A stretch of 64,000 bases of DNA from Acidimicrobiales bacterium (GTDB lineage Bacteria; Actinomycetota; Acidimicrobiia; Acidimicrobiales; Bog-793). The position numbers were made by a program, and so were the translations under genes. Below, piece by piece: positions 1 through 64,000 of the stretch (its first letter is position 1; each line of letters begins with the position of its first letter). The DNA is taken from assembly GCA_050013835.1 (NCBI GenBank), contig JBEKEM010000008.1, forward strand, positions 32,290 through 96,289, read 5' to 3'. The notes below the pieces were generated by a model. That model made no database searches and was not told the DNA's origin. It worked only from the letters and a program-made list of their open reading frames with translations.

Positions 1-578
1 AGCACCCCATGGCGGAAGCAGTAGATCGACGTCGCGACCTCGTCGATCCCGAGCTCGTCCTCGCTCGCGTCGGCATCCTCGACCAGGCAGGCGACGTTGC
101 CGTCGCTCGCACGGACGACGCGCCCGTACCCGGTGGGATCGGTGACCCGGGCCGTGAGCAGGGTCGCCGCGGCGCCGCTCTCCCGGTGGGCTCGCACGAG
201 CGCGGCGAGCGTCGCCGGGCGCAGGAGCGGCGTGTCGCCCGGCAGGATCACGAGGTCGCCGTCGGCGAGGTCGACGCCCGCCTCGAATCCGGTGAGCGCC
301 ACAGCGGCGGCGTCACCCGTCCCGAGCGGCTGGGCCTGCTCGACGAACTCGGTCCTCAGTCCCCGGGGCGCCTCGGCCTGCACCGCCTTCACCACGTCGG
401 CGGAGTGGAATCCGACGACGACGACGACCCGGTCGATCGGCAGCTCGGCCAGAGCGTCGAGCACGTGGAGGACCATCGGCCGCCCGCACAGGGGATGGAG
501 CGGCTTCGGCGTCGCCGAGTGCATCCGCGTCCCCTCACCGGCGGCGAGGACGATCGCGGAGAGCGGGCGGGGGGCCAC
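1..578 (-). CDS. glmU: GlmU-like UDP-N-acetylglucosamine pyrophosphorylase, N-terminal part (runs off the window's left edge)
   Basis: Not in the ORF track. Manual minus-strand translation from GTG at 578 gives VAPRPLSAIVLAAGEGTRMHSATPKPLHPLCGRPM...EQAQPLGTGDA...GDTPLL...DPTGYGRVVR, which are GlmU signature motifs. Confidence 0.88.
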   Translation of the reverse strand, partial: MAPRPLSAIVLAAGEGTRMHSATPKPLHPLCGRPMVLHVLDALAELPIDRVVVVVGFHSADVVKAVQAEAPRGLRTEFVEQAQPLGTGDAAAVALTGFEAGVDLADGDLVILPGDTPLLRPATLAALVRAHRESGAAATLLTARVTDPTGYGRVVRASDGNVACLVEDADASEDELGIDEVATSIYCFRHGV

Positions 579-775
579 GGGCCCATTCTCGCCGAAGGGC
601 CGGCGTCGTGCTGCGCTACAACTGGCGGCGTGGTTTTGACGTTCCGTCCGTCCGGATCCGACTCGCGCCGCGACGTCGCCGGCTCACCGGCGACCCGCCA
701 GGCCGGGAAGGTACCGCCCGCCGCTCGCCGCATCTCGTGCCCGATCTCGCTTCACGCCCAGGAAGGTGGTCCCTG

Positions 776-2239
776 TTGAGCAACACCGACTTGTCCGGGA
801 TCGTGCCGTTCGTCGAACGACACTGGGAGGCCGACGCGCTCAGCGCCCTGTCCGAGTACGTCGCCATCCCCTGCCTCTCGCCCGAATTCGACCGGGACTG
901 GGCGGTCGGCGGGCGGATCGACGAGGCGGCCGAGCTCCTGCGCGCCTGGGCGACCAGGCGCGCGCTCGCCGACTGCACGGCCGAGGTCGTGCGGCTCCCG
1001 GGTCGCACGCCGTGCGTCCTTGCCGACGTCGGGGCGACGACCGGCGAGCGCACCGCCACGACCCTCGTCTACGGCCACCTCGACAAGCAGCCTCCGCTCG
1101 GCGCGTGGCGGGACGGCCTCGACCCGTTCAGGGCCTGCCGGGTCGGCGACCTCCTCTACGGGCGGGGGGCCGCCGATGACGGCTACGCCGTGTTCGCCGC
1201 CCTCGGCGCCGTGGAGGCCCTTGAAGCGGTGGGTGCGCCGCACGGGCGCGTCCTCGTGCTCATCGAGGCGAGCGAGGAGAGCGGCAGCCCCGACCTCGAG
1301 GCGCACCTCGACGCCCTCGCCGGGCGCATCGGCCAGCTCGGCCTGGTCCTCAGCCTCGACTCGGGCTGCGCGAGCTATGACCGGCTCTGGCTCACCACCT
1401 CGCTGCGCGGCTCGATCAACGCGATCCTTCGGGTCGACGTGATGACCAAGGGCGTCCACAGCGGGATGTCCGGCGGCGTCGTCCCCTCGTCGTTCCGCAT
1501 CGTGCGGGAGCTCCTCGAGCGCGTCGAGGAGGCGGCGACCGGCAAGGTGCTCGTGGCCGGCTGCGACGTCGGGGTCCCGCCCAGCCGGCAGCGCGAGATC
1601 GAGCAGGTCGCCGCCGAGTTCGGGGACGACGCCGTGGGGTGCTTCCCCGTCCTTCCCGGCGTCGAGCTCGAGGGCACCGGCGCGGCGTCCCGCCTCGCCC
1701 GCCTGTCGTGGCGCGCCGCGCTCGAGGTCACCGGGGCGGCGGGCCTCCCCCCCGTCGGAGCCGCCGGCAACGTGCTCCGCCCGTCGACGACGCTCAAGCT
1801 CTCCCTGCGGACCCCACCTGCCGCCGACGCCCTCGAGGTGGCCGAGGCGCTGCGGGGGGTGCTGATGAGCGATCCCCCGTCGGGTGCCGCCGTCTCGGTC
1901 CGGATCGAGCAGGCTGCGTCGGGCTGGGTCGCGTCCGACCTCCCCGCCTGGCTCGAAACGGCGGTCGACGACGCCTCATTCGCCTGCTTCGGCAATCCGC
2001 CGCGCTCGTTCGGCATGGGCGGATCGATCCCCTCCGTGACTTCGCTCGCCCGCAGCTATCCGGCGGCCCAGCTCATCACGACCGGGTTGCTCGGACCCGG
2101 GTCGAACGCGCACGTCCCGGACGAGTGCCTCCACGTCCCGACGGCCAAGGCGGTGACGTCGTGCGCGGCCCACCTCATCGCCGCGCTCGCCGCGGCGGGG
2201 GAGCTCCCCGCCGGGGGTGCGCAATCAGCGGAGCGCTGA
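776..2239 (+). CDS. M20/M25/M40 family metallo-peptidase/hydrolase
   Basis: YGHLDKQPP, GRGAADDG, EASEESGS and NAHVPDE motifs. TTG start at 776 chosen after GGAAGG. Confidence 0.88.
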   Translation: MSNTDLSGIVPFVERHWEADALSALSEYVAIPCLSPEFDRDWAVGGRIDEAAELLRAWATRRALADCTAEVVRLPGRTPCVLADVGATTGERTATTLVYGHLDKQPPLGAWRDGLDPFRACRVGDLLYGRGAADDGYAVFAALGAVEALEAVGAPHGRVLVLIEASEESGSPDLEAHLDALAGRIGQLGLVLSLDSGCASYDRLWLTTSLRGSINAILRVDVMTKGVHSGMSGGVVPSSFRIVRELLERVEEAATGKVLVAGCDVGVPPSRQREIEQVAAEFGDDAVGCFPVLPGVELEGTGAASRLARLSWRAALEVTGAAGLPPVGAAGNVLRPSTTLKLSLRTPPAADALEVAEALRGVLMSDPPSGAAVSVRIEQAASGWVASDLPAWLETAVDDASFACFGNPPRSFGMGGSIPSVTSLARSYPAAQLITTGLLGPGSNAHVPDECLHVPTAKAVTSCAAHLIAALAAAGELPAGGAQSAER

Positions 2240-2252
2240 GCGTCCGCCGCCA

Positions 2253-3260
2253 CTACGGCCGGCTCGGGCCCTCCCCCGCGCCGACCCGCTCGACGGCGGT
2301 GGCGATCTCGGCGAGGTCGTCGTTGCCGAGGGTGAGACCCGCCGCGGCGATCCACCCGTCGACCTGCGACGGTTCGCGTGCCCCGACGATCGCGCCGGAG
2401 ACCCCCGGGGTGGCGAGGGTCCAGGCGATGGCGACCGTCCCAACGGAGGTGCCGTAGCGCGCCGCGATCGGCCGCAACGCCTCGGCGAGGGCGAGGTTCC
2501 TCTCCAGCACTTCCCCCGAGAACTCCGGGCTCCTGCGACGCCAGTCGTCGGCGGCAAGCGTCGCGACGCGCGCCGCGCTGAACGTGCCGGACAGGAGCCC
2601 CGACTGCATCGGGCTGTAGACCACGACCCCGGTCCCGTGCGCGGCGCACCAGGGGATGACGTCGGCACCGGCACGCCTCTTGATCAGCGAGTACGGCGGC
2701 TGGACCGAGTCGACGTGCCCCAGCGCCTCGGCCGATTCGAGCAGCGCGACTCCGTGGTTCGACAGCCCCGCCGCGGCGATGACGCCCTCGTCGCGCAACT
2801 CGAGGAACACCTCCCAGTACGCCTCGAGGGGCGTCCCGTCCTCGGCCGGCCAGTGCATCTGGAAGAGGTCGATCCGATCGACCCGTAGCCGGCGCAGGCT
2901 CGCTTCGACCTCGCGGCGCACGCTCGCCGGGTCACCGACACGGCGGGGCGGAGCCATCGGGTCGCGGGGATCCAAGATCGTGCCGCACTTGGTGAAGACC
3001 AACGGCCGGTCGGCGGGCGCGAAGCCCTCGAGCGCGGCGGCGACGACCTCCTCGCTGTGGCCGAGGCCGTACGCCGCGGCGGTGTCGATCCAGTTGACGC
3101 CGAGCTCGACGGAGTGGCGGATCGCGGCGATCGACGCCGCGTCGTCCTGCGGACCCCAGCCGAAGCTCCACCCGCCGCCACCGGCGGCCCAGGCACCGAA
3201 CCCGACCCGGGTGATCTCCATGCCCGTCTCGCCGAGCGCCCGCGTCTCAAGCACCGTCAT
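2253..3260 (-). CDS. Aldo/keto reductase
   Basis: GFGAWA, WIDTAAAYGLGHSEE, VFTKCG, IDLFQMHWP, YSPMQSGLL. Confidence 0.93.
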   Translation of the reverse strand: MTVLETRALGETGMEITRVGFGAWAAGGGGWSFGWGPQDDAASIAAIRHSVELGVNWIDTAAAYGLGHSEEVVAAALEGFAPADRPLVFTKCGTILDPRDPMAPPRRVGDPASVRREVEASLRRLRVDRIDLFQMHWPAEDGTPLEAYWEVFLELRDEGVIAAAGLSNHGVALLESAEALGHVDSVQPPYSLIKRRAGADVIPWCAAHGTGVVVYSPMQSGLLSGTFSAARVATLAADDWRRRSPEFSGEVLERNLALAEALRPIAARYGTSVGTVAIAWTLATPGVSGAIVGAREPSQVDGWIAAAGLTLGNDDLAEIATAVERVGAGEGPSRP

Positions 3261-3312
3261 GGCGTCTCCTTTCCCTCGAGACCCGGGACGCTACGACGCC
3301 GACCGGATCCTG

Positions 3313-3723
3313 TCAGCCGGACCGGTTCGGCCCGGCGCGTCTCACGGTCATCCGCAGGAGCACCCGGCGGTCCTTCTCCATCGTCGCCCGGTACTCGTCC
3401 CAGTCGGGATGCTCGCCCGACATCCGCCGGTAGTAGTCGACGAGTCCCACCATCGCCGCCGGGAGGGACACGACCTCGATATCCCCCTCGACCTGGACCC
3501 ACTCGCCGAAGAACCGCTCCGTGAAGACACAGAGCGACCCATACGGCGTCCTTCTCACGTTGATCGTCTTCATCGCCGTCTCACGCGAGCTAACGACGAC
3601 GTGCCCTCCGGCGTCGACGCCGGCGGCGACCGGGGAGAGCTGGACCTTCCCGTCGGACCGGGTCGTGGCGAGCACGGCACGGTGGTTCTCGGCGACGAAC
3701 TGCAATGCCTGGTCGATGTCCAC
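3313..3723 (-). CDS. PPOX-class F420-dependent oxidoreductase
   Basis: AVLATTRSDGKVQLSPV, K..NVRRTP, EHPDWDEYR..M. Confidence 0.88.
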   Translation of the reverse strand: MDIDQALQFVAENHRAVLATTRSDGKVQLSPVAAGVDAGGHVVVSSRETAMKTINVRRTPYGSLCVFTERFFGEWVQVEGDIEVVSLPAAMVGLVDYYRRMSGEHPDWDEYRATMEKDRRVLLRMTVRRAGPNRSG

Positions 3724-3824
3724 GCCGCGAGCCTAACGAGCGGCGGTCCCGGTTCGGATCGGCCGGGCGAACGAGTGCGACCCGGGCTCCGCTTCGGCGC
3801 GGCCCGCGTCCCCGGCCGTGCCGG

Positions 3825-4208
3825 CTAGTGCACGACCTGGCGCTCCGGGGCGATCTTGAGGATCACCCGCTCGCTCTCGATCCTGTTGGCGTAGGGCTTC
3901 CCCGTGTACTTCTCGGCGAGCCGGTCGATGTGCGCCCGGGCCTCTGGCCCCCGCACACACTCGACGACCCGGCCCCGCACTTCCGCGTAGTGGTACGGGT
4001 TCGAGGCGTCCATCACCGTCACGGTCGCGACCGGGTTCAACTCCACGTTCCTGAACTTCGTGCGGTGCACCTCGGTGTTGACGAGCAGATGGTCGTCATC
4101 GGCATCGACCCACATGACATGGGTCATCGGCCGACCACTTGGCAGCATCGTCGTGAACGCGGCGAAGTTCTTCCCCTTGGCAAGTGCCTTCGCAGTGGCA
4201 TCGAGCAT
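3825..4208 (-). CDS. PPOX-class F420-dependent oxidoreductase
   Basis: NFAAFTTMLPSGRP..HVMWVD, NTEVHRTKFRNVELNP, IDRLAEKYTGKPY. ATG at 4208 follows GAGGAGG. Confidence 0.88.
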   Translation of the reverse strand: MLDATAKALAKGKNFAAFTTMLPSGRPMTHVMWVDADDDHLLVNTEVHRTKFRNVELNPVATVTVMDASNPYHYAEVRGRVVECVRGPEARAHIDRLAEKYTGKPYANRIESERVILKIAPERQVVH

Positions 4209-4571
4209 CTCTGCCTCCTCGCGGTCCGCCGTTCCGGGGATCGCACCGCCGGATGCACAACCGTCTTCCGACATCCATGTTGGACGAGCGACCGGCGGCC
4301 GTCCAGGGGCGCCGCCCGCGACGACCGGAATTCGACCCGCGCTCGCTCCGCCGGGGCCATCCAGCCGTCGCGGTCCATCCCGTAGGATTGGTCGTGGCCC
4401 TGGGGGCGAAGCCCCCCGGGCGTGGCATGAACCGGGTCATGACGCCCGCCGCCAGGGCCGGCCGAGGTCACCCAGACGCCGTGAACGGTGTTCGTATGAA
4501 GGTGCAATTCCTGACGATTGTGGACCTGCCGACCGTCGGGCTCGTCCGTGTCCACGCACCGGAGGAATGAG

Positions 4572-5609
4572 GTGCGGCAGCTCGGGACGATCCGGTGGAC
4601 ATGGCAGGCACGCGCCCTGCTGCTCAGCGCGATATGGGGCACGAGCTTCTTCTTCATCAAGGTCGGCGTCCGATCGTTCGACCCGTTCGAGGTCTCCAGC
4701 ATCCGGGTCGCCGTCGGCGCGGCGACCCTCGGTGCCGTTCTCCTCGCCAGGCACCAGCCATTCCCGCGCGGAGTTCGCCTCTGGGGGCACCTTGCGGTCG
4801 CGGGTCTGCTGCTGAACGCCGTCCCGTACACCCTCCTCGCCTGGGGTGAGCAGCGGATCCCCTCGCTGTCGGCGGGAATCATCAACGCGACGACGCCGCT
4901 CTTCGTCGTACCCGTGGCCTTCCTGCTCGTCCCTTCCGAGCGCCTGACGCCGTCGAAGGTGTCCGGGCTCGTCATCGGCTTCCTCGGGGTCGCCGTCGTG
5001 TTCGGCGCCTGGAACGGCCTTTCAGGGGGCCATCTCTCGGGGGACCTCGCTTGCCTCGGCGCCTCCGTCTGCTACGGGCTCGGCATCCCCTACGCGCGCC
5101 GGTTCGTTACGAAGTCCTCCGCCTCGCCGACCGGACTCGCCGCCGGTCAGCTCATCGCGGCGACCGCCGAACTGGTCCTCGTCTCCCCGCTGCTCGCGAG
5201 AATGCCGGCGCACGTCGGCGCGGCGAGTCTCCTCAGCGTTCTAGCGCTGGGCGCATTCGGGACCGGCATCGCCTACATCCTCAACTACTCGATCATCCGC
5301 GAGGCGGGTGCGACGAACTCGTCTCTCGTCACGTACGTCATCCCGATCTTCTCGACGGTTCTCGGGATCACCGTCCTCGGCGAGGCGATCGTCTGGAACG
5401 AACCGGTCGGCGCGGTCGTCGTGCTCGTCGGCGTGGCGATCTCCCAGGGTCTGATCGTCCGCAGGCGAGGGACACGCCTCACGCAGGCGCGCCCGGTCGC
5501 GGCGGCGTCGGGAGACCCGCCACGGGTGCCGCACGGCGTAGCCCTGCCCCTCGCCGTGGTAACGACCGCCGAGCTGACCGCGATCGACGACGGCGAACCC
5601 GCCGACTGA
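4572..5609 (+). CDS. DMT/EamA family transporter
   Basis: IWGTSFFFIK, two EamA-like repeats, about 10 hydrophobic helices. GTG start after GGAGGA. Confidence 0.88.
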   Translation: MRQLGTIRWTWQARALLLSAIWGTSFFFIKVGVRSFDPFEVSSIRVAVGAATLGAVLLARHQPFPRGVRLWGHLAVAGLLLNAVPYTLLAWGEQRIPSLSAGIINATTPLFVVPVAFLLVPSERLTPSKVSGLVIGFLGVAVVFGAWNGLSGGHLSGDLACLGASVCYGLGIPYARRFVTKSSASPTGLAAGQLIAATAELVLVSPLLARMPAHVGAASLLSVLALGAFGTGIAYILNYSIIREAGATNSSLVTYVIPIFSTVLGITVLGEAIVWNEPVGAVVVLVGVAISQGLIVRRRGTRLTQARPVAAASGDPPRVPHGVALPLAVVTTAELTAIDDGEPAD

Positions 5610-5718
5610 CGACGAACCCGCCGGAACGCTCGCCCGGCACGAACCGGTTCGCCGTTCGCCTCCCCGTTCAACCTCCACTCGTGCGCGTCAGTGCCCGCGA
5701 AGGAAACCGAAGCGGCGC

Positions 5719-6489
5719 CTACAGTACCTTGGCGAGAAATGAACGCGTCCGCTCGTTCTTCGGGCTGGCGAGCATCTCCCGCGGCTGACCCGTCTCGACG
5801 ACAACGCCTTCGTCCATGAAGACGAGGGCGTCGGCGACCTCGCGGGCGAAGCCAACCTCGTGGGTCACGACGATCATCGTCATCCCCTCTTCGGCGAGCG
5901 TACGCATTGCGTCGAGCACCTCACCGACGAGCTCGGGGTCGAGGGCCGAGGTCGGCTCGTCGAAGAGCATGAGCTTCGGCTCCATCGCGAGCGCCCTCGC
6001 GATGGCGATCCGTTGCTGCTGGCCGCCCGAGAGCTGGCTCGGGTAGCTCGCCACCTTGTCGGCGAGCCCGACCCGGTCGAGGAGCTTTCGCGCCCGCTCC
6101 TCGGCGACTGACCTCGCCTCGCGCTTGACGCAGATCGGGCCGAGGGCGACGTTCTCGATCGCGGTCATGTGCGGGAACAGATTGAACCGCTGGAAGACCA
6201 TGCCGATCTGGGCCCGCTTGGCGCAGATCTCCTTGTCCCGCAGCTCGTAGAGTCGGCCACCGTGCTGCCGGTAGCCGACGAGGTCGCCATCGACCGACAA
6301 CCGGCCGGAGGTGACCTTCTCGAGGTGGTTGATACACCGGAGCAGGGTGCTCTTGCCCGAACCCGACGGTCCGATGAGGCAGGTCACCTGCCCCTTCGCG
6401 ACCTCGAGGTCGATCCCGCGCAGCGCCTCGAAACGACCATACGACTTGCGTACGCCCTCCGCCTGCACGGCGAGTTTACCGGACCACAT
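5719..6489 (-). CDS. Polar amino-acid ABC transporter ATP-binding protein
   Basis: [28 protein letters not shown]. Start placed at MWSGK (6489). Confidence 0.93.
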
Positions 6490-6491
6490 CG

Positions 6492-7505
6492 CTACTGCCC
6501 CGGTCCCGGACGGCCGAGCGAATCGATCTGCAGGATTGTGTTCTCCTGGCTCAGGGTGAACACGGCGACGCGTCGGCGCAGCCGCTGGTAAGGCGTGGGC
6601 GGCAGTTCGCGCAACGCACCCTTCGCGAAATGACGTTCCACGTAGTACTGGCCGATCGAGAGGATCGTGGTCACGATCAGGTACCAGATGCACGCGACCA
6701 TGAGCATCGGCACGATCTCGTATGTCCGTGAGTAGATGAGCTCCACCGAGAACAGCAGCTCGGCAACGCTGATGACGCTCACGAGCGAGGACGTCTTCAG
6801 CATCGAGATCGTCTCGTTCCCCGCCGGCGGGATGATCACCCGCATCGCCTGGGGGAGCACAATGCGTCGCAGCGTCTGCCCGCGCGTCATCCCGAGGGCG
6901 TGGGCGGCCTCGGTCTGGCCCTCGTCGACCGACAGGATCCCCGCCCGGACGATCTCGGACATGTAGGCGCCCTCGTTGAGACCGAGGGCGATCACGCCGG
7001 CAACGAAAGGCGTCACCACAGCGTTCGCACTGAAGTGGAAAAACGCAGGGCCGAAAGGGATGCCGAGAGTCAGCTGCGGATACAGGTACGCAATGAAATT
7101 CCAGAAGACAACCTGGACGAGAACGGGAGTGCCACGGAAGAACCAGATGTACAGCCAGCTCGCGCCGGAAACGAGCGGATTCGTCGACAGACGCATGACG
7201 GCGAACACGATCCCGAGGAAGATGCCGATCACCATCGCCAGCACGGTCAGCTCGATCGTGATCTCGAGTCCGAGAAGAACCGGCTTCGCGGCGAAGTACT
7301 GGCCGATGACGTTCCACTGATAGCGCGGCGTGTGCTGCCCGTAGCGATCGGTCCACGAGTACGCGAGCGTGTGAACGAGCATCGCCGCGAGAAGGACAAC
7401 AACCGCCCCGGCGACCCAACGCCCCGGATGACGGACGGGCACCGCAGTGACTACGCCTCCGGGCGGGCGCGCCTCGGGCGCGCCCGCCGGGTTTGGCGAC
7501 GTCAC
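6492..7505 (-). CDS. Amino-acid ABC transporter permease
   Basis: [31 protein letters not shown] (EAA loop). Start approximate. Confidence 0.92.
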
Positions 7506-7558
7506 GACGTGCGCCTTTCTGCGGCTACGTCGGATCAGCCGGAACGCACGACGACCGT

Positions 7559-8440
7559 TTAGCTGGTCGCGCCGTTGAGGACGGGCTTGGTGATCGCGCC
7601 CGACTCGAGGCCCCACTTGTCGAGGATCTTCGTGTAGATCCCGTCGGCCATGAGCACCTTGACCGCCCCGAGCACCGGTTTCGCCATGCCGTTCTTCGGC
7701 ACCGCGATCCCGTAGGGCGCCGTCTCGAACGCCGGGCCGTCGAGCTTGAACTGGCCCTTGGACTGGGCGACGATGTACGCGGCCACCTGCGAGTCCGCAA
7801 AGCCGATCTGCTGAGTGCCCGAGGAGACGGCGAGGTTGGCCTCGCTCTGGGTCTGGTAGGTACCGATACTGACGCTGCACTTCTTCGCCTGGGACTGGGC
7901 GTCGGTCGCCTCGGTCGTACCGAGCTCGACTGACACCGAGTGCCCACAGAGTGTCTTCAGGCCGTTCAGCTTGAGCTTGCTGTTGGCCGGGACGTAGAAC
8001 GCCTCACCGGCGCTGAAGTAGTCGACGAAGTTAACGACCTTCTCGCGGGCCTTCGTGTCGGTGAACGACGACATGCCAAGGTCGTATTTGCCGGCGCCCA
8101 TGCCGACGAGGATTGTCGCGAATGTCACGTTCTGGAGCGTGATCTTCAATCCGAGCACCTGACCGATGGCGTATGCGAGATCGGCGTCCATGCCGACGAT
8201 CTTGCCGTTGGCCGCCACGAACTCGTCGGGCGCGTAGGTCGCATCCATCGCGACGACGACGGAGGACTTGTCCCTCACCGATTTGGGAACCTCGGCGGCA
8301 AGCGTCTTGGATTTCGGAGCCGTCGGGATCTTCGACCCCCCGCCGCTCGCCGCAGCTGTGTTCGCTATTGCAAGAAGAGAAACTGCAGATAGGAGCGTCG
8401 CGCCGAGCGTGAGCACACGACGAGTAGGAAGGAGCCGCAC
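7559..8440 (-). CDS. Amino-acid ABC transporter substrate-binding protein (SBP family 3)
   Basis: DATYAPDEF, GMDADLA, SSFTDTKAREKVVNFVDY, PYGIAV; N-terminal signal peptide; GGAGG RBS. Confidence 0.92.
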   Translation of the reverse strand: MRLLPTRRVLTLGATLLSAVSLLAIANTAAASGGGSKIPTAPKSKTLAAEVPKSVRDKSSVVVAMDATYAPDEFVAANGKIVGMDADLAYAIGQVLGLKITLQNVTFATILVGMGAGKYDLGMSSFTDTKAREKVVNFVDYFSAGEAFYVPANSKLKLNGLKTLCGHSVSVELGTTEATDAQSQAKKCSVSIGTYQTQSEANLAVSSGTQQIGFADSQVAAYIVAQSKGQFKLDGPAFETAPYGIAVPKNGMAKPVLGAVKVLMADGIYTKILDKWGLESGAITKPVLNGATS

Positions 8441-8793
8441 AGTTCACCTCCATGGGGTTGAAACCGAACATTCATACCATGGCAATGTTCAGAACCCCAA
8501 CGCAAAAGGGGTCCGGGCCGCGACCCGTCACACTCCCCTTGCGGTCCACCACAGCAGGGTTCCACGAGTTGATCCGGGCGCGCCTGTGGGGTCGTCGGGA
8601 CGGGCCGGACTCGATGGCAAGGACCGCGACCGGGCACCCGGACACAAACCGTTGGGCCGCAGACGCGCCATCGCCACCCACGGGAACGCGGGTGGCGATG
8701 ACAAGGGCGGCATCCGGAGAAGCGGACGCCCAATCTCGCCTCTCCTGGAACGTCATGCGACCGACCGGAGGCGCACGAGGCGCCAACGGCACC

Positions 8794-9231
8794 CTATGAG
8801 GACTTCGAGCCCTGGAGCTTCTTGACGAACGGCATCACGAACGGGGCGACCGCGACGATCGCGGCGATGAGGCCGATGAAAGCCCCGAATCGCCATCCCA
8901 CGCCGCCCGGCTTGTCAAGAAATCCAATCAGCACGAGGAGGAAGTTGATCGCCGTCGCGACGTACAGGAGCGTCTCGTGCTTGACCGGCAGCTTGACCGG
9001 CATCTCGTCGAAGAGTGCGCGGACCACAAGGTAGGCGAGGATCGCCAAGCAAAGAATCAGGACGATGTAGAGGTATCCGTGGCCCGACAATGCGTTCCAG
9101 GTGTATCCGAAGCCCAAGTAGGTCCAGCCAAACCACGACAGGAACAGTGAGATGAACAGCACCAGGGTCGCGACCCCGACGATGCGGTCGTTCTTGCTCC
9201 ATCGAGCGATATCGAAACTCGTTTCGGCCAT
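8794..9231 (-). CDS. Hypothetical 4-TM membrane protein
   Basis: Four hydrophobic segments; AAGGGGG RBS-like sequence before ATG. Confidence 0.75.
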   Translation of the reverse strand: MAETSFDIARWSKNDRIVGVATLVLFISLFLSWFGWTYLGFGYTWNALSGHGYLYIVLILCLAILAYLVVRALFDEMPVKLPVKHETLLYVATAINFLLVLIGFLDKPGGVGWRFGAFIGLIAAIVAVAPFVMPFVKKLQGSKSS

Positions 9232-9379
9232 AAGGCCCCCCTTGTCGGTCAGGCGATTGGTCCCGGCGCACTCATTGCACAGGGAATGCTCGAACGGTAC
9301 ACGCTACAGAATCTGAGAGCCGCGATGCGCGGATCTTCACGTCCCCCCGGAGCTGTCTTCCCGTCGACGCCGTTCGACG

Positions 9380-9407
9380 ATCGCCCATCGCCCATCGCCC
9401 ATCGCCC
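9380..9407. repeat. Tandem heptamer (ATCGCCC)x4
   Basis: Read directly in the intergenic region. Confidence 0.85.
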
Positions 9408-9502
9408 CCGGGATGGCATGCGCGACCCGGCTGTCCGGCGCGAAGCGGCCGCGTCTTTCCTGGTGGGGGCAGATCCACAGGATGCCCCCTTGCGCTCCCC
9501 AA

Positions 9503-9518
9503 TCGAACAGGTGTTCGA
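9503..9518. promoter_or_regulatory. LexA (SOS) box TCGAAC-AGGT-GTTCGA
   Basis: Perfect match to the actinobacterial consensus TCGAAC-N4-GTTCGA; abuts a -10-like TAGTGT (9519-9524), about 30 nt upstream of the ATG at 9550. Confidence 0.85.
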
Positions 9519-9549
9519 TAGTGTGCTGCACGAGCGAAAGGAGCCGGTG

Positions 9550-9774
9550 ATGGGCGTGATGCGAATCTTGGACAGCAGCGGTGACACCGAGGTCCTCTGG
9601 GACGTGAGCGACGACGAGGCGCTCGCCAAGGCGGCAAGCCTCTTCGGGGAGCTCGCCTCCGAGGGCAAGCTCGCCTTCGAACGGAACGAGCCACAGACCA
9701 CGGCCTCGCGGGTCCGCGAGTTCAATCCGCAGGCGGACGAGATCATCTGGGTGCGTCCCATCCAGGGCGGTTGA
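9550..9774 (+). CDS. 74-aa hypothetical protein ending in Gly-Gly (candidate ubiquitin-like or sulfur-carrier modifier)
   Basis: AAAGGAG RBS; MGVMRILDSSGDTEVLWD...EIIWVRPIQGG-stop. Confidence 0.85.
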   Translation: MGVMRILDSSGDTEVLWDVSDDEALAKAASLFGELASEGKLAFERNEPQTTASRVREFNPQADEIIWVRPIQGG

Positions 9775-9775
9775 T

Positions 9776-10393
9776 TTGCCGTCGCTGCAACCCGTAGAGG
9801 AACTGCCCGGGCGGGGTCTCCTCGTCGAGGTCGTCGGTGGCGGCCACGACGGGGAGCTCCTCGTCCTCGTCTCCGAGCGCAGGGGGTCGGGGTGTCGCCG
9901 GGCCGCCGACCTCTTCGGCCCTTGCGAGATCAGCGACGAGGTTCGGGTGACGCTGGCGCTCGTCGAACGAGAACGCCGAGGACCGTCACGCGACACCGCC
10001 AGCGGTGTCGCACGGGGCCGGACGCGTCCGCGCGACAGCCCGGCGCGGGCCCGCACGTCGACGAGCCGGATCGCGGCACGCTGGCTGCTCGAGTCCCTCC
10101 TCGATGAGAACCAGCTCATCTCGTGGCGCGACCACGGCCGTTTCAAGGTGCCCGTCTCCGACGGGATGGTCGAACTCGGCAATCTCTACAACCTGCGCTA
10201 TCACCGGAACGACGGCCGCGAATTCTCTCTCTGCGTCGTTCCCTGTGCGTATCAGTCGCTTCCGCTCGAAGACATCTGGACCAATCTCCTGCTCGTACTG
10301 CGCAGCGACCCTGACAGGTTCTTCCGCGTCGCCAACTACCGCGAGTTCGGCTCGGGCGCGGGGCTGGTCCTGGGACCCGTGCCGAGACTCTGA
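9776..10393 (+). CDS. Hypothetical protein with a Cys-containing C-terminal domain, co-transcribed with the GG-ending protein
   Basis: Starts 1 nt after the upstream stop (TTG; start uncertain). The C-terminal half looks globular: WLLESLLDENQ..W..HGRF...SLCVVP...LPLED...DPDRFFRVAN. Confidence 0.75.
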   Translation: MPSLQPVEELPGRGLLVEVVGGGHDGELLVLVSERRGSGCRRAADLFGPCEISDEVRVTLALVERERRGPSRDTASGVARGRTRPRDSPARARTSTSRIAARWLLESLLDENQLISWRDHGRFKVPVSDGMVELGNLYNLRYHRNDGREFSLCVVPCAYQSLPLEDIWTNLLLVLRSDPDRFFRVANYREFGSGAGLVLGPVPRL

Positions 10394-10484
10394 CGCGACG
10401 GACCTGGCGCCGGACCATCCCGGCGAGGCCGTGCCGACACCGCGCCGGGTCGCCGACGGTCCACCATGACAAGATCCGACGCGG

Positions 10485-10847
10485 TCAGCGTCCCCGCGCG
10501 CGGTCGAGCCGGCGGCGATCCCGCTTCGTCGGACGTCCGCTCGCGGGATCCCGAACGAAGCCAGCCGATTCAGCGCCGCCCGGGGGCTCCGCCGGCGTGT
10601 GATCGATGAAGCAGGCGGCGGCGATCGGCGCCCCGAGCCGCTTGTCGATCACCTCGACGACCTCGAGAATTCGCTCGCGTCCACTGGCCCGCGCCGTGAC
10701 ACGGTCGCCCGTTCTCACGCTGGTGGCCGGCTTCGCGCGGGCGCCGTTGACCCGCACGTGCCCGCTGCGGCAAGCCTCGGTCGACTCGGTGCGGGACTTG
10801 TAGATCCGCACTGCCCAGAGCCAGCGGTCGACCCTCGTCGACTCCAT
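10485..10847 (-). CDS. RNA-binding S4 domain protein (Hsp15/HslR-like)
   Basis: RVDRWLWAVRIYKSRT..ACRSGHVRVNG..KPA, C-terminal GRPTKRDRR. Confidence 0.9.
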   Translation of the reverse strand: MESTRVDRWLWAVRIYKSRTESTEACRSGHVRVNGARAKPATSVRTGDRVTARASGRERILEVVEVIDKRLGAPIAAACFIDHTPAEPPGGAESAGFVRDPASGRPTKRDRRRLDRARGR

Positions 10848-11003
10848 GGCCGCATCGTTGCACGGCGCGGGGACGCGACGGACGCCACCGCCGATCGGCC
10901 CACGCAGGAGCGGTTCGGGCATCGCGATCGGGCGCGCACGGCGAGTCCGGGACCCGCCCGGGGAGACCACTGGCGGGCGCGCTGACGGCCCGGCCGTTTC
11001 AAG

Positions 11004-11791
11004 ATGATCCAGGAACGGGCGAGGGTAAGAATCGCACCGATCCAGTGCGACATCGTCTGGGAGGACGCCCCAGCCAACCATGAACGTTTCGGCGACCGCA
11101 TCACCGCGGCGACCGACGCCGGGGCCCGGCTCGTGCTGCTGCCCGAGATGTTCGCGACGGGCTTCTCGATGGCGACGGAACGCGTCGCCGAAGCCGAGGA
11201 CGGCACGACCACAACGTTCCTCTGCCGGCAGGCGACGTCTCACGGAATCTGGGCGGGCGGGTCGTTCGCGTGCGGGTCCGTGGGGTGCCCCGCGCCCGTG
11301 AACCGCTTCCTCGTCGCCGCGCCCGATGGATCGACCGCCGCCTACGACAAGGTGCACCCGTCCTCTCCCGGTGGCGAGGCGGACCGCTACGTCGCCGGCG
11401 ATCGGCCCGTGACGTTCCAGGTCGATGACCTTCGGGTGACCCCGTTCGTCTGCGACGACCTCCGGACCGGCGACTGGTTCTGCCCGCCGCGCTCCAGACC
11501 GACTGCTACGTCGTCGTCGCCAACTGGCCGGCGCCTCTTCAGAAATGGCGAAGGGCGCCCTTCAGGATGACCTGCTGCGCCACGGGCCATCGAGGATGAG
11601 GCCTATGCCCTCGGCGTGAACCGCGTGGGGGACAAAGGCGATCGGGCATACTTCGGGCAGTGCATCGCATTCGAACCGTTCGGGGCCTCGTCGCCGAGGC
11701 CGGCTCCGGTGAGGAGACGCTCCTCGTCGATGTCGACCCCGGTAACGTCGCCGAAACCCGGTCGAGATTACCTTTCCTCTCAGACAGGTAG
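11004..11791 (+). pseudogene. Frameshifted carbon-nitrogen hydrolase (nitrilase/amidohydrolase)
   Basis: LLPEMFATGF, YDKVHP and FVCDDLR in the first frame; VVVANWP, RAIEDEAYALGVNRVG and EETLLVDVDP..RSRLPFLSDR continue after frame changes. Confidence 0.8.
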
Positions 11792-11797
11792 GTACCC

Positions 11798-12178
11798 ATG
11801 TCGACCAGCGGGAGATTCAACATCCGTTACGGTGCGTTCAGACTCCTCCTGTCGGTGATGGGTCTCGGCCCGCGGTTCTCCGGAGTCGAAGTCGCAGGCG
11901 AGCGCCTGGTGGTGAGGATGGGTTGGGGGTTCTCCGCCGACCTCCCCCGCTCAACAATCCACTCGGCCGAGCAGACCCGCGGGCTGGTCGGCGGGATCGG
12001 CGTGCACGGTTGGCGCGGCCGCTGGCTCGTCAACGGCGCCGCCTCCGGGTTGGTGACGATCGGGTTCGACCCCGCCCAGCGGGCGCGTGTCGTGGGATTC
12101 CCGGTGAAGCTGTCCGCCCTCTGCCTGAGCCTCGAGGAACCCGAACGGTTCGTGATCACGATCGCGCCGGTCACCTGA
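11798..12178 (+). CDS. Hypothetical protein (possible PH-like beta fold)
   Basis: Clean ORF with GC-biased codons; GIGVHGWRGRWLVNG motif. Confidence 0.7.
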   Translation: MSTSGRFNIRYGAFRLLLSVMGLGPRFSGVEVAGERLVVRMGWGFSADLPRSTIHSAEQTRGLVGGIGVHGWRGRWLVNGAASGLVTIGFDPAQRARVVGFPVKLSALCLSLEEPERFVITIAPVT

Positions 12179-12333
12179 CCGGTCGGGCCGGAACGCTGTC
12201 GGCGGGCGCCGTCGGGCGGCGACGACGCCATCGCAGTCGGATCCTCAGCTCGCGTCGGGCGAGAGGACCCGACGGAGCGCAACGGCGGTCGCCTTGCCTC
12301 GACTGCCCGGCGTGTCGCCGGACAGAATCTGCC

Positions 12334-13176
12334 ATGGCCTGGCACCTCACCGACTCGATCGAGGCCTACGCCGAGCGCGTCTGGGACCTGCTCGCTCTCC
12401 AGGCCGATCTCAACACGATCGCGCTGACCCAGATCGCCGGCGCCCGCTCGCCGGCGTCCTGGTCCGGCGATGAACCCACGTTCGCCTGGTGGAGCCACGC
12501 CGGCCGGACCTCTGGGGCCGTGTCGCTGACGCCTCCTTTCGAGCTGCTCTTGAGCGTCGTGCCGGACGGGACGCTGGAAGATCTCGTCGCGGCCCTGCGA
12601 CGACACGTCGGGTCGGTTCCCGGCGTCAATGCCTCGCCGGACGCGGCGACCCGCTTCGCCGAGCTGTGGACCGCCGGCACCTCCCTTTCGACGGTGGAGA
12701 CGCGACGACTTCGCCTCTACGGCACGGCGCAACCCGTGGATCGGGAACCGGCCCCCGCAGGCCGCGCCCGGCTCGCCCGCGCCGACGAGGTCGACCTCAT
12801 CGTGGACTGGCACGGGGCGTTCGGTCAGGAGGTCGGCGACCGGCCAGTCGAAGTGCTCGCTGCCGTGCAGGAGCGCGTCGCCGCCGGCCTCGCCTGGGTC
12901 TGGGAGGACGAGTCCGGCACGCCCACGTCGTTCGCGACGCGGCACCAGCCCGCGGCGGGGGTCTCCCGGGTCGGGCCGGTCTACACGCCTCCCCCTTTCC
13001 GCCGGCGAGGCTTCGGCGCGGCTGTCACCGCGGCATGCACCCGGCACGCGCTTGACACCGACTCGACCACCGCGGTCCTCTTCGCCGACCTCGCCAACCC
13101 GACATCGAACGCCATCTACCAGGCGATCGGTTACCGGATGCTCGAGGACCGGGTCGTGCTGGATTTCGTCGGCTGA
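12334..13176 (+). CDS. GNAT family N-acetyltransferase
   Basis: RVGPVYTPPPFRRRGFG, LFADLANPTSNAIYQAIGY. Confidence 0.88.
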   Translation: MAWHLTDSIEAYAERVWDLLALQADLNTIALTQIAGARSPASWSGDEPTFAWWSHAGRTSGAVSLTPPFELLLSVVPDGTLEDLVAALRRHVGSVPGVNASPDAATRFAELWTAGTSLSTVETRRLRLYGTAQPVDREPAPAGRARLARADEVDLIVDWHGAFGQEVGDRPVEVLAAVQERVAAGLAWVWEDESGTPTSFATRHQPAAGVSRVGPVYTPPPFRRRGFGAAVTAACTRHALDTDSTTAVLFADLANPTSNAIYQAIGYRMLEDRVVLDFVG

Positions 13177-13391
13177 GCCCCCCGCTCGCCCCGCATTCGG
13201 AGGAGCGCTCGCCAAGTCCAGGGAAGGCACGGGTGGAACTAGAGTTTCTCGCGTCGCGCAAGGGCGGCGGGTGTGCCGGGAAGCCTGGTCGGCGAGGAAA
13301 GGACCGTGCCAGTGACCGTCACCGGTCGTCGGGTGTGCCTCTGTCATTCCGTACGGCACACGACGCTTTGGGTGTCTTCGCCCCGGGTCCG

Positions 13392-14822
13392 ATGACCGCG
13401 TCTGAGCCGGCGAACTCCCCACCCGTCGAGGTGCGTGGGCGGAACGGACGGGCGCGGCTGCCGAGCTGGCGGTGGGAGGCGCTCCGCACCACCTTCTGGC
13501 TCGTGCCGACGCTGCTCGTCATCGTTGCCGGCCTCGTCTTCCTCCTCACTTTCGAGATCGACTGGGCCGTCTACCACAAGCACCTTTCGCTGCCCTTCTG
13601 GATCGCCTCAGGCAGCGCCGCAGCAGGCCGTGAGGTGCTCATCGGGATCGCCGCCGCCATCATCACCGTCGTCGGCGTCGTGTTCTCGGTCACGATCGTG
13701 GCGCTGACCCTCGCCTCCCAGCAGTTCGGACCGCGCATGATGCGGAACTTCGTCCGCGACGTCGGCAACCAGTTCACGCTCGGGGTCTTCGTCGCCACGT
13801 TCGTCTACTCGATCATGACCCTCGGCGTGATCTCGGCCGACTCCCATGGGACCTTCGTACCGCACCTCTCGATCACCGTCTCGGAGGCGCTCGTGCTCGT
13901 CGACCTGGCGGTGCTGATCTACTTCATCCACCACATCTCAAAGTCGATCCAGCTGCCCGAGGTCATCGCCAGCATCGGACGCGACCTCGCTCGGGCGATC
14001 GACGCCGAATTCCCCGAGGTCGCTCCCGACGGGCTCCCTTTCCCGGACCCGAGCGGGAGGACCCACGGCGAGCTCCTGGACCTCCTCGACCACCGCGGCG
14101 CCCCTGTCGCCTCGAGCGTGAGCGGCTACTTGCAGTTCGTCGGCTACCGGCAGCTCGTTGACATCGCGACCCGGACCGACTCGGCCATCCGCCTTGTCCA
14201 CAGCCCTGGGCACTTCCTCGTGGCCGGTCGGCCCCTGGCGATGGTCTGGCCGCCAGAGGCCGCCGATAGGGTCGCGATCGCGCTGGCCAAGGCGCACGTG
14301 ACCGGGCCGCATCGCACGCTGATGCAGGACCCGGTCTTCGCAATCGACCAACTCGTCGAGATCGCGATCCGCGCCCTCTCGGCGGCCGTCAACGACACCT
14401 TCACCGCCATCACCTGCATCGACTGGCTCTCGGCGGGTCTGTCCCGTGTCTCCGGACGGATCCTCGCCGAGGGCGTCTACCGGGATCGTGAGGGGCGCAT
14501 CCGGCTCATCGAGACGGACCCCTCCTACGCCCGCATGGTCAACGGCGCCTTCGACAAGATCCGCCAGGCGGCACACGGCATGCCGGCGTTGATCCTCCGC
14601 ATGCTCGACGCCCTCGCCGCGATCGGCGACCTGACCACGACGCCCGAGCAGCGCCTGGTGCTCCTGCGCCAGGGCGAGGCGATCCTGCGCGACGCCGAAG
14701 CGTCCGTGTCGGAACCGAACGACCTCGCCGACATCCGGGCCCACCACCAGCGCCTGCTGCGGAAGTCGGCCGAGCGGGAGGCGGCGACGCAGCGGGCGGC
14801 CGGGCGGGAGCTCGCACCCTGA
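13392..14822 (+). CDS. DUF2254-like membrane protein
   Basis: LTLASQQFGPR..RNF, YFIHHIS.SIQ, QDP.F.IDQLVEIAIRALS..VND..TA. Start approximate. Confidence 0.82.
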   Translation: MTASEPANSPPVEVRGRNGRARLPSWRWEALRTTFWLVPTLLVIVAGLVFLLTFEIDWAVYHKHLSLPFWIASGSAAAGREVLIGIAAAIITVVGVVFSVTIVALTLASQQFGPRMMRNFVRDVGNQFTLGVFVATFVYSIMTLGVISADSHGTFVPHLSITVSEALVLVDLAVLIYFIHHISKSIQLPEVIASIGRDLARAIDAEFPEVAPDGLPFPDPSGRTHGELLDLLDHRGAPVASSVSGYLQFVGYRQLVDIATRTDSAIRLVHSPGHFLVAGRPLAMVWPPEAADRVAIALAKAHVTGPHRTLMQDPVFAIDQLVEIAIRALSAAVNDTFTAITCIDWLSAGLSRVSGRILAEGVYRDREGRIRLIETDPSYARMVNGAFDKIRQAAHGMPALILRMLDALAAIGDLTTTPEQRLVLLRQGEAILRDAEASVSEPNDLADIRAHHQRLLRKSAEREAATQRAAGRELAP

Positions 14823-14974
14823 TCCACGCGGGCGCCCCGCCCGTGTGAGAGGCAGATCGGACGACGGCGGGGAACGGATCGAGGCGACTCGCGGTTCTTT
14901 TTAGCTTCGGGCGCGCGGTACCGGTAACTTTCATCGTTAATGTCAGCTCATCGCTGGCTCCGGGGGGAGGGACG

Positions 14975-16357
14975 ATGACGCTCGATCTGGCGCGCTGGCA
15001 ATTTGCTGTCGTCACGATCTTCCACTTCTTCTTCGTGCCGCTGACGATCGGCCTCAGTTTCTTAGTGGCCATCATGCAGACGCTCGCCTACCGGCAGAAG
15101 GACCCCGGATGGGACAGACTGAGCCGTTTCTTCGGCCGGCTGTTCCTCATCAACCTGGCGGTCGGCGTGGTCACGGGCATCGTCCTCGAGTTCCAGTTCG
15201 GCCTGAACTGGTCCTCGTACTCGGTCTTCGTCGGCAACATCTTCGGGGCCCCGCTCGCCATCGAGGGCCTGCTGGCGTTCTTCCTCGAGTCGACCTTCGT
15301 GGGCCTGTGGATCTTCGGGCGGGGACGCCTCTCGGCCCGCCTGCACCTCGCCACGATCTGGCTGGTCGCCGTCGGCACGGTGCTCTCGGTGCTGTTCATC
15401 CTCGCCGCCAACGCCTGGATGCAGCACCCGGTCGGCTACAAGGTCGTCCACGGTCAGGCGGTGCTCACGAACTTCTGGCTGATCCTCGGCAACTCCACCC
15501 TGTGGGCCCAGTTCGCCCACACCGTGCTCGCCGCCTTCGCCACGGCGGGGGCCCTCACGCTCGCCATCAGCGTCTGGCGGGCGCACCGCGACCGGGACGA
15601 TCCTGCCAGTCGCCGCGCCTTCCAGAGCTGCGCCCACCTCGCCACGGGTTTCCTGCTGACCACAGCGGTGCTCACCGCCGTCGCGGGCGACTCGCTCGGC
15701 CGGGTGATGGACACCCAAGAGCCGATGAAGATGGCGGCGGCAGAGGCCCTCTACCACACGACGAACGGCGCGCCCTTCTCGCTGCTCACGATCACCGACC
15801 TGTCGGACCAGCCGGTCATGCAGATCCGAGTGCCGCACGTGCTCTCGCTGATCGAGGACCTGAGCTGGAACGGACAGGTGCCGGGGATCGACAACATCCA
15901 GGCGGCGGACGTGGCGAAGTACGGGCCCGGCAGCTACGTGCCCATGATCTGGCTCACCTACTGGTCCTTCCGGGCGATGGTCGGCGCCGGGACCCTCATG
16001 ATCCTGCTCGGCGCCTGGGGGATGTACCTCGCCTGGCGCAAGAAGCTCGCTGAGGACCTCTGGTTCCGGCGCGCCGCCCTCGTGGGGATCGCCCTGCCGT
16101 TCCTCGCCAACACGGCCGGCTGGATCATGACCGAGGCGGGCCGCCAGCCCTGGATCGTCTACGGCGTGATGCTGACCGCCAAGGGCGTCTCCGGCGTCAC
16201 CGTCGCCGACGTGGCGGCCACGCTCGCCGCCTTCGTCCTCATCTACTCCGTCCTCGCCGTCATCGAGGTAGCCCTGATGACGCGCTCGGCGCGCCGACCG
16301 CTCGAGGAGCCCGACCTGGGCGCCACGAAGTCGCTCGAGCCGAGCCTCGTCTACTGA
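14975..16357 (+). CDS. cydA: Cytochrome bd ubiquinol oxidase subunit I
   Basis: LARWQFA..TIFHFFFVPLT, EFQFGLNWS, QEPMKMAAAE, EAGRQPW. Confidence 0.96.
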   Translation: MTLDLARWQFAVVTIFHFFFVPLTIGLSFLVAIMQTLAYRQKDPGWDRLSRFFGRLFLINLAVGVVTGIVLEFQFGLNWSSYSVFVGNIFGAPLAIEGLLAFFLESTFVGLWIFGRGRLSARLHLATIWLVAVGTVLSVLFILAANAWMQHPVGYKVVHGQAVLTNFWLILGNSTLWAQFAHTVLAAFATAGALTLAISVWRAHRDRDDPASRRAFQSCAHLATGFLLTTAVLTAVAGDSLGRVMDTQEPMKMAAAEALYHTTNGAPFSLLTITDLSDQPVMQIRVPHVLSLIEDLSWNGQVPGIDNIQAADVAKYGPGSYVPMIWLTYWSFRAMVGAGTLMILLGAWGMYLAWRKKLAEDLWFRRAALVGIALPFLANTAGWIMTEAGRQPWIVYGVMLTAKGVSGVTVADVAATLAAFVLIYSVLAVIEVALMTRSARRPLEEPDLGATKSLEPSLVY

Positions 16358-16366
16358 GAGGTCAAG

Positions 16367-17416
16367 ATGGCGCCCTTCTCCGATCTCAACACGACGTGGT
16401 TCGCCCTCATCGGGCTGCTGTGGACCGGCTACTTCTTCCTCGAGGGGTTCGACTTCGGCGTGGCGGTCGTCACCCCCTTCGTCATCAAGGACGAGACCGA
16501 CCGCCGGCTCTGCCTCAACGCCGTCGGCCCGACGTGGGACGGCAACGAGGTCTGGCTCCTCGTCGCCGGCGGGGCGATGTTCGCGGCGTTCCCGCTGTGG
16601 TACGCGCGCCTGTTCAGCGGCTTCTACCTCGCGCTGTTCCTCGTCCTGGTGGCACTCATCTTCCGGGGGGTCTCCTTCGAGTTCCGGGGGCATGACGACC
16701 GGCCGAGTTGGCGGCGGGTCTGGGACGCCGCCAACTTCCTGGGCAGCCTCGTCCCGGCGATCGTCTGGGGCGTCGCCTTCACCGACCTCGTCCACGGCGT
16801 GCCGCTCTCGCCCGGCGGCCACTACTACGGCGGGCTCCCCGGGCTGCTCCACCCGATCGCCATCGTCGGCGGACTCGCCAGCCTCGCCGTCTTCGTCTTC
16901 CACGGCTCACTCTTCCTCGCGCTGAAGACGAGCGGTGACGTCGCCCGGCGCGCCCGGCGCGCCGCCGGCTACGCCGGCGTCGCCGCCGTCGCCCTGCTCG
17001 GGGGCGTCGTCGCCTGGGTGGCGGAAGCCGGCCGACCGGCAGTGGCCGGTTCGCTCTCAGGGGTGGTGCCGCTCGTCCTCGCCGTCGCCGCCGTCGCCGC
17101 CGTCGCCGTCGCGACGGTGCTCGCCGTCGCCCATCGCGACGGGTGGGCCTTCGCCGCCACCGGTCTGGCGATCATCGCGGCGATGGGGGCCGTGTTCAGC
17201 CGGATGTTCCCGCTCGTCCTGCCGGCGAGCAACCGGGCGGCCAACGCCATCACCATCGCGGCCAGCGCCTCGCAGCACAACACGCTGATGGTGATGACCA
17301 TCGCCGCGGCCTGCTTCACGCCGTTCGTGCTCGCCTACCAGGCCTGGACGTACTGGGTCTTCCGCCAGCGTCTCGTCCGCCCGGTCGCCTCTCCCAGCAC
17401 CGCCGCCGCGCACTAG
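16367..17416 (+). CDS. cydB: Cytochrome bd ubiquinol oxidase subunit II
   Basis: LEGFDFG, GPTWDGNEVWL, RGVSFEFR; follows cydA. Confidence 0.96.
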   Translation: MAPFSDLNTTWFALIGLLWTGYFFLEGFDFGVAVVTPFVIKDETDRRLCLNAVGPTWDGNEVWLLVAGGAMFAAFPLWYARLFSGFYLALFLVLVALIFRGVSFEFRGHDDRPSWRRVWDAANFLGSLVPAIVWGVAFTDLVHGVPLSPGGHYYGGLPGLLHPIAIVGGLASLAVFVFHGSLFLALKTSGDVARRARRAAGYAGVAAVALLGGVVAWVAEAGRPAVAGSLSGVVPLVLAVAAVAAVAVATVLAVAHRDGWAFAATGLAIIAAMGAVFSRMFPLVLPASNRAANAITIAASASQHNTLMVMTIAAACFTPFVLAYQAWTYWVFRQRLVRPVASPSTAAAH

Positions 17417-17418
17417 TC

Positions 17419-19209
17419 GTGCCCGGCCGCTTCGGCGCACGCCGGGGGGCCGGGCCGTTCCGCTCTGCAGCGAACTGCCGGCTCATCGCCGAGCTGCCCG
17501 TCGTCCGGCGCACCGTCGCCGCCTCGGTCGCCGTCGGGCTCGTCTCGACGGCCACCGTCGTCGTCCAGGCGATCGCTCTCGCCCGGCTCCTCGCCGGCGC
17601 GATGCCCGGGGCCCGCCCGGGCGACCGCCTCGCCGCCTTCGTCTGGCTGGGCGCCGCCGCCGCCGTCCGCGGCCTCGCCGCCCTCGCGGGCGAGACGCTC
17701 GCCCACCTCGGCGCGACGAGGACCAAGGCGGACCTGCGGGCGCGGCTCGTGACGGCCGCGTTGCGGCGTGCCCCCTCAGATCCGGGCGGGGGACCCGGCG
17801 AGCTCGCGACCGTGGCCGGGCGCGGGCTCGACGCGCTCGACGTCTACGTCGGGCGGTGCCTTCCCGATCTCGTCCTCGCCGTCGTGGCGCCGATCGCCCT
17901 GGCGATCTCCATCGGCGTGCTCGACTGGATCTCGGGCATCATCGTCGTCACCGCGATCGTCCTGTTCCCGGTGTTCGGCGCGCTCGTCGGCCGGGCGAGC
18001 CTCACCCTGGCGGGGAACCGCTGGCGGCAGGTCGAGGGTCTCGGACGCCAGATCACGGACGTCTTCGAGGGCCTGGCCGTCCTGCGGGCCTTCGACCGCG
18101 CTGCCGAGCAGCGTCGCCGCATCGAGCGCGCCGGCGCCGCCCTGCGGGAGGCCAGCCTGTCGACGCTACGCACCGCCTTCCTCTCTGCGCTCGTGCTCGA
18201 CACGTTGGCCTCGGTCTCGGTCGCCCTCCTGGCGGTCCCATTGGGGCTGCGACTCCTCAACGGGACGGTCGGCCTCTCAGCGGCGCTGGCCGTGCTGATC
18301 GTGGCGCCGGAGGTCTTCCTGCCGATGCGACGGGCGAGCGCCGAGTTCCACGAGAGCACCGAGGGGCTCGCCGCGCTCGCCCGGGCCGTGGCGCTGATCG
18401 GACCGGCGCGGCCCCCGACTCGCACCGTGGCGCGGCCCCCGGTCGGGCTGCCCGTCCCCGACCCGGCGGAGGTCCCGGTGGCCCTGCGCGCCGTGCGTTT
18501 CGAGGTCCCCGGCCGCGACGAGCCGATCCTCGACGACGCCGACCTGACGATCGCGCCGGGAGAGACCGTCGTCGTCATGGGCCCGAACGGGACGGGAAAG
18601 TCGACCGCGGCGGCGCTGCTCCTCGGCTTCGCCTCGCCCGGCCGCGGTGCGGTCACGGTCGGGGAGGCCGACCTCGCCGACCTCGACCCCCGTTCGTGGC
18701 GGCGGCGCCTCACCTATCTTCCCGAGCACCCGGCGCTGCTCGGCCGCACCCTCGCCGAGAACCTGCGCCTCGCCGCCCCCGCCGCGAGCGACGAGGAGCT
18801 CGCCGCCGCCCTCGCCGCCGCGGGCGCGCCGGACCTCGCCCGCGACCTTCCGGACGGGCTCGCCACCCGGCTCGGCGACGGCGGCCGGCCCGTGTCGTCG
18901 GGGGAGCTGCAGCGCATCGCCCTCGCCCGCACGCTGCTCCACCCGGGCTCGCTCTACGTCCTCGACGAGCCGACGGTGCACCTCGACGCGGCCGCGGAGG
19001 CGGCGGTCGTGACCACGCTGCGCCGCGTGCTCGCCGGGCGCAGCGCTTTCATCGTCACGCACCGGCCCGCCGTGGCGGACCTCGCCGACCGGGTCGTGAC
19101 GTTGCAAGGGGGCCGGTTCGTCCCGGCCGGACACCCGCCGCCGACCCGGCGCGGGACAGGCACCCCGCGGCCGGCGGCGGCCGGGGCGGCGAGGTCGGGG
19201 ACGCCATGA
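17419..19209 (+). CDS. cydD: Thiol/heme ABC exporter subunit CydD
   Basis: TM domain plus ABC domain (GPNGTGKST, LDEPT), LRTAFLSALVL, APEVFLP; follows cydB. Start approximate. Confidence 0.88.
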   Translation: MPGRFGARRGAGPFRSAANCRLIAELPVVRRTVAASVAVGLVSTATVVVQAIALARLLAGAMPGARPGDRLAAFVWLGAAAAVRGLAALAGETLAHLGATRTKADLRARLVTAALRRAPSDPGGGPGELATVAGRGLDALDVYVGRCLPDLVLAVVAPIALAISIGVLDWISGIIVVTAIVLFPVFGALVGRASLTLAGNRWRQVEGLGRQITDVFEGLAVLRAFDRAAEQRRRIERAGAALREASLSTLRTAFLSALVLDTLASVSVALLAVPLGLRLLNGTVGLSAALAVLIVAPEVFLPMRRASAEFHESTEGLAALARAVALIGPARPPTRTVARPPVGLPVPDPAEVPVALRAVRFEVPGRDEPILDDADLTIAPGETVVVMGPNGTGKSTAAALLLGFASPGRGAVTVGEADLADLDPRSWRRRLTYLPEHPALLGRTLAENLRLAAPAASDEELAAALAAAGAPDLARDLPDGLATRLGDGGRPVSSGELQRIALARTLLHPGSLYVLDEPTVHLDAAAEAAVVTTLRRVLAGRSAFIVTHRPAVADLADRVVTLQGGRFVPAGHPPPTRRGTGTPRPAAAGAARSGTP

Positions 19210-20957
19210 CGACGGGAACGAGCGCCGGCCCGACGGGGCCGCGCCCCGCGGGCACGGGGGCGGGCCCGGCCGGGCAGCTGGGCCTCGCTCCACGCCGCCT
19301 CACCCGGGCGGTCGTGTCCGGCACGGCCAGTTCCGCCTGCGGCATCGGCCTCCTGGCGACCTCGGGATGGCTCATCACGCGGGCCGCCGGGCGGCCCCCC
19401 GTGTTCGTCCTCAGCGTCGCGATCGGGCTCGTTCAGGCGTTCGCCCTGGGGCGGGGCCTCGCCCGCTACTTCGAACGGCTCGGGGTCCACGACGTCTCCC
19501 TCGACGTCCTCGGCCGACTCCGGCTCCGCCTCTACGACACGCTCGAGCCGCTCGTCCCCGGGGGGCTCGGGGGGAGCGGCTCCGGCGCCGTGCTGAGCGG
19601 CTTCGTTTCCGACGCCGAGATCATGGCGACGGCCCACGCCAGGCGGGTCACCGCCGCGATCGACATCACGGCGAGCGTCGTCCTCGGGACCACCGTCGCG
19701 GCCGTCGTCGACCCGGGCGTCGGGGGGGCGCTCTGCGCCGGGGCGGTCACCATGGTCGTCGTCGCCTTCGCCCTCGCCCGGCCCGGCCGGGCCGGGGCCG
19801 CGCGCGAGGCGGCGGCCCGCACCGAGCTCGCCGATTCGGTCATCGACACGATGCGCGCCGCCCGCGAGCTCGTCGCCTTCGGCCGCGAAGACCTCGTCGC
19901 CGTCCGCCTCGAGGAGATCCGGCGGCGCTCGAACGCCGGAGCGGCCCGCCGCGCGGTGACCACGGGGATCGGCCGCGCCGGCGCGACGGTCACCGCCGCG
20001 GCCGGACTCGTCGCCGTCGTCGCCACCGGCATCGCCGTCCACGACGCCGGCCACCTCTCGGGGGTCATGCTCGCCGTCGAGGCCTTCGTCGCGCTCGCCG
20101 TCTACGACCAGTGCGCCGGCCTCCCCCCCGTACTCGCCGATGCGGGCGCCGCGGCGGCCGCCGCCCGCCGGCTCGGGTCGCTCGCCGCCCTCGAAGCCCC
20201 GGCTGCCGAGCCCGGCGCCGACGCCGGCCCGCCCGCCGGTGCCGTCGAGGTCGCCTTCGAGAACGTCGGGGTGACCCATGGGGCGACCGTCGCCCTCGAG
20301 GCCCTCTCGCTGCGGCTGCCGCCCGGACGGCGGCTCGCCCTCGTCGGGCGGAGCGGATCCGGAAAGACGAGCGCCCTCTACGCCCTGATGCACTTCGTCC
20401 GTTGCACGACAGGGCGGGCCTCGATCGGCGGGGTCGACGTGGCGACGATGACGCGGGCGGGCATCGCCCGTCACGTCGGCTGGATGGCCGACGTGACGCA
20501 CGTGTTCGCGACAAGCCTCGGTGACAACCTGCGCGTCGCCGACCCCACGGCCGACAACGCGGCCTGTGCCGCGGCCCTGGCGCGTGCCGGGTTGGCGGAC
20601 TGGCTCACCTCGCTGCCGGAGGGCCTCGCGACCGCGCTCGGCGCGGGGGGGAGGCCGATGAGCGCCGGGGAGCGCCAGCGGCTCGGCCTGGCCCGCGCCC
20701 TCCTCGCCGGGGGCGAGGTGCTCGCCCTCGACGAGCCGACGGCGCACATCGACCCGGCGTCGTCCGCCCATGTCCTCGACGAGCTCGTCCGGGCCACCGG
20801 GTCGAAGACGGTGCTCGTCATCAGCCACGAACCCGACCTCGACGACCTCGTCGACGAGGTCGTCACCCTCGACGGCGGGCGGGTCGTGGGCCACGAGGCG
20901 ACCGGGCGCGCGACCGGCGGCCCACCTGGCGGGGCCGGGGTGGCACCGGATCGCTGA
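19206..20957 (+). CDS. cydC: Thiol/heme ABC exporter subunit CydC
   Basis: LLATSGWLITRA, RYFERL..HD, GRSGSGKT, SAGERQR; ATGA overlap with cydD. Confidence 0.88.
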   Translation: MTTGTSAGPTGPRPAGTGAGPAGQLGLAPRRLTRAVVSGTASSACGIGLLATSGWLITRAAGRPPVFVLSVAIGLVQAFALGRGLARYFERLGVHDVSLDVLGRLRLRLYDTLEPLVPGGLGGSGSGAVLSGFVSDAEIMATAHARRVTAAIDITASVVLGTTVAAVVDPGVGGALCAGAVTMVVVAFALARPGRAGAAREAAARTELADSVIDTMRAARELVAFGREDLVAVRLEEIRRRSNAGAARRAVTTGIGRAGATVTAAAGLVAVVATGIAVHDAGHLSGVMLAVEAFVALAVYDQCAGLPPVLADAGAAAAAARRLGSLAALEAPAAEPGADAGPPAGAVEVAFENVGVTHGATVALEALSLRLPPGRRLALVGRSGSGKTSALYALMHFVRCTTGRASIGGVDVATMTRAGIARHVGWMADVTHVFATSLGDNLRVADPTADNAACAAALARAGLADWLTSLPEGLATALGAGGRPMSAGERQRLGLARALLAGGEVLALDEPTAHIDPASSAHVLDELVRATGSKTVLVISHEPDLDDLVDEVVTLDGGRVVGHEATGRATGGPPGGAGVAPDR

Positions 20958-21036
20958 CCCCCGGCCGTCTGCCGACGGCCCGCCCGGAGGGGCCGGGGCC
21001 GGCGCCTCCACTCGGCGGCGGCGAGTCAGCGAACCG

Positions 21037-21921
21037 TCAGGCCTCCGGCACCGTCGGGCTTGCCGCCGCCGTCCCGCCTCCGGCCGTCTGCGGCCTCGCC
21101 GGGATCTCGTAGACGCGGCTCACCGCGGCCAGGGTGAGCGAAGCGATGCCGAGCGCGAGCACGAACTCGGGGATGGACGTGCCAAGTCTCACACCGAGGA
21201 CCGTGTACGGCGGGCTGCCGAGCACGACCCCGCTCGCCACCGCCTGGCCGAGCGAGGCGAGGGCGGCCAGCCCCAGGCCGGCCGCGACGAACGGGAACTG
21301 GGGCGTTTTCACAACCGAGTTGGCGCGCGCCACAACGACGACGGCGAGGAGGAGGACGAACCCCGCGAACCCGAAGACGGCCTGCGTCACGCCCATGGCG
21401 GCGTCGCCGACGTCGAGGGGCGGCAGGCCCTGGCCAACGGCGATGAGCGCCAGGGCGCCGGCGGCACCGAGCCACATCGCGGCGAAACGCTCCTGCGCCG
21501 GATCGTCGTGCTCGACGAGGGAGCGCCGGACCGCCTTGACGGCGCAGAAGAGGAACCACCCGCCGATCCCGACGGCGGCGAGCACCTCCGCCGTCGTCTG
21601 CGAACCGTTCGAGTTCACGGCGCCGTCGAAGGCCCCGGCGGCGATCACGATCGTGGCGACGCTCATCGCCCCCGTTTCTCCGGCCGCCGCCCAGCGGCGA
21701 CCCATGCTCAGCGTCCACGTCATGGCGACCAGGGCGACAACGCCGACCGTCCACCCGGCGAAGTACATCCACGACGCCGCCGTGTTGAGGTTGTCGGCGG
21801 TCGTCATGTTGGACGAGATCAGCGTGAACGCCAACCCCTCGAGCGCGAGCCCCGCCGTCACGAGCGCGGCGGCGAGCCACACGATCAGCATCGCCACTCT
21901 GGACTTCGTCAGTTCGATCAT
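21037..21921 (-). CDS. Hypothetical multi-pass membrane protein
   Basis: About 8 hydrophobic helices; ATG at 21921 after GAGGA. Confidence 0.7.
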   Translation of the reverse strand: MIELTKSRVAMLIVWLAAALVTAGLALEGLAFTLISSNMTTADNLNTAASWMYFAGWTVGVVALVAMTWTLSMGRRWAAAGETGAMSVATIVIAAGAFDGAVNSNGSQTTAEVLAAVGIGGWFLFCAVKAVRRSLVEHDDPAQERFAAMWLGAAGALALIAVGQGLPPLDVGDAAMGVTQAVFGFAGFVLLLAVVVVARANSVVKTPQFPFVAAGLGLAALASLGQAVASGVVLGSPPYTVLGVRLGTSIPEFVLALGIASLTLAAVSRVYEIPARPQTAGGGTAAASPTVPEA

Positions 21922-22141
21922 GCGTCCTCGCTTCGCTGGACGGTCGAGCACCCTCAGCCTGGCGTACCGGGACGTGTCGCCCGGCGCGCCGAGTCTGCCA
22001 AAGATGCGGCGGATTGGGACGACCAGAGCGCAGGCACCTCGGTGGGACGGGCTTTGCGGTCCGATCGCACCGGCGGTAGAACGTTGGCCTGGCCGGTCGG
22101 ATTCTGGCCTGGTGACCGCCCCGCCGAAGGAGTCCCACCGG

Positions 22142-23335
22142 ATGCACCATCGGATCGTCATCGTCGGGGGCGGTACCGCCGGGATCACCATCGCGGCGCG
22201 GCTGCGCCGGGCCGGTGAGCGGGACGTCGCCCTCGTCGAACCGGCCTCCTCCCACTACTACCAACCGCTGTGGACCCTCGTCGGCGCCGGCATCGTCGCC
22301 GTCGGCAAGAGCCGGCGCAGCGAGGCCTCGGTCGTGCCGCGAGGCGTGCGCTGGGTGGCCGAGGCGGTCGCCGGCTTCGACCCCGACCGCCGCGAGGTGA
22401 CGACGGAGGACGGAACCCGCCTCTCCTACGACGTCCTGGTCTGCTGCCCCGGGCTCGAGCTCGCCTGGGACCTCGTGCCCGGGCTCGCCGAGGCGATGGC
22501 GACGCCGTACGCCTCGTCGAACTACACCTTCGGGCTCGCCCCCAAGACCGCCCGGCTGACCGAGGGTTTCGCCGGCGGCACGGCTCTCTTTTCGATGCCG
22601 GGCACGCCCATCAAGTGCAAGGGGGCGCCGCAGAAGGCCGCCTACCTCGCCTGCGATGCCTGGCGCCGCCGGGGGATGCTCGACCGCTGCGACGTCACCT
22701 TCGCCACGGGGGCCGATTCCCTGTTCTCGGTGCCGGAGTACGCCGCCGTCCTCGAGGGGGTCGCCGCCCGCTACGGGATCCGCACCCGGTTCTCGACCGA
22801 GCTCGTCGAGGTCGACCCCGGGGCGCGACTCGCCACCCTCGAGCGGCGCGGCCCGGAGGGCGGGAGCCGGGAAACGGTCACCTACGATCTGCTGCACGCC
22901 GCGCCACCCCAGCGCGCCCCGGCGTTCGTGCGCGCCAGCCCGCTCGCCGGTCCCGGCCCCCTCGGCTGGGTGCCGGTCGACCGCCACAGCCTGCGTCACA
23001 CCGTCTACCCGGAAGTCTTCTCCCTCGGCGACGTGTGCGACGCGCCGACCTCGAAGACCGGGGCGGCGGCCCGGGCCCAGGCGGCGGTCGTCGCCGAGGG
23101 CGTGGTCGCCACGCTCGAGGGACGCGAGCCCCCGGCGCGCTACGAGGGCTACACCGCCTGCCCGATCGTGACGGCGCGCCACAGGATGCTGCTCGCCGAG
23201 TGCGACTACGACCACAAGGCCCACCCGACGATCCCCTTCATCGACACCCGGCGCGAGCGCTACGACATGTGGCTGCTCAAGCGCTACGGATTGCCGGCCC
23301 TGTACTGGCACGTCGTCGTGCGCGGTCGCGGCTGA
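22142..23335 (+). CDS. sqr: Sulfide:quinone oxidoreductase, type II-like
   Basis: IVGGGTAG, HYYQPLWTLVGAG, KCKGAPQK and GYTACP (the two catalytic Cys motifs), KTGAA; AAGGAG RBS. Confidence 0.85.
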   Translation: MHHRIVIVGGGTAGITIAARLRRAGERDVALVEPASSHYYQPLWTLVGAGIVAVGKSRRSEASVVPRGVRWVAEAVAGFDPDRREVTTEDGTRLSYDVLVCCPGLELAWDLVPGLAEAMATPYASSNYTFGLAPKTARLTEGFAGGTALFSMPGTPIKCKGAPQKAAYLACDAWRRRGMLDRCDVTFATGADSLFSVPEYAAVLEGVAARYGIRTRFSTELVEVDPGARLATLERRGPEGGSRETVTYDLLHAAPPQRAPAFVRASPLAGPGPLGWVPVDRHSLRHTVYPEVFSLGDVCDAPTSKTGAAARAQAAVVAEGVVATLEGREPPARYEGYTACPIVTARHRMLLAECDYDHKAHPTIPFIDTRRERYDMWLLKRYGLPALYWHVVVRGRG

Positions 23336-23727
23336 TCCCGGGCCCGCCGGACCCAGGTCTCTTCGGCACGCAGTCTCCGCCGGCTGGCTGCGCGCCCGGT
23401 GCACGACACGAACGGGCGGTCGCGACCTCGACGTGAATCCCGCCGAGGACCTACTCGCCCAGACCCGCGCGGCGCGTTGGACACCCGAGTGGCGCCACCG
23501 CGATCGAGAACATGCCCGTTTCGCGAGGAAGAACGTCCAACTGAAGTCCCGCCCGACCAAGGTCCCCTGCGCGGCCCCGCGAAGGTCGACGCCTGGGCGC
23601 AGTCCCGGGTCGAGGCGATGAACCTCGACCCGATCGGCCGGATCCCCGGGCTGATCGGGCGGGCACAACCCGCGCTTTCGCGCTCAGCCGTCCAACGACC
23701 ACGCGCGGGCTCTTACCGACCAGCCAA

Positions 23728-24408
23728 CTAGGGCCGGTGCTCCCGGTCCCCGCCCCAGGCCCCCATCGAAAGCAGGCGGTCGCGGAAACCCGTCTCGTCC
23801 ATGATCGTGCGCATCTCGGCCGCGGCCTTCTCCGAGGGGAACATCGAGCCGAGGCCGAGCTCGGCGCGCAGGTCGTCGCGCCGCTCGATGAAGCGCCGCC
23901 ACTTCGGCCCGAGCGCCTCCACCCTGTCGGCGAAGAAGACCTGCGGGGTGCCGCCGATCCCCTTGTCGTAGAACTGCTCGGCCCAGGCGGCGAACATCTT
24001 CACGTGCTTGATCCCGTAACCCTGCTCGACCTGGAGCCCGCGGATGATCTGGTTGATGACCGCGACGGAGTTCCCCCGCGGGCACCGGCTCTGGCAGGTG
24101 TAGCAGTAGAAGCAGAGCCAGACGGTGTCGTCGGTGAGCAGCGTCGGGTCGCCGTCGAGGGCCCGGCGCACGATCTCGCGGGGCGAGTAGTCGCCGAAGC
24201 GCGCCGCCGGGCAGCCCGAGGTGCAGATCCCGCACTGCATGCAGGAGAGGAACCCCTCGACGTGGCCGTGCATGCGCGGGTCGTTGGCGATCCGCTCGGT
24301 GAGCTCGAGATGCGCCGCCGCGGGCTCGTGGAAGTTCGACTCGGCGATGACCGAGTAGGGATTCGTGTGCGTCGCAGCGACCTGCGCCGACTTCCCGGAA
24401 TCAGGCAT
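23728..24408 (-). CDS. hdrC: Heterodisulfide reductase subunit C (2x[4Fe-4S])
   Basis: CMQCGICTSGCP and WLCFYCYTCQSRCPRGN; last gene of the hdr operon. Confidence 0.88.
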   Translation of the reverse strand: MPDSGKSAQVAATHTNPYSVIAESNFHEPAAAHLELTERIANDPRMHGHVEGFLSCMQCGICTSGCPAARFGDYSPREIVRRALDGDPTLLTDDTVWLCFYCYTCQSRCPRGNSVAVINQIIRGLQVEQGYGIKHVKMFAAWAEQFYDKGIGGTPQVFFADRVEALGPKWRRFIERRDDLRAELGLGSMFPSEKAAAEMRTIMDETGFRDRLLSMGAWGGDREHRP

Positions 24409-25546
24409 CGGTCCCTCCCTGTCCATTCGATCGCGGGGCGGCCCGGAAGAACTCGGGCCAGAAGTAGGCCTCCACGCGGGGGTGCCGGCGCCTGGCGGCA
24501 CCACGCACGTTGTCCCGGCACAGCAGGCACGGCGTGACGATCGGGGCCCCCTCGGCCGCGGCGAACTCGAGGAGCCGCAGCACCTCCTCGCTCGGGCCCC
24601 GGTAGACACCGCCGAGCGCGCCGCAGCAGCCGGCGTGCAACGACCGGTACGTCGTCACGCACTCGGCGCCGGCGAGCTCGGCAGCCTCGGCGAGGAGCGC
24701 CAGCGCCCCGTCCCGGTCGGCGAGGCAGCCGATGTAGGGCACGAAGCGCGCGGCGCGCCCGGTGAGCCTGCGCCCGTCACGGCGGGCCTCCCCGACGAGG
24801 ACCTCCCACAGCGGCTTGGTCGAGATCCCGGCGTCGGCGAGCGAACGGTCGCAGGCCGGGCAGGCGGTCACGACCGACCCGGCGGCGGCGAGGCACGCCG
24901 GGGGGGCGGCGCCCGCCGGGTGGCCGCAACACCCCGCCCCGGCCGGTTCGCCCAGCTCGACCCCGAGCTCGGCTGCCAGCGACAACGTGCCCCGGTGGAG
25001 CGCCGGGTCCTGTTCGAGCGAGCAGCCGGCGTAAAAGAGCGCCGCCTCGCCTCGTGGCGGGGCCGGCCGGGGCGACCGCTGGAGGCGGCGGGCGACGCGG
25101 CGCGTCCCCTGGGAGGCCGCCTCGACCAGGTCGCCGGGGACGAAGCCCCGGACCGCCATCGCCACGCCGAAGGCGACGGCGTCGACTGTCGACTTCTTCG
25201 CCAGCCGGCGAGCGGCGATTCCCGCCGCGCCGCGCTCGGGGCAGCGGGGCCCGCCGAAGGCCTGCTGGAGCGAGCGCACCTCGGCCATCACGGCGGCGAC
25301 GTCGACCTCCATCGGGCAGGCCGTCGTGCAACTGCCGCACCCGCTGCACCGCCAGACGTCCTCGGACTCGAGCAGCCCTCCGACATCCCCCGCCAGGAGC
25401 TGCCGGACCACGCGGCGCGGCCCCTCGGCCATGTCGAGCCCCTGAGGACAGGCGCCCCGGCACTGGCCGCACTGGATGCACGGCCGGCAGCGCTCCGCGA
25501 CGGCCGCCACGGCGACGCGGGCCTCCTCGGTGGCGACGGCCGTCAC
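24401..25546 (-). CDS. HdrC/HdrB-like fusion (4Fe-4S dicluster plus two compact CCG domains)
   Basis: CIQCGQCRGACP, WRCSGCGSCTTACP, FYAGCS..CCG..TACPAC, PYIGC..CCG..TPCLLC; GTGA overlap with the upstream gene. Confidence 0.82.
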   Translation of the reverse strand: MTAVATEEARVAVAAVAERCRPCIQCGQCRGACPQGLDMAEGPRRVVRQLLAGDVGGLLESEDVWRCSGCGSCTTACPMEVDVAAVMAEVRSLQQAFGGPRCPERGAAGIAARRLAKKSTVDAVAFGVAMAVRGFVPGDLVEAASQGTRRVARRLQRSPRPAPPRGEAALFYAGCSLEQDPALHRGTLSLAAELGVELGEPAGAGCCGHPAGAAPPACLAAAGSVVTACPACDRSLADAGISTKPLWEVLVGEARRDGRRLTGRAARFVPYIGCLADRDGALALLAEAAELAGAECVTTYRSLHAGCCGALGGVYRGPSEEVLRLLEFAAAEGAPIVTPCLLCRDNVRGAARRRHPRVEAYFWPEFFRAAPRSNGQGGTDA

Positions 25547-27933
25547 GACGACCCCCCTCCGGTCCCCGGCGCCACGAGCCGGGTCCCCGTCTCCCCGTCG
25601 TCGGCGAGCTTCTCGGCGTGCGCGCAGAAGGTGCGCAGCCGGCGCCCGACGGTGTGTCGCTCGGCGGCGCACAGGTGCCACTGCTCGATCGGCACCGGGT
25701 TGCCCGCCTCGGCCAGGAGCTCGCGGGCCACGGCGACCTGTTCGGCGGCGCTGCCATCGCCGCTGCGGTAGTGGCAGCGTCCCTCGGCGCAACCGGCGAG
25801 AAAGACCCCCGCCGCACCGAGCCGCACCGCCTCGATGAGGTGCAGGGCGCTCACCCGGCCGAGGCAGGGCAGCTCCACGAGGCGGACGTTCTCCGGGTAG
25901 CGGTCGCGGCGGAGACCGGCGAGCGAGAAGGCGGCGCCGGCGCACTCGGCACAGACGAAGCCGACGACGGGATGGTCCGCCCCCTCGACGAGCGTGCGCA
26001 CCTGGCCGAGCAGCGTCGCGTCATCGAGGCGGTGGGCAATCGCCAGCTCCGGGCAGTGCGCCGCGCAGATCCCGCAGGAGCGGCAGAGGCGCGAGTCGAT
26101 CACCGCCAACAAGGCGTCGGGGCGCAGGCCGTCGGGGCGCGGGCCGTCGGGGCGCGGGATGAGGCTCGTCGCGCCGAACGGGCAGGCCCCCGTGCAGACG
26201 TCGCAGCCGACGCAGCGCGATTCGTCGATGCGTGGGGCGGCACCGCCGCGCCGGCCGGCGGATGTCAGGTAGCTGTGGACCTGGCCGGCGGTCGCCGAGG
26301 CCCCGGTCGAGCACTCGACAAGCGACTTCGGCCCGGAGGCGGAGCCGGCGACGAAGACCCCCTCGGCCGAGGTCTCGCTCGCCCGGTTCTTGGCGTCGAG
26401 GACGGCGACGAAGCCCGCCTCGTCAAGGCGCGCCCCCAACACACCGGCGATCCGCCCGGTGTCGCCGGCGGGCACGAATCCTGTCGAGAGCACGACGAGG
26501 TCCGGTCGCAGAAGCCGCTTCACCCCGGCGCCCGCGTCCTCGACCTCCACGACGGGCCGGTGGTCCGCGTCGAACTCGACCCGGGGTGGTGAACCGCGCA
26601 GGAACTCGACGCCGGCGAGGCGCGCCCTCGTGTACCAGCTCTCACCCTCAGCGCCGAGCGTGCGCAGTTCCAGGTAGCAGACCGTCACACGGGTCTGCGG
26701 GAAGAGCGTGCGCAGCCGGATGGCGTGCTTCAGGGCGATCGTGCAGCACAGCCTCGAGCAGTACGGCAGCCGTCGCAGGTCGCGCGACCCGGCGCACTGG
26801 ATCATGACGACGTCCCCGACCGGCGGCTGGTCCAACCACAGCCGCTCCTCCCAGTCGTCGAGCAACGGGGCGAACTCGGTCTGGGTGAGGACCGTCTCGG
26901 CGGGGTAGCCGAGGTGGGCGACGAGCTCGCCCGGAGCCGGGTCGCACCCGGTGGCGGCGACGATCGCGCCCGCCCGCAGGCGGGCGAGCTTCGGCGACTG
27001 GGTGAAGTCGATGGCCTCGACGGGGCAGGCCTCGGCGCAGGCACCGCAGAACGTGCAGTTCTCCAGGTCGACTGCCCAGCGGACACGGCCGTCGAACACC
27101 TCGCTGTAGATCGCCCGGCGCTCGCCGTCCGGGCCCGTCACCGGGCACGCCTTCTCGCACAACCCGCAGTCGACGCAGTCGGACGTCACCATGTTCGGCA
27201 GCTGCCGGAGCGTCACTTCGAACTCCCCCGGTTCCCCGGACACCGACTCGACCTCGGTGCGACGCCAGATCACCAGGTTCGGGTGGTCGACCGCGGCGTT
27301 GCGGTAGAGGCACTTGCGGACTCCGGACTGCTCCTCGACCGTCGGCAGGCACGCCCCGCAGTCGTTCGTCGGATAGGCGGTCCCGATCCGCGTCGCCCAG
27401 CCGCCGAGGAACGGCTGGCGCTCGACGAGGTCGACGTGATGGCCCATCCGCGCGAGTTCGGTCGCCGTCGCGATGCCGGCGACGCCACCGCCGACCACGA
27501 CGACCGAGTCGACCCGGTCCCGTCCCCCGGCCACCTCGGCCCGCGCGACCGGGAACCGCACGGCGGCGCGGGCGATACGCAGGGCCTTGTCGGTGACCTT
27601 CGCCCGGTCGTCACCATGGACCCAGGAGCAGCCCTCGCGGACGTCGGCCACGGCGAGCTCGAGTCCCCGCGAGACGAGCCGGCCGAAGCGCTGTGCCACG
27701 GAGTCGGCAGAGCAGCCGACGAAGACCAGGCGCTCGCCCGAGTCGTCCTCGGCCAACTCCGCGAGGCGCGCCTGGCCTTCGGCGCCGCACCACACCCGGT
27801 GGCGCTCGACGGCGCCCTCGGCGGCGAGTTCCCGCTCGATCACGCCGAAGTCGACATTCGACGCCATCGTCCCGGCGCACTCGCAGACGAGCAGGCGCGC
27901 CGGCGCGACCGGGGCGGTGTCGGCCGGGGTCAC
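25543..27933 (-). CDS. hdrA: HdrA-like flavoprotein fused to a C-terminal MvhD/FlpD domain
   Basis: VREGCSWVH, VVGGGVAG, YPTNDCGAC, IQCAGSRD..YCSRLCC, ferredoxin motifs; C-terminal FVCAECA, PCLGRV, AGCAEGRCHY. Confidence 0.88.
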   Translation of the reverse strand: MTPADTAPVAPARLLVCECAGTMASNVDFGVIERELAAEGAVERHRVWCGAEGQARLAELAEDDSGERLVFVGCSADSVAQRFGRLVSRGLELAVADVREGCSWVHGDDRAKVTDKALRIARAAVRFPVARAEVAGGRDRVDSVVVVGGGVAGIATATELARMGHHVDLVERQPFLGGWATRIGTAYPTNDCGACLPTVEEQSGVRKCLYRNAAVDHPNLVIWRRTEVESVSGEPGEFEVTLRQLPNMVTSDCVDCGLCEKACPVTGPDGERRAIYSEVFDGRVRWAVDLENCTFCGACAEACPVEAIDFTQSPKLARLRAGAIVAATGCDPAPGELVAHLGYPAETVLTQTEFAPLLDDWEERLWLDQPPVGDVVMIQCAGSRDLRRLPYCSRLCCTIALKHAIRLRTLFPQTRVTVCYLELRTLGAEGESWYTRARLAGVEFLRGSPPRVEFDADHRPVVEVEDAGAGVKRLLRPDLVVLSTGFVPAGDTGRIAGVLGARLDEAGFVAVLDAKNRASETSAEGVFVAGSASGPKSLVECSTGASATAGQVHSYLTSAGRRGGAAPRIDESRCVGCDVCTGACPFGATSLIPRPDGPRPDGLRPDALLAVIDSRLCRSCGICAAHCPELAIAHRLDDATLLGQVRTLVEGADHPVVGFVCAECAGAAFSLAGLRRDRYPENVRLVELPCLGRVSALHLIEAVRLGAAGVFLAGCAEGRCHYRSGDGSAAEQVAVARELLAEAGNPVPIEQWHLCAAERHTVGRRLRTFCAHAEKLADDGETGTRLVAPGTGGGSS

Positions 27934-28382
27934 GCCGGCACCGCCGACAGGGACTCGGCGACCACGTGGCGGGCACCGATCTCGTCCCCACCGACGGGCC
28001 GCGCCGCCACCGCGCCGGTCGGGCAGGCGCGCGTGCAGGCCCCGCAACCGAGGCATCTCCCACGATCGAACTCGATCGTGCGGAAGGTGCGGACCCGTTC
28101 GGGGACCTCGAACGGACCGTCCGGCTCGTGGCGGGCGATCCTCCGCAGCGCCGCGCCAAGGGCGCCCCTGGTCGTCCCGGGGGGAGCGTCGAAGAGCTGG
28201 GCGGGATCGAAGAGCGAGCTCTCGGCGATGGCACCGCTCGGGCAGGCCTTGACGCAGCGGCCGCAACCGATGCAGAGCTCATCGAGACGGACGATCTCGC
28301 AGCCGATCCCGTCGGTCGTGGTGACGGGCGCGACCCCCGGCAACGATCCCAGGATCTCCCGGCCGCGCGCGGTGAGGGGCAT
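27930..28382 (-). CDS. 2x[4Fe-4S] ferredoxin-like protein
   Basis: CIGCGRCVKACP and CLGCGACTRACP. Confidence 0.85.
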   Translation of the reverse strand: MPLTARGREILGSLPGVAPVTTTDGIGCEIVRLDELCIGCGRCVKACPSGAIAESSLFDPAQLFDAPPGTTRGALGAALRRIARHEPDGPFEVPERVRTFRTIEFDRGRCLGCGACTRACPTGAVAARPVGGDEIGARHVVAESLSAVPA

Positions 28383-28385
28383 CGC

Positions 28386-28847
28386 CTAGCGCCTCCCCAG
28401 CCGGGGCAGGCCCGAGATCGTGGCGTGCATCTGGCGCGTCGCGGCGACGAAGCGGGGTGAATCCGCCGCGCTCATGGTGAACATCTGGACGCGCTCGGGT
28501 TCCACCCCCACGGAGGCGAGCAGCCGTTGCACAAAGGCGACGCGGTCGATCGCCGAGAGGTTCCCCTCCCGGTGGTGGCACTGGCCCTCGAGGCAACCGG
28601 CCAGGAAGACGCCGTCGGCACCCTCGGCGAGCGCGCTCAGCACGTGCAGGGGACCGACCCGGCCCGTGCACGGCACGAGCACGCTGCGTACCGTCGCGGG
28701 GAGGGGGATGCGGGCGTTCCCGGTCGCGTCGGCGGCGGCGTAGGCGCACTCCCGGCAGAAAAAGCCGATGATCGTCCGCTCGTCGTCGCCGTCCGCCTCG
28801 GCGTCGTCGGTCACCCGCGCGGCTCTGGCCGTCGCCGCGCTAGGCAC
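28386..28847 (-). CDS. mvhD: MvhD/FlpD [2Fe-2S] subunit
   Basis: GFFCRECAYAAAD, VPCTGRV, GADGVFLAGCLEGQCHH.EGN. Confidence 0.9.
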   Translation of the reverse strand: MPSAATARAARVTDDAEADGDDERTIIGFFCRECAYAAADATGNARIPLPATVRSVLVPCTGRVGPLHVLSALAEGADGVFLAGCLEGQCHHREGNLSAIDRVAFVQRLLASVGVEPERVQMFTMSAADSPRFVAATRQMHATISGLPRLGRR

Positions 28848-31800
28848 CGGCCGTCACCTCGGCGAGGATCTCGGCGTCGGAGAAGCCCCCGAGCGTCATC
28901 GCCCCCGACGGGCATTCGGCGACGCAGATGCCACACCCCCGGCAGCTCTCCAGCTCGACCACGGCGTGGGTGGCCCCGTCCTCGACGAGGTGCACGGCGG
29001 ACTGGGGGCAGACGTTCTCACACACGCCACAGCCGATGCAGACCGCGGGATCGGACCAGGCGACCTCGGCGGGGGTCATCAGGAACCCGCTCGACAGCAT
29101 CGACATCACCCGGGCGGCGGCGGCCTTGGCCTGGGCGATCGTGTCCGGGATGTTCTTCGGACCCTGGGCCGTCCCGGCGAGGAAGACGCCGGCCCGCTGG
29201 GAGTCCACCGGGCGGAGCTTGGGGTGGTGCTCCTTCAGGAAGCCCGCCGCGTCCTGCTGGAGGCCCACCACCCGGGCGATCTGCGCCGTCCCCTCCGAGC
29301 CCTCGAGCCCGGCAGACAACACGACGAGGTCGAACAGCTCCTCGGACTTGCTCCCGGTCACGGTGTCCTCGAAGCGGACGCGGAGCCGCTTGTCCCGCTC
29401 CTCGATGAGCTCGCCGACGCGAGTACGCACGTAGCGCACGCCGCGGGTCGAGACCAGCCGGAAGTACTCCTCGTGCGCCTTGCCGGGGGCGCGCAGGTCG
29501 GTGTAGCCGATGGTGACCTCGCACTCCGGGTGGTCCTGCTTGATGAGTGAGGCGTGGACCGTGGCGAACAGGCAGCAGATCGCGGAGCAGTGCGTGTTGC
29601 CCCGCGAGGTCTGGTCGCGTGAGCCGACGCACTGCAGCATGAGGATCCGCTTCGGCACGGTTCCGTCCGAGGGCCGCCGCAGCTCGCCGCCGGTCGGACC
29701 CGAGGCGGAGACGAGCCGCGCCAGCTGGCTCTGGGTGATGACGTTGGCGTAGCGGCCGTAGCCGAGCGGCGGCTTGCGCCGGGCGTCGAATTCGCGGTGC
29801 CCCGTCGCGAGCACCATCGCCCCGACCGTCAGCTCCTCCTCCCACGGCTCCTGGTCGAAATCGATGGCGTGGGCGGGGCAGACCGTCTCGCAGGAACGGC
29901 ACTCCGAGCAGCCGCCGCAAGCGAGGCAGCGCCTGGCCTCGGCGACGGCGTCAGCATCGTCGTAGCCGTCGTGCACCTCGGCCCAGGAACTGCGTCGCCT
30001 TCCGCCGTCGGTGACTCGCATCGGCCGGCGCCATTCGGGCCTGCCGGTGGGGAGGGTGGTGTCCTTCACGACGGCCACCGGTCGGACCGGCTCCCAGACC
30101 TCGGCCCAGTCCTCCCCGCGTAGGTAGTTGTGGATCGCTCTCGCGGCGCGTCTGCCGGCCGCGATCGCCTCGATCGAGGTGGCGGAGGCGGCGGCGTCCC
30201 CCGCCGCGAAGACGCCTGGGCGGTCGGTCATCAGCGTCGCCCGGTCGGTCGCGATCTGGCCGTCCGCGACCCGGACACCGGAGGCGCCCGACAGGAACTC
30301 TTCGTCGATCTCCCGCTCGGCGGCGAGCACGACGTGGTCCGCTGTCAGCTCGACAATCTCGGCGTCTGGACCCCGCCGGAACCGGACGGCGTTCACGGCG
30401 TCGGCCCCCACGAGCTCGACGGGCGCGATGCCACCGACGACCTCGACCCCCTCGTCCACGGCCTCGGCGACGAGGCCGGGCCGGGCCGGCAGCTTCGCCG
30501 CGTCCTCGGCGGCGGCGACGGTCACCGACTCCGCCCCGAGCCGAAGGCAGGTGCGGGCGGCGTCGAAGGCGATGCCACCACCGCCCAGGACGACGACGTG
30601 CCGACCGACCTCGACCGGTTGGCCGAGCGCCCGGCTCCGCAACAGGTCGAGCGCCGAGACGACGCCGCGCCGGTCACTCGTGCCGAGCGGCGTCGAACCG
30701 GGACGCTGCAGCCCGACGGCGAGCAGCACCGCCTGGAAGCCGGAGGCGAGAAGCGAATCCACCGTGAAGTCGGCTCCGCATCGCTGGCCGACCTGAAGCT
30801 CGACACCGTGGGCGAGCACGCGGGCGACCTCGGCCGCGATGAGCTCCCGGGGCAGGCGGAACTCCGGGATGGCGAGGCGAAGCATCCCGCCCGCTTCCGG
30901 CTGGGCCTCGAAGACGGTGACCTGGTAGCCGAACCGGGCGAGCTCGCGCGCCGCTGTGAGTCCTGCCGGTCCTGCGCCGACGACGGCCGCCTTCTCGGCG
31001 TACACAGCCGGCGGCACCACGACGGGCGGCGCCGCCGCCACTTGGTCGGCGAGGAAGCGCCCGATGCCGGCGATGGCGACCGGCTCGTCGACCCGCCCGC
31101 GGGTGCACGCGGTCTCGCAGTCGTGGACGCAGATCCGGCCGCAGACGCTCGGGAACGGGTTCTCCCTGCTCGCCAGCTCGTACGCCTCGCCGGTCCGCCC
31201 CTGCGAGACGAGGGCGACGCACCCCTGGGCCGCCGTGTGCACGGTACAGGCCGCCGTGCACGGCGCCTGACCGCGGTAGTCGATGGCGAAACCGGCGGGG
31301 ACCGCGTTGGCGAACGGTCGGCCGATCGCCTTGCGCTTCGCCATCCCGAAATCGAAGGCACTCTCGAGCTCGACCGGGCAGGCCGCCGTGCACCGGCCAC
31401 AGGCGACGCAACGCTCGGAGACGAAGCTTGGCCGGTGGAGCACGCGCACTCGCAGCTCGCCGGGTGGCCCACTCACGGCGGTCACCTCCGACAGCGTGTG
31501 GATGTGGATGCGCGAGTCGGTGGCGGCGTTGGCGAGCCGAGGCGCCAGCGAGCACATCGCACAGTCCTCGGTCGGGAAGGTCTTGGAAAGGCGGGCCATG
31601 TAGCCGCCGAGCGACTGCTCGCGCTCCACGAGGTGCACTTCGATCCCGGCGTCGGCGAGTTCCTCCGCGGCGGACATCCCCCCGATCCCGCCACCCACGA
31701 CGACCGCCGAACGGTGCAGGAACGTCCGGGACCGCTTCAGGTCCGACTGCTGGGCCGCCCGCGCGATCGCCGCGGCGAGGATCGTCTCGGCCTTCCGCTG

Positions 31801-32133
31801 GGCCTTGGCGGGCTCGTCGCGGTGGACGAACGAGCAGCCCTCACGCAGGTTGGCGAAGGCGACCGCGTTCTCACCCAGCCGAAGCTCGCGGGCGATGCGC
31901 TCGAACGTCGGGCCCTGGACGCGGCGCGAGCAGGCGCCGATCACGACGTGGTCGAGCCCGCGCGACTGCACGGCCCGCTCGATGCGCCGCCGACCCTCGG
32001 TGCCGCACATGAACTGGCTCACCGAAACGTTGACGACGCCGGGTAGGGCGCGCCCGCCGGCGGCGAGCGACCTGAGGTCCAGGACGTCGGAGATGTTTCC
32101 CCCGCACTCGCAAAGGAACACGCCGCAGCGCGT
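28840..32133 (-). CDS. hdrA: Large HdrA (HdrL-like) with an inserted GltD-type NAD(P)H-binding flavoprotein module
   Basis: GVFLCECG, NLREGCSFVH, KTFPTEDCAMC; insert with NPFPSVCGRICVHDCE..C.R and VVGAGPAGL; LQCVGSRD. Probable start is ACG at 32133 (first canonical start is GTG at 32121). Confidence 0.9.
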   Translation of the reverse strand, partial: TRCGVFLCECGGNISDVLDLRSLAAGGRALPGVVNVSVSQFMCGTEGRRRIERAVQSRGLDHVVIGACSRRVQGPTFERIARELRLGENAVAFANLREGCSFVHRDEPAKAQRKAETILAAAIARAAQQSDLKRSRTFLHRSAVVVGGGIGGMSAAEELADAGIEVHLVEREQSLGGYMARLSKTFPTEDCAMCSLAPRLANAATDSRIHIHTLSEVTAVSGPPGELRVRVLHRPSFVSERCVACGRCTAACPVELESAFDFGMAKRKAIGRPFANAVPAGFAIDYRGQAPCTAACTVHTAAQGCVALVSQGRTGEAYELASRENPFPSVCGRICVHDCETACTRGRVDEPVAIAGIGRFLADQVAAAPPVVVPPAVYAEKAAVVGAGPAGLTAARELARFGYQVTVFEAQPEAGGMLRLAIPEFRLPRELIAAEVARVLAHGVELQVGQRCGADFTVDSLLASGFQAVLLAVGLQRPGSTPLGTSDRRGVVSALDLLRSRALGQPVEVGRHVVVLGGGGIAFDAARTCLRLGAESVTVAAAEDAAKLPARPGLVAEAVDEGVEVVGGIAPVELVGADAVNAVRFRRGPDAEIVELTADHVVLAAEREIDEEFLSGASGVRVADGQIATDRATLMTDRPGVFAAGDAAASATSIEAIAAGRRAARAIHNYLRGEDWAEVWEPVRPVAVVKDTTLPTGRPEWRRPMRVTDGGRRRSSWAEVHDGYDDADAVAEARRCLACGGCSECRSCETVCPAHAIDFDQEPWEEELTVGAMVLATGHREFDARRKPPLGYGRYANVITQSQLARLVSASGPTGGELRRPSDGTVPKRILMLQCVGSRDQTSRGNTHCSAICCLFATVHASLIKQDHPECEVTIGYTDLRAPGKAHEEYFRLVSTRGVRYVRTRVGELIEERDKRLRVRFEDTVTGSKSEELFDLVVLSAGLEGSEGTAQIARVVGLQQDAAGFLKEHHPKLRPVDSQRAGVFLAGTAQGPKNIPDTIAQAKAAAARVMSMLSSGFLMTPAEVAWSDPAVCIGCGVCENVCPQSAVHLVEDGATHAVVELESCRGCGICVAECPSGAMTLGGFSDAEILAEVTAGA

Positions 32134-32147
32134 CGGTCACTCCTTCC

Positions 32148-33110
32148 CTAGGGGGCTGTTACGTTCGCACGCGGGCGGGCGCCAACCCGCTCGAGGATCG
32201 GCTCGAGGTTCTGGGAGTGCGACTCGACCCCGCAGACCGTGTCAGGGTCCGCCCCCAGGGCGAGCGCCACGAGCTGCTGCACGTGGAGGTGAACGAAGGG
32301 GTACTCCTCCCCGGTCGCGCTGGAGATGGCGTCGTGGTAGCGGTCGAACTGGACCGAGCAGTTGGGGCACATGTGCACGAGGACGTCGATCCCCTCTTCG
32401 GCCAGGCGCTTCAGCTTCTCCCGGGTGACGGCGAGCGAGCGGGAGGGGTTGACGAAGATCTGGCGGAATCCGGCGCCGCAATGGGTCGTCTTCTCGGCGT
32501 AGTTGCCGGTCTTGATGACGCCGGTCGGCTCGAGCAGATCCTCGGGCAGCATGAAGTTCTCGCTGTCGCCGAGGACCTCGTCGGGGAAGACCTTGCAGTA
32601 GTGGCAGGCCGGGTGGGTGGCGACCTTGATGCCCGAGAGCCGGCGGCGGATGAGGTCGGGGATCTGCTTGTGCCGGCTCCAGAGGACCTCGAGGCTGTGC
32701 CGGTGCTGGATCGTGCCGGCGATGGCGTCGTCGTAACGGCGGCCGATCTTCACGAGCGTCTCGTTGGCCTGTTTGCGGTATTCGGGGACGTTGAGCACGT
32801 CGCGGGACTTCTTGTTGATGGCGTAGCAGGTCGAGCACATGTACGCCTGGACTGGGTGGTCTGCCTCGACTGCCACGCAGGCGTTGCGGGCCGCGACGGC
32901 GAGCGTGGTCTGGAACGGCATGAGGTCGGAGTAGTAGCCGAGACCGGTGCAGCAGGTCTGGTCGGTGTTGACCGTGTACTCCACGTCGAGCCGCTCAAAG
33001 AGCCACTTCGTGGAGGCCTCGACGCCCGGGTACTCCGTCGAGACGAGACAACTCCGGAAGAGCTGGACCCCACCCGTGATGGGCGCGATGTCAGGCGTGG
33101 TCTGGGGAAT
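32148..33110 (-). CDS. hdrB: Heterodisulfide reductase subunit B (two CCG domains)
   Basis: LFRSCLVSTEYPGVE, QTCCTG, CSTC, HPACHY, HCGAG, CPNCSVQFD. The frame is open upstream of the listed GTG (32984) to a probable ATT start at 33110. Confidence 0.88.
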   Translation of the reverse strand: MPQTTPDIAPITGGVQLFRSCLVSTEYPGVEASTKWLFERLDVEYTVNTDQTCCTGLGYYSDLMPFQTTLAVAARNACVAVEADHPVQAYMCSTCYAINKKSRDVLNVPEYRKQANETLVKIGRRYDDAIAGTIQHRHSLEVLWSRHKQIPDLIRRRLSGIKVATHPACHYCKVFPDEVLGDSENFMLPEDLLEPTGVIKTGNYAEKTTHCGAGFRQIFVNPSRSLAVTREKLKRLAEEGIDVLVHMCPNCSVQFDRYHDAISSATGEEYPFVHLHVQQLVALALGADPDTVCGVESHSQNLEPILERVGARPRANVTAP

Positions 33111-33115
33111 GCCCC

Positions 33116-33156
33116 TTACTAAACCAAATCAATGGAGCTTGTCAAGTTAATCACGG
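33116..33156 (-). promoter_or_regulatory. Putative hdr operon promoter: -35 TTGACA (33140-33145) overlapped by a Rex/CRP-like palindrome (33139-33156)
   Basis: AT-rich patch; plus strand TTGTCAA-GTTA-ATCACGG. The -10 element is imperfect (TTTAGT or TAGTAA). Confidence 0.55.
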
Positions 33157-33311
33157 TGACAGCAGCCGGAGGTCCAATCCACAGGGCTCTGCCAGGACTT
33201 TTACATCCGTCACGTCGTGGGCGGGACGGCGCGCTACCGCCGGTCGGGCCTTTGCGTGCACCCCGTCACAACGGGCGGAACCGGCGCGGTTCGCCCGGGG
33301 CGACCAACGGA

Positions 33312-33337
33312 CAATCCCTGCGGGCCCCCGGGCCGTA
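33312..33337 (+). promoter_or_regulatory. Putative SigK-type ECF promoter CAATCC-N15-CCGTA
   Basis: Resembles my recollection of the mycobacterial SigK consensus CCATCC-N15-CCGAA; lies upstream of the gene preceding the ECF sigma factor. Confidence 0.5.
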
Positions 33338-33382
33338 TCCCCTGCGACGGATCGGAACCGACCCGGCAAACGAGGAGACCCG

Positions 33383-33973
33383 ATGACAGGTTCCACGACA
33401 AGCATGCTGCGGGCCGAGAGGCCCTCGACCGCGGACCGCCGGCGACGCAACCTCGCCGGCTCGGCCGTGGTGGTCGCCGCGATGGTCCTCACCGTTCTCG
33501 TGACCAACGCGGGCGCCGCGCCACGGCAGTCGCCGCCCCCGCGTCCCGCGACGCGGCAGGCGCACCCGGTGATCATCGACTCGGCCAAGCACGGCTCGCT
33601 CGGCGTGATCCTTGTCACCAGTGGCCATTACACGCTCTACTACGACAAGGCCGACACGCCGAGCAAGATCGCCTGCACCGGAGGATGCACCCAGATCTGG
33701 CCGCCGATCCTGCTGCCCAAGGGCGTCAGCTCCGCCACGGCGGGACCGGGCGTGGCCCAGAAATCCCTCGGCGTCGTGCACCGGGGACCGGGCAAACTCC
33801 AGGTCACCTACGCGGGGCACCCGCTCTACCGCTTCGTGCAGGACGCCGCCCCGGGGCAGGTGAAAGGTGAGGGCGTCGGGGGCTTTTACGTCGTCAAGGC
33901 GGACTTGAAGAAGGCTTCGTCGTCGGGCGGCGGCGGCTCGACCACGACGACGCCTTACGGCCGTGGGTACTGA
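33383..33973 (+). CDS. Secreted protein, COG4315/Lipoprotein_15-like
   Basis: TLYYDK.D, C.GGC...WPP, QVTYAGHPLYRF..D..PG...GEG. Confidence 0.85.
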   Translation: MTGSTTSMLRAERPSTADRRRRNLAGSAVVVAAMVLTVLVTNAGAAPRQSPPPRPATRQAHPVIIDSAKHGSLGVILVTSGHYTLYYDKADTPSKIACTGGCTQIWPPILLPKGVSSATAGPGVAQKSLGVVHRGPGKLQVTYAGHPLYRFVQDAAPGQVKGEGVGGFYVVKADLKKASSSGGGGSTTTTPYGRGY

Positions 33974-34012
33974 GCGAACCGCCTGACGAGTCGGACGCCG
34001 CCGTAGCCTCGA

Positions 34013-34591
34013 GTGCCGATGCGGCTGCACAGCACAGACCCGGATGAGTTGTCCGACGAGGCACTGCTCGCCGGCATGGCGCACGGCGACGAGCGGGCGA
34101 CCGTCGCCTTCGTCCGCCGCTACCAGCGCCGCGTCTTCGGCCTGGCGAACTCCATGCTCGGCGACAGGGGCGCCGCCGAGGACGTCGCCCAGGAGGCCCT
34201 CACCCGGGCGTGGCGGCACGCGCAGGTCTTCGACGCCCGGCGCGGCTCGGTCGCGACGTGGGTGCTCACGATCACCCGCAACCTCGCGATCGACTCGCTC
34301 CGGGTGCGGCGATCCTTCCCGATGGAAGCCGAGGAACTGATGAACCTGCGGGAATACGACCTCGGCACGGACCCCTTCGACGCGGCGGACACGACCACCG
34401 AAGTCCGCCGCGCCCTCGCGGCCCTCTCCGCCGAGCAGCGACGCGCGGTCGTGCTCGCCCGTTTCTATGGCTTCACCGCGGCCGAAGTCGCCGACGCCGA
34501 ACAGATTCCGCTCGGAACGGCAAAGACCCGCATCCGGAGCGCGCTCTTGACGCTGCACGCCTCGCTCGCCGCCTCAGGTGAACTGCCGTGA
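34013..34591 (+). CDS. ECF RNA polymerase sigma factor (SigK-like)
   Basis: AEDVAQE, FDARRGSVATWVLTITRNLAID, IPLGTAKTRIR. Confidence 0.9.
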   Translation: MPMRLHSTDPDELSDEALLAGMAHGDERATVAFVRRYQRRVFGLANSMLGDRGAAEDVAQEALTRAWRHAQVFDARRGSVATWVLTITRNLAIDSLRVRRSFPMEAEELMNLREYDLGTDPFDAADTTTEVRRALAALSAEQRRAVVLARFYGFTAAEVADAEQIPLGTAKTRIRSALLTLHASLAASGELP

Positions 34592-35244
34592 CCGAACCCC
34601 GCCCCGACTGCGACCGTTTCGCCGACGACCTCGTCGCCCTCGCCCTCGGGACGGTCAATGGTCGGTCCCGGGCGGCCGTGATCGCCCACGTCGGAACCTG
34701 CCCGCGCTGCTCGGCCGAACTCGATTCCCTCTCCGGGGCCACGGACCGGCTGCTGGAGCTCGTCCCCGATGAGGAGCCTCCCCTCGGTTTCGAGGTCCGG
34801 GTTCTCAACCGGATCCACGCGGCGCGACATGCCCGGTTGGCGGCCTGGCGGCGCCGCACGGCGGTCCTCGTCGCCGCCGCCGCTCTCGTGGCCGGCGTCG
34901 CCGGCTACCTCGCCGGACACGGGCTCGGATCCTCACCCCCGGGCGGACCGGCGACCGCGATCACCGCGGTCCTGCGCACGGCCACGCACGCCGTCGGCGA
35001 AATACGCGTGCCGTCGGGTGGGACCCCGCGGCTCGTCGTGAGCATCGCCGGCCTCGGCACGAGCGGCCCGGTGACCTGCCGCATCACCGACACCACCGGC
35101 CGGACCCGGACGATCGGCGTCTTCTGGCTCGTCGACGGCTCGGGGTCGTGGACAGCTCGGCTCCCCTTCCCGACGGCGCACCTGCGCGGCGCCACGATCA
35201 GCGCGCCGAACGGCGAGGTGCTCGCGCGGGCCTCGATCAGCTAG
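34588..35244 (+). CDS. Anti-sigma factor (HxxxCxxC zinc-finger plus TM helix)
   Basis: HVGTCPRC; TM segment; GTGA overlap with the sigma gene. Confidence 0.85.
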   Translation: MTEPRPDCDRFADDLVALALGTVNGRSRAAVIAHVGTCPRCSAELDSLSGATDRLLELVPDEEPPLGFEVRVLNRIHAARHARLAAWRRRTAVLVAAAALVAGVAGYLAGHGLGSSPPGGPATAITAVLRTATHAVGEIRVPSGGTPRLVVSIAGLGTSGPVTCRITDTTGRTRTIGVFWLVDGSGSWTARLPFPTAHLRGATISAPNGEVLARASIS

Positions 35245-35631
35245 CTCCGGACGCCGGAGGCGGACCTGAGCTTGTAATCGAACGGAGTCGCTGCGGAGGG
35301 GTCGCCCTCGCTTTCGACTCCCTTCCCCCACTCCCGAACCGTCGTTCGGGGTGTCGGCGGGCGCGTGGGTCACGGTGTTCGGTGTGCCAGATCTCGGCCA
35401 CTCCTGACCGGCATATCGCATCGCCAGCAAACCGAGAGCAACGACGCATCTTGGGACGGAGCCGACCGTCGGCAGGCGTTAGCAACGATCAGTTCCAGTT
35501 CCAGCTGGAACTGGCCGGCTTCCGTACGGGGTACGGGGCACCCCTGCCCCAGACGTCCTCTCTGGGCCGCCCGAATTCCCCTCGACCGCGGGACGAACTA
35601 CCGACAGGCGCAGGCTGCTTCGGTCAGTTGT

Positions 35632-36186
35632 CTATGACACGCCGGAGACACGGTCGCTGGTGAACTGAGCCGGCCCGGATCCGGCGGAGACGAGCTCCAC
35701 GTAGAAGGTGGTCGCGCCCGGCACGCGCGGCACGGTCGCGGACGCGTGGCCACGACCGGTCGAGCCGGTGGTGAAGGTGCCGCCGTTGGGTCCACTTTGC
35801 GGGCACGATCCGGGTACCTGCTGCATGAGCACCGAGTACTTCGTGTTCGGGGCCCCTGCCTGCAGGTGGATCTCGGCCTGGAACGAACTGGTCGTGAGCT
35901 TCAGCACCACGAACCCGACCGGGGTAGCCGCCTCGCTGGTGTTGGTGGTGCAGTCCCCTGCGGCTGGACTGTTCGTCCCGAGCGCCTCCTTGTAACCGCC
36001 GCCCGGAACGGTGACCGTCGTCATGGGAGAGGAGGTGGACGTGGGCGCGACCGGTCTGGGCGCGGACGTGGACGGTTCCGTCTCGGGGCCGCTCGAACAG
36101 GCCGCCACGAAGACCAAGCTGGCCACCAGCACGACGGAGGCCGTGGCCACGGAACGACGCGCCGACTTGACTCCCATTTGGGTCAT
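35632..36186 (-). CDS. Hypothetical lipoprotein
   Basis: Lipobox VAAC, S/T/P-rich linker, beta-rich domain with two Cys. Start at 36186 or 36177. Confidence 0.7.
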   Translation of the reverse strand: MTQMGVKSARRSVATASVVLVASLVFVAACSSGPETEPSTSAPRPVAPTSTSSPMTTVTVPGGGYKEALGTNSPAAGDCTTNTSEAATPVGFVVLKLTTSSFQAEIHLQAGAPNTKYSVLMQQVPGSCPQSGPNGGTFTTGSTGRGHASATVPRVPGATTFYVELVSAGSGPAQFTSDRVSGVS

Positions 36187-36483
36187 CCTCTGCGGCAGGG
36201 ACGTCGCTGACGAGGGTCTATGGTCACATTCTGGCCACAGGGAACGGACAAGAAGGTTTCGCGCGCTTCGACGCGGCCGGGGCCAGCTCGCAGCGCTCCT
36301 GCGGTCGACCGGCGACCTGAGGGGCCGGTACCGCCATCGTCGGTCGAACGCCAAGCGGGCGGCCCACTCACCGGGGTTGACTGGCTCGCCGCGACGGCGA
36401 TTGTCATCGCGCACTGAACACCGTCCCGAAGCGGTCGCGGCACACGCGTAATCGGCGATCTGGACGACCGGTCGCCGGACCCT

Positions 36484-39165
36484 CTAAGGCGCGGAGACGC
36501 GGCCGCGGGGTAAGGAGCGACCGGGCCGCTGGCCCGGGTGCCGCACGTAGCGCGACGCCCGCCGGCGCATGGCGCGCTCCAGCCGCTCGGCGTGGGTCGG
36601 GGCCGGCCGTGGAACCGGGGGTTGCCGCGGGTGGTAGAAGGGCACCTTCGCCAGCTCGACCATCACCAGGTAGACGACGACCATGGCGAACAGCCAGAGG
36701 AAGAAGGTCGCCGGCAGCGGCTTGAAGCCGAGCAGGTGGGCGAGCCCCGTGAACGGCAGGACGGCGCCGATGAGCGCCGCTCCGGTCGGCACCGTGAGCA
36801 TGGCGATGCTGGGCCGGCTCCGCACAAACGGGATCCTGCGGGTCCGGATCACGTAGATGACGAGCGTCTGGGTGAGGATCGACTCGACGAACCACCCGGA
36901 CCGGAACTCCACGTGGCCAGCGTGCAGGATCCAGAGCATCACCCCGAAGGTGCCGTAGTCGAAGATCGAGCTGACGGGACCGAACACCGACATGAAACGC
37001 CGGATGAACTTCATGTCCCACGCCGCCGGGCGGGTGAGCACCTCCGGATCGACCCGGTCGGTGGGGATCACGAGCTGCCCGGCGTTGTAGAGGAGGTTGT
37101 TGAGCAGGATCTGCGACGGCAGCATCGGCAGGAACGTGAGGAAGATCGAGGCGCCGGCGGCGCTGAACATGTTGCCGAAGTTCGAGGACGTGGCCATGAG
37201 GACGTACTTCATGGTGTTGGCGAAGATGCGGCGGCCCTCCATGACGCCGTCGGCGAGCACGCCGAGGTCCTTGTCGAGCAGCACGACGTCGGCAGCGTCC
37301 TTGGCGACGTCGGTTCCCGAGTCGACCGAGATACCCACGTCGGCGTGGTGCAGCGCGACGGCGTCATTCACCCCGTCGCCCAGGAAGGCCACGTCCTTGC
37401 CGGTCCGGCGCGCCGCCGTAATGATGCGCGACTTCTGGTCCGGCCCGATCCGGGCGAAAATCGTCGTTGTCGCGATCGCCGCCTCGAGCTGGCCGTCGTC
37501 CAACGCGGCTACGTCGGTGCCGCTCAGCACCCCGGTACAGACGAGGCCGATGTCCGTACACACCTTGGCAGCGACGAGGCCATTGTCGCCGGTGATGACC
37601 TTGACCTCGATGCCGAGCCCTTCGAGCAGGGCGATCGAGCTGCCGGCGTCGGCCTTCGGCCGGTCGGCGAAGGTCAGGAACCCCTCGAACACCAGCCCCT
37701 GCTCGTCGGCGGCGGCGGGCGCCTGGGCGGCCGTTGCCGGTCGCGAGGCTACAGCGACCACCCGGGCTCCCTCGTTGAAGAGCGCCTCGAGGGTCCCCTT
37801 GGCGGCCTCGGGGACGTGCACGCACCGGTCGAGCACCACCTCGGGGGCGCCCTTGGTGACGAGCAAGGCCGTGCCGGCAGGATCCTCGGCGACGACCGAG
37901 GCGAGCTGCCGCTCATGGTCGAAGGGCAGCATGCCAACTCTCCTGTAGGTGGCCGCCTCGACGGCGACCGGTCCGTTCGCCGCCGCGCCCGGGGCCGACC
38001 AGAGGGCCTGGTCCAGCGCGTTCCCCCCGACCGGCCCATCGGCGGTGACGGAAGCTTCGTTGCACACGAGACCGAGCAGCAGCGCCCGTCCGCTCTCCGT
38101 CCCGTCGGCGGCGAGCGCCCGCTCGAAGGTGATCCTCCCTTCGGTGAGCGTGCCGGTCTTGTCGGTGAAAAGGATCTCGATGTTGCCGAGGTCCTCGATG
38201 GCGACAAGGCGCTTCACCAGCACCTTCTTCGCCGTCAGCGCCTTGGAGCCGGTCGAGAGGCTCACCGTGACGATGGCCGGCATCATCTCGGGCGCGATGC
38301 CGACGGCGATGGCGAGCGAGAAGAGCAGGGCGTCGATGAGCGGGCGGGCGAGGGCGACGTTGATGATGAAGATGCAGCTCGTCAGCACGGCGGCCACGAT
38401 GAACAAGAAGCGCGAGAAGTGCGCCAGGCCCACCTCGAACGCCGTCTGATTGTGTCGCTCGGAGAGTCCCGCGGCGATCTGGCCGAAGGCGGTGCGGTTG
38501 CCGGTCCGCACGACGACCCCGAGACCCGACCCCTGGTGGACGATCGTCCCCATGAAGGCGCACCCGGGTTGGTCCTGCGGCTCGCGCCCCACGGCCGGCG
38601 CCACGGACTTGGCGACCGGCAGCGACTCGCCGGTCAGCACGCCCTCGTCGCACTCGAGCTCGTCGACCTCAATCAGCCGGAGATCGGCCGGCACGAGCCC
38701 GCCGAGGCGGAGCGTGACGACGTCACCGGGCACGAGGTCGGTCACGGGAACCCGGCTGGTCCTGCCGTCCCGGTGGACCTCGGCCTCCTGGCGGATCTTG
38801 GCGCGCAGCGACGCCATCGCCATCTCCGCCCGGTACTCGTTGAAGAAACCCAGGCCGACGCTGAGCGCCACGATCACGGTGATGATCACCGCGTTCGTGC
38901 CACCGCCGGTCAGCCCCGAGACCAGCGCCGCGCCCAGCAGCAGGAGGAGGATCGGATTGCGAACCTGGCGGATAAGAACGGCGGTGGGCCGCACCTTGTG
39001 CGTGCCGAACGAGTTGTCCCCGTAGCGCGCCAGGCGCTCGGCGACCTCGCCCGCGGTTAGGCCGTCGGGGCGGCTTCCGAGGCTCGCCAGCACCTCGTCG
39101 GGGCTGAGCGCGGCGGCGTCGGCGAGTTCCAGGTCCGCGGCGGGGTCGGGCGCGACCACGGTCAT
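36484..39165 (-). CDS. mgtA: Magnesium-translocating P-type ATPase
   Basis: TGES, APEMMP, DKTGTLT, GDGVND, SSNFGNMFS, FRSGWFVES. Confidence 0.93.
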   Translation of the reverse strand: MTVVAPDPAADLELADAAALSPDEVLASLGSRPDGLTAGEVAERLARYGDNSFGTHKVRPTAVLIRQVRNPILLLLLGAALVSGLTGGGTNAVIITVIVALSVGLGFFNEYRAEMAMASLRAKIRQEAEVHRDGRTSRVPVTDLVPGDVVTLRLGGLVPADLRLIEVDELECDEGVLTGESLPVAKSVAPAVGREPQDQPGCAFMGTIVHQGSGLGVVVRTGNRTAFGQIAAGLSERHNQTAFEVGLAHFSRFLFIVAAVLTSCIFIINVALARPLIDALLFSLAIAVGIAPEMMPAIVTVSLSTGSKALTAKKVLVKRLVAIEDLGNIEILFTDKTGTLTEGRITFERALAADGTESGRALLLGLVCNEASVTADGPVGGNALDQALWSAPGAAANGPVAVEAATYRRVGMLPFDHERQLASVVAEDPAGTALLVTKGAPEVVLDRCVHVPEAAKGTLEALFNEGARVVAVASRPATAAQAPAAADEQGLVFEGFLTFADRPKADAGSSIALLEGLGIEVKVITGDNGLVAAKVCTDIGLVCTGVLSGTDVAALDDGQLEAAIATTTIFARIGPDQKSRIITAARRTGKDVAFLGDGVNDAVALHHADVGISVDSGTDVAKDAADVVLLDKDLGVLADGVMEGRRIFANTMKYVLMATSSNFGNMFSAAGASIFLTFLPMLPSQILLNNLLYNAGQLVIPTDRVDPEVLTRPAAWDMKFIRRFMSVFGPVSSIFDYGTFGVMLWILHAGHVEFRSGWFVESILTQTLVIYVIRTRRIPFVRSRPSIAMLTVPTGAALIGAVLPFTGLAHLLGFKPLPATFFLWLFAMVVVYLVMVELAKVPFYHPRQPPVPRPAPTHAERLERAMRRRASRYVRHPGQRPGRSLPRGRVSAP

Positions 39166-39202
39166 GGCGGCAGTCTTACCGATCGGCCCGGATGTCCGGT
39201 GG

Positions 39203-39922
39203 TTACGGGCGAAGCAGGCGGGTTACCACGGGTTCCTCGACGAAGCCACACGCGGCATCGGGTCGCACGCGCACGGCCCGGGCACCCTCGGATTCGCTGA
39301 GCACCTCGACGAGCTCGCTGCCGACAAAGTGAGCGGTGACGCCGTTGTCGCAGGCGATCCCCGCCGGGAGGACACCGCTCGCGATCACCTCGCAGAACCG
39401 GCTGCGGCGCGGCTCCTCGTCGTAGTGGGGGCAGTAGCTGCCGGAGAGGACACCGAGCCCGTCGGGGAGCGCGGTGAGGGCGGGACCGAACGAGTCCGTC
39501 AGGCCGCCCTCGAACCAGCAGATCGCCCCGGCGCTCGAGCCACCGACAATCACTCCTCGCTCCCACGCACGGCGCAGGACGTCGTCGATGCCGTGCACCC
39601 GCCAGACGGCCAGCATGTTCGCCGTGCTGCCGCCGCCGACGAAGATCGCATCGGAGTCGAACAGCAACGTGGCAGGATCGTCGACGTTCGGCATCGGAAA
39701 CAAACGCAGGTGGGATACCGAGACCGGTGATCCCGCGGCGGCGCGCTCCGCCGCTCCCACGAAGCTCAGATCCGTCTCGTCCGCGGTGGGCACAAGGCAC
39801 AACCTCGGGCGCTGCACACCGGTCAGCTCCAGCATCCTCGCCACCACCGGCGGGATGCCGTCCCGGGACTTCAGCCCGCCGCAAGCGAGGATGTGCCGCT
39901 TCCCGTCGAATGACATCGGCAC
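39203..39922 (-). CDS. Peptidase E (S51) family protein
   Basis: VPTA, FVGGGST.NML..WR.HG, GSSAGA, CPHYD. Confidence 0.88.
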   Translation of the reverse strand: MPMSFDGKRHILACGGLKSRDGIPPVVARMLELTGVQRPRLCLVPTADETDLSFVGAAERAAAGSPVSVSHLRLFPMPNVDDPATLLFDSDAIFVGGGSTANMLAVWRVHGIDDVLRRAWERGVIVGGSSAGAICWFEGGLTDSFGPALTALPDGLGVLSGSYCPHYDEEPRRSRFCEVIASGVLPAGIACDNGVTAHFVGSELVEVLSESEGARAVRVRPDAACGFVEEPVVTRLLRP

Positions 39923-40105
39923 GAAAGCTACCCGCCGCGCTCGCCGGTCGGATCACCAAAGGGACCGCATCGCGCTGACGACTCGATCCGACACCTCGAT
40001 CGGCTGAAACGCGAAACCGGACAACTTGTCCGCAGTCCACGGCCGCGAAGCCACGATCCACTCGATACGGTTGCGCTGGCGGGTCGACCGCTCGAGGGAG
40101 GGGTC

Positions 40106-40348
40106 ATGATCGTCTTCGGGTTCCGCCGGCGCAGCAAGCGGCTGGGGGTCATCGCCGCCCCGTGCGGGAACTGCGCCTCGGGACAGCTCGTTCTGCAAAA
40201 GGTCACGCGGTGGTTCACGCTCTTTTTCATCCCCGTGGTCCCGGTGCACTTCCGCCACGTCACGGTCTGCCCGAACTGCAAAGCCCTGCGGGACGTACCG
40301 CGGGGCCAGCTGGAGCACATGAAGAGCCTCCTGCCGGTCATCAACTGA
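40106..40348 (+). CDS. Zinc-ribbon domain protein
   Basis: CGNC...WFTLFFIPV.P....VCPNC; GGAGGG RBS. Confidence 0.85.
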   Translation: MIVFGFRRRSKRLGVIAAPCGNCASGQLVLQKVTRWFTLFFIPVVPVHFRHVTVCPNCKALRDVPRGQLEHMKSLLPVIN

Positions 40349-40816
40349 GCGGGCCCGGGAGGTTCTCGCCGGGCGGGACGCGACGTGTCAGTTCAGGGCT
40401 CTACACGCCGCGACCTACCGGTCGCGGCGGAGCCACGGCGGTAGGGACTCTCGAACCTCCGCCACACAGCACGCGACGGTCGGGTCGCGTACGGGGTCGA
40501 CAAGCCGGGATTTCCCCGGGCCCCGACCCATCCGCTGGCGCCGGCGTGCGGACCGGCGGTGGCCAGCGGGACGCCACAGCCCCCGCCACGACCGTCGGGG
40601 CAGTCCTCGGTTAGCCCGCTCCCCGCCCTGCACATCCCGGTAAGCCGGTCCCGGGGCATCCCGGTGGTGGACACGGGCGGCTGAAAGCGCTGGCGACCTC
40701 GTCGCCGAGGAGGTGCGTCGTGATCCGGGGGAAGCCTTCGGACGGGCTCCGCACCATGACCGCCCTCGTCCTGCGTCGCGGACTGCTCCCTGTCGCGGAA
40801 CCACTCCCGGCGTGTC

Positions 40817-41287
40817 TCAGCCCGCTGCGGCGGCCTCCAGCGCGGCAATGTCGATCTTCACCATCTGGAGCATCGCCTGGGTGACCCGTTTGGCTCGTTC
40901 GGGGTCAGGACCGCCCATCAGCTCGGCGAGCCGGTCCGGCACGACCTGCCAGGTCACCCCGAAGCGGTCGGTGAGCCACCCGCACTGCATCGGCTCTCCC
41001 CCTTCGAGCAGCCGATCCCAATAGTGGTCGATCTCCTCCTGGGTCCCGCAGCGGATGACGAAGGAGATGGCGGGGGTCAACTGGAAGTTCGGCCCGCCGT
41101 TGAGCGCCAGGAATTGCGTCCCGTCGAGCTCGAAGTACACGGCCATCGTCGTGCCCTCTTCGCCCGGCATGTCGGGACCGAAGTCGCCCGCCCCGAGACG
41201 TCGCGAATTCGGGAAGATCCCAAGGTAGTGGTCGACGGCAGCGTCAGCGTTGCCGTCGAACCAAAGACACGGCATGAGTGGATTCAT
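40817..41287 (-). CDS. VOC/PhnB family (3-demethylubiquinone methyltransferase-like) protein
   Basis: PCLWFDG.A, LNGGP, QEEID.YW..L, CGWLTDRFGVTWQVVP. Confidence 0.92.
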   Translation of the reverse strand: MNPLMPCLWFDGNADAAVDHYLGIFPNSRRLGAGDFGPDMPGEEGTTMAVYFELDGTQFLALNGGPNFQLTPAISFVIRCGTQEEIDHYWDRLLEGGEPMQCGWLTDRFGVTWQVVPDRLAELMGGPDPERAKRVTQAMLQMVKIDIAALEAAAAG

Positions 41288-41312
41288 CCTGCGAGACTAC
41301 GGAAGCTGCAGT

Positions 41313-41462
41313 GGGACCATGACGCCCCGATGTGGGCCAAGGAAACGGACCCGGCCCACACGGCTCCTACGGGGGCGCGGCGACGGCACCCTGGTGGTCC
41401 CGTGGAGCGGTGCGGACCCAGTGATCGTGCTCTCCATGACGACCTGACAACAGGGCTCCGCA
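41313..41462 (+). ncRNA. Candidate structured non-coding RNA (possibly Ms1-like); strand inferred
   Basis: Nested stems GGGACCA/TGGTCCC, CGCCCC/GGGGCG and TGTGGGCC/GGCCCACA, then TGCGGACCC/GGGCTCCGCA; intergenic. Confidence 0.45.
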
Positions 41463-41755
41463 GTGCCGAGTGTGAGGAAAAGGCCGACTTCGCGGCCCCG
41501 GCCGTCGTCACCAGTGTGCCCGCGGGCCCATCGGGGGCCGAATCTCGGCGGGTGGCCGCACGGCCCGGCGCGGCGCCCACCGGGGATCGTCTCCACCCTG
41601 GACGCCTCCCCTGACCCTTCACGGACGCCGGCCGGACGCGGCGAATCTCACCGTCGGCCGCTCGCTACAAACGGCCGAGGTGGGCACGCACGCCGGGACG
41701 TCACCCCGACGATCTGCGAGCATGTGTGATGCAATCGGCCGCGGACGGGAGGAAT

Positions 41756-42964
41756 ATGGGCACTTTCCAGCAACCAGATCGGCACCGGCGGCGGGTGCAA
41801 CCGAGACGGATGGCTCGGCCCATCTCGACGGCCCTTCTCGCCGTGGGAGTGCCGCTCGCCTTGCTCGCCCCGTCCAGCCACGCCGCGTCGCTGGCGGGCT
41901 CGGTCACGACGACGACCTCGCCCTCCCACCACGTGCCCCCGGGCAAGCCCTCGGACCTCAGGCAACTGAAACTCGTCGACACCATCGGCGGGGATATCTC
42001 ACCGAAGTCGGTGGACGCTTCGGACACCGGCCTCGTTTTCGCCCAAAACATGATGTATCGGCACACGGTCACCGTGTACTCGAGCTGGGGGCGCCTCCTG
42101 CGCACGATCCCCGACACCGTCGACATGGCGCAGTTCGGCTATCCGGGACACCCCGGCGTGACCCACGGGGCCCCGGTCGAGGCCGCGTTCTCGCCGGACG
42201 CGCGCTACGTCTACGTCTCCAACTACTCCATGTACGGCGCCGGCTTCGGGCCGGAGGGCAGCGACACGTGCACGCCGGTATCGGCCGCGGCCGCCGGTGA
42301 CACGAACAGCTACGCCTACCGGATCGACACCCGCACCCTCAGAATCGACCAGGTGATCGAGGTCGGCCTCGTGCCGAAGTTCCTCGCGGTGACGCCCGAC
42401 GACCGCTACCTGCTCGTCTCCAACTGGTGCTCGTTCAACCTCAGCATCGTGGACATCGCGACCCACCGGCAGGTCCGCCTGCTCCCGATGGGCGCCTACC
42501 CGAGGGGCATCGCGATCTCGCCCGACTCCTCGACGGCGTACGTCGCGATCATGGGGAGCGACGACGTCGTCAAGGTGAACCTGAGGACTCTCTCGGTCGA
42601 GGGCTCGTTCTACGTCGGGGAGACCCCGCGGAGCGCGGTGATGAGCCCCGCCGGGCGTTACCTCTTCGTATCGTTGAACCTGCCGGGCGACGTCGTGAAG
42701 GTCGACCTCCGCACGGACCGCGTCGTCGCCGAGGTGCACACGGGGGCGGACTGCCGGTCCCTAGCCATCGCGACCGACGGGCTGACGCTCTACGTCGTGA
42801 ACTACCTCTCCGACACGATGACGATGCTGCGCGCGTCCGATCTCGCCGTCCTCGAGACGGCGCCGACCGGCGTGAACCCGGTCGGCATCACCTATGACGC
42901 CATGACCGGCGACGTCTGGGTCGCCGTCTACACGGGTGAGATCCTCGTCTACGCCACCCGCTGA
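41756..42964 (+). CDS. Secreted YncE/YVTN-type beta-propeller protein
   Basis: Repeats of (V/M)G..P..(I/L)A(V/I)(S/T)PD...YV; signal peptide. Start at 41756 or 41810. Confidence 0.85.
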   Translation: MGTFQQPDRHRRRVQPRRMARPISTALLAVGVPLALLAPSSHAASLAGSVTTTTSPSHHVPPGKPSDLRQLKLVDTIGGDISPKSVDASDTGLVFAQNMMYRHTVTVYSSWGRLLRTIPDTVDMAQFGYPGHPGVTHGAPVEAAFSPDARYVYVSNYSMYGAGFGPEGSDTCTPVSAAAAGDTNSYAYRIDTRTLRIDQVIEVGLVPKFLAVTPDDRYLLVSNWCSFNLSIVDIATHRQVRLLPMGAYPRGIAISPDSSTAYVAIMGSDDVVKVNLRTLSVEGSFYVGETPRSAVMSPAGRYLFVSLNLPGDVVKVDLRTDRVVAEVHTGADCRSLAIATDGLTLYVVNYLSDTMTMLRASDLAVLETAPTGVNPVGITYDAMTGDVWVAVYTGEILVYATR

Positions 42965-43079
42965 GGGCGCGGGCTCTGGGGCGCCGCTCGCGCTGATGCC
43001 GGGCTCCCCGAGGGGCGCGTCCGCGGAACCCGGGATCGTCCGCCGGACACCCGGCAGGCACCCGGATAGGGTCAGGGCG

Positions 43080-44174
43080 GTGAACGCCGCCCTGGTCCCG
43101 ACGGATCGACCGACAAGAGTCGGGATCGTGGGCCTCGGTCGCATCTACGACCTCAACATCACCGCCTACCGCGGCTTCCCCGAGGTGGAGGTGGTCGCCC
43201 TGTGCGACCGGGACGAAGCGAAGGTCGCCGCCCGCGGGGCCGAGTTCCCGGAGGCGGGCCGCTATACGGATCTCGCGGAGTTCCTCGCCCACGACATGGA
43301 CGTCGTGGAGCTGCTGGTCCCCTCGCCCCTCCATCGCGAGATCACCTGCGCCGCCCTCGGGGCCGGCTTCCATGTGAACCTGCAAAAGCCCATGGCCGCG
43401 AATCTCGCCGAGGCCGACGAGATGATCCGGGCCGCGGCGGACGCCGGTCGCGTGCTGCGGGTGATGGAGAACTACATCTTCTACGAGCCGCTGCGCGTGC
43501 TGCGCCGCATCGTGGAGTCCGGCGAGATCGGGGAACCGACGGGGTTCCACATGAAGATGGTCGCCACCGGCAAGGGCGGCTGGGACGTGCCGTTCGAGAC
43601 GTGGCTGTGGCAGTTCGAGCAGGCTAAGGACGTCGGCGGGATCCTCGTCTACGACGACGGCTGGCACAAGTTCTCTGTCGCCCTCTGGCTCTTCGGCCCC
43701 GTGCGCGACGTCATGGCCTGGATCGGCGAGACCGAGATCGGCCCGGGATTCGTGATCGACGCGCCGACGACGGTGATGTGGAACCACGAGAGCGGCCTGC
43801 GGGGCGTCTGGGACGTCACCTACGGGGTCGACATGCTCACCCCCTCGAAGTACTACACGAGCGACGAGCGCTTCGAGGTCCAGGGGATCAAGGGCTTCGC
43901 CCGCGTCAACCACTGCACGGCCCGGGTCCGCCAGGAGCCCTCGGTCGAGGTCTACGCCGACGGCGAGTGCCGCTCCTACCACGCCCTCGACGACGACTGG
44001 GGGTCATCGTTCCGCGACTCCAGCCGTCAGTACATCCGCTGGTTGCGCGGTGATCCCCAGGGCGAGCTCCTCTGGTCGGCCGACGGGGCCCGTGCGGTCA
44101 TGCAGTTCCTGGCCGCCGCCCGCGAGTCCTCACGCCTCAACAGGCCGGTTCTCGTCAAGGACGTGCAGTCCTGA
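43080..44174 (+). CDS. Gfo/Idh/MocA family oxidoreductase
   Basis: VGIVGLGRI, HVNLQKPMA, GGILVYDDGWH. Confidence 0.88.
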   Translation: MNAALVPTDRPTRVGIVGLGRIYDLNITAYRGFPEVEVVALCDRDEAKVAARGAEFPEAGRYTDLAEFLAHDMDVVELLVPSPLHREITCAALGAGFHVNLQKPMAANLAEADEMIRAAADAGRVLRVMENYIFYEPLRVLRRIVESGEIGEPTGFHMKMVATGKGGWDVPFETWLWQFEQAKDVGGILVYDDGWHKFSVALWLFGPVRDVMAWIGETEIGPGFVIDAPTTVMWNHESGLRGVWDVTYGVDMLTPSKYYTSDERFEVQGIKGFARVNHCTARVRQEPSVEVYADGECRSYHALDDDWGSSFRDSSRQYIRWLRGDPQGELLWSADGARAVMQFLAAARESSRLNRPVLVKDVQS

Positions 44175-44551
44175 CGCCGGACGGCGCCGGGAAGGGGCAA
44201 CCGGCGGCCCCGCAGTAGGACGCTTCGTTCCGAGGCTGTCCGACGACGTGGTCGTCGTCCTCGACGAGCACAACTGCCACCGGACGAGGGCCATCGGGCT
44301 GAAAAAGGCAACCCGGGGCGAAGTGCACCCCGGGCCCGCGTCGCCGCTGCTCCACGGCCGGGAGATGTGCCGACCGGCGGGTCGGGCTGGACCCGCGACC
44401 TCTCGCCCCGGCGACCGCGGCGGCGACAGGATCTCACCTCCGGAGGGGATTCCGCCCGCCTCTCCGGGGCCTCCTCCGAAGAGAACCGGCGCAGGTTCGT
44501 CCGGTGCCTCCGGTCGGCCGCCGGAAGGCACGGCACCCGTCGACGAGCGCC

Positions 44552-46474
44552 TCAGCGCGTCGGCGGACGGACGGCCACGCGGGCGGCCGTGTCGAACCAG
44601 CAGTAGACACCGCCTTCGACCTTCGGCGGGCCGAGGGCCCGTTCGAAGAGCGCGCGCACGACGGAGGACCTGCCCCCGATCGGGTCGAGCACGACTGTGT
44701 CGATGCCGTAACGGCGGATGTACAGGCGCAGCTCGGCGACGAGGCGCCTGTCGAGCCGCGGAGGTCTCCGCGCCCGCAGGCCCCTCCCGTCGACGGCCTC
44801 CCATTCGAGGAACGTCTGCACCGCCGCCGGCGCGAGCACCGGCGGCTTGGGGGTGACCAGCCCGTGACGGTTCGGGATGAGCGCGTAGCCCCCGATCAGT
44901 CTCCAGCGGAAGTGGTCGGTCTCCTGCCAGAGCATGGCCTGATCCTCGGGCGTCACCGCGAGCGGATACGCCAGCACGACGCTCCCCTCGGGGATCTTGT
45001 CGGCCGCGGCGGAGGTGAAGAACGCCGGCAGGGAGGCGCTCACCGGCTTCGTCGGCGTCGGCCAGTCCGGCACGAGGGAGACGAGCGCGGCGACCGCCAG
45101 CACGACGACGAGCAGCTGGCCGGCAGTCCGTCTCCCGGTGGCGGGCTTCCGGTGCGCCGGGGACATCGGCTGGGCGTCGGCCGCCACGGCGAAGGCGGCC
45201 CCCTCGCGGGAGGCGCAGGCCACGCCGAGTGCGACCACCACGGCGACGAAGAACTGTTCGTAGAGCGAGAACCGCGACGGCAAGACGTCCTCGAACACGG
45301 GCAGGCGCCCCAGGGCGGCGAACGGGAGCGGCAGCGCCGTCAGGTGGTGGGCGACCATGAGCGCGGGGCCGAGCGAGAGCACGAAGGCGACTGCGGCAAG
45401 GCCCCCGGCGAGAAGGATCCGGCGGTCCCGCCGGTAGTGGACGACGAGCCAGCAGGCGAGGATCACCAGGGCGGCACCCAGGTAGCTGCCATTCTCGACG
45501 AAGCTGTGGGTGAACTTGTCACCGAGCGCGACGAGCGAGCCGGGAGCGAAGCGCTGCACCTTCGTCGGGACGAGCGGGCCGAGCAGGTCGATCCGGTACG
45601 GGTTGTCGATCCCCTGCACCGGGCCGATGAAGCGGAGTGGACCGGCGAGGAAGAGGTAGACGGGGTAGGCGAGCACGACAGCGGGGATCGCCACTCCGGC
45701 TGCGAGCGCCCGCCACGCGTGGCCCAATCGGCGGCGATCGATCGCGCCGCGTCGGGCCACGGCCAGGATCAGGACCGCGCAGAAGGCGACGATCAGCGTC
45801 GTCACGAGGACCTCGGGCGAGATGAGGTACTGGGCGGCGACGAGGCCCCCGAGGGCGGCTCCCCACCGCCACGGGTTGCCGCGCTGGTGGACCAGGACCT
45901 CACCCAAGGCGTAGAAGATCAGGGGCGGCAGCGGCACGAAGACCAGGTTCAGGTGGGCGAACCCCTCCGCGACCATGTACGCGGAGAAGCCGTAGAGCAA
46001 TCCGGCACACGCCGCGCCGAGGTTCGAACCGGTCCACCGCCGGGTGACGAAGAAGGCCGCCGCAGCCGAGAGCGGGAAGGCGAGCCAGATGAGGAATTCG
46101 AAGCTCGCGACCGAGCCCACCGTGAGGCTGAGCGGCGCGGCGAGCAGCCCGAGCAGGGGCATCTCGGTGTTGATGCCGAGGTTCGCGCCCCGCGGGTAGT
46201 CGATCCAGCTCGTGAGCAGCGGGTTGTGACCGTGCAGGATCGCCCACGGGACCCAGCCGAGGAACCACGACTGCTGGACCGGGTCGCCGCACGCGCAGTG
46301 GGCGCCGACCAGGCGGGCCGGATCTCCGGGCCACGCCGGGAAGTAGGCGATGAGGCCGAGCACGGCGTAGCCGAGGACGGCGGCGAGCGCGAACCGGCGC
46401 CACGGGACGCGATCGATCCGGGCGAGCACGCGCCGGAGGTCGACCGGCGGTGTGGCACGCCCCGCCGAACTCAC
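44552..46474 (-). CDS. Multi-pass membrane protein, probable GT-C glycosyltransferase-like
   Basis: GDP.Q..WFL.W...AI.HG.NP, YP.G.NL, GLLYGFSAY, P.RF motifs; many TM helices. Confidence 0.7.
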   Translation of the reverse strand: MSSAGRATPPVDLRRVLARIDRVPWRRFALAAVLGYAVLGLIAYFPAWPGDPARLVGAHCACGDPVQQSWFLGWVPWAILHGHNPLLTSWIDYPRGANLGINTEMPLLGLLAAPLSLTVGSVASFEFLIWLAFPLSAAAAFFVTRRWTGSNLGAACAGLLYGFSAYMVAEGFAHLNLVFVPLPPLIFYALGEVLVHQRGNPWRWGAALGGLVAAQYLISPEVLVTTLIVAFCAVLILAVARRGAIDRRRLGHAWRALAAGVAIPAVVLAYPVYLFLAGPLRFIGPVQGIDNPYRIDLLGPLVPTKVQRFAPGSLVALGDKFTHSFVENGSYLGAALVILACWLVVHYRRDRRILLAGGLAAVAFVLSLGPALMVAHHLTALPLPFAALGRLPVFEDVLPSRFSLYEQFFVAVVVALGVACASREGAAFAVAADAQPMSPAHRKPATGRRTAGQLLVVVLAVAALVSLVPDWPTPTKPVSASLPAFFTSAAADKIPEGSVVLAYPLAVTPEDQAMLWQETDHFRWRLIGGYALIPNRHGLVTPKPPVLAPAAVQTFLEWEAVDGRGLRARRPPRLDRRLVAELRLYIRRYGIDTVVLDPIGGRSSVVRALFERALGPPKVEGGVYCWFDTAARVAVRPPTR

Positions 46475-47892
46475 GATGGCAGCTGCACCCTGGCGGCAGA
46501 AAGGAACTGCCGCTCGTACGCCTCTTCGGGGTACGCACTCGTGGCGGAGGTGCCTCTCACCCTGGTGATGGCGCCTGTCGCGTCGCGTTCGAAGACGAAA
46601 CGCTCACCCTCGCTCTCGTAGCCGTCGCGGGCACGGACCAGATTCGCCGTCGCGCCGTCCTCGATCGTGAGCTCGCCGGACACCTCCGCGGGGTCGTTGG
46701 ACGTCAGCGGCACGTAGAGCAGCCGGTCGCCGAAGACCGCCAGGTCGTACATCCCCCAGAGGTTGGCGAACCGGCCCGAGAACTCGCTCGGATCGAAGCC
46801 CGGCGCGTGGGCGGGAACTGCCTCGTCGCGGCGGGCCACGAGGTCGATGAGCCGGAAGATCCCGGTACACAGTTCGGCCGCTGGCGTGTCGATGGCGTTG
46901 CCCAGCACGGAGACGACCACGGCGTCCTTGGGATCGCACAGGGTCTTCGTGGAGTGCCCCGGGTAGCCACCGGAGTGACCGATGAGGCGTCGCCCGCCGA
47001 TGTCGAGGATCTGCAAGCCCAGGCCGTAGTGCTCGTTCTCGCGCTGAGTCCACCAGGGGTGCTGCATGCGCCGCTTGGCCGCGTCGCCGAGCAACCGCTC
47101 GTCGCCGAAACAGAGGGCGCCGAAGAAGCTGACAAGGTCGTCCGCCGTGCTCGTGAACCCCGTGGCGGGCGCCAGCGCGTTGGTCGGGACGGGGTCGATC
47201 GGAATGCGGGACCGGCCGTTGCCGCTGTGGGTATGGCCGGCCGCGTAGCGCGCCGCTTGGTCGGCGACGAAGTCGGGGAAGGTGTTGGCGAGGCCGAGCG
47301 GCGTGATAATCGCCTCGCGCAGGTGCCGGGCATAGTCGTGACCTGTGACCGCCTCGATGACGAGGCCGAGGAGCCCGTAGCCGATGTTCGAGTAGTGGAA
47401 GCGTTCGTTGGCGCCAAAGGGCGACGGACTGCGGGAGAGCAGTGCCCTCAGCTCCGACGCGTCCGGGAACCGGCGCCGGAGCTGCCAGTAGTCACCGTCG
47501 CTGCCGTCGCGGATGACGCCGCCCCCGTGGCAGAGCAACTCCCCGACCGTCCGTCCCGCCAGGCCCGCCACCGCCGGATCGTCGGCGAGCCACCCGAGGT
47601 GGCGCGAAAGGCAGTCGTCGAGGTGCACCGCCGGTTCGCGCTGCCCGGCGAGTTGCACGATCGCCGTCGCGGTAAAGGTCTTCGAATGCGAGGCGATGCA
47701 AAAGAGGTGCTCCCTCGTCAGCGGTTCCCCCGAGGCGAGATCCGCCTGGCCGTGGGCACCGCTCGCGATGATCGAGCCTTCATGGGCGATCGCAAACTGG
47801 ACGCCGGGGATCCCGAGCATCCGTTGGCGCTGCGCGAGCCAACCATCCGCCCACGCCGCGACATCCTCGAGGAGTCCCCGGGTCACCGCCAC
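46471..47892 (-). CDS. Serine hydrolase, beta-lactamase class C-like
   Basis: SHSK (SxxK), YSN, HSGG. Confidence 0.9.
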   Translation of the reverse strand: MAVTRGLLEDVAAWADGWLAQRQRMLGIPGVQFAIAHEGSIIASGAHGQADLASGEPLTREHLFCIASHSKTFTATAIVQLAGQREPAVHLDDCLSRHLGWLADDPAVAGLAGRTVGELLCHGGGVIRDGSDGDYWQLRRRFPDASELRALLSRSPSPFGANERFHYSNIGYGLLGLVIEAVTGHDYARHLREAIITPLGLANTFPDFVADQAARYAAGHTHSGNGRSRIPIDPVPTNALAPATGFTSTADDLVSFFGALCFGDERLLGDAAKRRMQHPWWTQRENEHYGLGLQILDIGGRRLIGHSGGYPGHSTKTLCDPKDAVVVSVLGNAIDTPAAELCTGIFRLIDLVARRDEAVPAHAPGFDPSEFSGRFANLWGMYDLAVFGDRLLYVPLTSNDPAEVSGELTIEDGATANLVRARDGYESEGERFVFERDATGAITRVRGTSATSAYPEEAYERQFLSAARVQLPS

Positions 47893-48051
47893 GGCACCTG
47901 ATCGTACGGCCCCGCCCGTAGGGAAACCGGCGGTCGACGCGCGTCGCGTCGGGCCGATACCGCGCGAGCGGCGCGATCAGGTGACCCGGCAGCAGCCCGG
48001 GCCTCTGACCACGCTGTACAGCCGTCTCCCTGAGTGGGCTACGTTGGCGAC

Positions 48052-48792
48052 ATGGACTCCTTTACGCGACGACGCGTGTCGCGCCTCTTTCCCGTTCTCG
48101 TCTTCGGCGCTGGCGCCCTCGTCAGCTGGACCGCGCTCCCCATTCCGGCTTCGGCGGCGACCACCTCACCAACCTCGCTTCTCGCCGCCAGCGAAGCGGC
48201 GATCGCCAAGCAGTCAGCCGTCCACGTGGCGGTCATGATCAAGTCCAGCCCCACCGCGGCCGTCGAGAACGTGACCGGTGACTGGGGGAAGACGGGTGGC
48301 ACCGAGACCGTCTCGCTTGGCAAGGCGTTGCTGGTCGTCAAGGCGATTGGCGGTTTCGCCTACCTGAGCGGGAACTCCTCAGGACTGACCAAGATCTTCG
48401 GCTTCACCGCCGCGCTCGCCAAGAAGATCGGCAAGCACTGGGTGTCCTACAGCTCCAAAACGAGCCAGTACGGCGATCTCGCCCCCGGCCTCAAGATCTC
48501 CTCGGCGAAGGGCGTGCTTCCCAAGGCCAAGGGCACGAAGTTGTCAACCGAGGTCGTAAAGAACACCAAGATGTTCGTCCTCAAGTGGACGGTCGCGGAG
48601 TCGGCGTCCGCTCCAGAACTGAAATTCTCGTTGCTCATCCCGGCCGTGGGCATCGCGCTGCCCCTCGAGGAGACCGTGTCGACCACGACCGGCGGCAAGG
48701 AGACGATCACGTTCTCGAAATGGGGTGAGCACGTCGTCGTCTCGGCTCCGCCGGCGGACATGACCGTCGCCTCCACCAAGATCACTGGCTGA
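48052..48792 (+). CDS. Hypothetical secreted protein (possible LppX/LolA-like beta fold)
   Basis: Signal peptide ending in ASA; Lys/Thr-rich beta pattern; FSKWGE.V.V.AP C-terminus. Confidence 0.7.
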   Translation: MDSFTRRRVSRLFPVLVFGAGALVSWTALPIPASAATTSPTSLLAASEAAIAKQSAVHVAVMIKSSPTAAVENVTGDWGKTGGTETVSLGKALLVVKAIGGFAYLSGNSSGLTKIFGFTAALAKKIGKHWVSYSSKTSQYGDLAPGLKISSAKGVLPKAKGTKLSTEVVKNTKMFVLKWTVAESASAPELKFSLLIPAVGIALPLEETVSTTTGGKETITFSKWGEHVVVSAPPADMTVASTKITG

Positions 48793-49034
48793 GCGTCTCC
48801 CGTTCCCGGCGACGCACGGCGGGACCACAACCGCGGGCCGGTGACCGCGCTTGCCGGGTGCAACGACCGCAGAAGCCGTTCGCCGTGTCCCCGTCGGCTG
48901 CCTCCCGCGGTCACGCGGGTTCACCCGGCGGGCTCGACGCATTCGGGCGACACCTCGGGGCCTGCACAACAATCGACCCGGGCGACGCCTGCGACATCGT
49001 CGGATCTTGGACACGAGAGATCTCCGCTGGACCG

Positions 49035-51326
49035 TCACATCCCCCGGCGGGAAGGTCCCGGTTCGCGTGTCCGCGCGGCCGCTCGAGGAACCCTTCGAGC
49101 GTGGACCGGTGCCAGCCTGACGAGACGGGCGGACGGCACGTGGGGGAGCGTCAGGACGAGCTCGGCGCGAGATGCACTCCAGTCGAGCTCGCCGGCGGCG
49201 CTCGGCGGGAACAGCACCTCGCCGAGAAGCTCCACGCCACGCAGGTGATCGATCGCGAGCACGACCTTGTCGTCGCCGCCCCCTGCACCGAGATCCGACC
49301 CGCCGTCGATCGCCTCGCGGTGCCACACCACGACGTAAGCGGCCGACTCGGATCGCATCCCGAGAGCGATCCAGGGATCGGACCACCCGGGCAGGCCGAG
49401 CGGCCAGAACGGGGTCGCCGTAGCCAGATCCTGCCTGATCCGCTTGTAGACGGTGATCGCCTCCGCCACGAGCTGCAGTTGGCTCTCGCTCATCCCGTCG
49501 ATGAACCCCGAGAGGTGAATCCGGCCCAGGAGGGCGTTGCACAGCGTGAAAGCGATCTCCTCGTCGCTCCACCCCGGTTGCGGGTATGCCCAGCTGGCGG
49601 CCTGTTCCGGCGCGATCGCAACCGGAGCGGCTGCTGCGATGGGCGGGTAGCGCAGGAAGTTCTGCTGGTCGCTCGTGGATTGGAGCTGGAAGCGTGACAG
49701 CATCGCGTAGTCGCTCCGCATCCCCCCCGAGGCGCAGCTCTCCAGGACGAGGTCCGGGTAGCGGTCGAGGAGCCGGTCCGCCCACGCGAGCAACGCCCGG
49801 TTATGCGCCAGCATCCCGACGCCGGTGCTCACGTGTCCCCGGTCGGTCCCCGGCCCGACGTTGAAGTTGTAATCCATCTTGAGATACCCGACTCCGAGAT
49901 CCCCGACGAGGAAATCGACCACCTCGTCGAGGTAGCTCGTCGCGGCCGGATGGGAGAAGTCGAGGTGGTACCTGCCCTGTTCGACTACGCGTTCTCCGTC
50001 GCGGGTGAAGAAGGCCTCGGCAGGAAGCTCGTCTGCGACGGGATTACCCACTCCGACGACCTCCGGTTCGAGCCAGAGCCCGGGGACCATGCCCTCCGAC
50101 CTGATGAGGTCGAGCACCGCTTTCAGGCCGTCGGAGAACCTCGACTTGGACGGCTTCCATTCGCCTAGCGCGGCCTCCCAGCCTTCGTCGATCTCGCTGT
50201 ACCAGCCGGAATCGATGCAGAAATACTCCACGCCGACCTTGGCCGCGGCACCGATCAATGGCGTCAGCCGCTCCGTGGTCGGCGCGCCCATGAGGGTGTT
50301 CATGAAGTCGTTGAAGATGACCGGGAGGCGCCGATGGTCATCATGGGGCCGCCGCACCGCCCGGCGGTAGTTCGTGAGACGGGCCACAGCCCCGGCAATG
50401 CCCTCGCCGCTCAGCGCGACGGCCGCCGGGACGGTCTCGAAGGCCTCTCCCGGCTGGAGGACGAGACGCCAATGATGCTCGGCGTCGGTCGGCCCGAGCA
50501 GCGCGAGATAGGCCTGCGTTGCTCCTGTCGAGGAGCCGTCCGTCTCATCGGCGTCAGACGCGCGCTCGCCCACTTGCCAGTGCCAGCCACCGTTGTGCTC
50601 GATCTGCCACACCCATGCATTACCCGATCGTCGATTGATCGCCGCGCCCATCGGAAGGTACGTCCCCGAGGACCAGCCCCCGAAACTCGTCACTCCGAAC
50701 CGGCCCCGGGAATCGTGCAGATGGAAGCCGCGGTCCAGATCCGGCAAGGCGTCTCGCAGCGCTCGGCTCTGCCAGCGGTACTCGGCGAGCCAGTCGTTCT
50801 CCGCCCAGAGGACGTCGACATCACCCAACCGGTCGGCCGAACCGGTCAGCCCTGAGAAGAGGAACGAGGTCACGGAATCGAGGGTCACGGGAGCATCGCC
50901 TCCGTTGACCACGTGGACCCGGGAGCGCAGTACTCCGCCGTTCTCGAGAACGGCGTAGACCACCTCGGCCCGCAGTCCGGTGACCGGGTCCTCTAGTTCG
51001 ACGCGCAGATCGCGCCAGGGGGCCCGAAGGCCCTGCGTGTGCCTGACGTAGCGCAGCCGACCCCCGACGACCGACTCGGCATACCGCCTCCCCGACCAAG
51101 CCCGGCCACTGCCGGAGACGATGATGTCGACCAGCGGCAGGCCGGCGGGTCTCGTCCCGTCTCCTGGCGGCTCCCCCCGGTGTCCTTCGGCCCCCGACTC
51201 GCCACCGGTCGGACGCGGCACCAGACGGGCAAGTCGCGCCGTGCCCTCCCCGTCCACCTCGATCAACAACTCGAGCGCGTCGTCCACCCATCCAAACTCC
51301 GCCCGAGACGAACTGCGGGCACCCAA
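49035..51326 (-). CDS. Alpha-galactosidase, GH36 (melibiase) family
   Basis: FNDFMNTL, YFCIDSGWY, GLWLEPEV, YLKMDYN, ESCASGGMR.D, STSD; TTG at 51326 after GAGGAGG. Confidence 0.88.
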   Translation of the reverse strand: MGARSSSRAEFGWVDDALELLIEVDGEGTARLARLVPRPTGGESGAEGHRGEPPGDGTRPAGLPLVDIIVSGSGRAWSGRRYAESVVGGRLRYVRHTQGLRAPWRDLRVELEDPVTGLRAEVVYAVLENGGVLRSRVHVVNGGDAPVTLDSVTSFLFSGLTGSADRLGDVDVLWAENDWLAEYRWQSRALRDALPDLDRGFHLHDSRGRFGVTSFGGWSSGTYLPMGAAINRRSGNAWVWQIEHNGGWHWQVGERASDADETDGSSTGATQAYLALLGPTDAEHHWRLVLQPGEAFETVPAAVALSGEGIAGAVARLTNYRRAVRRPHDDHRRLPVIFNDFMNTLMGAPTTERLTPLIGAAAKVGVEYFCIDSGWYSEIDEGWEAALGEWKPSKSRFSDGLKAVLDLIRSEGMVPGLWLEPEVVGVGNPVADELPAEAFFTRDGERVVEQGRYHLDFSHPAATSYLDEVVDFLVGDLGVGYLKMDYNFNVGPGTDRGHVSTGVGMLAHNRALLAWADRLLDRYPDLVLESCASGGMRSDYAMLSRFQLQSTSDQQNFLRYPPIAAAAPVAIAPEQAASWAYPQPGWSDEEIAFTLCNALLGRIHLSGFIDGMSESQLQLVAEAITVYKRIRQDLATATPFWPLGLPGWSDPWIALGMRSESAAYVVVWHREAIDGGSDLGAGGGDDKVVLAIDHLRGVELLGEVLFPPSAAGELDWSASRAELVLTLPHVPSARLVRLAPVHARRVPRAAARTREPGPSRRGM

Positions 51327-51644
51327 GTTGATCCTCCTCACGCGAAGCAACGAATCTGCCACGGCATTCCCGAGGGGCCCGGCAGAGCCCCTGTTGACAG
51401 TCTCCGTGGCCAGGGGAGACCGTACATGTTCCGATTTCGCTGGGAAAAGCCTACTCGGCGCAATACCGCTGAAGGACCGGCTTCCCGCTACCGCCGGATC
51501 CAAGCGCGACGCCGCAACCCGGATCGACCTGTGCGGACTCCTCCGGAGGAACCTCGCCGACGCGGCCGACCGGACGACAAGGCTCGCTCGGACGGGCGGA
51601 ATCCCCGATCGCCCGTTCGCCCTGTCTTCGTCCGTCGTAGCCTC

Positions 51645-52979
51645 GTGGACGTGCGCAACGTCACGGGCCAACTCGGCCGAGTCGGAGCGGCGATCACCGT
51701 CGGCCTCGCCCTTGCCGCCATGGTCTTCGCCGCGTCCACCGCCACAACCGCCGGCGCCACGGCGGGGCCGGATCACCCGGTCTTCCTCTGGCTCCAGGTG
51801 AGCAGAAGATCGGTGCCCTACACAGGAGGGTCGGTTTGGTTCATCTTCCGGGTACGGCACTCCAACGAATGCCGCCTTGTCGCCGCGGGCGCCGGGGCCG
51901 GCAGCGTGACGGTTCCCGTGACTTGGCGGCGGTGCTCGAACGGCATCTACCGCGCGCAGGTGGCGTTCGGAGCGAATTCTGCACCTGCGGCACGGTTGAT
52001 CGCCTTCCGCGCCTACCTCCGACGGGGGACCGCCATCTACTGGGAGCCCCTCGGCAGCATCCGGGTCGACGGGGCGCCCCGGCCCGCGAACCCGTCAACG
52101 CCCCTCAGCACGAATGTCGCGATGAGCCTCACCTCATCCGCGGCCGGCAACCGCACGACGTCTGAGCTGGTCGAGTACTCCGCATCGCTCTCGGCCACAT
52201 GCCAGGACTCCGACGGGGATACCCTCCCGTGCCCGGTCCCGACCGGGACGGTGTCCTGGATGTCCGACGGCGCGGATCTCAGGGGGAACCTCACCAGCCA
52301 GAGCAGCCCGATCCCGACCTGCGGCGGTGCCGTGGGGAGTGCCAACACAGAGGGCACGTGCGACGTCACCTTCGGCGCCTACGGCGACGAATGGGTCTCG
52401 GCCGTCTACACCAGCGCGTCGGCGTCGTCGGTGACGCGGACCCTGGAGGTCCAGCTCGAGGCGCCCGTCGACCTCGGAGCCGGCCTCGCCTACTCGGGAT
52501 ACGGCAACGTCGGGCCCGACGCGACCGACGACTGCACGATGGCTTCGGTCGCCGACTGGATCGAGACGTCTCTCGGGACGGTCCCCGACTACCAGGAGAC
52601 GGTCGACGCCTACTGGCAAGCGGAGAAGCGATTCAACGGCGGGGAGGACGTGGGCCTCAACGTGCGGGACCTCCTGACCTTCTGGCAGGACACGGGGATC
52701 GACGGGACGTACCTGACGGACGCGACCCCGCTCTCTTCCGACGCGGAGATCGAGACCTACCTCTCGGGGGGCCGCGCGCTGATCGCCGATGCGACCCTGC
52801 CGAAGGGCTTCCCGCCGGGGCAACCGGGCGGTGGTCACCAGTGGCTCATCGTCGGCTACTCCAGCTTCGGGCCGATGATCGTGACCTGGGGGCAGGAGGT
52901 CCAGCTCAGCTGGGCGCGCTTCGACCGTCTGACTTGGTCCGAAGGTGGCGATGCGCTCGCGGTCGCCGTGCGCTCCTAA
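51645..52979 (+). CDS. Secreted protein with Ig-like domains and a C-terminal papain-like cysteine peptidase domain
   Basis: Signal peptide; DDCTMAS (Cys), GGHQWLIVGY (His), IVTWG. Start uncertain. Confidence 0.6.
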   Translation: MDVRNVTGQLGRVGAAITVGLALAAMVFAASTATTAGATAGPDHPVFLWLQVSRRSVPYTGGSVWFIFRVRHSNECRLVAAGAGAGSVTVPVTWRRCSNGIYRAQVAFGANSAPAARLIAFRAYLRRGTAIYWEPLGSIRVDGAPRPANPSTPLSTNVAMSLTSSAAGNRTTSELVEYSASLSATCQDSDGDTLPCPVPTGTVSWMSDGADLRGNLTSQSSPIPTCGGAVGSANTEGTCDVTFGAYGDEWVSAVYTSASASSVTRTLEVQLEAPVDLGAGLAYSGYGNVGPDATDDCTMASVADWIETSLGTVPDYQETVDAYWQAEKRFNGGEDVGLNVRDLLTFWQDTGIDGTYLTDATPLSSDAEIETYLSGGRALIADATLPKGFPPGQPGGGHQWLIVGYSSFGPMIVTWGQEVQLSWARFDRLTWSEGGDALAVAVRS

Positions 52980-53428
52980 CCGGGGCGACCCTGACCGCCG
53001 GGTAGGCCACCCGTATCCTCATACCGGGCTGCCGTGAAGGCGATCACCGTCGGGACGTCGATCGCGAAGACGACGAGCGACAAGATGAGCACGACCAACG
53101 TGCTCCCGCCCGTGTGGTCGTAGAGAAAAACGAACACCCCCACCCCGGTGATGACCGCATAGGCGAGCAGGCTCCACCTGGCCACCAGGAAGAACGTTCG
53201 CCACGCAAAGGGGCTGATCCGGCTGAGCAGCGTCAACGCCACCGCGGTGAGTACCGCTCCGCCGACCAGCAGCCCGACGACCGGCCCCAGGGGGGGATGC
53301 CGCGGCAGGTGCGCCGCCAGGTCGACGCCTCCCGCCAGCATGAGCGCAAGCGACGCCACCGTAAGTTCCGCGACCGGCGGCAGGCGGCGCGCGGGCACGG
53401 GCGGCAGTTCGGGTTCGGTGGCGGTCAT
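52976..53428 (-). CDS. Hypothetical 4-TM membrane protein
   Basis: Four hydrophobic helices; ATGA overlap with the upstream gene. Confidence 0.75.
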   Translation of the reverse strand: MTATEPELPPVPARRLPPVAELTVASLALMLAGGVDLAAHLPRHPPLGPVVGLLVGGAVLTAVALTLLSRISPFAWRTFFLVARWSLLAYAVITGVGVFVFLYDHTGGSTLVVLILSLVVFAIDVPTVIAFTAARYEDTGGLPGGQGRPG

Positions 53429-54060
53429 GACGTGGCGACCCTGGTCATGATGAGCAGCGTGGCCACTTGCAGGGCTCCGGTCACGCCCGCCGTCAGGATG
53501 AAGCGGCGCATCAGCCGGGCGATGACCGCCCCGTTGGGTCGCGGCCTTTTCAGCTCGAAGAGCACGGCGATGTTGGCGGGCTCGAGCAGGCCGAGGGCGA
53601 TGACCGCCATGACTGCCACGACGATGAAGGCGGCCACCAGCCAAGCGTGCTCCGGGTAGGTGCTCGCCAGGTCGCCGAGGTGACGGGCGAGCTGCCACCC
53701 CGCACCCAGCGTGCAGACGACCAGGGTCGGCATGATCAGGATCATCTTGGGCATGAGGCGGGTGGTGAACTCGATCCGCGCCGGAATCGACAGCCGGCCC
53801 ATGATCGGGCCGATCACGAAGCCGAGGAATAGGTCGAGCGCGGTCCACATCCCGCCCCCGACGACGTGGAAGAAGTCGATGCCCCACAACGTGTTCGTCG
53901 CGATCACGGTGACGAGCCCGGCGAGGACGACCGCCACGATGGGAAGTCCCCTGAGCGGAACGATCCGGAATCCCGGAACCGGCGGGGCGGTGGCGCGGCC
54001 CGACTCCGAGTCGCCGGACCCCGCAGCCGTCGGTGAGTCGTGCAACGCGTCTACCGCCAT
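53425..54060 (-). CDS. Hypothetical membrane protein
   Basis: About 5 TM helices, FFHVVGGGMWT.LDLF.G motif. Start approximate. Confidence 0.75.
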   Translation of the reverse strand: MAVDALHDSPTAAGSGDSESGRATAPPVPGFRIVPLRGLPIVAVVLAGLVTVIATNTLWGIDFFHVVGGGMWTALDLFLGFVIGPIMGRLSIPARIEFTTRLMPKMILIMPTLVVCTLGAGWQLARHLGDLASTYPEHAWLVAAFIVVAVMAVIALGLLEPANIAVLFELKRPRPNGAVIARLMRRFILTAGVTGALQVATLLIMTRVATS

Positions 54061-54754
54061 ACGTCCCCCCCCCGATACGGTGCCCGCCGTGAACGCTCTC
54101 GGCCGCGTCCCGCGGACCCCGCCCATCTCTACGAGCTGGTGAGCCTCCGGCTTCCACCATAACGATGGCACCCTCTGCGGTGTCCCGCCGGGCTCTGTGG
54201 GCGTGCGCCGTACCGTGAAACTTGGACCGGCCGCCGACCGCTTGGTTCCGCCCGTGCCAGGCAAGAACGCGAAGCCGCGAACGCCACCCTCAACCCGTGA
54301 CCGCAGGGACGGACGTCGCGCGACGTGCCTTCGGCCCCCCGCGACGACGGCTCCCGGACCGGCCCTGGCCCGGGGTTCTCGAGGCCCGTCACGAGATGGC
54401 AACTGGCCGAGGGACGCCACGCGGTTGACGGGCACGATGGTCTCCGACACGAGAAGCGCGCCCGGCGCGGCACGCGGACGAGCGCCGGCATCAGCTGGGC
54501 GTCCGCGGCGCACAACCGCGAGGTCGAGCTCGAACCGCGCCAGATGGCGACCGGCGGCGTGCTGCCGAGGCCCCGCTGGGTGCTGAAGGGGCGGGGGGCG
54601 GCCCTGCCGGCGGGGGCGATCGGCGCGGCGGTTTTCCGACCCCACAACCCGAGGGCATCCGTCGAATCGGGGTTGACGCCGATAGTAAGCTCACGACAGT
54701 CCGTGTTGTCCGTGTCGCACGATGTACGCGGGCGATTTTCGAGGAGGAGAAACA

Positions 54755-55939
54755 ATGGCGCGGATCACCCTTGACAAGGTGACCAAGGTCTACTCGAACG
54801 GGTTCGAGGCGGTTCACGAGCTCGACCTGGACGTCGCTGAGGGCGAGTTCATGGTCCTCGTCGGGCCCTCGGGCTGCGGCAAGACCACGGCACTCAGGAT
54901 GGTCGCGGGGCTGGAAGCCATCACCGAAGGTGAGGTCCGTATCGGCGACGAGGTCGTCAATGACATGTCGCCGAAAGACCGCGACGTCGCGATGGTCTTC
55001 CAGAACTACGCGCTCTACCCGCACATGACCGTGGCGCAGAACATCGGCTTCGCCTTGAAACTGCGCAAGGTGAAGAAAGCCGAGATCAAGAAGAAGGTGA
55101 ACGAGACGGCCGAACTCCTTGGCCTCACCGAGTGGATCGACCGCAAGCCGGGTCAGCTCTCGGGCGGCCAGCGCCAGCGGGTCGCCATGGGCCGGGCCAT
55201 CGTGCGCGAGCCGAAGGTTTTCTTGATGGACGAGCCCTTGTCGAACCTCGACGCCAAGCTGCGCGTCCAGATGCGCTCCGAGGTCCTGCGCATTCAGCGC
55301 CGGGTCGGCGTGGCGACGCTCTACGTCACCCACGACCAGGTGGAGGCGATGACGATGGGTGACCGGGTGGCGGTGCTGAGCGGAGGAGTACTCCAGCAAT
55401 GCGACAGCCCCCAGGCGCTCTATGACAACCCGACGAACCTCTTCGTGGCCGGCTTCATGGGCTCTCCGGCTATGAACCTGTATGAGGCTGCGATCGGCGA
55501 AGGAGCGAGTACCGTGCTCATCGGTAGCCAGAAGCTGCCCATCTCGGAAGCCGCGCTCTCGGCACGGCCACGCCTGCGCTCCTACGCCAACAAGTCCGTC
55601 GTGGTCGGGATCCGCCCCGAGGACCTGCCCGTCCTCGCCACCGACAACTCTGCGAGTGCGCCGGTGGCGACCTTCGTCGGCGACGTCGAGTGGGTCGAGG
55701 CCCTCGGCTCCGAGCAGCTCGTCCATTTCACCTGCGACGCCCATCAGATCGTGGTCAGCACCGCCAAGGACCACGAGGAGGAGGCGCTTGCCGAAGGCTC
55801 CTTCGCCAAGGCGGGCGAAGGGATCGCTCGCGTGGACGCCCGGGCCGAGCTCACGGTGGGCGGCCAGGTGCACTTCAACCTGGACGCGAGTCGAATCCAC
55901 TTCTTCGACGCCACCACGAGTGAGGCCATCGCCCGCTGA
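54755..55939 (+). CDS. msiK: Sugar ABC transporter ATP-binding protein (MsiK/UgpC/MalK)
   Basis: GPSGCGKT, VFQNYALYPHM, LSGGQRQR, DEPLSNLDAKLR; GAGGAG RBS. Confidence 0.9.
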   Translation: MARITLDKVTKVYSNGFEAVHELDLDVAEGEFMVLVGPSGCGKTTALRMVAGLEAITEGEVRIGDEVVNDMSPKDRDVAMVFQNYALYPHMTVAQNIGFALKLRKVKKAEIKKKVNETAELLGLTEWIDRKPGQLSGGQRQRVAMGRAIVREPKVFLMDEPLSNLDAKLRVQMRSEVLRIQRRVGVATLYVTHDQVEAMTMGDRVAVLSGGVLQQCDSPQALYDNPTNLFVAGFMGSPAMNLYEAAIGEGASTVLIGSQKLPISEAALSARPRLRSYANKSVVVGIRPEDLPVLATDNSASAPVATFVGDVEWVEALGSEQLVHFTCDAHQIVVSTAKDHEEEALAEGSFAKAGEGIARVDARAELTVGGQVHFNLDASRIHFFDATTSEAIAR

Positions 55940-56121
55940 CGGGGTCATTGCGGCGTTCTTCCCACCACGGGGCGGGCAGGCGCCCGAAACGCTCGAGGTC
56001 GGCCCGCCGACGGGCTTCGGTGGCGGCCACCTTGACCTCCAACAGATGGCATGTGGCGGGGACCCCCTCCGCTCGGGTACACGATGCGTGTACTTGTAGT
56101 CAGGAGCCACAGGAGGTCCCC

Positions 56122-56550
56122 ATGGGGATCGTATGTGGGCTGGACATCCACCGCGCCCAGATCACGTTCGACTACATCGATCTGCGCACTGGCGAGGAGG
56201 GACGGGACGTGATCCGTCCCGCCACCCGTGCGGAGTTCCGATCCTTCCTCGAACGATTCAGGAAGAGACACGCCGCGTTCGCGCTCGAGGGCACGACCGG
56301 ATGGCGTGTCGTCATCGAGGAGCTGTGCCGGGCCGGGATGGATCCCCACCACGCGGAGCCCGCGGAGACCTCGTCCCAGCGGGGACCGAAACGCCGCGCC
56401 AAGACCGATCGGGCCGACGCCCGGCTGCTCCGCGACCTGCTGTTGATCGATCGTCTCCCCGAGTGCTGGATCCCATCTGATCACGTCGCGGACCTGCGAA
56501 CCACGGCGCGGCTCCGCAAGGCCCTCGTCGGCGAGCGCTCCAGCTGGCTT
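56122..56550 (+). mobile_element. IS110-family transposase fragment (N-terminal DEDD domain only)
   Basis: GLDIH, ALEGT, KTDRADA; AGGAGG RBS. Similarity is lost near 56550 and the ORF stops at 56643. Confidence 0.85.
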
Positions 56551-56637
56551 GCCCGCAGCTGTCCGTGTCCCCAGCCTGCGAACGTGTTCTCGTTTGACGA
56601 GGTAGCGGTGGAATCAGACGACGAGACGGACGACGAG

Positions 56638-56808
56638 TCATGACCATGCAGCGTGGTACCTATGGGGAACCGTTTCTCGGCGCACACTTCGCGATTCCTT
56701 TGTTGCACCTCGGAGCATCCCGATCACCAGAACTCGCTGGGCGAACAAGAACGCGATGAGAGGGGGGATCGCGGCCAGAGTTGCCACCGTCAACTCCGGG
56801 TGGAGCAT
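56638..56808 (-). pseudogene. Orphan C-terminal fragment of a sugar ABC permease
   Basis: HPELTVATLAAIPPLIAFLFAQRVLVIGMLRGATKE matches the adjacent permease C-terminus RPELAMATLIAIAPVLLVFLFAQRTLVSGMLAGSTKE. Confidence 0.75.
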
Positions 56809-57005
56809 CTAGCTCTGACTCGTCACCACCTCCCGGTTGAACGAGAGGATGGCGGTCTCTCTGCCTTGAGAAGAGGCCACGTCGCGTCTCTGACGGACAC
56901 CGTCGCCACAACGGTCAGCTCCAATACGGTCCGCAACCCCGGGAGCCAGTAACTGGTCGTACCGGCTTGCAGGCGCCGCACGGCCAACTATCGCCTACGC
57001 CGTCC

Positions 57006-57887
57006 CTATTCCTTTGTCGACCCAGCGAGCATGCCGCTCACAAGGGTCCGCTGCGCGAACAGGAACACGAGCAACACCGGTGCGATTGCGATGAGCGTCG
57101 CCATCGCCAGCTCGGGCCGATAGATGAGGGCTTGTCCGCCAGTCGCCGCGACCGGGTTGATCGACGGCGAGCTTCCCAGCAGGATCGGTAGGCCCACCTG
57201 CAGTGGGTACTGCGAGTTGTCATAGGTCATCACAAACGGAAGGTAGTAGTTGTTCCAGTTCGCGACGAACGAGAAGAATCCGACGAGCCCCACGACCGGC
57301 ACCGCGAGCGGCAATGCAATACGCCAGAACACGCCCCATTCGCCAGCGCCGTCAATCCGCGCCGCCCCGAGCAGATCCTTCGGAATAGTCGTTGAGAAGT
57401 AGATATAAGCGAGATAGACACCGAACGGGAAGAACCCGAACGGCAAGATGATCGACCAGACCGTGCCGACCAGGTGCACGGTATTGGCCTCGAGAAACAG
57501 CGGCAGGACGAGCGCGGTCCCCGGCACGATCATCACGACGAGCGTGATCGCGAGCAGAGCGCGTCGCCCGGCGAAGCGCGTCAGCGCCAGGCCGTATCCG
57601 GACGGAATCGCGGCCAGTACTGCGAGCGCGGTACCGCCAAACGCGTAGATCGCGGAGTTCTTGAGCCAGGTCAAGACGAGGTTGCCCTCGTAGGAAGTGA
57701 CATCGCGGAACGTGCGGCCAAATGTTGTGAAGCTGCCGAACGCGAGCGGTGCCTTATTGATGATCTGGCTATCCGTCTTGGTGGGCGCGATGAGCAGCCA
57801 GACAACGGGCCCGAAGAAAAATACAGTGAACAGGAGTAAGACCAGAATTGCGATGATGCGGAAGGCGTAGCGTCGCGCGAGCATCAC
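57006..57887 (-). CDS. Carbohydrate ABC permease (MalG-like)
   Basis: AARIDGAGE..VF.RIALP, WNNYYLP. Confidence 0.9.
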   Translation of the reverse strand: MMLARRYAFRIIAILVLLLFTVFFFGPVVWLLIAPTKTDSQIINKAPLAFGSFTTFGRTFRDVTSYEGNLVLTWLKNSAIYAFGGTALAVLAAIPSGYGLALTRFAGRRALLAITLVVMIVPGTALVLPLFLEANTVHLVGTVWSIILPFGFFPFGVYLAYIYFSTTIPKDLLGAARIDGAGEWGVFWRIALPLAVPVVGLVGFFSFVANWNNYYLPFVMTYDNSQYPLQVGLPILLGSSPSINPVAATGGQALIYRPELAMATLIAIAPVLLVFLFAQRTLVSGMLAGSTKE

Positions 57888-58828
57888 TGGACCTCAAACA
57901 GCCTGCCGCGCCAGACGATAATCACTGCGACGATCACGCCCAACACGAGAAGGTCGACCGAGATCGCCGCGGCTTCGTTGAAGCGGTCAAGCTGGAATGC
58001 GAGGTAGTACGCCAGCTGATTCGGCGACCACTGTGGGGGGACTTCGCCCCCGGTCGCGATGCCAAGAATCTGCGGCTCCACGAACAGCTGCATGCCGGCC
58101 GCGAACGAGAGCACGAGCATGTACACGACCCACTTCCGGATGAGCGGGAGCTTGATTCGCAGCGCGGTCTGAAGCACGTTCGAACCATCTATCTCGGCGG
58201 CCTCGATCAGCTCAGTGGGAACGTTATTCAGCGCGCCGTGCATCACGACGATCCAGCCCCCAGCGCCTGTCCAGAACGCCATGATCGCGAAGAGCACGGG
58301 GAGATTGTTTGGTGTGACCGTGTTTGCCAGAAGTGTGTAGTGAAGTGCGTGCAGGAGGAAAGAAAAAGGACTTGTGGTTGGGGTGAACATGAACAGCCAG
58401 ATGACCACGCTTGCCGCTCCCGCCATAGCTCCCGGGAGATAGAAGATGAAACGAAAGGCCGAGCTGACTCGCCGCGCCAGGTTGTGGACCATGAGCGCCA
58501 ACAGCACGACAAGCACCGATTGACTGACCAACCAGATGGCTTCAAACATCAGCACGTGTTTGAAAGCGGGTATGAACTGAGGCAGGTCATAGCTGTTGAC
58601 GAAGTTCGCAAAACCAAGGCCATTTGGGGTCTGGAGCGCGAGTGAAATCGCATAGATCGTGGGCGCGATGCCGAGGCACGCGAGCAGCACTACGTAGATG
58701 GCGACGAAGAAGTAGCCCGCTGAACGCGAGGTGCCAGCCGGTGGGCGCTCTCGGAGCCCCCGGGTCCGGCGCCCCCGCCGAGCACTTGCGTGCTCGGCGG
58801 GGGTAACCGTAGCCAAATGGTCAGTCAT
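57884..58828 (-). CDS. Carbohydrate ABC permease (MalF-like)
   Basis: EAAEIDGS....ALRIKLP, QLFVEP. Confidence 0.9.
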   Translation of the reverse strand: MTDHLATVTPAEHASARRGRRTRGLRERPPAGTSRSAGYFFVAIYVVLLACLGIAPTIYAISLALQTPNGLGFANFVNSYDLPQFIPAFKHVLMFEAIWLVSQSVLVVLLALMVHNLARRVSSAFRFIFYLPGAMAGAASVVIWLFMFTPTTSPFSFLLHALHYTLLANTVTPNNLPVLFAIMAFWTGAGGWIVVMHGALNNVPTELIEAAEIDGSNVLQTALRIKLPLIRKWVVYMLVLSFAAGMQLFVEPQILGIATGGEVPPQWSPNQLAYYLAFQLDRFNEAAAISVDLLVLGVIVAVIIVWRGRLFEVQ

Positions 58829-58849
58829 ACTGCGCTTTGCAAACCCTCA

Positions 58850-60259
58850 TTAGCAGCCGGAGCTGCCATTGGAGTTGATGCACCTGCTTGAGCTCTTCAC
58901 CGTCCAGCCGGCCAGCCTGGCGTCATTCGCCAGAGCCAAGGCGAACGAGTTGATCGACTTGCCGAGTGTGCTCGGCGGGGTGGCGGTCACGGCCGGCACC
59001 ACTGTCGATGCCCAGGCTGCGTCGGTGCTCCACGGAGTCGGGCCCCAACCGTTCCAGACCTCGGCTGCTGCCGTCTCCCATGCTTTCCCAGTTCCCGTCG
59101 GGTCGGCGAAGACGCTGCCAAACTTGCTGACATAGCCGGCCTGGTCCGCCACGTAGTCGGGCAGGCCCGCGTCGACGCCAACTTTTTGGATCTTCGGGCT
59201 TGTCGACATGAACTCAGCGAACGCGGCCGCAGCAGCCGGCTGGGTGCTGTGGCTCGACACGAGCCACAAACCGCCGCCGAGGGCGCCGGTGATGTGGGCG
59301 TTGCGGACTGACACCGGCGGCGCATAGGCCGCCATCGTGCCGTTCGGCACGCCGTCCGGCGCCGCCTTGCCGTTCTCGAACACGGCGGTCCCATACCACA
59401 GCGGCCCGACCATCATGACGACCTTGGCAGCGGGGAAGCCCCCGGCTGCAAAGACGTAGGTGTCGGTGATGGCGTTGCCCTCGAGCCCTGAATTGTCAAG
59501 CAGGCTGTCGATCCCCTTGCAGCCGGGCTGCGTCGGGTCGATCTCGACCGTGTTCGGGCCGACGACGTCATCGAGCGGACACCCGTTGCCCCAGTAGAGG
59601 AAGTCGTCATCGAACTCGTCGCCGATGTCCCCGACGATGTAGCCGGCGCCGGGGTGGTTCTTCTGGAGCGCTTGTCCGTCTGCGACGATCCCTCCCCAGG
59701 TCGTCGGAACTGGCGCGGTGCCAAACAGGCTCGTGTACAAACCCTGGTTGACCCAGAGCACGTCCGCGGCGGTGTCATTGCGCAGGCAGACGACCTCGCC
59801 CGAGGGTGTGGTGCAGGCGCTCATGCTCTTGCCCGCATAGCCCTTGAGAACGCTCTTCGGGAGGTAGTTCTTCAGGTTGAGCAGGTCATTGTACGGCGCC
59901 GTTCCGAGCTGGACCGCGTCGTAGTTCTGCGAGTCGAACATCACATCCGGCGCGTTCGAAGGCCAGCCGATGCGGTTCCACAGCGCGAACTTCGACTGCA
60001 GTACGCCAGTGCCATTCTCGTTGCCGTTGTAAATAACCCACTTGATGTTGGCCTTGGGATTGGCCTTCATGTACGCGTTCTCGTACGGAATGCGCGAGGT
60101 GTCGATCCAGACGACTAGCGGCTTCGACGACTTCGCTGCTGTTGCTACCGAAGCCGCCGGTGCCGCGAGTGCAACGCCAGCGACCACAACCGCCGTGAGC
60201 GCGACTCGGGTCCGTAATGAGCGACCTCGCCAGGATCTAACGTTGAAAAATGAGTTCAT
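58850..60259 (-). CDS. Carbohydrate ABC substrate-binding protein
   Basis: Signal peptide, APDV, LWVN, PTTW, GGGLW.VS; heads the permease operon; AAGGAG RBS. Confidence 0.82.
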   Translation of the reverse strand: MNSFFNVRSWRGRSLRTRVALTAVVVAGVALAAPAASVATAAKSSKPLVVWIDTSRIPYENAYMKANPKANIKWVIYNGNENGTGVLQSKFALWNRIGWPSNAPDVMFDSQNYDAVQLGTAPYNDLLNLKNYLPKSVLKGYAGKSMSACTTPSGEVVCLRNDTAADVLWVNQGLYTSLFGTAPVPTTWGGIVADGQALQKNHPGAGYIVGDIGDEFDDDFLYWGNGCPLDDVVGPNTVEIDPTQPGCKGIDSLLDNSGLEGNAITDTYVFAAGGFPAAKVVMMVGPLWYGTAVFENGKAAPDGVPNGTMAAYAPPVSVRNAHITGALGGGLWLVSSHSTQPAAAAAFAEFMSTSPKIQKVGVDAGLPDYVADQAGYVSKFGSVFADPTGTGKAWETAAAEVWNGWGPTPWSTDAAWASTVVPAVTATPPSTLGKSINSFALALANDARLAGWTVKSSSRCINSNGSSGC

Positions 60260-60625
60260 GATCGTGGACTCAACTCCTTCCGTCTTGTGATGCTTGCTTT
60301 CGATTCAGACTGCAACTGCTCCCTTCGTCTCGGCTCCACCACGTAATTGGCGAGCTCGGGCGGCTGATCGAGACCTGGATCCAATCCGATGCCCGGTTCT
60401 CTTGGCGCGCCAACGACAGCCCCTGTTGTAGACCCCGGGGTTCTCGAAGGATGGGATTAGAGGTCACGAGAGACTCTCGCGGTAGGTGCAGCTCGGGATT
60501 GCCGTGCAGCGGTGCCGAGAGAGAAGGGGGCCGTGCAGGTCACGTGGCTCGAAGTGGGCGTCATTCGAGGCAGCCCAAACGTACCGGGTCGTGGTGTCCT
60601 CTTTCGAGAGCGGCAGCGCCGAATC

Positions 60626-60669
60626 GGAAATCGTTTGCGAGACTAACTTGAGCCGCGAGTGTCATGCAA
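60626..60669 (-). promoter_or_regulatory. Putative promoter TTGCAT-N18-TAGTCT followed by a LacI-like operator GCAAACGATTTCC
   Basis: -35 at 60664-60669, -10 at 60640-60645, operator-like sequence at 60626-60638; oriented toward the SBP gene. Confidence 0.45.
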
Positions 60670-60670
60670 G

Positions 60671-61920
60671 TGTAAAGATCGTCCGGAAGTGCACGCCCCC
60701 TTGACCTGGGGAACGTCGGTCGAAACGGCGGCGACCGACCATCCGCGAATCTTCCAACCCCGGCCCGGAGGCTTCTCCAGGGAAGCCGAAGGCCAGCCGG
60801 CAGATCGGGGAAAAAGGGTGCGCACCGACACGGAGCGGTGGGCCGAGATCCGGCGCAAGGTCTTGGTCGGGAGCACTCGAGGCGTTCGATCGTCCGGGAC
60901 TGCCGCATGGGCGGGAGGACCCCCGGCAAGATCCTCGCCCTCCCCGAGCCCCGTCTGCCGGGCCACCTCCCGGCGGCGGAAGCCCAAGCTCGAGGATTTC
61001 CTGGCCGTCATCGACGAGATCCTGGAGGCCGACGAGGCGTCTCCGGGGGCCGCGCCAGACCGCTCGGTGGATCTTCGAGCGACTGCGCGACGAGTACGGC
61101 TGCGCCGGCGGCATCACCCAGGACCAGGAGGCGGTGAAGGTTGCCAAGGTCCACGCCGGGAAGGTCTTCGTCCCGCTCAGCGACCCACCCGGGCGGGCCC
61201 AGTTCGGCTCCGGCGAGGCGGTCGTGCGCATCGCCCGGGTCGAGTGCAAGGCGGCGCTGGCGGTGATCATGCTGCCGTGCTCCGGCGTCTGCTTCCTCTC
61301 CACCTACCCGGTCGAGTCCACCGGGATCTTCCACTCCGGCCACGTGGCGGGCTTCGCGTTCTTCGGGGCAGTGCCGGCGAAGACCGACGACGACAACACG
61401 TCGGTCGCGGTGCCGAGGATCGTCGGCGACGAGCGCGTCCTCACCAGGGAGTTCCTCGCTTGCCGAGCCATTTCCTCTTCGAAGAGCACTTCTGCCACGT
61501 GGGCCAGGACAACGAAGAGGGCCACCTCGAGACCCGCGTCGGCTAGTCACGCCGAAACCTCCTGGCCCCGGTGCCGTCGTTGATGTCCTGGGCGGCGTAC
61601 AACGATTACCGGCGGCCTGCTGCTTCGCCGACCTGTTCCGCCACGTGCGGGGCAAGCCCGGCACCGAGACGGAACGGCCGCTCGGCGACCTCGCCGCAAT
61701 GCTGCCGCTGCCGACCGAGGCCTTCGAGGTCCGGCGGGGCGAGCACACCACGGCGACGTGGCTCTCGCTCGTGCGTTTCGACTGCGATGACTACTCGGTG
61801 CCGACGGCCTTCGCGCTCCACGAGGTGACCGCCACTGGCGCAATCGAGGAGGTTCGCATCCTCTGCGGCGACGAGGTGGTGGCCGTTCACCCCCGTCACT
61901 TGGACAAGGTCGTGTTGGCC
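60671..61920 (+). mobile_element. istA: Degenerate IS21-family element (istA pseudogene, no istB)
   Basis: TG-initiated end TGTAAAGATCGTCCGGAAGTG. Fragments ERWAEIRRKVLV, KLEDFLAVIDEILEAD, VFVPLSDPPGRAQFG.GEA, FFGAVP....DN and LVRFDCDDYSVP lie in different frames. Confidence 0.82.
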
Positions 61921-62157
61921 CGGGCCAGGACCTCCTCGGCGCGTCGAGACGCTGCGCCGAGGATAAAGCCGGTGAGCGCTGCTCGGGGAGACTGGCACCT
62001 TCCTCGAGTGGGGCCCCACGCGCTGCATCGGTGTGAATCCCGATCCTTGCGCCCTTCGCCATGGCATCTGCTTCTCGGGGTCTGTTCGGAATGTGAACGG
62101 ACAATGCGGACGGAAAGGGTCTAGCCGGCTCGGATAAAGGAACCACCGCCGTGAGGC

Positions 62158-63003
62158 CTAGTGAAGCATGCCCTGGAACTGACCAGACCTGATCCACCGT
62201 TGCGCGAGGACCAAGACGACGACAACGGGGGCGATCGTCGCTAACAGCAAGAACGCGATCGCGCTCGGTGGCGAGCTCGTGTGCAGCTGGATCACACCGA
62301 GGTATTCCCCGGACGTCTCGCCATTGAACAGCTGAAGGGCGATGCCAAGCGGCAAGGGGTAGTGGCTAGTTGAGTCGGTCGACCAGTACATGACCCACGG
62401 AAGGAAGAAGTTCGTCCAGCTCGCCACGATGTTGAGAAACACGATCAGCGCCGCGACTGGCTTCGAAAGCGGAACGGCGATGCGTCGGAACACCTTCCAT
62501 TCGTTGCAACCGTCTGTGCGCGCCGTCTGAAACAGGATATTGAAGCGCTCGGTCTGGAAGTACAAGTAGGACAGGTAGACGCCGAACGGGAACAGGCTGT
62601 AAGGCAAGATGACCGCGAATGGGCTCGTCAGAAGATGCACCTCGTTTGCCTCGAGGAAGAGCGGCAACACGAGCGCGCTGGTCGGGATCAGCATTATGAG
62701 CATCGTGAGGATCAGAAGCACACGTCGACCAGGAAACTCGTGCGTCGCAATGGCGTAGCCAGCGGGAACGCAAGTTGCGATGGCGATCGCAGCCCCCGCC
62801 GCTGAGTAGATCGTCGAGTTGATCAGCCACACTCCCCACACTCCGAGAGTGCCGCTGATCAGTCCGAGGTTGCCGCCGAACGCCTCGACGACGAGCCAGA
62901 TGATGGGCACGATGAAAAACGCCGCAACGAGCGCGAGTAGGACGTACGTAACAACCTGGCCCGTCGAAGTCCGTCGCGCGGCCGAATTCGCGTGAGAGAG
63001 CAT
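62158..63003 (-). CDS. Carbohydrate ABC permease (MalG-like), paralog of 57006-57887
   Basis: ALVLPLFLEAN.VHL, FPFGVYL.Y.YF, ARTDGCNEW.VF.RIA.P. Confidence 0.88.
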   Translation of the reverse strand: MLSHANSAARRTSTGQVVTYVLLALVAAFFIVPIIWLVVEAFGGNLGLISGTLGVWGVWLINSTIYSAAGAAIAIATCVPAGYAIATHEFPGRRVLLILTMLIMLIPTSALVLPLFLEANEVHLLTSPFAVILPYSLFPFGVYLSYLYFQTERFNILFQTARTDGCNEWKVFRRIAVPLSKPVAALIVFLNIVASWTNFFLPWVMYWSTDSTSHYPLPLGIALQLFNGETSGEYLGVIQLHTSSPPSAIAFLLLATIAPVVVVLVLAQRWIRSGQFQGMLH

Positions 63004-63941
63004 CAGTGGCCGACGTCGAACAAGCCGGTGCGGAAGAGAATGACGGCCGCGCAGATCACGGCGGCCACGAGCAAGTCGACGGCGATCGCAGCCGCATAGT
63101 TGAAGTAGTCGTAGTGGAACGCAAGGAAGATAGCGAGCTGATTGGGCGACCAGGCCTGGTTCGCGAGCCCGCCCGTCGCCTCACTGATTAGCTGCGGTTC
63201 GGCGAACAGCTGCGACCCGGCAGCGAACGCGCCGATCACCATATAGGCGATCCATTTCTTTATTAAAGGCAGCTTGATGTAGACGGCAGTACGCCATGCT
63301 CCCGCGCCGTCGAGCTTCGCGCTCTCGAGTGCCGCTCGGGGGATTGTCGCGAGTGCGCCGTGCATGACGACGATCCAGCTCCCGGCACCGCTCCAGAACG
63401 CGATCAGTGCGAAGACCACCGGGAGGTGGGCTGGCGCGAGCGAGTCGCCGAGCGTGTGATAGCCGAGCCAGTTCAACACGAAGCCCCACGGACTCTTGCC
63501 CGGTTGCAGCATGAACAGCCAAAGCATCACGCTTGCCGCGCCCGCGAGTGCTGCCGGAAGATACAACAGGAAGCGGAAAGCGGCGCTAACGCGCTCGTTC
63601 AATGAGTGCAGCAGCAGCGACAGGCCGACGACGAAAATGACGAGCGCTGTGAGCCAGATCCCCAAGAACTTGATGATGTTCTCGAACGCCGGCACGAAGT
63701 AGGAGTTGTGGGTGGCGTCTATGAAGTTGTCGAGCCCAGTGAAGTGGGCAGACAGCGACGTCAGCGCCAGATAGACCACGTAGCCCGCCGGATAGATCCC
63801 GATGGCCACGAGCAGCACGACATACGGCGCGACGAACAGGTAGCCCGACTTGCGCGGTCGCATAGGCGACTTACGTTTCATCCCAGAGCCTGCTGGGCGA
63901 CGTAGGCCGGTGCCACATTTGTTCATCAGGCGTCCTATCAA
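63003..63941 (-). CDS. Carbohydrate ABC permease (MalF-like), paralog of 57884-58828
   Basis: YLP.A.AGAASV..WLFM, ESAKLDGAG, WSPNQLA. Start may be 63881. Confidence 0.88.
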   Translation of the reverse strand: MIGRLMNKCGTGLRRPAGSGMKRKSPMRPRKSGYLFVAPYVVLLVAIGIYPAGYVVYLALTSLSAHFTGLDNFIDATHNSYFVPAFENIIKFLGIWLTALVIFVVGLSLLLHSLNERVSAAFRFLLYLPAALAGAASVMLWLFMLQPGKSPWGFVLNWLGYHTLGDSLAPAHLPVVFALIAFWSGAGSWIVVMHGALATIPRAALESAKLDGAGAWRTAVYIKLPLIKKWIAYMVIGAFAAGSQLFAEPQLISEATGGLANQAWSPNQLAIFLAFHYDYFNYAAAIAVDLLVAAVICAAVILFRTGLFDVGH

Positions 63942-64000
63942 TACTCTTGCGGCCGGTCCTAGGCGGCACTACGTGGGGACCCGCCCGGTCGGACCCGTCA

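Follow-up and report, generated by a model that had tools for sequence, protein, structure and literature searches.

What does a seven-gene operon of the heterodisulfide reductase (Hdr) kind do in a peat actinobacterium, when an Hdr-type bifurcating enzyme is usually taken to mark its host as a methanogen, acetogen or sulfate reducer? The locus lies in a 64,000-nucleotide stretch of DNA (the window) from a 2.06-Mb Acidimicrobiia metagenome-assembled genome (MAG) from peat, whose completeness of 94.6% means that "not found" in this genome does not equal "absent". At 23728-33110, all on the minus strand, we recovered the seven tightly coupled Hdr-type genes of the first-pass annotation at their positions and in their order, from hdrB first to hdrC last, with successive intergenic gaps of 26, -8, 3, -4, -4 and -8 nt. 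As had been claimed, no hydrogenase, formate dehydrogenase or Flx-type gene was present among the window ORFs scanned, a set picked by a GC3 filter and so not an exhaustive gene call. The contig is also actinobacterial as presumed, HdrB being 86-92% identical in same-genus Acidimicrobiaceae and Acidimicrobiales MAGs.

Directly 5' of the hdrB start, an AT-rich element (33111-33160, minus strand) with a perfect TTGACA at 33145-33140 is nearly identical in 8/8 genomes of the genus. A consensus scan of 23200-33500, which includes the region upstream of hdrB, found no sigma-70 promoter, and a promoter role for this element is therefore only suggested by its sequence. All 24 sequencing runs listed as containing the operon are DNA datasets of peat and wetland metagenomes, with none from RNA.

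The arrangement is unlikely to be accidental, since identical genes in identical order were found in 58 of the 80 related loci; a further ten carry hdrB-hdrC alone and the other 12 are cut by contig ends. These loci belong to Thermoleophilia and other Actinomycetota, Dormibacterota, Chloroflexota, Binatota and Planctomycetota. Across the five phyla HdrB remains more than 68% identical, and the Fe-S cluster cysteines are conserved (52-80 related loci, depending on the subunit). The operon was present in 7/8 other genomes of the genus, with a GC3 of 0.89-0.97 that matches its neighbours, in line with the suggestion that any transfer is old; the 16 other genera of the family did not yield it. When the ORFs flanking the 80 loci were clustered, no gene proved to be consistently attached to the operon across phyla. 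Thermoleophilia loci carry hemE-hemH-hemY upstream. This hemE was initially read as an MtaA-type methyltransferase, an assignment we rejected; as it passes its own hemE cut-off, we regard the three genes as lineage synteny and not as a clue to function. In 15 loci the flanks also hold an ORF of about 470-540 aa with no assigned identity, and a HydE-like radical SAM gene was seen once.

HdrB (32148-33110; 320 aa, two Pfam CCG domains) probably initiates at an ATT codon: its frame contains no ATG, GTG or TTG upstream of 32984, and the ATT at 33110 aligns with the ATG of homologues. The protein aligns over its full length with methanogen HdrB (5odc_B, E 2e-40) and scores 342.5 bits against NF041780 (cut-off 450), compared with 122.9 bits for the sHdrB1 encoded elsewhere in the same genome. 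The tree places it as sister, with SH-aLRT 97, to a representative sequence scoring above the NF041780 cut-off; relatives of this representative are named as HdrB of Methanosphaera, Methanobacterium and Methanobrevibacter. HdrB thus groups with the Methanobacteriales clade, far from its own genome's sHdrB1, which supports the methanogen-like, non-sHdr reading of HdrB and HdrC; the motifs originally quoted for the two proteins are present in the translations, and those of HdrB are common to the NF041780-type clade. C21, C53, C54, C92, C95, C169, C172, C211, C248 and C251 are each kept in 80/80 sequences. The second CCG motif reads H210-C211, with H210 in place of the first cysteine of a CC pair and C172 as an extra cysteine; HC or TC variants of this motif also occur in the methanogen sister clade. 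HdrC (23728-24408; 226 aa, 2x[4Fe-4S], Pfam Fer4_8), which shares its first 8 nt with the end of gene 6, keeps eight cysteines in 66/66 sequences and reaches 204 bits against NF041890 (hdrC_Methbact; cut-off 270). The HdrA-type subunits likewise fall under their NCBIfam equivalog cut-offs.

The second gene encodes HdrL, a type III HdrA of 1093 aa (28840-32121) recognised by Pfam, NCBIfam and PDB comparisons, in which HdrA-type FAD and Fe-S domains are joined by Fer4_20 and Pyr_redox_2 (GltD-like, residues about 283-754). Methanogen HdrA matches it in two stretches (536 bits; NCBIfam HdrA score 682, cut-off 1100), and between these, residues 282-756 match 9bov_A, NfnA (9n5u_A) and NfnB (4ylf_B), with GltD chains among the matches. 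This GltD/NfnB-like module splits the inserted ferredoxin domain into two halves, each with a CxxCxxCxxxC motif. Fe-S cysteines of HdrL are conserved in 54-56/56 sequences, and three dinucleotide-binding motifs were located at residues 139-173, 378-413 and 506-542. About half of the HdrL family keeps a "YRR" motif, giving YRR (NADPH-like) and acidic (NADH-like) forms. In the HdrL of the window YRR, which would bind the 2'-phosphate of NADPH, is replaced by "AAAED", and the cofactor in this genome is accordingly predicted to be NADH and not NADPH. The operon had been described as NAD(P)H-linked and self-contained; a pyridine-nucleotide module does lie within HdrL, and its cofactor is here narrowed to a predicted NADH.

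Directly after hdrL, and overlapping its stop by 8 nt, lies mvhD (28386-28847; 153 aa, Pfam FlpD 1e-40), a [2Fe-2S] adaptor whose five cysteines are kept in 62/62 sequences. It is followed by a 150-aa 2x[4Fe-4S] ferredoxin (27930-28382; two Pfam Fer4 motifs) with nine cysteines kept in 61-62/62 sequences. The GTGA start of the hdrA-mvhD fusion (25543-27933; 796 aa, HdrA2 or type Ia-like) overlaps the ferredoxin stop. This protein matches NF040770 HdrA2 over its full length (452 bits, cut-off 1100) and 5odc_A in the PDB (266 bits), while MvhD chains match residues 655-757 and a FlpD/MvhD domain occupies the C-terminus (residues 656-776). Both HdrA paralogues align along solved HdrA with their cysteines kept; the inserted ferredoxin domain is interrupted by the GltD module in HdrL and intact in the fusion, where its cysteines are kept in 53-54/54 sequences.

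Gene 6 (24401-25546; 381 aa, Pfam Fer4_17 and CCG), first labelled an hdrC/B fusion, is, judging by its domains and predicted fold, an HdrD-type protein: an HdrC-type 2x[4Fe-4S] domain is fused to two canonical CCG motifs, and C23/26/29/33, C67/70/73/77, C175/206/207/229/232 and C274/307/308/340/343 are kept in 52/52 sequences. Its AlphaFold model (pLDDT 81.8) best matches Mycobacterium smegmatis EtfD, then LutA, and also HdrB and HdrC chains. In the solved enzyme, two non-cubane clusters carry out disulfide cleavage, according to the accessible part of that report (PMC13261682). HdrB and the HdrD-like protein each hold ten conserved cluster cysteines, a pattern that upholds the earlier proposal of two putative thiol/disulfide sites.

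On balance we lean towards the operon encoding one soluble, cytoplasmic multi-flavin Fe-S complex of the HdrABC kind, predicted to link NAD(H), a low-potential ferredoxin and a thiol/disulfide couple by flavin-based electron bifurcation or the reverse process, confurcation. In its favour we count the domain and cofactor inventory, the conserved cysteines, translational coupling, the gene order in 58/80 loci, the placement of HdrB and the GltD insert; complex formation, bifurcation, direction and substrate are what we infer. The core would consist of two unequal HdrA paralogues. Hydride would be exchanged, with NADH in this genome, at the inserted GltD/NfnB-like FAD module of HdrL, from which single electrons would pass through the module's two [4Fe-4S] clusters to the HdrA-type FAD. 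The HdrA-MvhD protein, with its intact inserted ferredoxin domain, and the operon ferredoxin may form the low-potential exit or entry, and the free MvhD and its fused counterpart would relay electrons between the halves. High-potential electrons would reach two chemically distinct disulfide-reducing heads: HdrBC, in which the second non-cubane cluster site is a variant, and the HdrD-like protein, both of whose sites are canonical. Most likely the substrate would be a disulfide shared by several soil phyla, either a small molecule or bound to a carrier, and the role in this small-genome peat Acidimicrobiia lineage is most plausibly to balance ferredoxin against NADH.

Against this reading stand the scores of all subunits below the equivalog cut-offs, the HC that departs from the canonical CC in the second CCG site of HdrB, and energetics. 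Common thiols have potentials of about -230 mV, and by our own estimate from textbook potentials NADH-driven ferredoxin reduction with them would be thermodynamically tight. A bolder version of the favoured complex, which we consider rather unlikely, is an NADH-driven double coupled bifurcation, with two heads, two HdrA flavins and an NfnB-type flavin, acting on a novel low-molecular-weight thiol/disulfide pair that Actinomycetota, Dormibacterota, Chloroflexota and other groups of peat and soil would share. If true, this would amount to a redox-cofactor cycle like that of CoM/CoB, operating outside methane metabolism and acquired along with methanogen-type HdrBC.

The host genome supplies a redox setting for such a complex. 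It encodes three POR_N genes, including a 1228-aa PFOR (pyruvate/2-oxoacid:ferredoxin oxidoreductases), and a group-3b-like, NAD(P)-type [NiFe] hydrogenase, and cydABDC (cytochrome bd) lies inside the window; Rnf was not found. Co-occurrence with POR proved uninformative as a functional clue: POR is found in 29/30 operon-bearing genomes and is nearly universal among relatives with or without the operon (39/41). COX1 (heme-copper oxidase) was not found in this 94.6% complete genome; across the genus the tally is 0/9, as against 32/32 other relatives. As 14/30 operon-bearing genomes have a heme-copper oxidase, the operon is not confined to anaerobes. The best MshC match, at 406 bits against a cut-off of 485, leaves room for mycothiol synthesis.

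The operon could instead serve sulfur metabolism, acting on a carrier- or protein-bound substrate such as a DsrC/TusE-like trisulfide, a TusA or DsrE persulfide, LbpA lipoamide or polysulfide, a reading to which we give only a small chance. Several observations point that way. In the available part of the Syntrophobacter study, the HdrABC/HdrL proteins were seen only with sulfate, and DsrC was the proposed substrate (PMC5947623). A canonical sHdr-LbpA locus, with DsrE, LbpA, lipoate ligases and EtfAB, is present in our genome on a separate contig (C3); a type III SQR-like gene is convergent to the operon; and one hdrBC-only locus adjoins genes for TauE, a rhodanese and a TPMT-like methyltransferase. 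However, DsrC was not found in this genome (94.6% complete) and occurs in only 7/30 operon-bearing genomes, an sHdrA orthologue occurs in only 2/30, the SQR-like gene is intact in only 2/7 same-genus loci, and across phyla the operon has no conserved sulfur-carrier gene next to it.

Comparably improbable, in our judgement, is a ferredoxin:NAD(P)+ oxidoreductase or transhydrogenase-like balancer whose CCG modules would turn over no free disulfide but act on another acceptor, such as a quinone or an organic acid as other CCG proteins do, or only store electrons. The modelled HdrD-like fold is consistent with it, as its best matches, EtfD and LutA, belong to the CCG proteins but are not heterodisulfide reductases, and NCBIfam also matches HdrB, at lower scores, to the SdhE-type fumarate reductase anchor and LdhH. 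No Rnf was found in the genome (94.6% complete), and the flanks of related loci show no linked thiol-cofactor gene. Against this, HdrB is complete in length, with genuine methanogen HdrB as its closest relative, both heads keep the ten cysteines of two non-cubane clusters, and Pfam scans of the operon proteins detected no membrane domain.

A true CoM-S-S-CoB heterodisulfide reductase, as in the methanogen sister clade, is very improbable: its motifs are present, NCBI names the NF041780 clade ferredoxin:CoB-CoM heterodisulfide reductase HdrB, and G58 and R257 are kept where the solved enzyme has contact residues G46 and R240, yet the family cut-off is missed (343 vs 450), the genome (94.6% complete) yielded no ComA (phosphosulfolactate synthase), R14 aligns with E26, and the bacteria of the five host phyla are not known to have CoB. 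When the contact residues were mapped by hand, R14, G198 and R201 corresponded to E26, F215 and I218; we withdrew these substitutions as evidence against CoM-S-S-CoB as the methanogen sister clade has them too, and E26 alone does not exclude that substrate.

Returning to the NAD(H)-linked complex that we favour, its significance would lie in a fixed, self-contained seven-gene Hdr version in abundant uncultured peat and soil lineages, with no methane involved and DsrC mostly missing. Were it to generate reduced ferredoxin from NADH, or to run the other way and make NADH from ferredoxin, it would be a main redox balancer of low-oxygen soil Actinomycetota and Dormibacterota, and its substrate would then point to an unrecognised thiol cofactor or carrier in these hosts. 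Two features lend themselves to concrete tests: the split between NADH-like and NADPH-like HdrL, and the second CCG site with HC in place of CC. As a caution, hdr genes in wetland metagenomes should not be scored as methanogenesis potential.

How does this operon compare with known systems? Class II benzoyl-CoA reductase (Bam) combines an AOR-type BamB and NuoEFG-like BamGHI with Hdr-like subunits; no AOR-type BamB or NuoEFG-like BamGHI domains were found in the operon or its flanks. FlxABCD-HdrABC of Desulfovibrio is likewise NADH-linked and lacks a hydrogenase, but there NADH enters through separate Flx subunits, whereas here the NAD(H) module is inserted in the HdrA polypeptide and no flxABCD genes occur in the operon or the scanned window ORFs. 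The sHdr-LbpA system shares HdrA, HdrB and HdrC homologues in a bacterium of aerobe lineage. Its layout, taken as hdrC1-hdrB1-hdrA-hyp-hdrC2-hdrB2 with lbpA, lipoate-assembly and DsrE/TusA genes adjacent, is found on contig C3, with none of these genes within the operon or next to it; HdrB and sHdrB1 share 33% identity, and sHdrA has 356 aa with neither ferredoxin nor MvhD parts. NF041780-type HdrB of Methanobacteriales has LF(R/K)SCLVS.EYPGVE, CCTGLG, CHYCKV, (H/T)CG.GFRQ and MCPNC..QFDRY in common with the window protein; identity is only 41-43%, however, with the window protein under the family cut-off and the hosts here bacteria.

MvhAGD-HdrABC (5ODC, 8RVU) shows the same HdrA, HdrB, HdrC and MvhD folds and all Fe-S and FAD sites, but includes a hydrogenase that the operon lacks, has CC in place of HC in the second CCG motif, and its TIGR03288-type HdrB belongs to another clade. 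HdrA2B2C2 of Methanosarcina acetivorans also pairs an HdrA-MvhD fusion with HdrB and HdrC and no hydrogenase; its electron donor, according to the available text, is F420H2 (PMC5296606), whereas our operon encodes no F420 module and its fusion stays below the HdrA2 cut-off (452 vs 1100).

The type III HdrA proteins of ANME-1 and Bathyarchaeia (HdrA9-11, with an NfnB insert), for which the accessible parts of two reports propose an NAD(P)H carrier and heterodimers of HdrA paralogues (PMC12054007, PMC9012536), resemble HdrL in that ANME-1 HdrA-NfnB fusions carry the GltD/NfnB insert between the same ferredoxin-domain halves. As described there, they are archaeal, stand in a CoM/CoB context and have GXGXXG, whereas the operon HdrL has GXGXXA and the acidic/YRR split. 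The supplements of both papers may list bacterial homologues; the readable literature apart from these supplements yielded no paper describing the operon in Actinomycetota, Dormibacterota or peat. Desulfobacterium autotrophicum HRM2 encodes a large HdrA/glutamate-synthase fusion with an NADH site and, directly after it, mvhD (PMC2702500), as in our operon; in the portion of that report available, its proteins are partly selenoproteins and lie beside dsr or fdh, whereas the operon has no in-frame stop or selenocysteine and no such neighbours.

Sfum_0819-0824 of Syntrophobacter fumaroxidans encodes hdrA, hdrB, hdrC, an Fe-S protein, mvhD and hdrL, for which confurcation or bifurcation was proposed (PMC5947623). 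Compared by gene content and not by sequence, it shares all six gene kinds and the lack of a hydrogenase catalytic subunit. It differs, as far as the accessible text of that study describes it, in having six genes in another order, no HdrD-like head and no reported HdrA-MvhD fusion, and its host is a sulfate reducer with abundant DsrC, a protein not found in ours. Earlier publications already cover the building blocks: HdrL, type III HdrA and the HdrABC/HdrL cluster of Syntrophobacter. The operon is borne out as the first-pass annotation described it, while its newness is lower than that annotation implied, similar gene sets having been published.

Seven consecutive minus-strand genes, recovered with a GC3 filter and an ORF list, run from 33110 to 23728 in a window of high GC content (0.61-0.78 per 2 kb), their starts and stops overlapping or nearly touching (intergenic gaps of 26, -8, 3, -4, -4 and -8 nt, in order). 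Pfam and NCBIfam assign them as HdrB with two CCG stretches, an HdrA of 1093 aa with a GltD-like module at residues about 283-754 (HdrL), MvhD, a 150-aa ferredoxin with 2x[4Fe-4S], an HdrA of 796 aa to which MvhD is fused at residues 656-776, a 381-aa protein in which an HdrC-type dicluster domain is followed by CCG, and HdrC. These assignments match the gene set and order claimed in the first-pass annotation, and the HdrB and HdrC motifs that it quoted are present in the translations. Its claim that hydrogenase, formate dehydrogenase and Flx genes are absent also held, as none was found among the other window ORFs scanned by domain.

A canonical start codon is missing from hdrB (window 33080-33160, minus strand). 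In 8 of 8 genus genomes, ATT, ATC or ATA stands where Dormibacterota homologues (MPHTTPD...) have their ATG, with an in-frame stop 4-7 codons 5' of it in the genus genomes (loci L009-L015 and the window) and an AT-rich, nearly invariant element (TTAACTTGACAAG...ATTGATTTGATTAAGTAAG) immediately 5' of the start in the 8 genomes. Translation could thus begin at a near-cognate codon, perhaps on a leaderless or very-short-leader mRNA; a promoter scan found no consensus site 5' of hdrB.

The same genome encodes a complete, canonical type II sHdr-LbpA locus on another contig (C3:57.5-73 kb), in which DsrE, HdrC1, HdrB1, a 356-aa HdrA, a hypothetical protein and an HdrC2/B2 fusion are followed by two lipoate ligases, two radical-SAM proteins, two GcvH-like LbpA, EtfBA, an 800-aa HdrD-like protein and DsrE. 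This locus is preceded by cysK- and cysE-like genes. The operon HdrB is 33% identical to the sHdrB1 encoded there and scores 342.5 bits against the NCBIfam HdrB family NF041780, versus 122.9 for sHdrB1; the best match of HdrC is hdrC_Methbact, at 204 bits versus 69 for the genome's own sHdrC1. When 1.84 billion cluster representatives were searched exhaustively, the operon HdrB orthogroup formed a single 50% cluster, and its next full-length neighbour, the representative P0124, is 43% identical. NCBIfam scanning of 61 HdrB proteins (sHdrB1 and 60 of the 119 full-length representatives) placed P0124 above the NF041780 equivalog cut-off (492 vs 450), whilst five other representatives passed the cut-off of TIGR03288, the classical methanogen HdrB family. 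A quick IQ-TREE phylogeny (LG+G4, 68 rows, rooted on sHdrB1) recovered the operon HdrB family (9 rows, SH-aLRT 100) as sister to P0124 (SH-aLRT 97) and apart from the clade with the TIGR03288 rows. Relatives of P0124 are named as HdrB of Methanosphaera, Methanobacterium and Methanobrevibacter, and have in common with the operon HdrB the motifs LF(R/K)SCLVS.EYPGVE, CCTGLG, CHYCKV, (H/T)CG.GFRQ and MCPNC..QFDRY. Taken together, the tree, the family scores, the motifs and the separate sHdr locus bear out the earlier view that HdrB and HdrC are of methanogen type rather than sHdr type.

All cluster-ligating cysteines are conserved across 52-80 orthologous sequences per protein. The first non-cubane site of HdrB comprises C21, C53, C54, C92 and C95, and the second C169, C172, C211, C248 and C251, with H210 where the CC pair would have its first Cys (an HC variant) and C172 additional. 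Alongside two ferredoxin-type motifs, the HdrD-like protein carries the canonical CX(n)CCX(n)CXXC motif twice; the AlphaFold model of this protein (pLDDT 81.8, from a 27-sequence alignment) matches M. smegmatis EtfD, LutA, HdrB and HdrC chains, and we therefore regard it as an HdrD-type fusion. Judged by its predicted ligands, the operon has two complete, chemically different disulfide-type active-site modules, in keeping with the two distinct thiol/disulfide sites originally proposed. Two stretches of HdrL match solved HdrA (536 bits), and its residues 282-756 are matched by NfnA, NfnB, GltD and related chains. This insert separates C238-C248 from C732-C748, the halves of the inserted ferredoxin domain, which is uninterrupted in the HdrA-MvhD protein (C253-C263 and C293-C303). 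The HdrL layout is that of type III HdrA and ANME-1 HdrA-NfnB, as described in the portions of PMC12054007 and PMC9012536 available to us.

The strand following the GGGNTAMD loop ends YRR(T/S) in NfnB-type chains, and at this position the window HdrL reads VTVAAAED. We take the YRR(T/S) ending to be the 2'-phosphate site in the NfnB enzyme family. Across residues 503-548, an acidic ending occurs in 27 of 56 HdrL proteins (among them those of the window's genus, of Dormibacterota, Chloroflexota and Binatota, and of part of Thermoleophilia), YRR or HRR plus a five-residue insert in 28, and neither form in one. When the Rossmann-fold rule, the usual basis for NADH versus NADPH preference, is applied to these acidic and YRR/HRR endings, the window HdrL is expected to favour NADH, and the YRR/HRR half of the family, the homologue at locus L020 for instance, NADPH, which suggests NADH- and NADPH-specific versions of one complex.

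The assembly (2.06 Mb, 17 contigs, 94.6% complete), in which the window lies on contig C8, belongs to Actinomycetota, class Acidimicrobiia, so that 'probably actinobacterial' was right; the closest HdrB carriers, at genus-level identity, are Acidimicrobiaceae/Acidimicrobiales MAGs from bog, peat and Danish soils. Window DNA was present in 24 peat or wetland metagenome runs among the runs listed. HdrB is 87-92% identical in 7 of the 8 other same-genus species genomes, and none of 16 other genera of the family has an orthologue, only sHdrB-like matches at about 1e-27 to 1e-33. The operon is rare across Actinomycetota, with an HdrB orthologue at E <= 1e-80 in 1 of an even sample of 400 other genomes of the phylum. 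A word-indexed search with HdrB matched 420 proteins (the best 120 of 420 all 68-90% identical), and a scan of one genome per species yielded 151 stretches encoding homologues. Among the best 80 of these 151, on which our locus counts rest, the full seven genes occur in the same order in 58, hdrB-hdrC only in 10, and 12 loci are interrupted by contig ends. By record label, the full loci come from Thermoleophilia (29), 'Actinomycetes' (12), Acidimicrobiia (7) and unclassified Actinomycetota (4), and from Dormibacterota (2), Chloroflexota (2), Binatota (1) and Planctomycetota (1). This patchy cross-phylum distribution, combined with high identity, points to horizontal spread. Since the operon is present genus-wide and its GC3 (0.89-0.97) is host-like, its acquisition is probably older than the genus radiation, as the old transfer first suggested would imply.

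The stand-alone hdrB-hdrC pairs (L017, L022, L026, L027, L030, L031, L035, L036, L037 and L039) encode HdrB 74-79% identical to that of the operon and have no HdrA nearby. Several share a genome or contig with a full operon (L020/L022, L033/L035, L038/L039), and those of L017 and L022 adjoin TauE, a TPMT-like methyltransferase and rhodanese.

In the flanks of related loci, no accessory gene recurs next to the operon from phylum to phylum; in the window the flanks hold cydA, cydB, two ABC-transporter genes, an ECF sigma/anti-sigma pair, a P-type ATPase, transporters and transposase fragments. The cydA-cydB operon and the two ABC-transporter genes (14975-20957, plus strand) are convergent to hdrC and end 2.8 kb from its stop; by position the latter are probably cydDC, Pfam recognising ABC transporter domains only. 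Also convergent to hdrC is a type III sulfide:quinone reductase-like gene (22142-23335, plus strand; NF049943 195 bits vs a cut-off of 525); of 7 same-genus loci, 2 have it intact and two more retain fragments alone. About 1 kb at 21037-22191, with GC3 near 0.94, is open on the plus (21134-22141) or minus (21037-22191) strand, and neither reading has a Pfam match. At the right end of the window, where GC is lower (0.61-0.66), are fragments of an IS110-family transposase (55948-56643) and of a Mu-transposase C-terminus (61645-62124). Directly 5' of hdrB, on the same strand, 15 Thermoleophilia-type loci (L028, L041, L044, L058 and others) have an ORF of about 470-540 aa that matches neither Pfam nor NCBIfam. 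In L028 a HydE-like radical SAM gene (313 bits vs a cut-off of 254.6) also lies 5' of hdrB, and no [FeFe] hydrogenase was seen in that locus.

The host genome has three POR_N genes, one encoding a 1228-aa PFOR, complex I NuoH, and cytochrome bd genes within the window; heme-copper oxidase, Rnf, DsrC and ComA were not found in this 94.6% complete assembly. At C7:63.6-73 kb, a sulfhydrogenase-like (group 3b-type) [NiFe] hydrogenase cluster (Fer4_22 subunit, NAD_binding_1 subunit, large subunit, HycI protease and HypC) is divergent from a three-subunit 2-oxoacid:ferredoxin oxidoreductase; the hydrogenase cluster is followed by a DUF6390 protein. COX1 was found in 0 of 9 genus genomes (88-94% complete) versus 32 of 32 other sampled family or order genomes, a difference that we count as a single event because the genus genomes are kin; genome sizes are 1.9-2.5 Mb in the genus and mostly 2.4-5 Mb in family and order relatives. 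The genus looks like a low-oxygen Acidimicrobiales offshoot that has kept only cytochrome bd and given up high-oxygen respiration. The association of operon and COX1 loss is not general, COX1 being present in 14 of 30 operon-bearing genomes of other lineages. POR occurs in 29 of 30 operon-bearing genomes, but also in 39 of 41 relatives irrespective of the operon.

From the observed parts, motifs, conservation and placement we infer assembly, bifurcation, direction and substrate, and lean slightly towards one soluble complex. An HdrL:HdrA-MvhD heterodimer would form its core, in which the inserted NfnB-type flavin would exchange hydride with NAD(H) and an HdrA-type FAD would bifurcate or confurcate electrons. 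Low-potential electrons would pass to or from ferredoxin via the intact inserted ferredoxin domain of HdrA-MvhD and the operon's own ferredoxin, and the HdrBC and HdrD-like heads would receive the high-potential electrons. A plausible job in this host would be to couple a ferredoxin pool, fed by PFOR and OFOR where no Rnf was found, to NADH. Less probably, the heads might act on a sulfur-carrier substrate; among the 30 operon-bearing genomes, DsrC occurs in 7 and an sHdrA orthologue in 2. With similarly low probability, they might serve a non-disulfide acceptor in place of a disulfide at the two modules. True CoM-S-S-CoB reduction is the least likely of these. The subunits all score below the NCBIfam equivalog cut-offs and are therefore not classed as CoB-CoM reductase subunits. 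Changes at R14, G198 and R201, contact residues of solved HdrB named in the available part of PMC13261682 and hand-mapped on our alignment, were considered as a further argument against CoM-S-S-CoB and dropped, because the methanogen sister clade has the same changes.

Several elements of this arrangement have precedents, cited here from the portions of the sources available to us. The definition of HdrL with MvhD comes from Desulfobacterium autotrophicum (PMC2702500), proteomics of Syntrophobacter fumaroxidans under sulfate conditions detected an HdrABC/HdrL cluster of six genes (PMC5947623), both GltD/NfnB-inserted HdrA and heterodimers of HdrA paralogues are described or proposed for ANME-1 and Bathyarchaeia (PMC12054007, PMC9012536), and the HdrA-MvhD fusion is of the Methanosarcina HdrA2 type (PMC5296606). 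Those portions report no purified HdrL form for any of these systems, and our literature search found no published account of the operon in its host lineages. The concept behind the operon is not surprising. Particular to it are the fixed set of seven genes, which includes a second, HdrD-type head, an HdrBC sister to a methanogen clade, the HC variant at the second CCG site, the predicted NADH/NADPH split of the family, and the host lineages.
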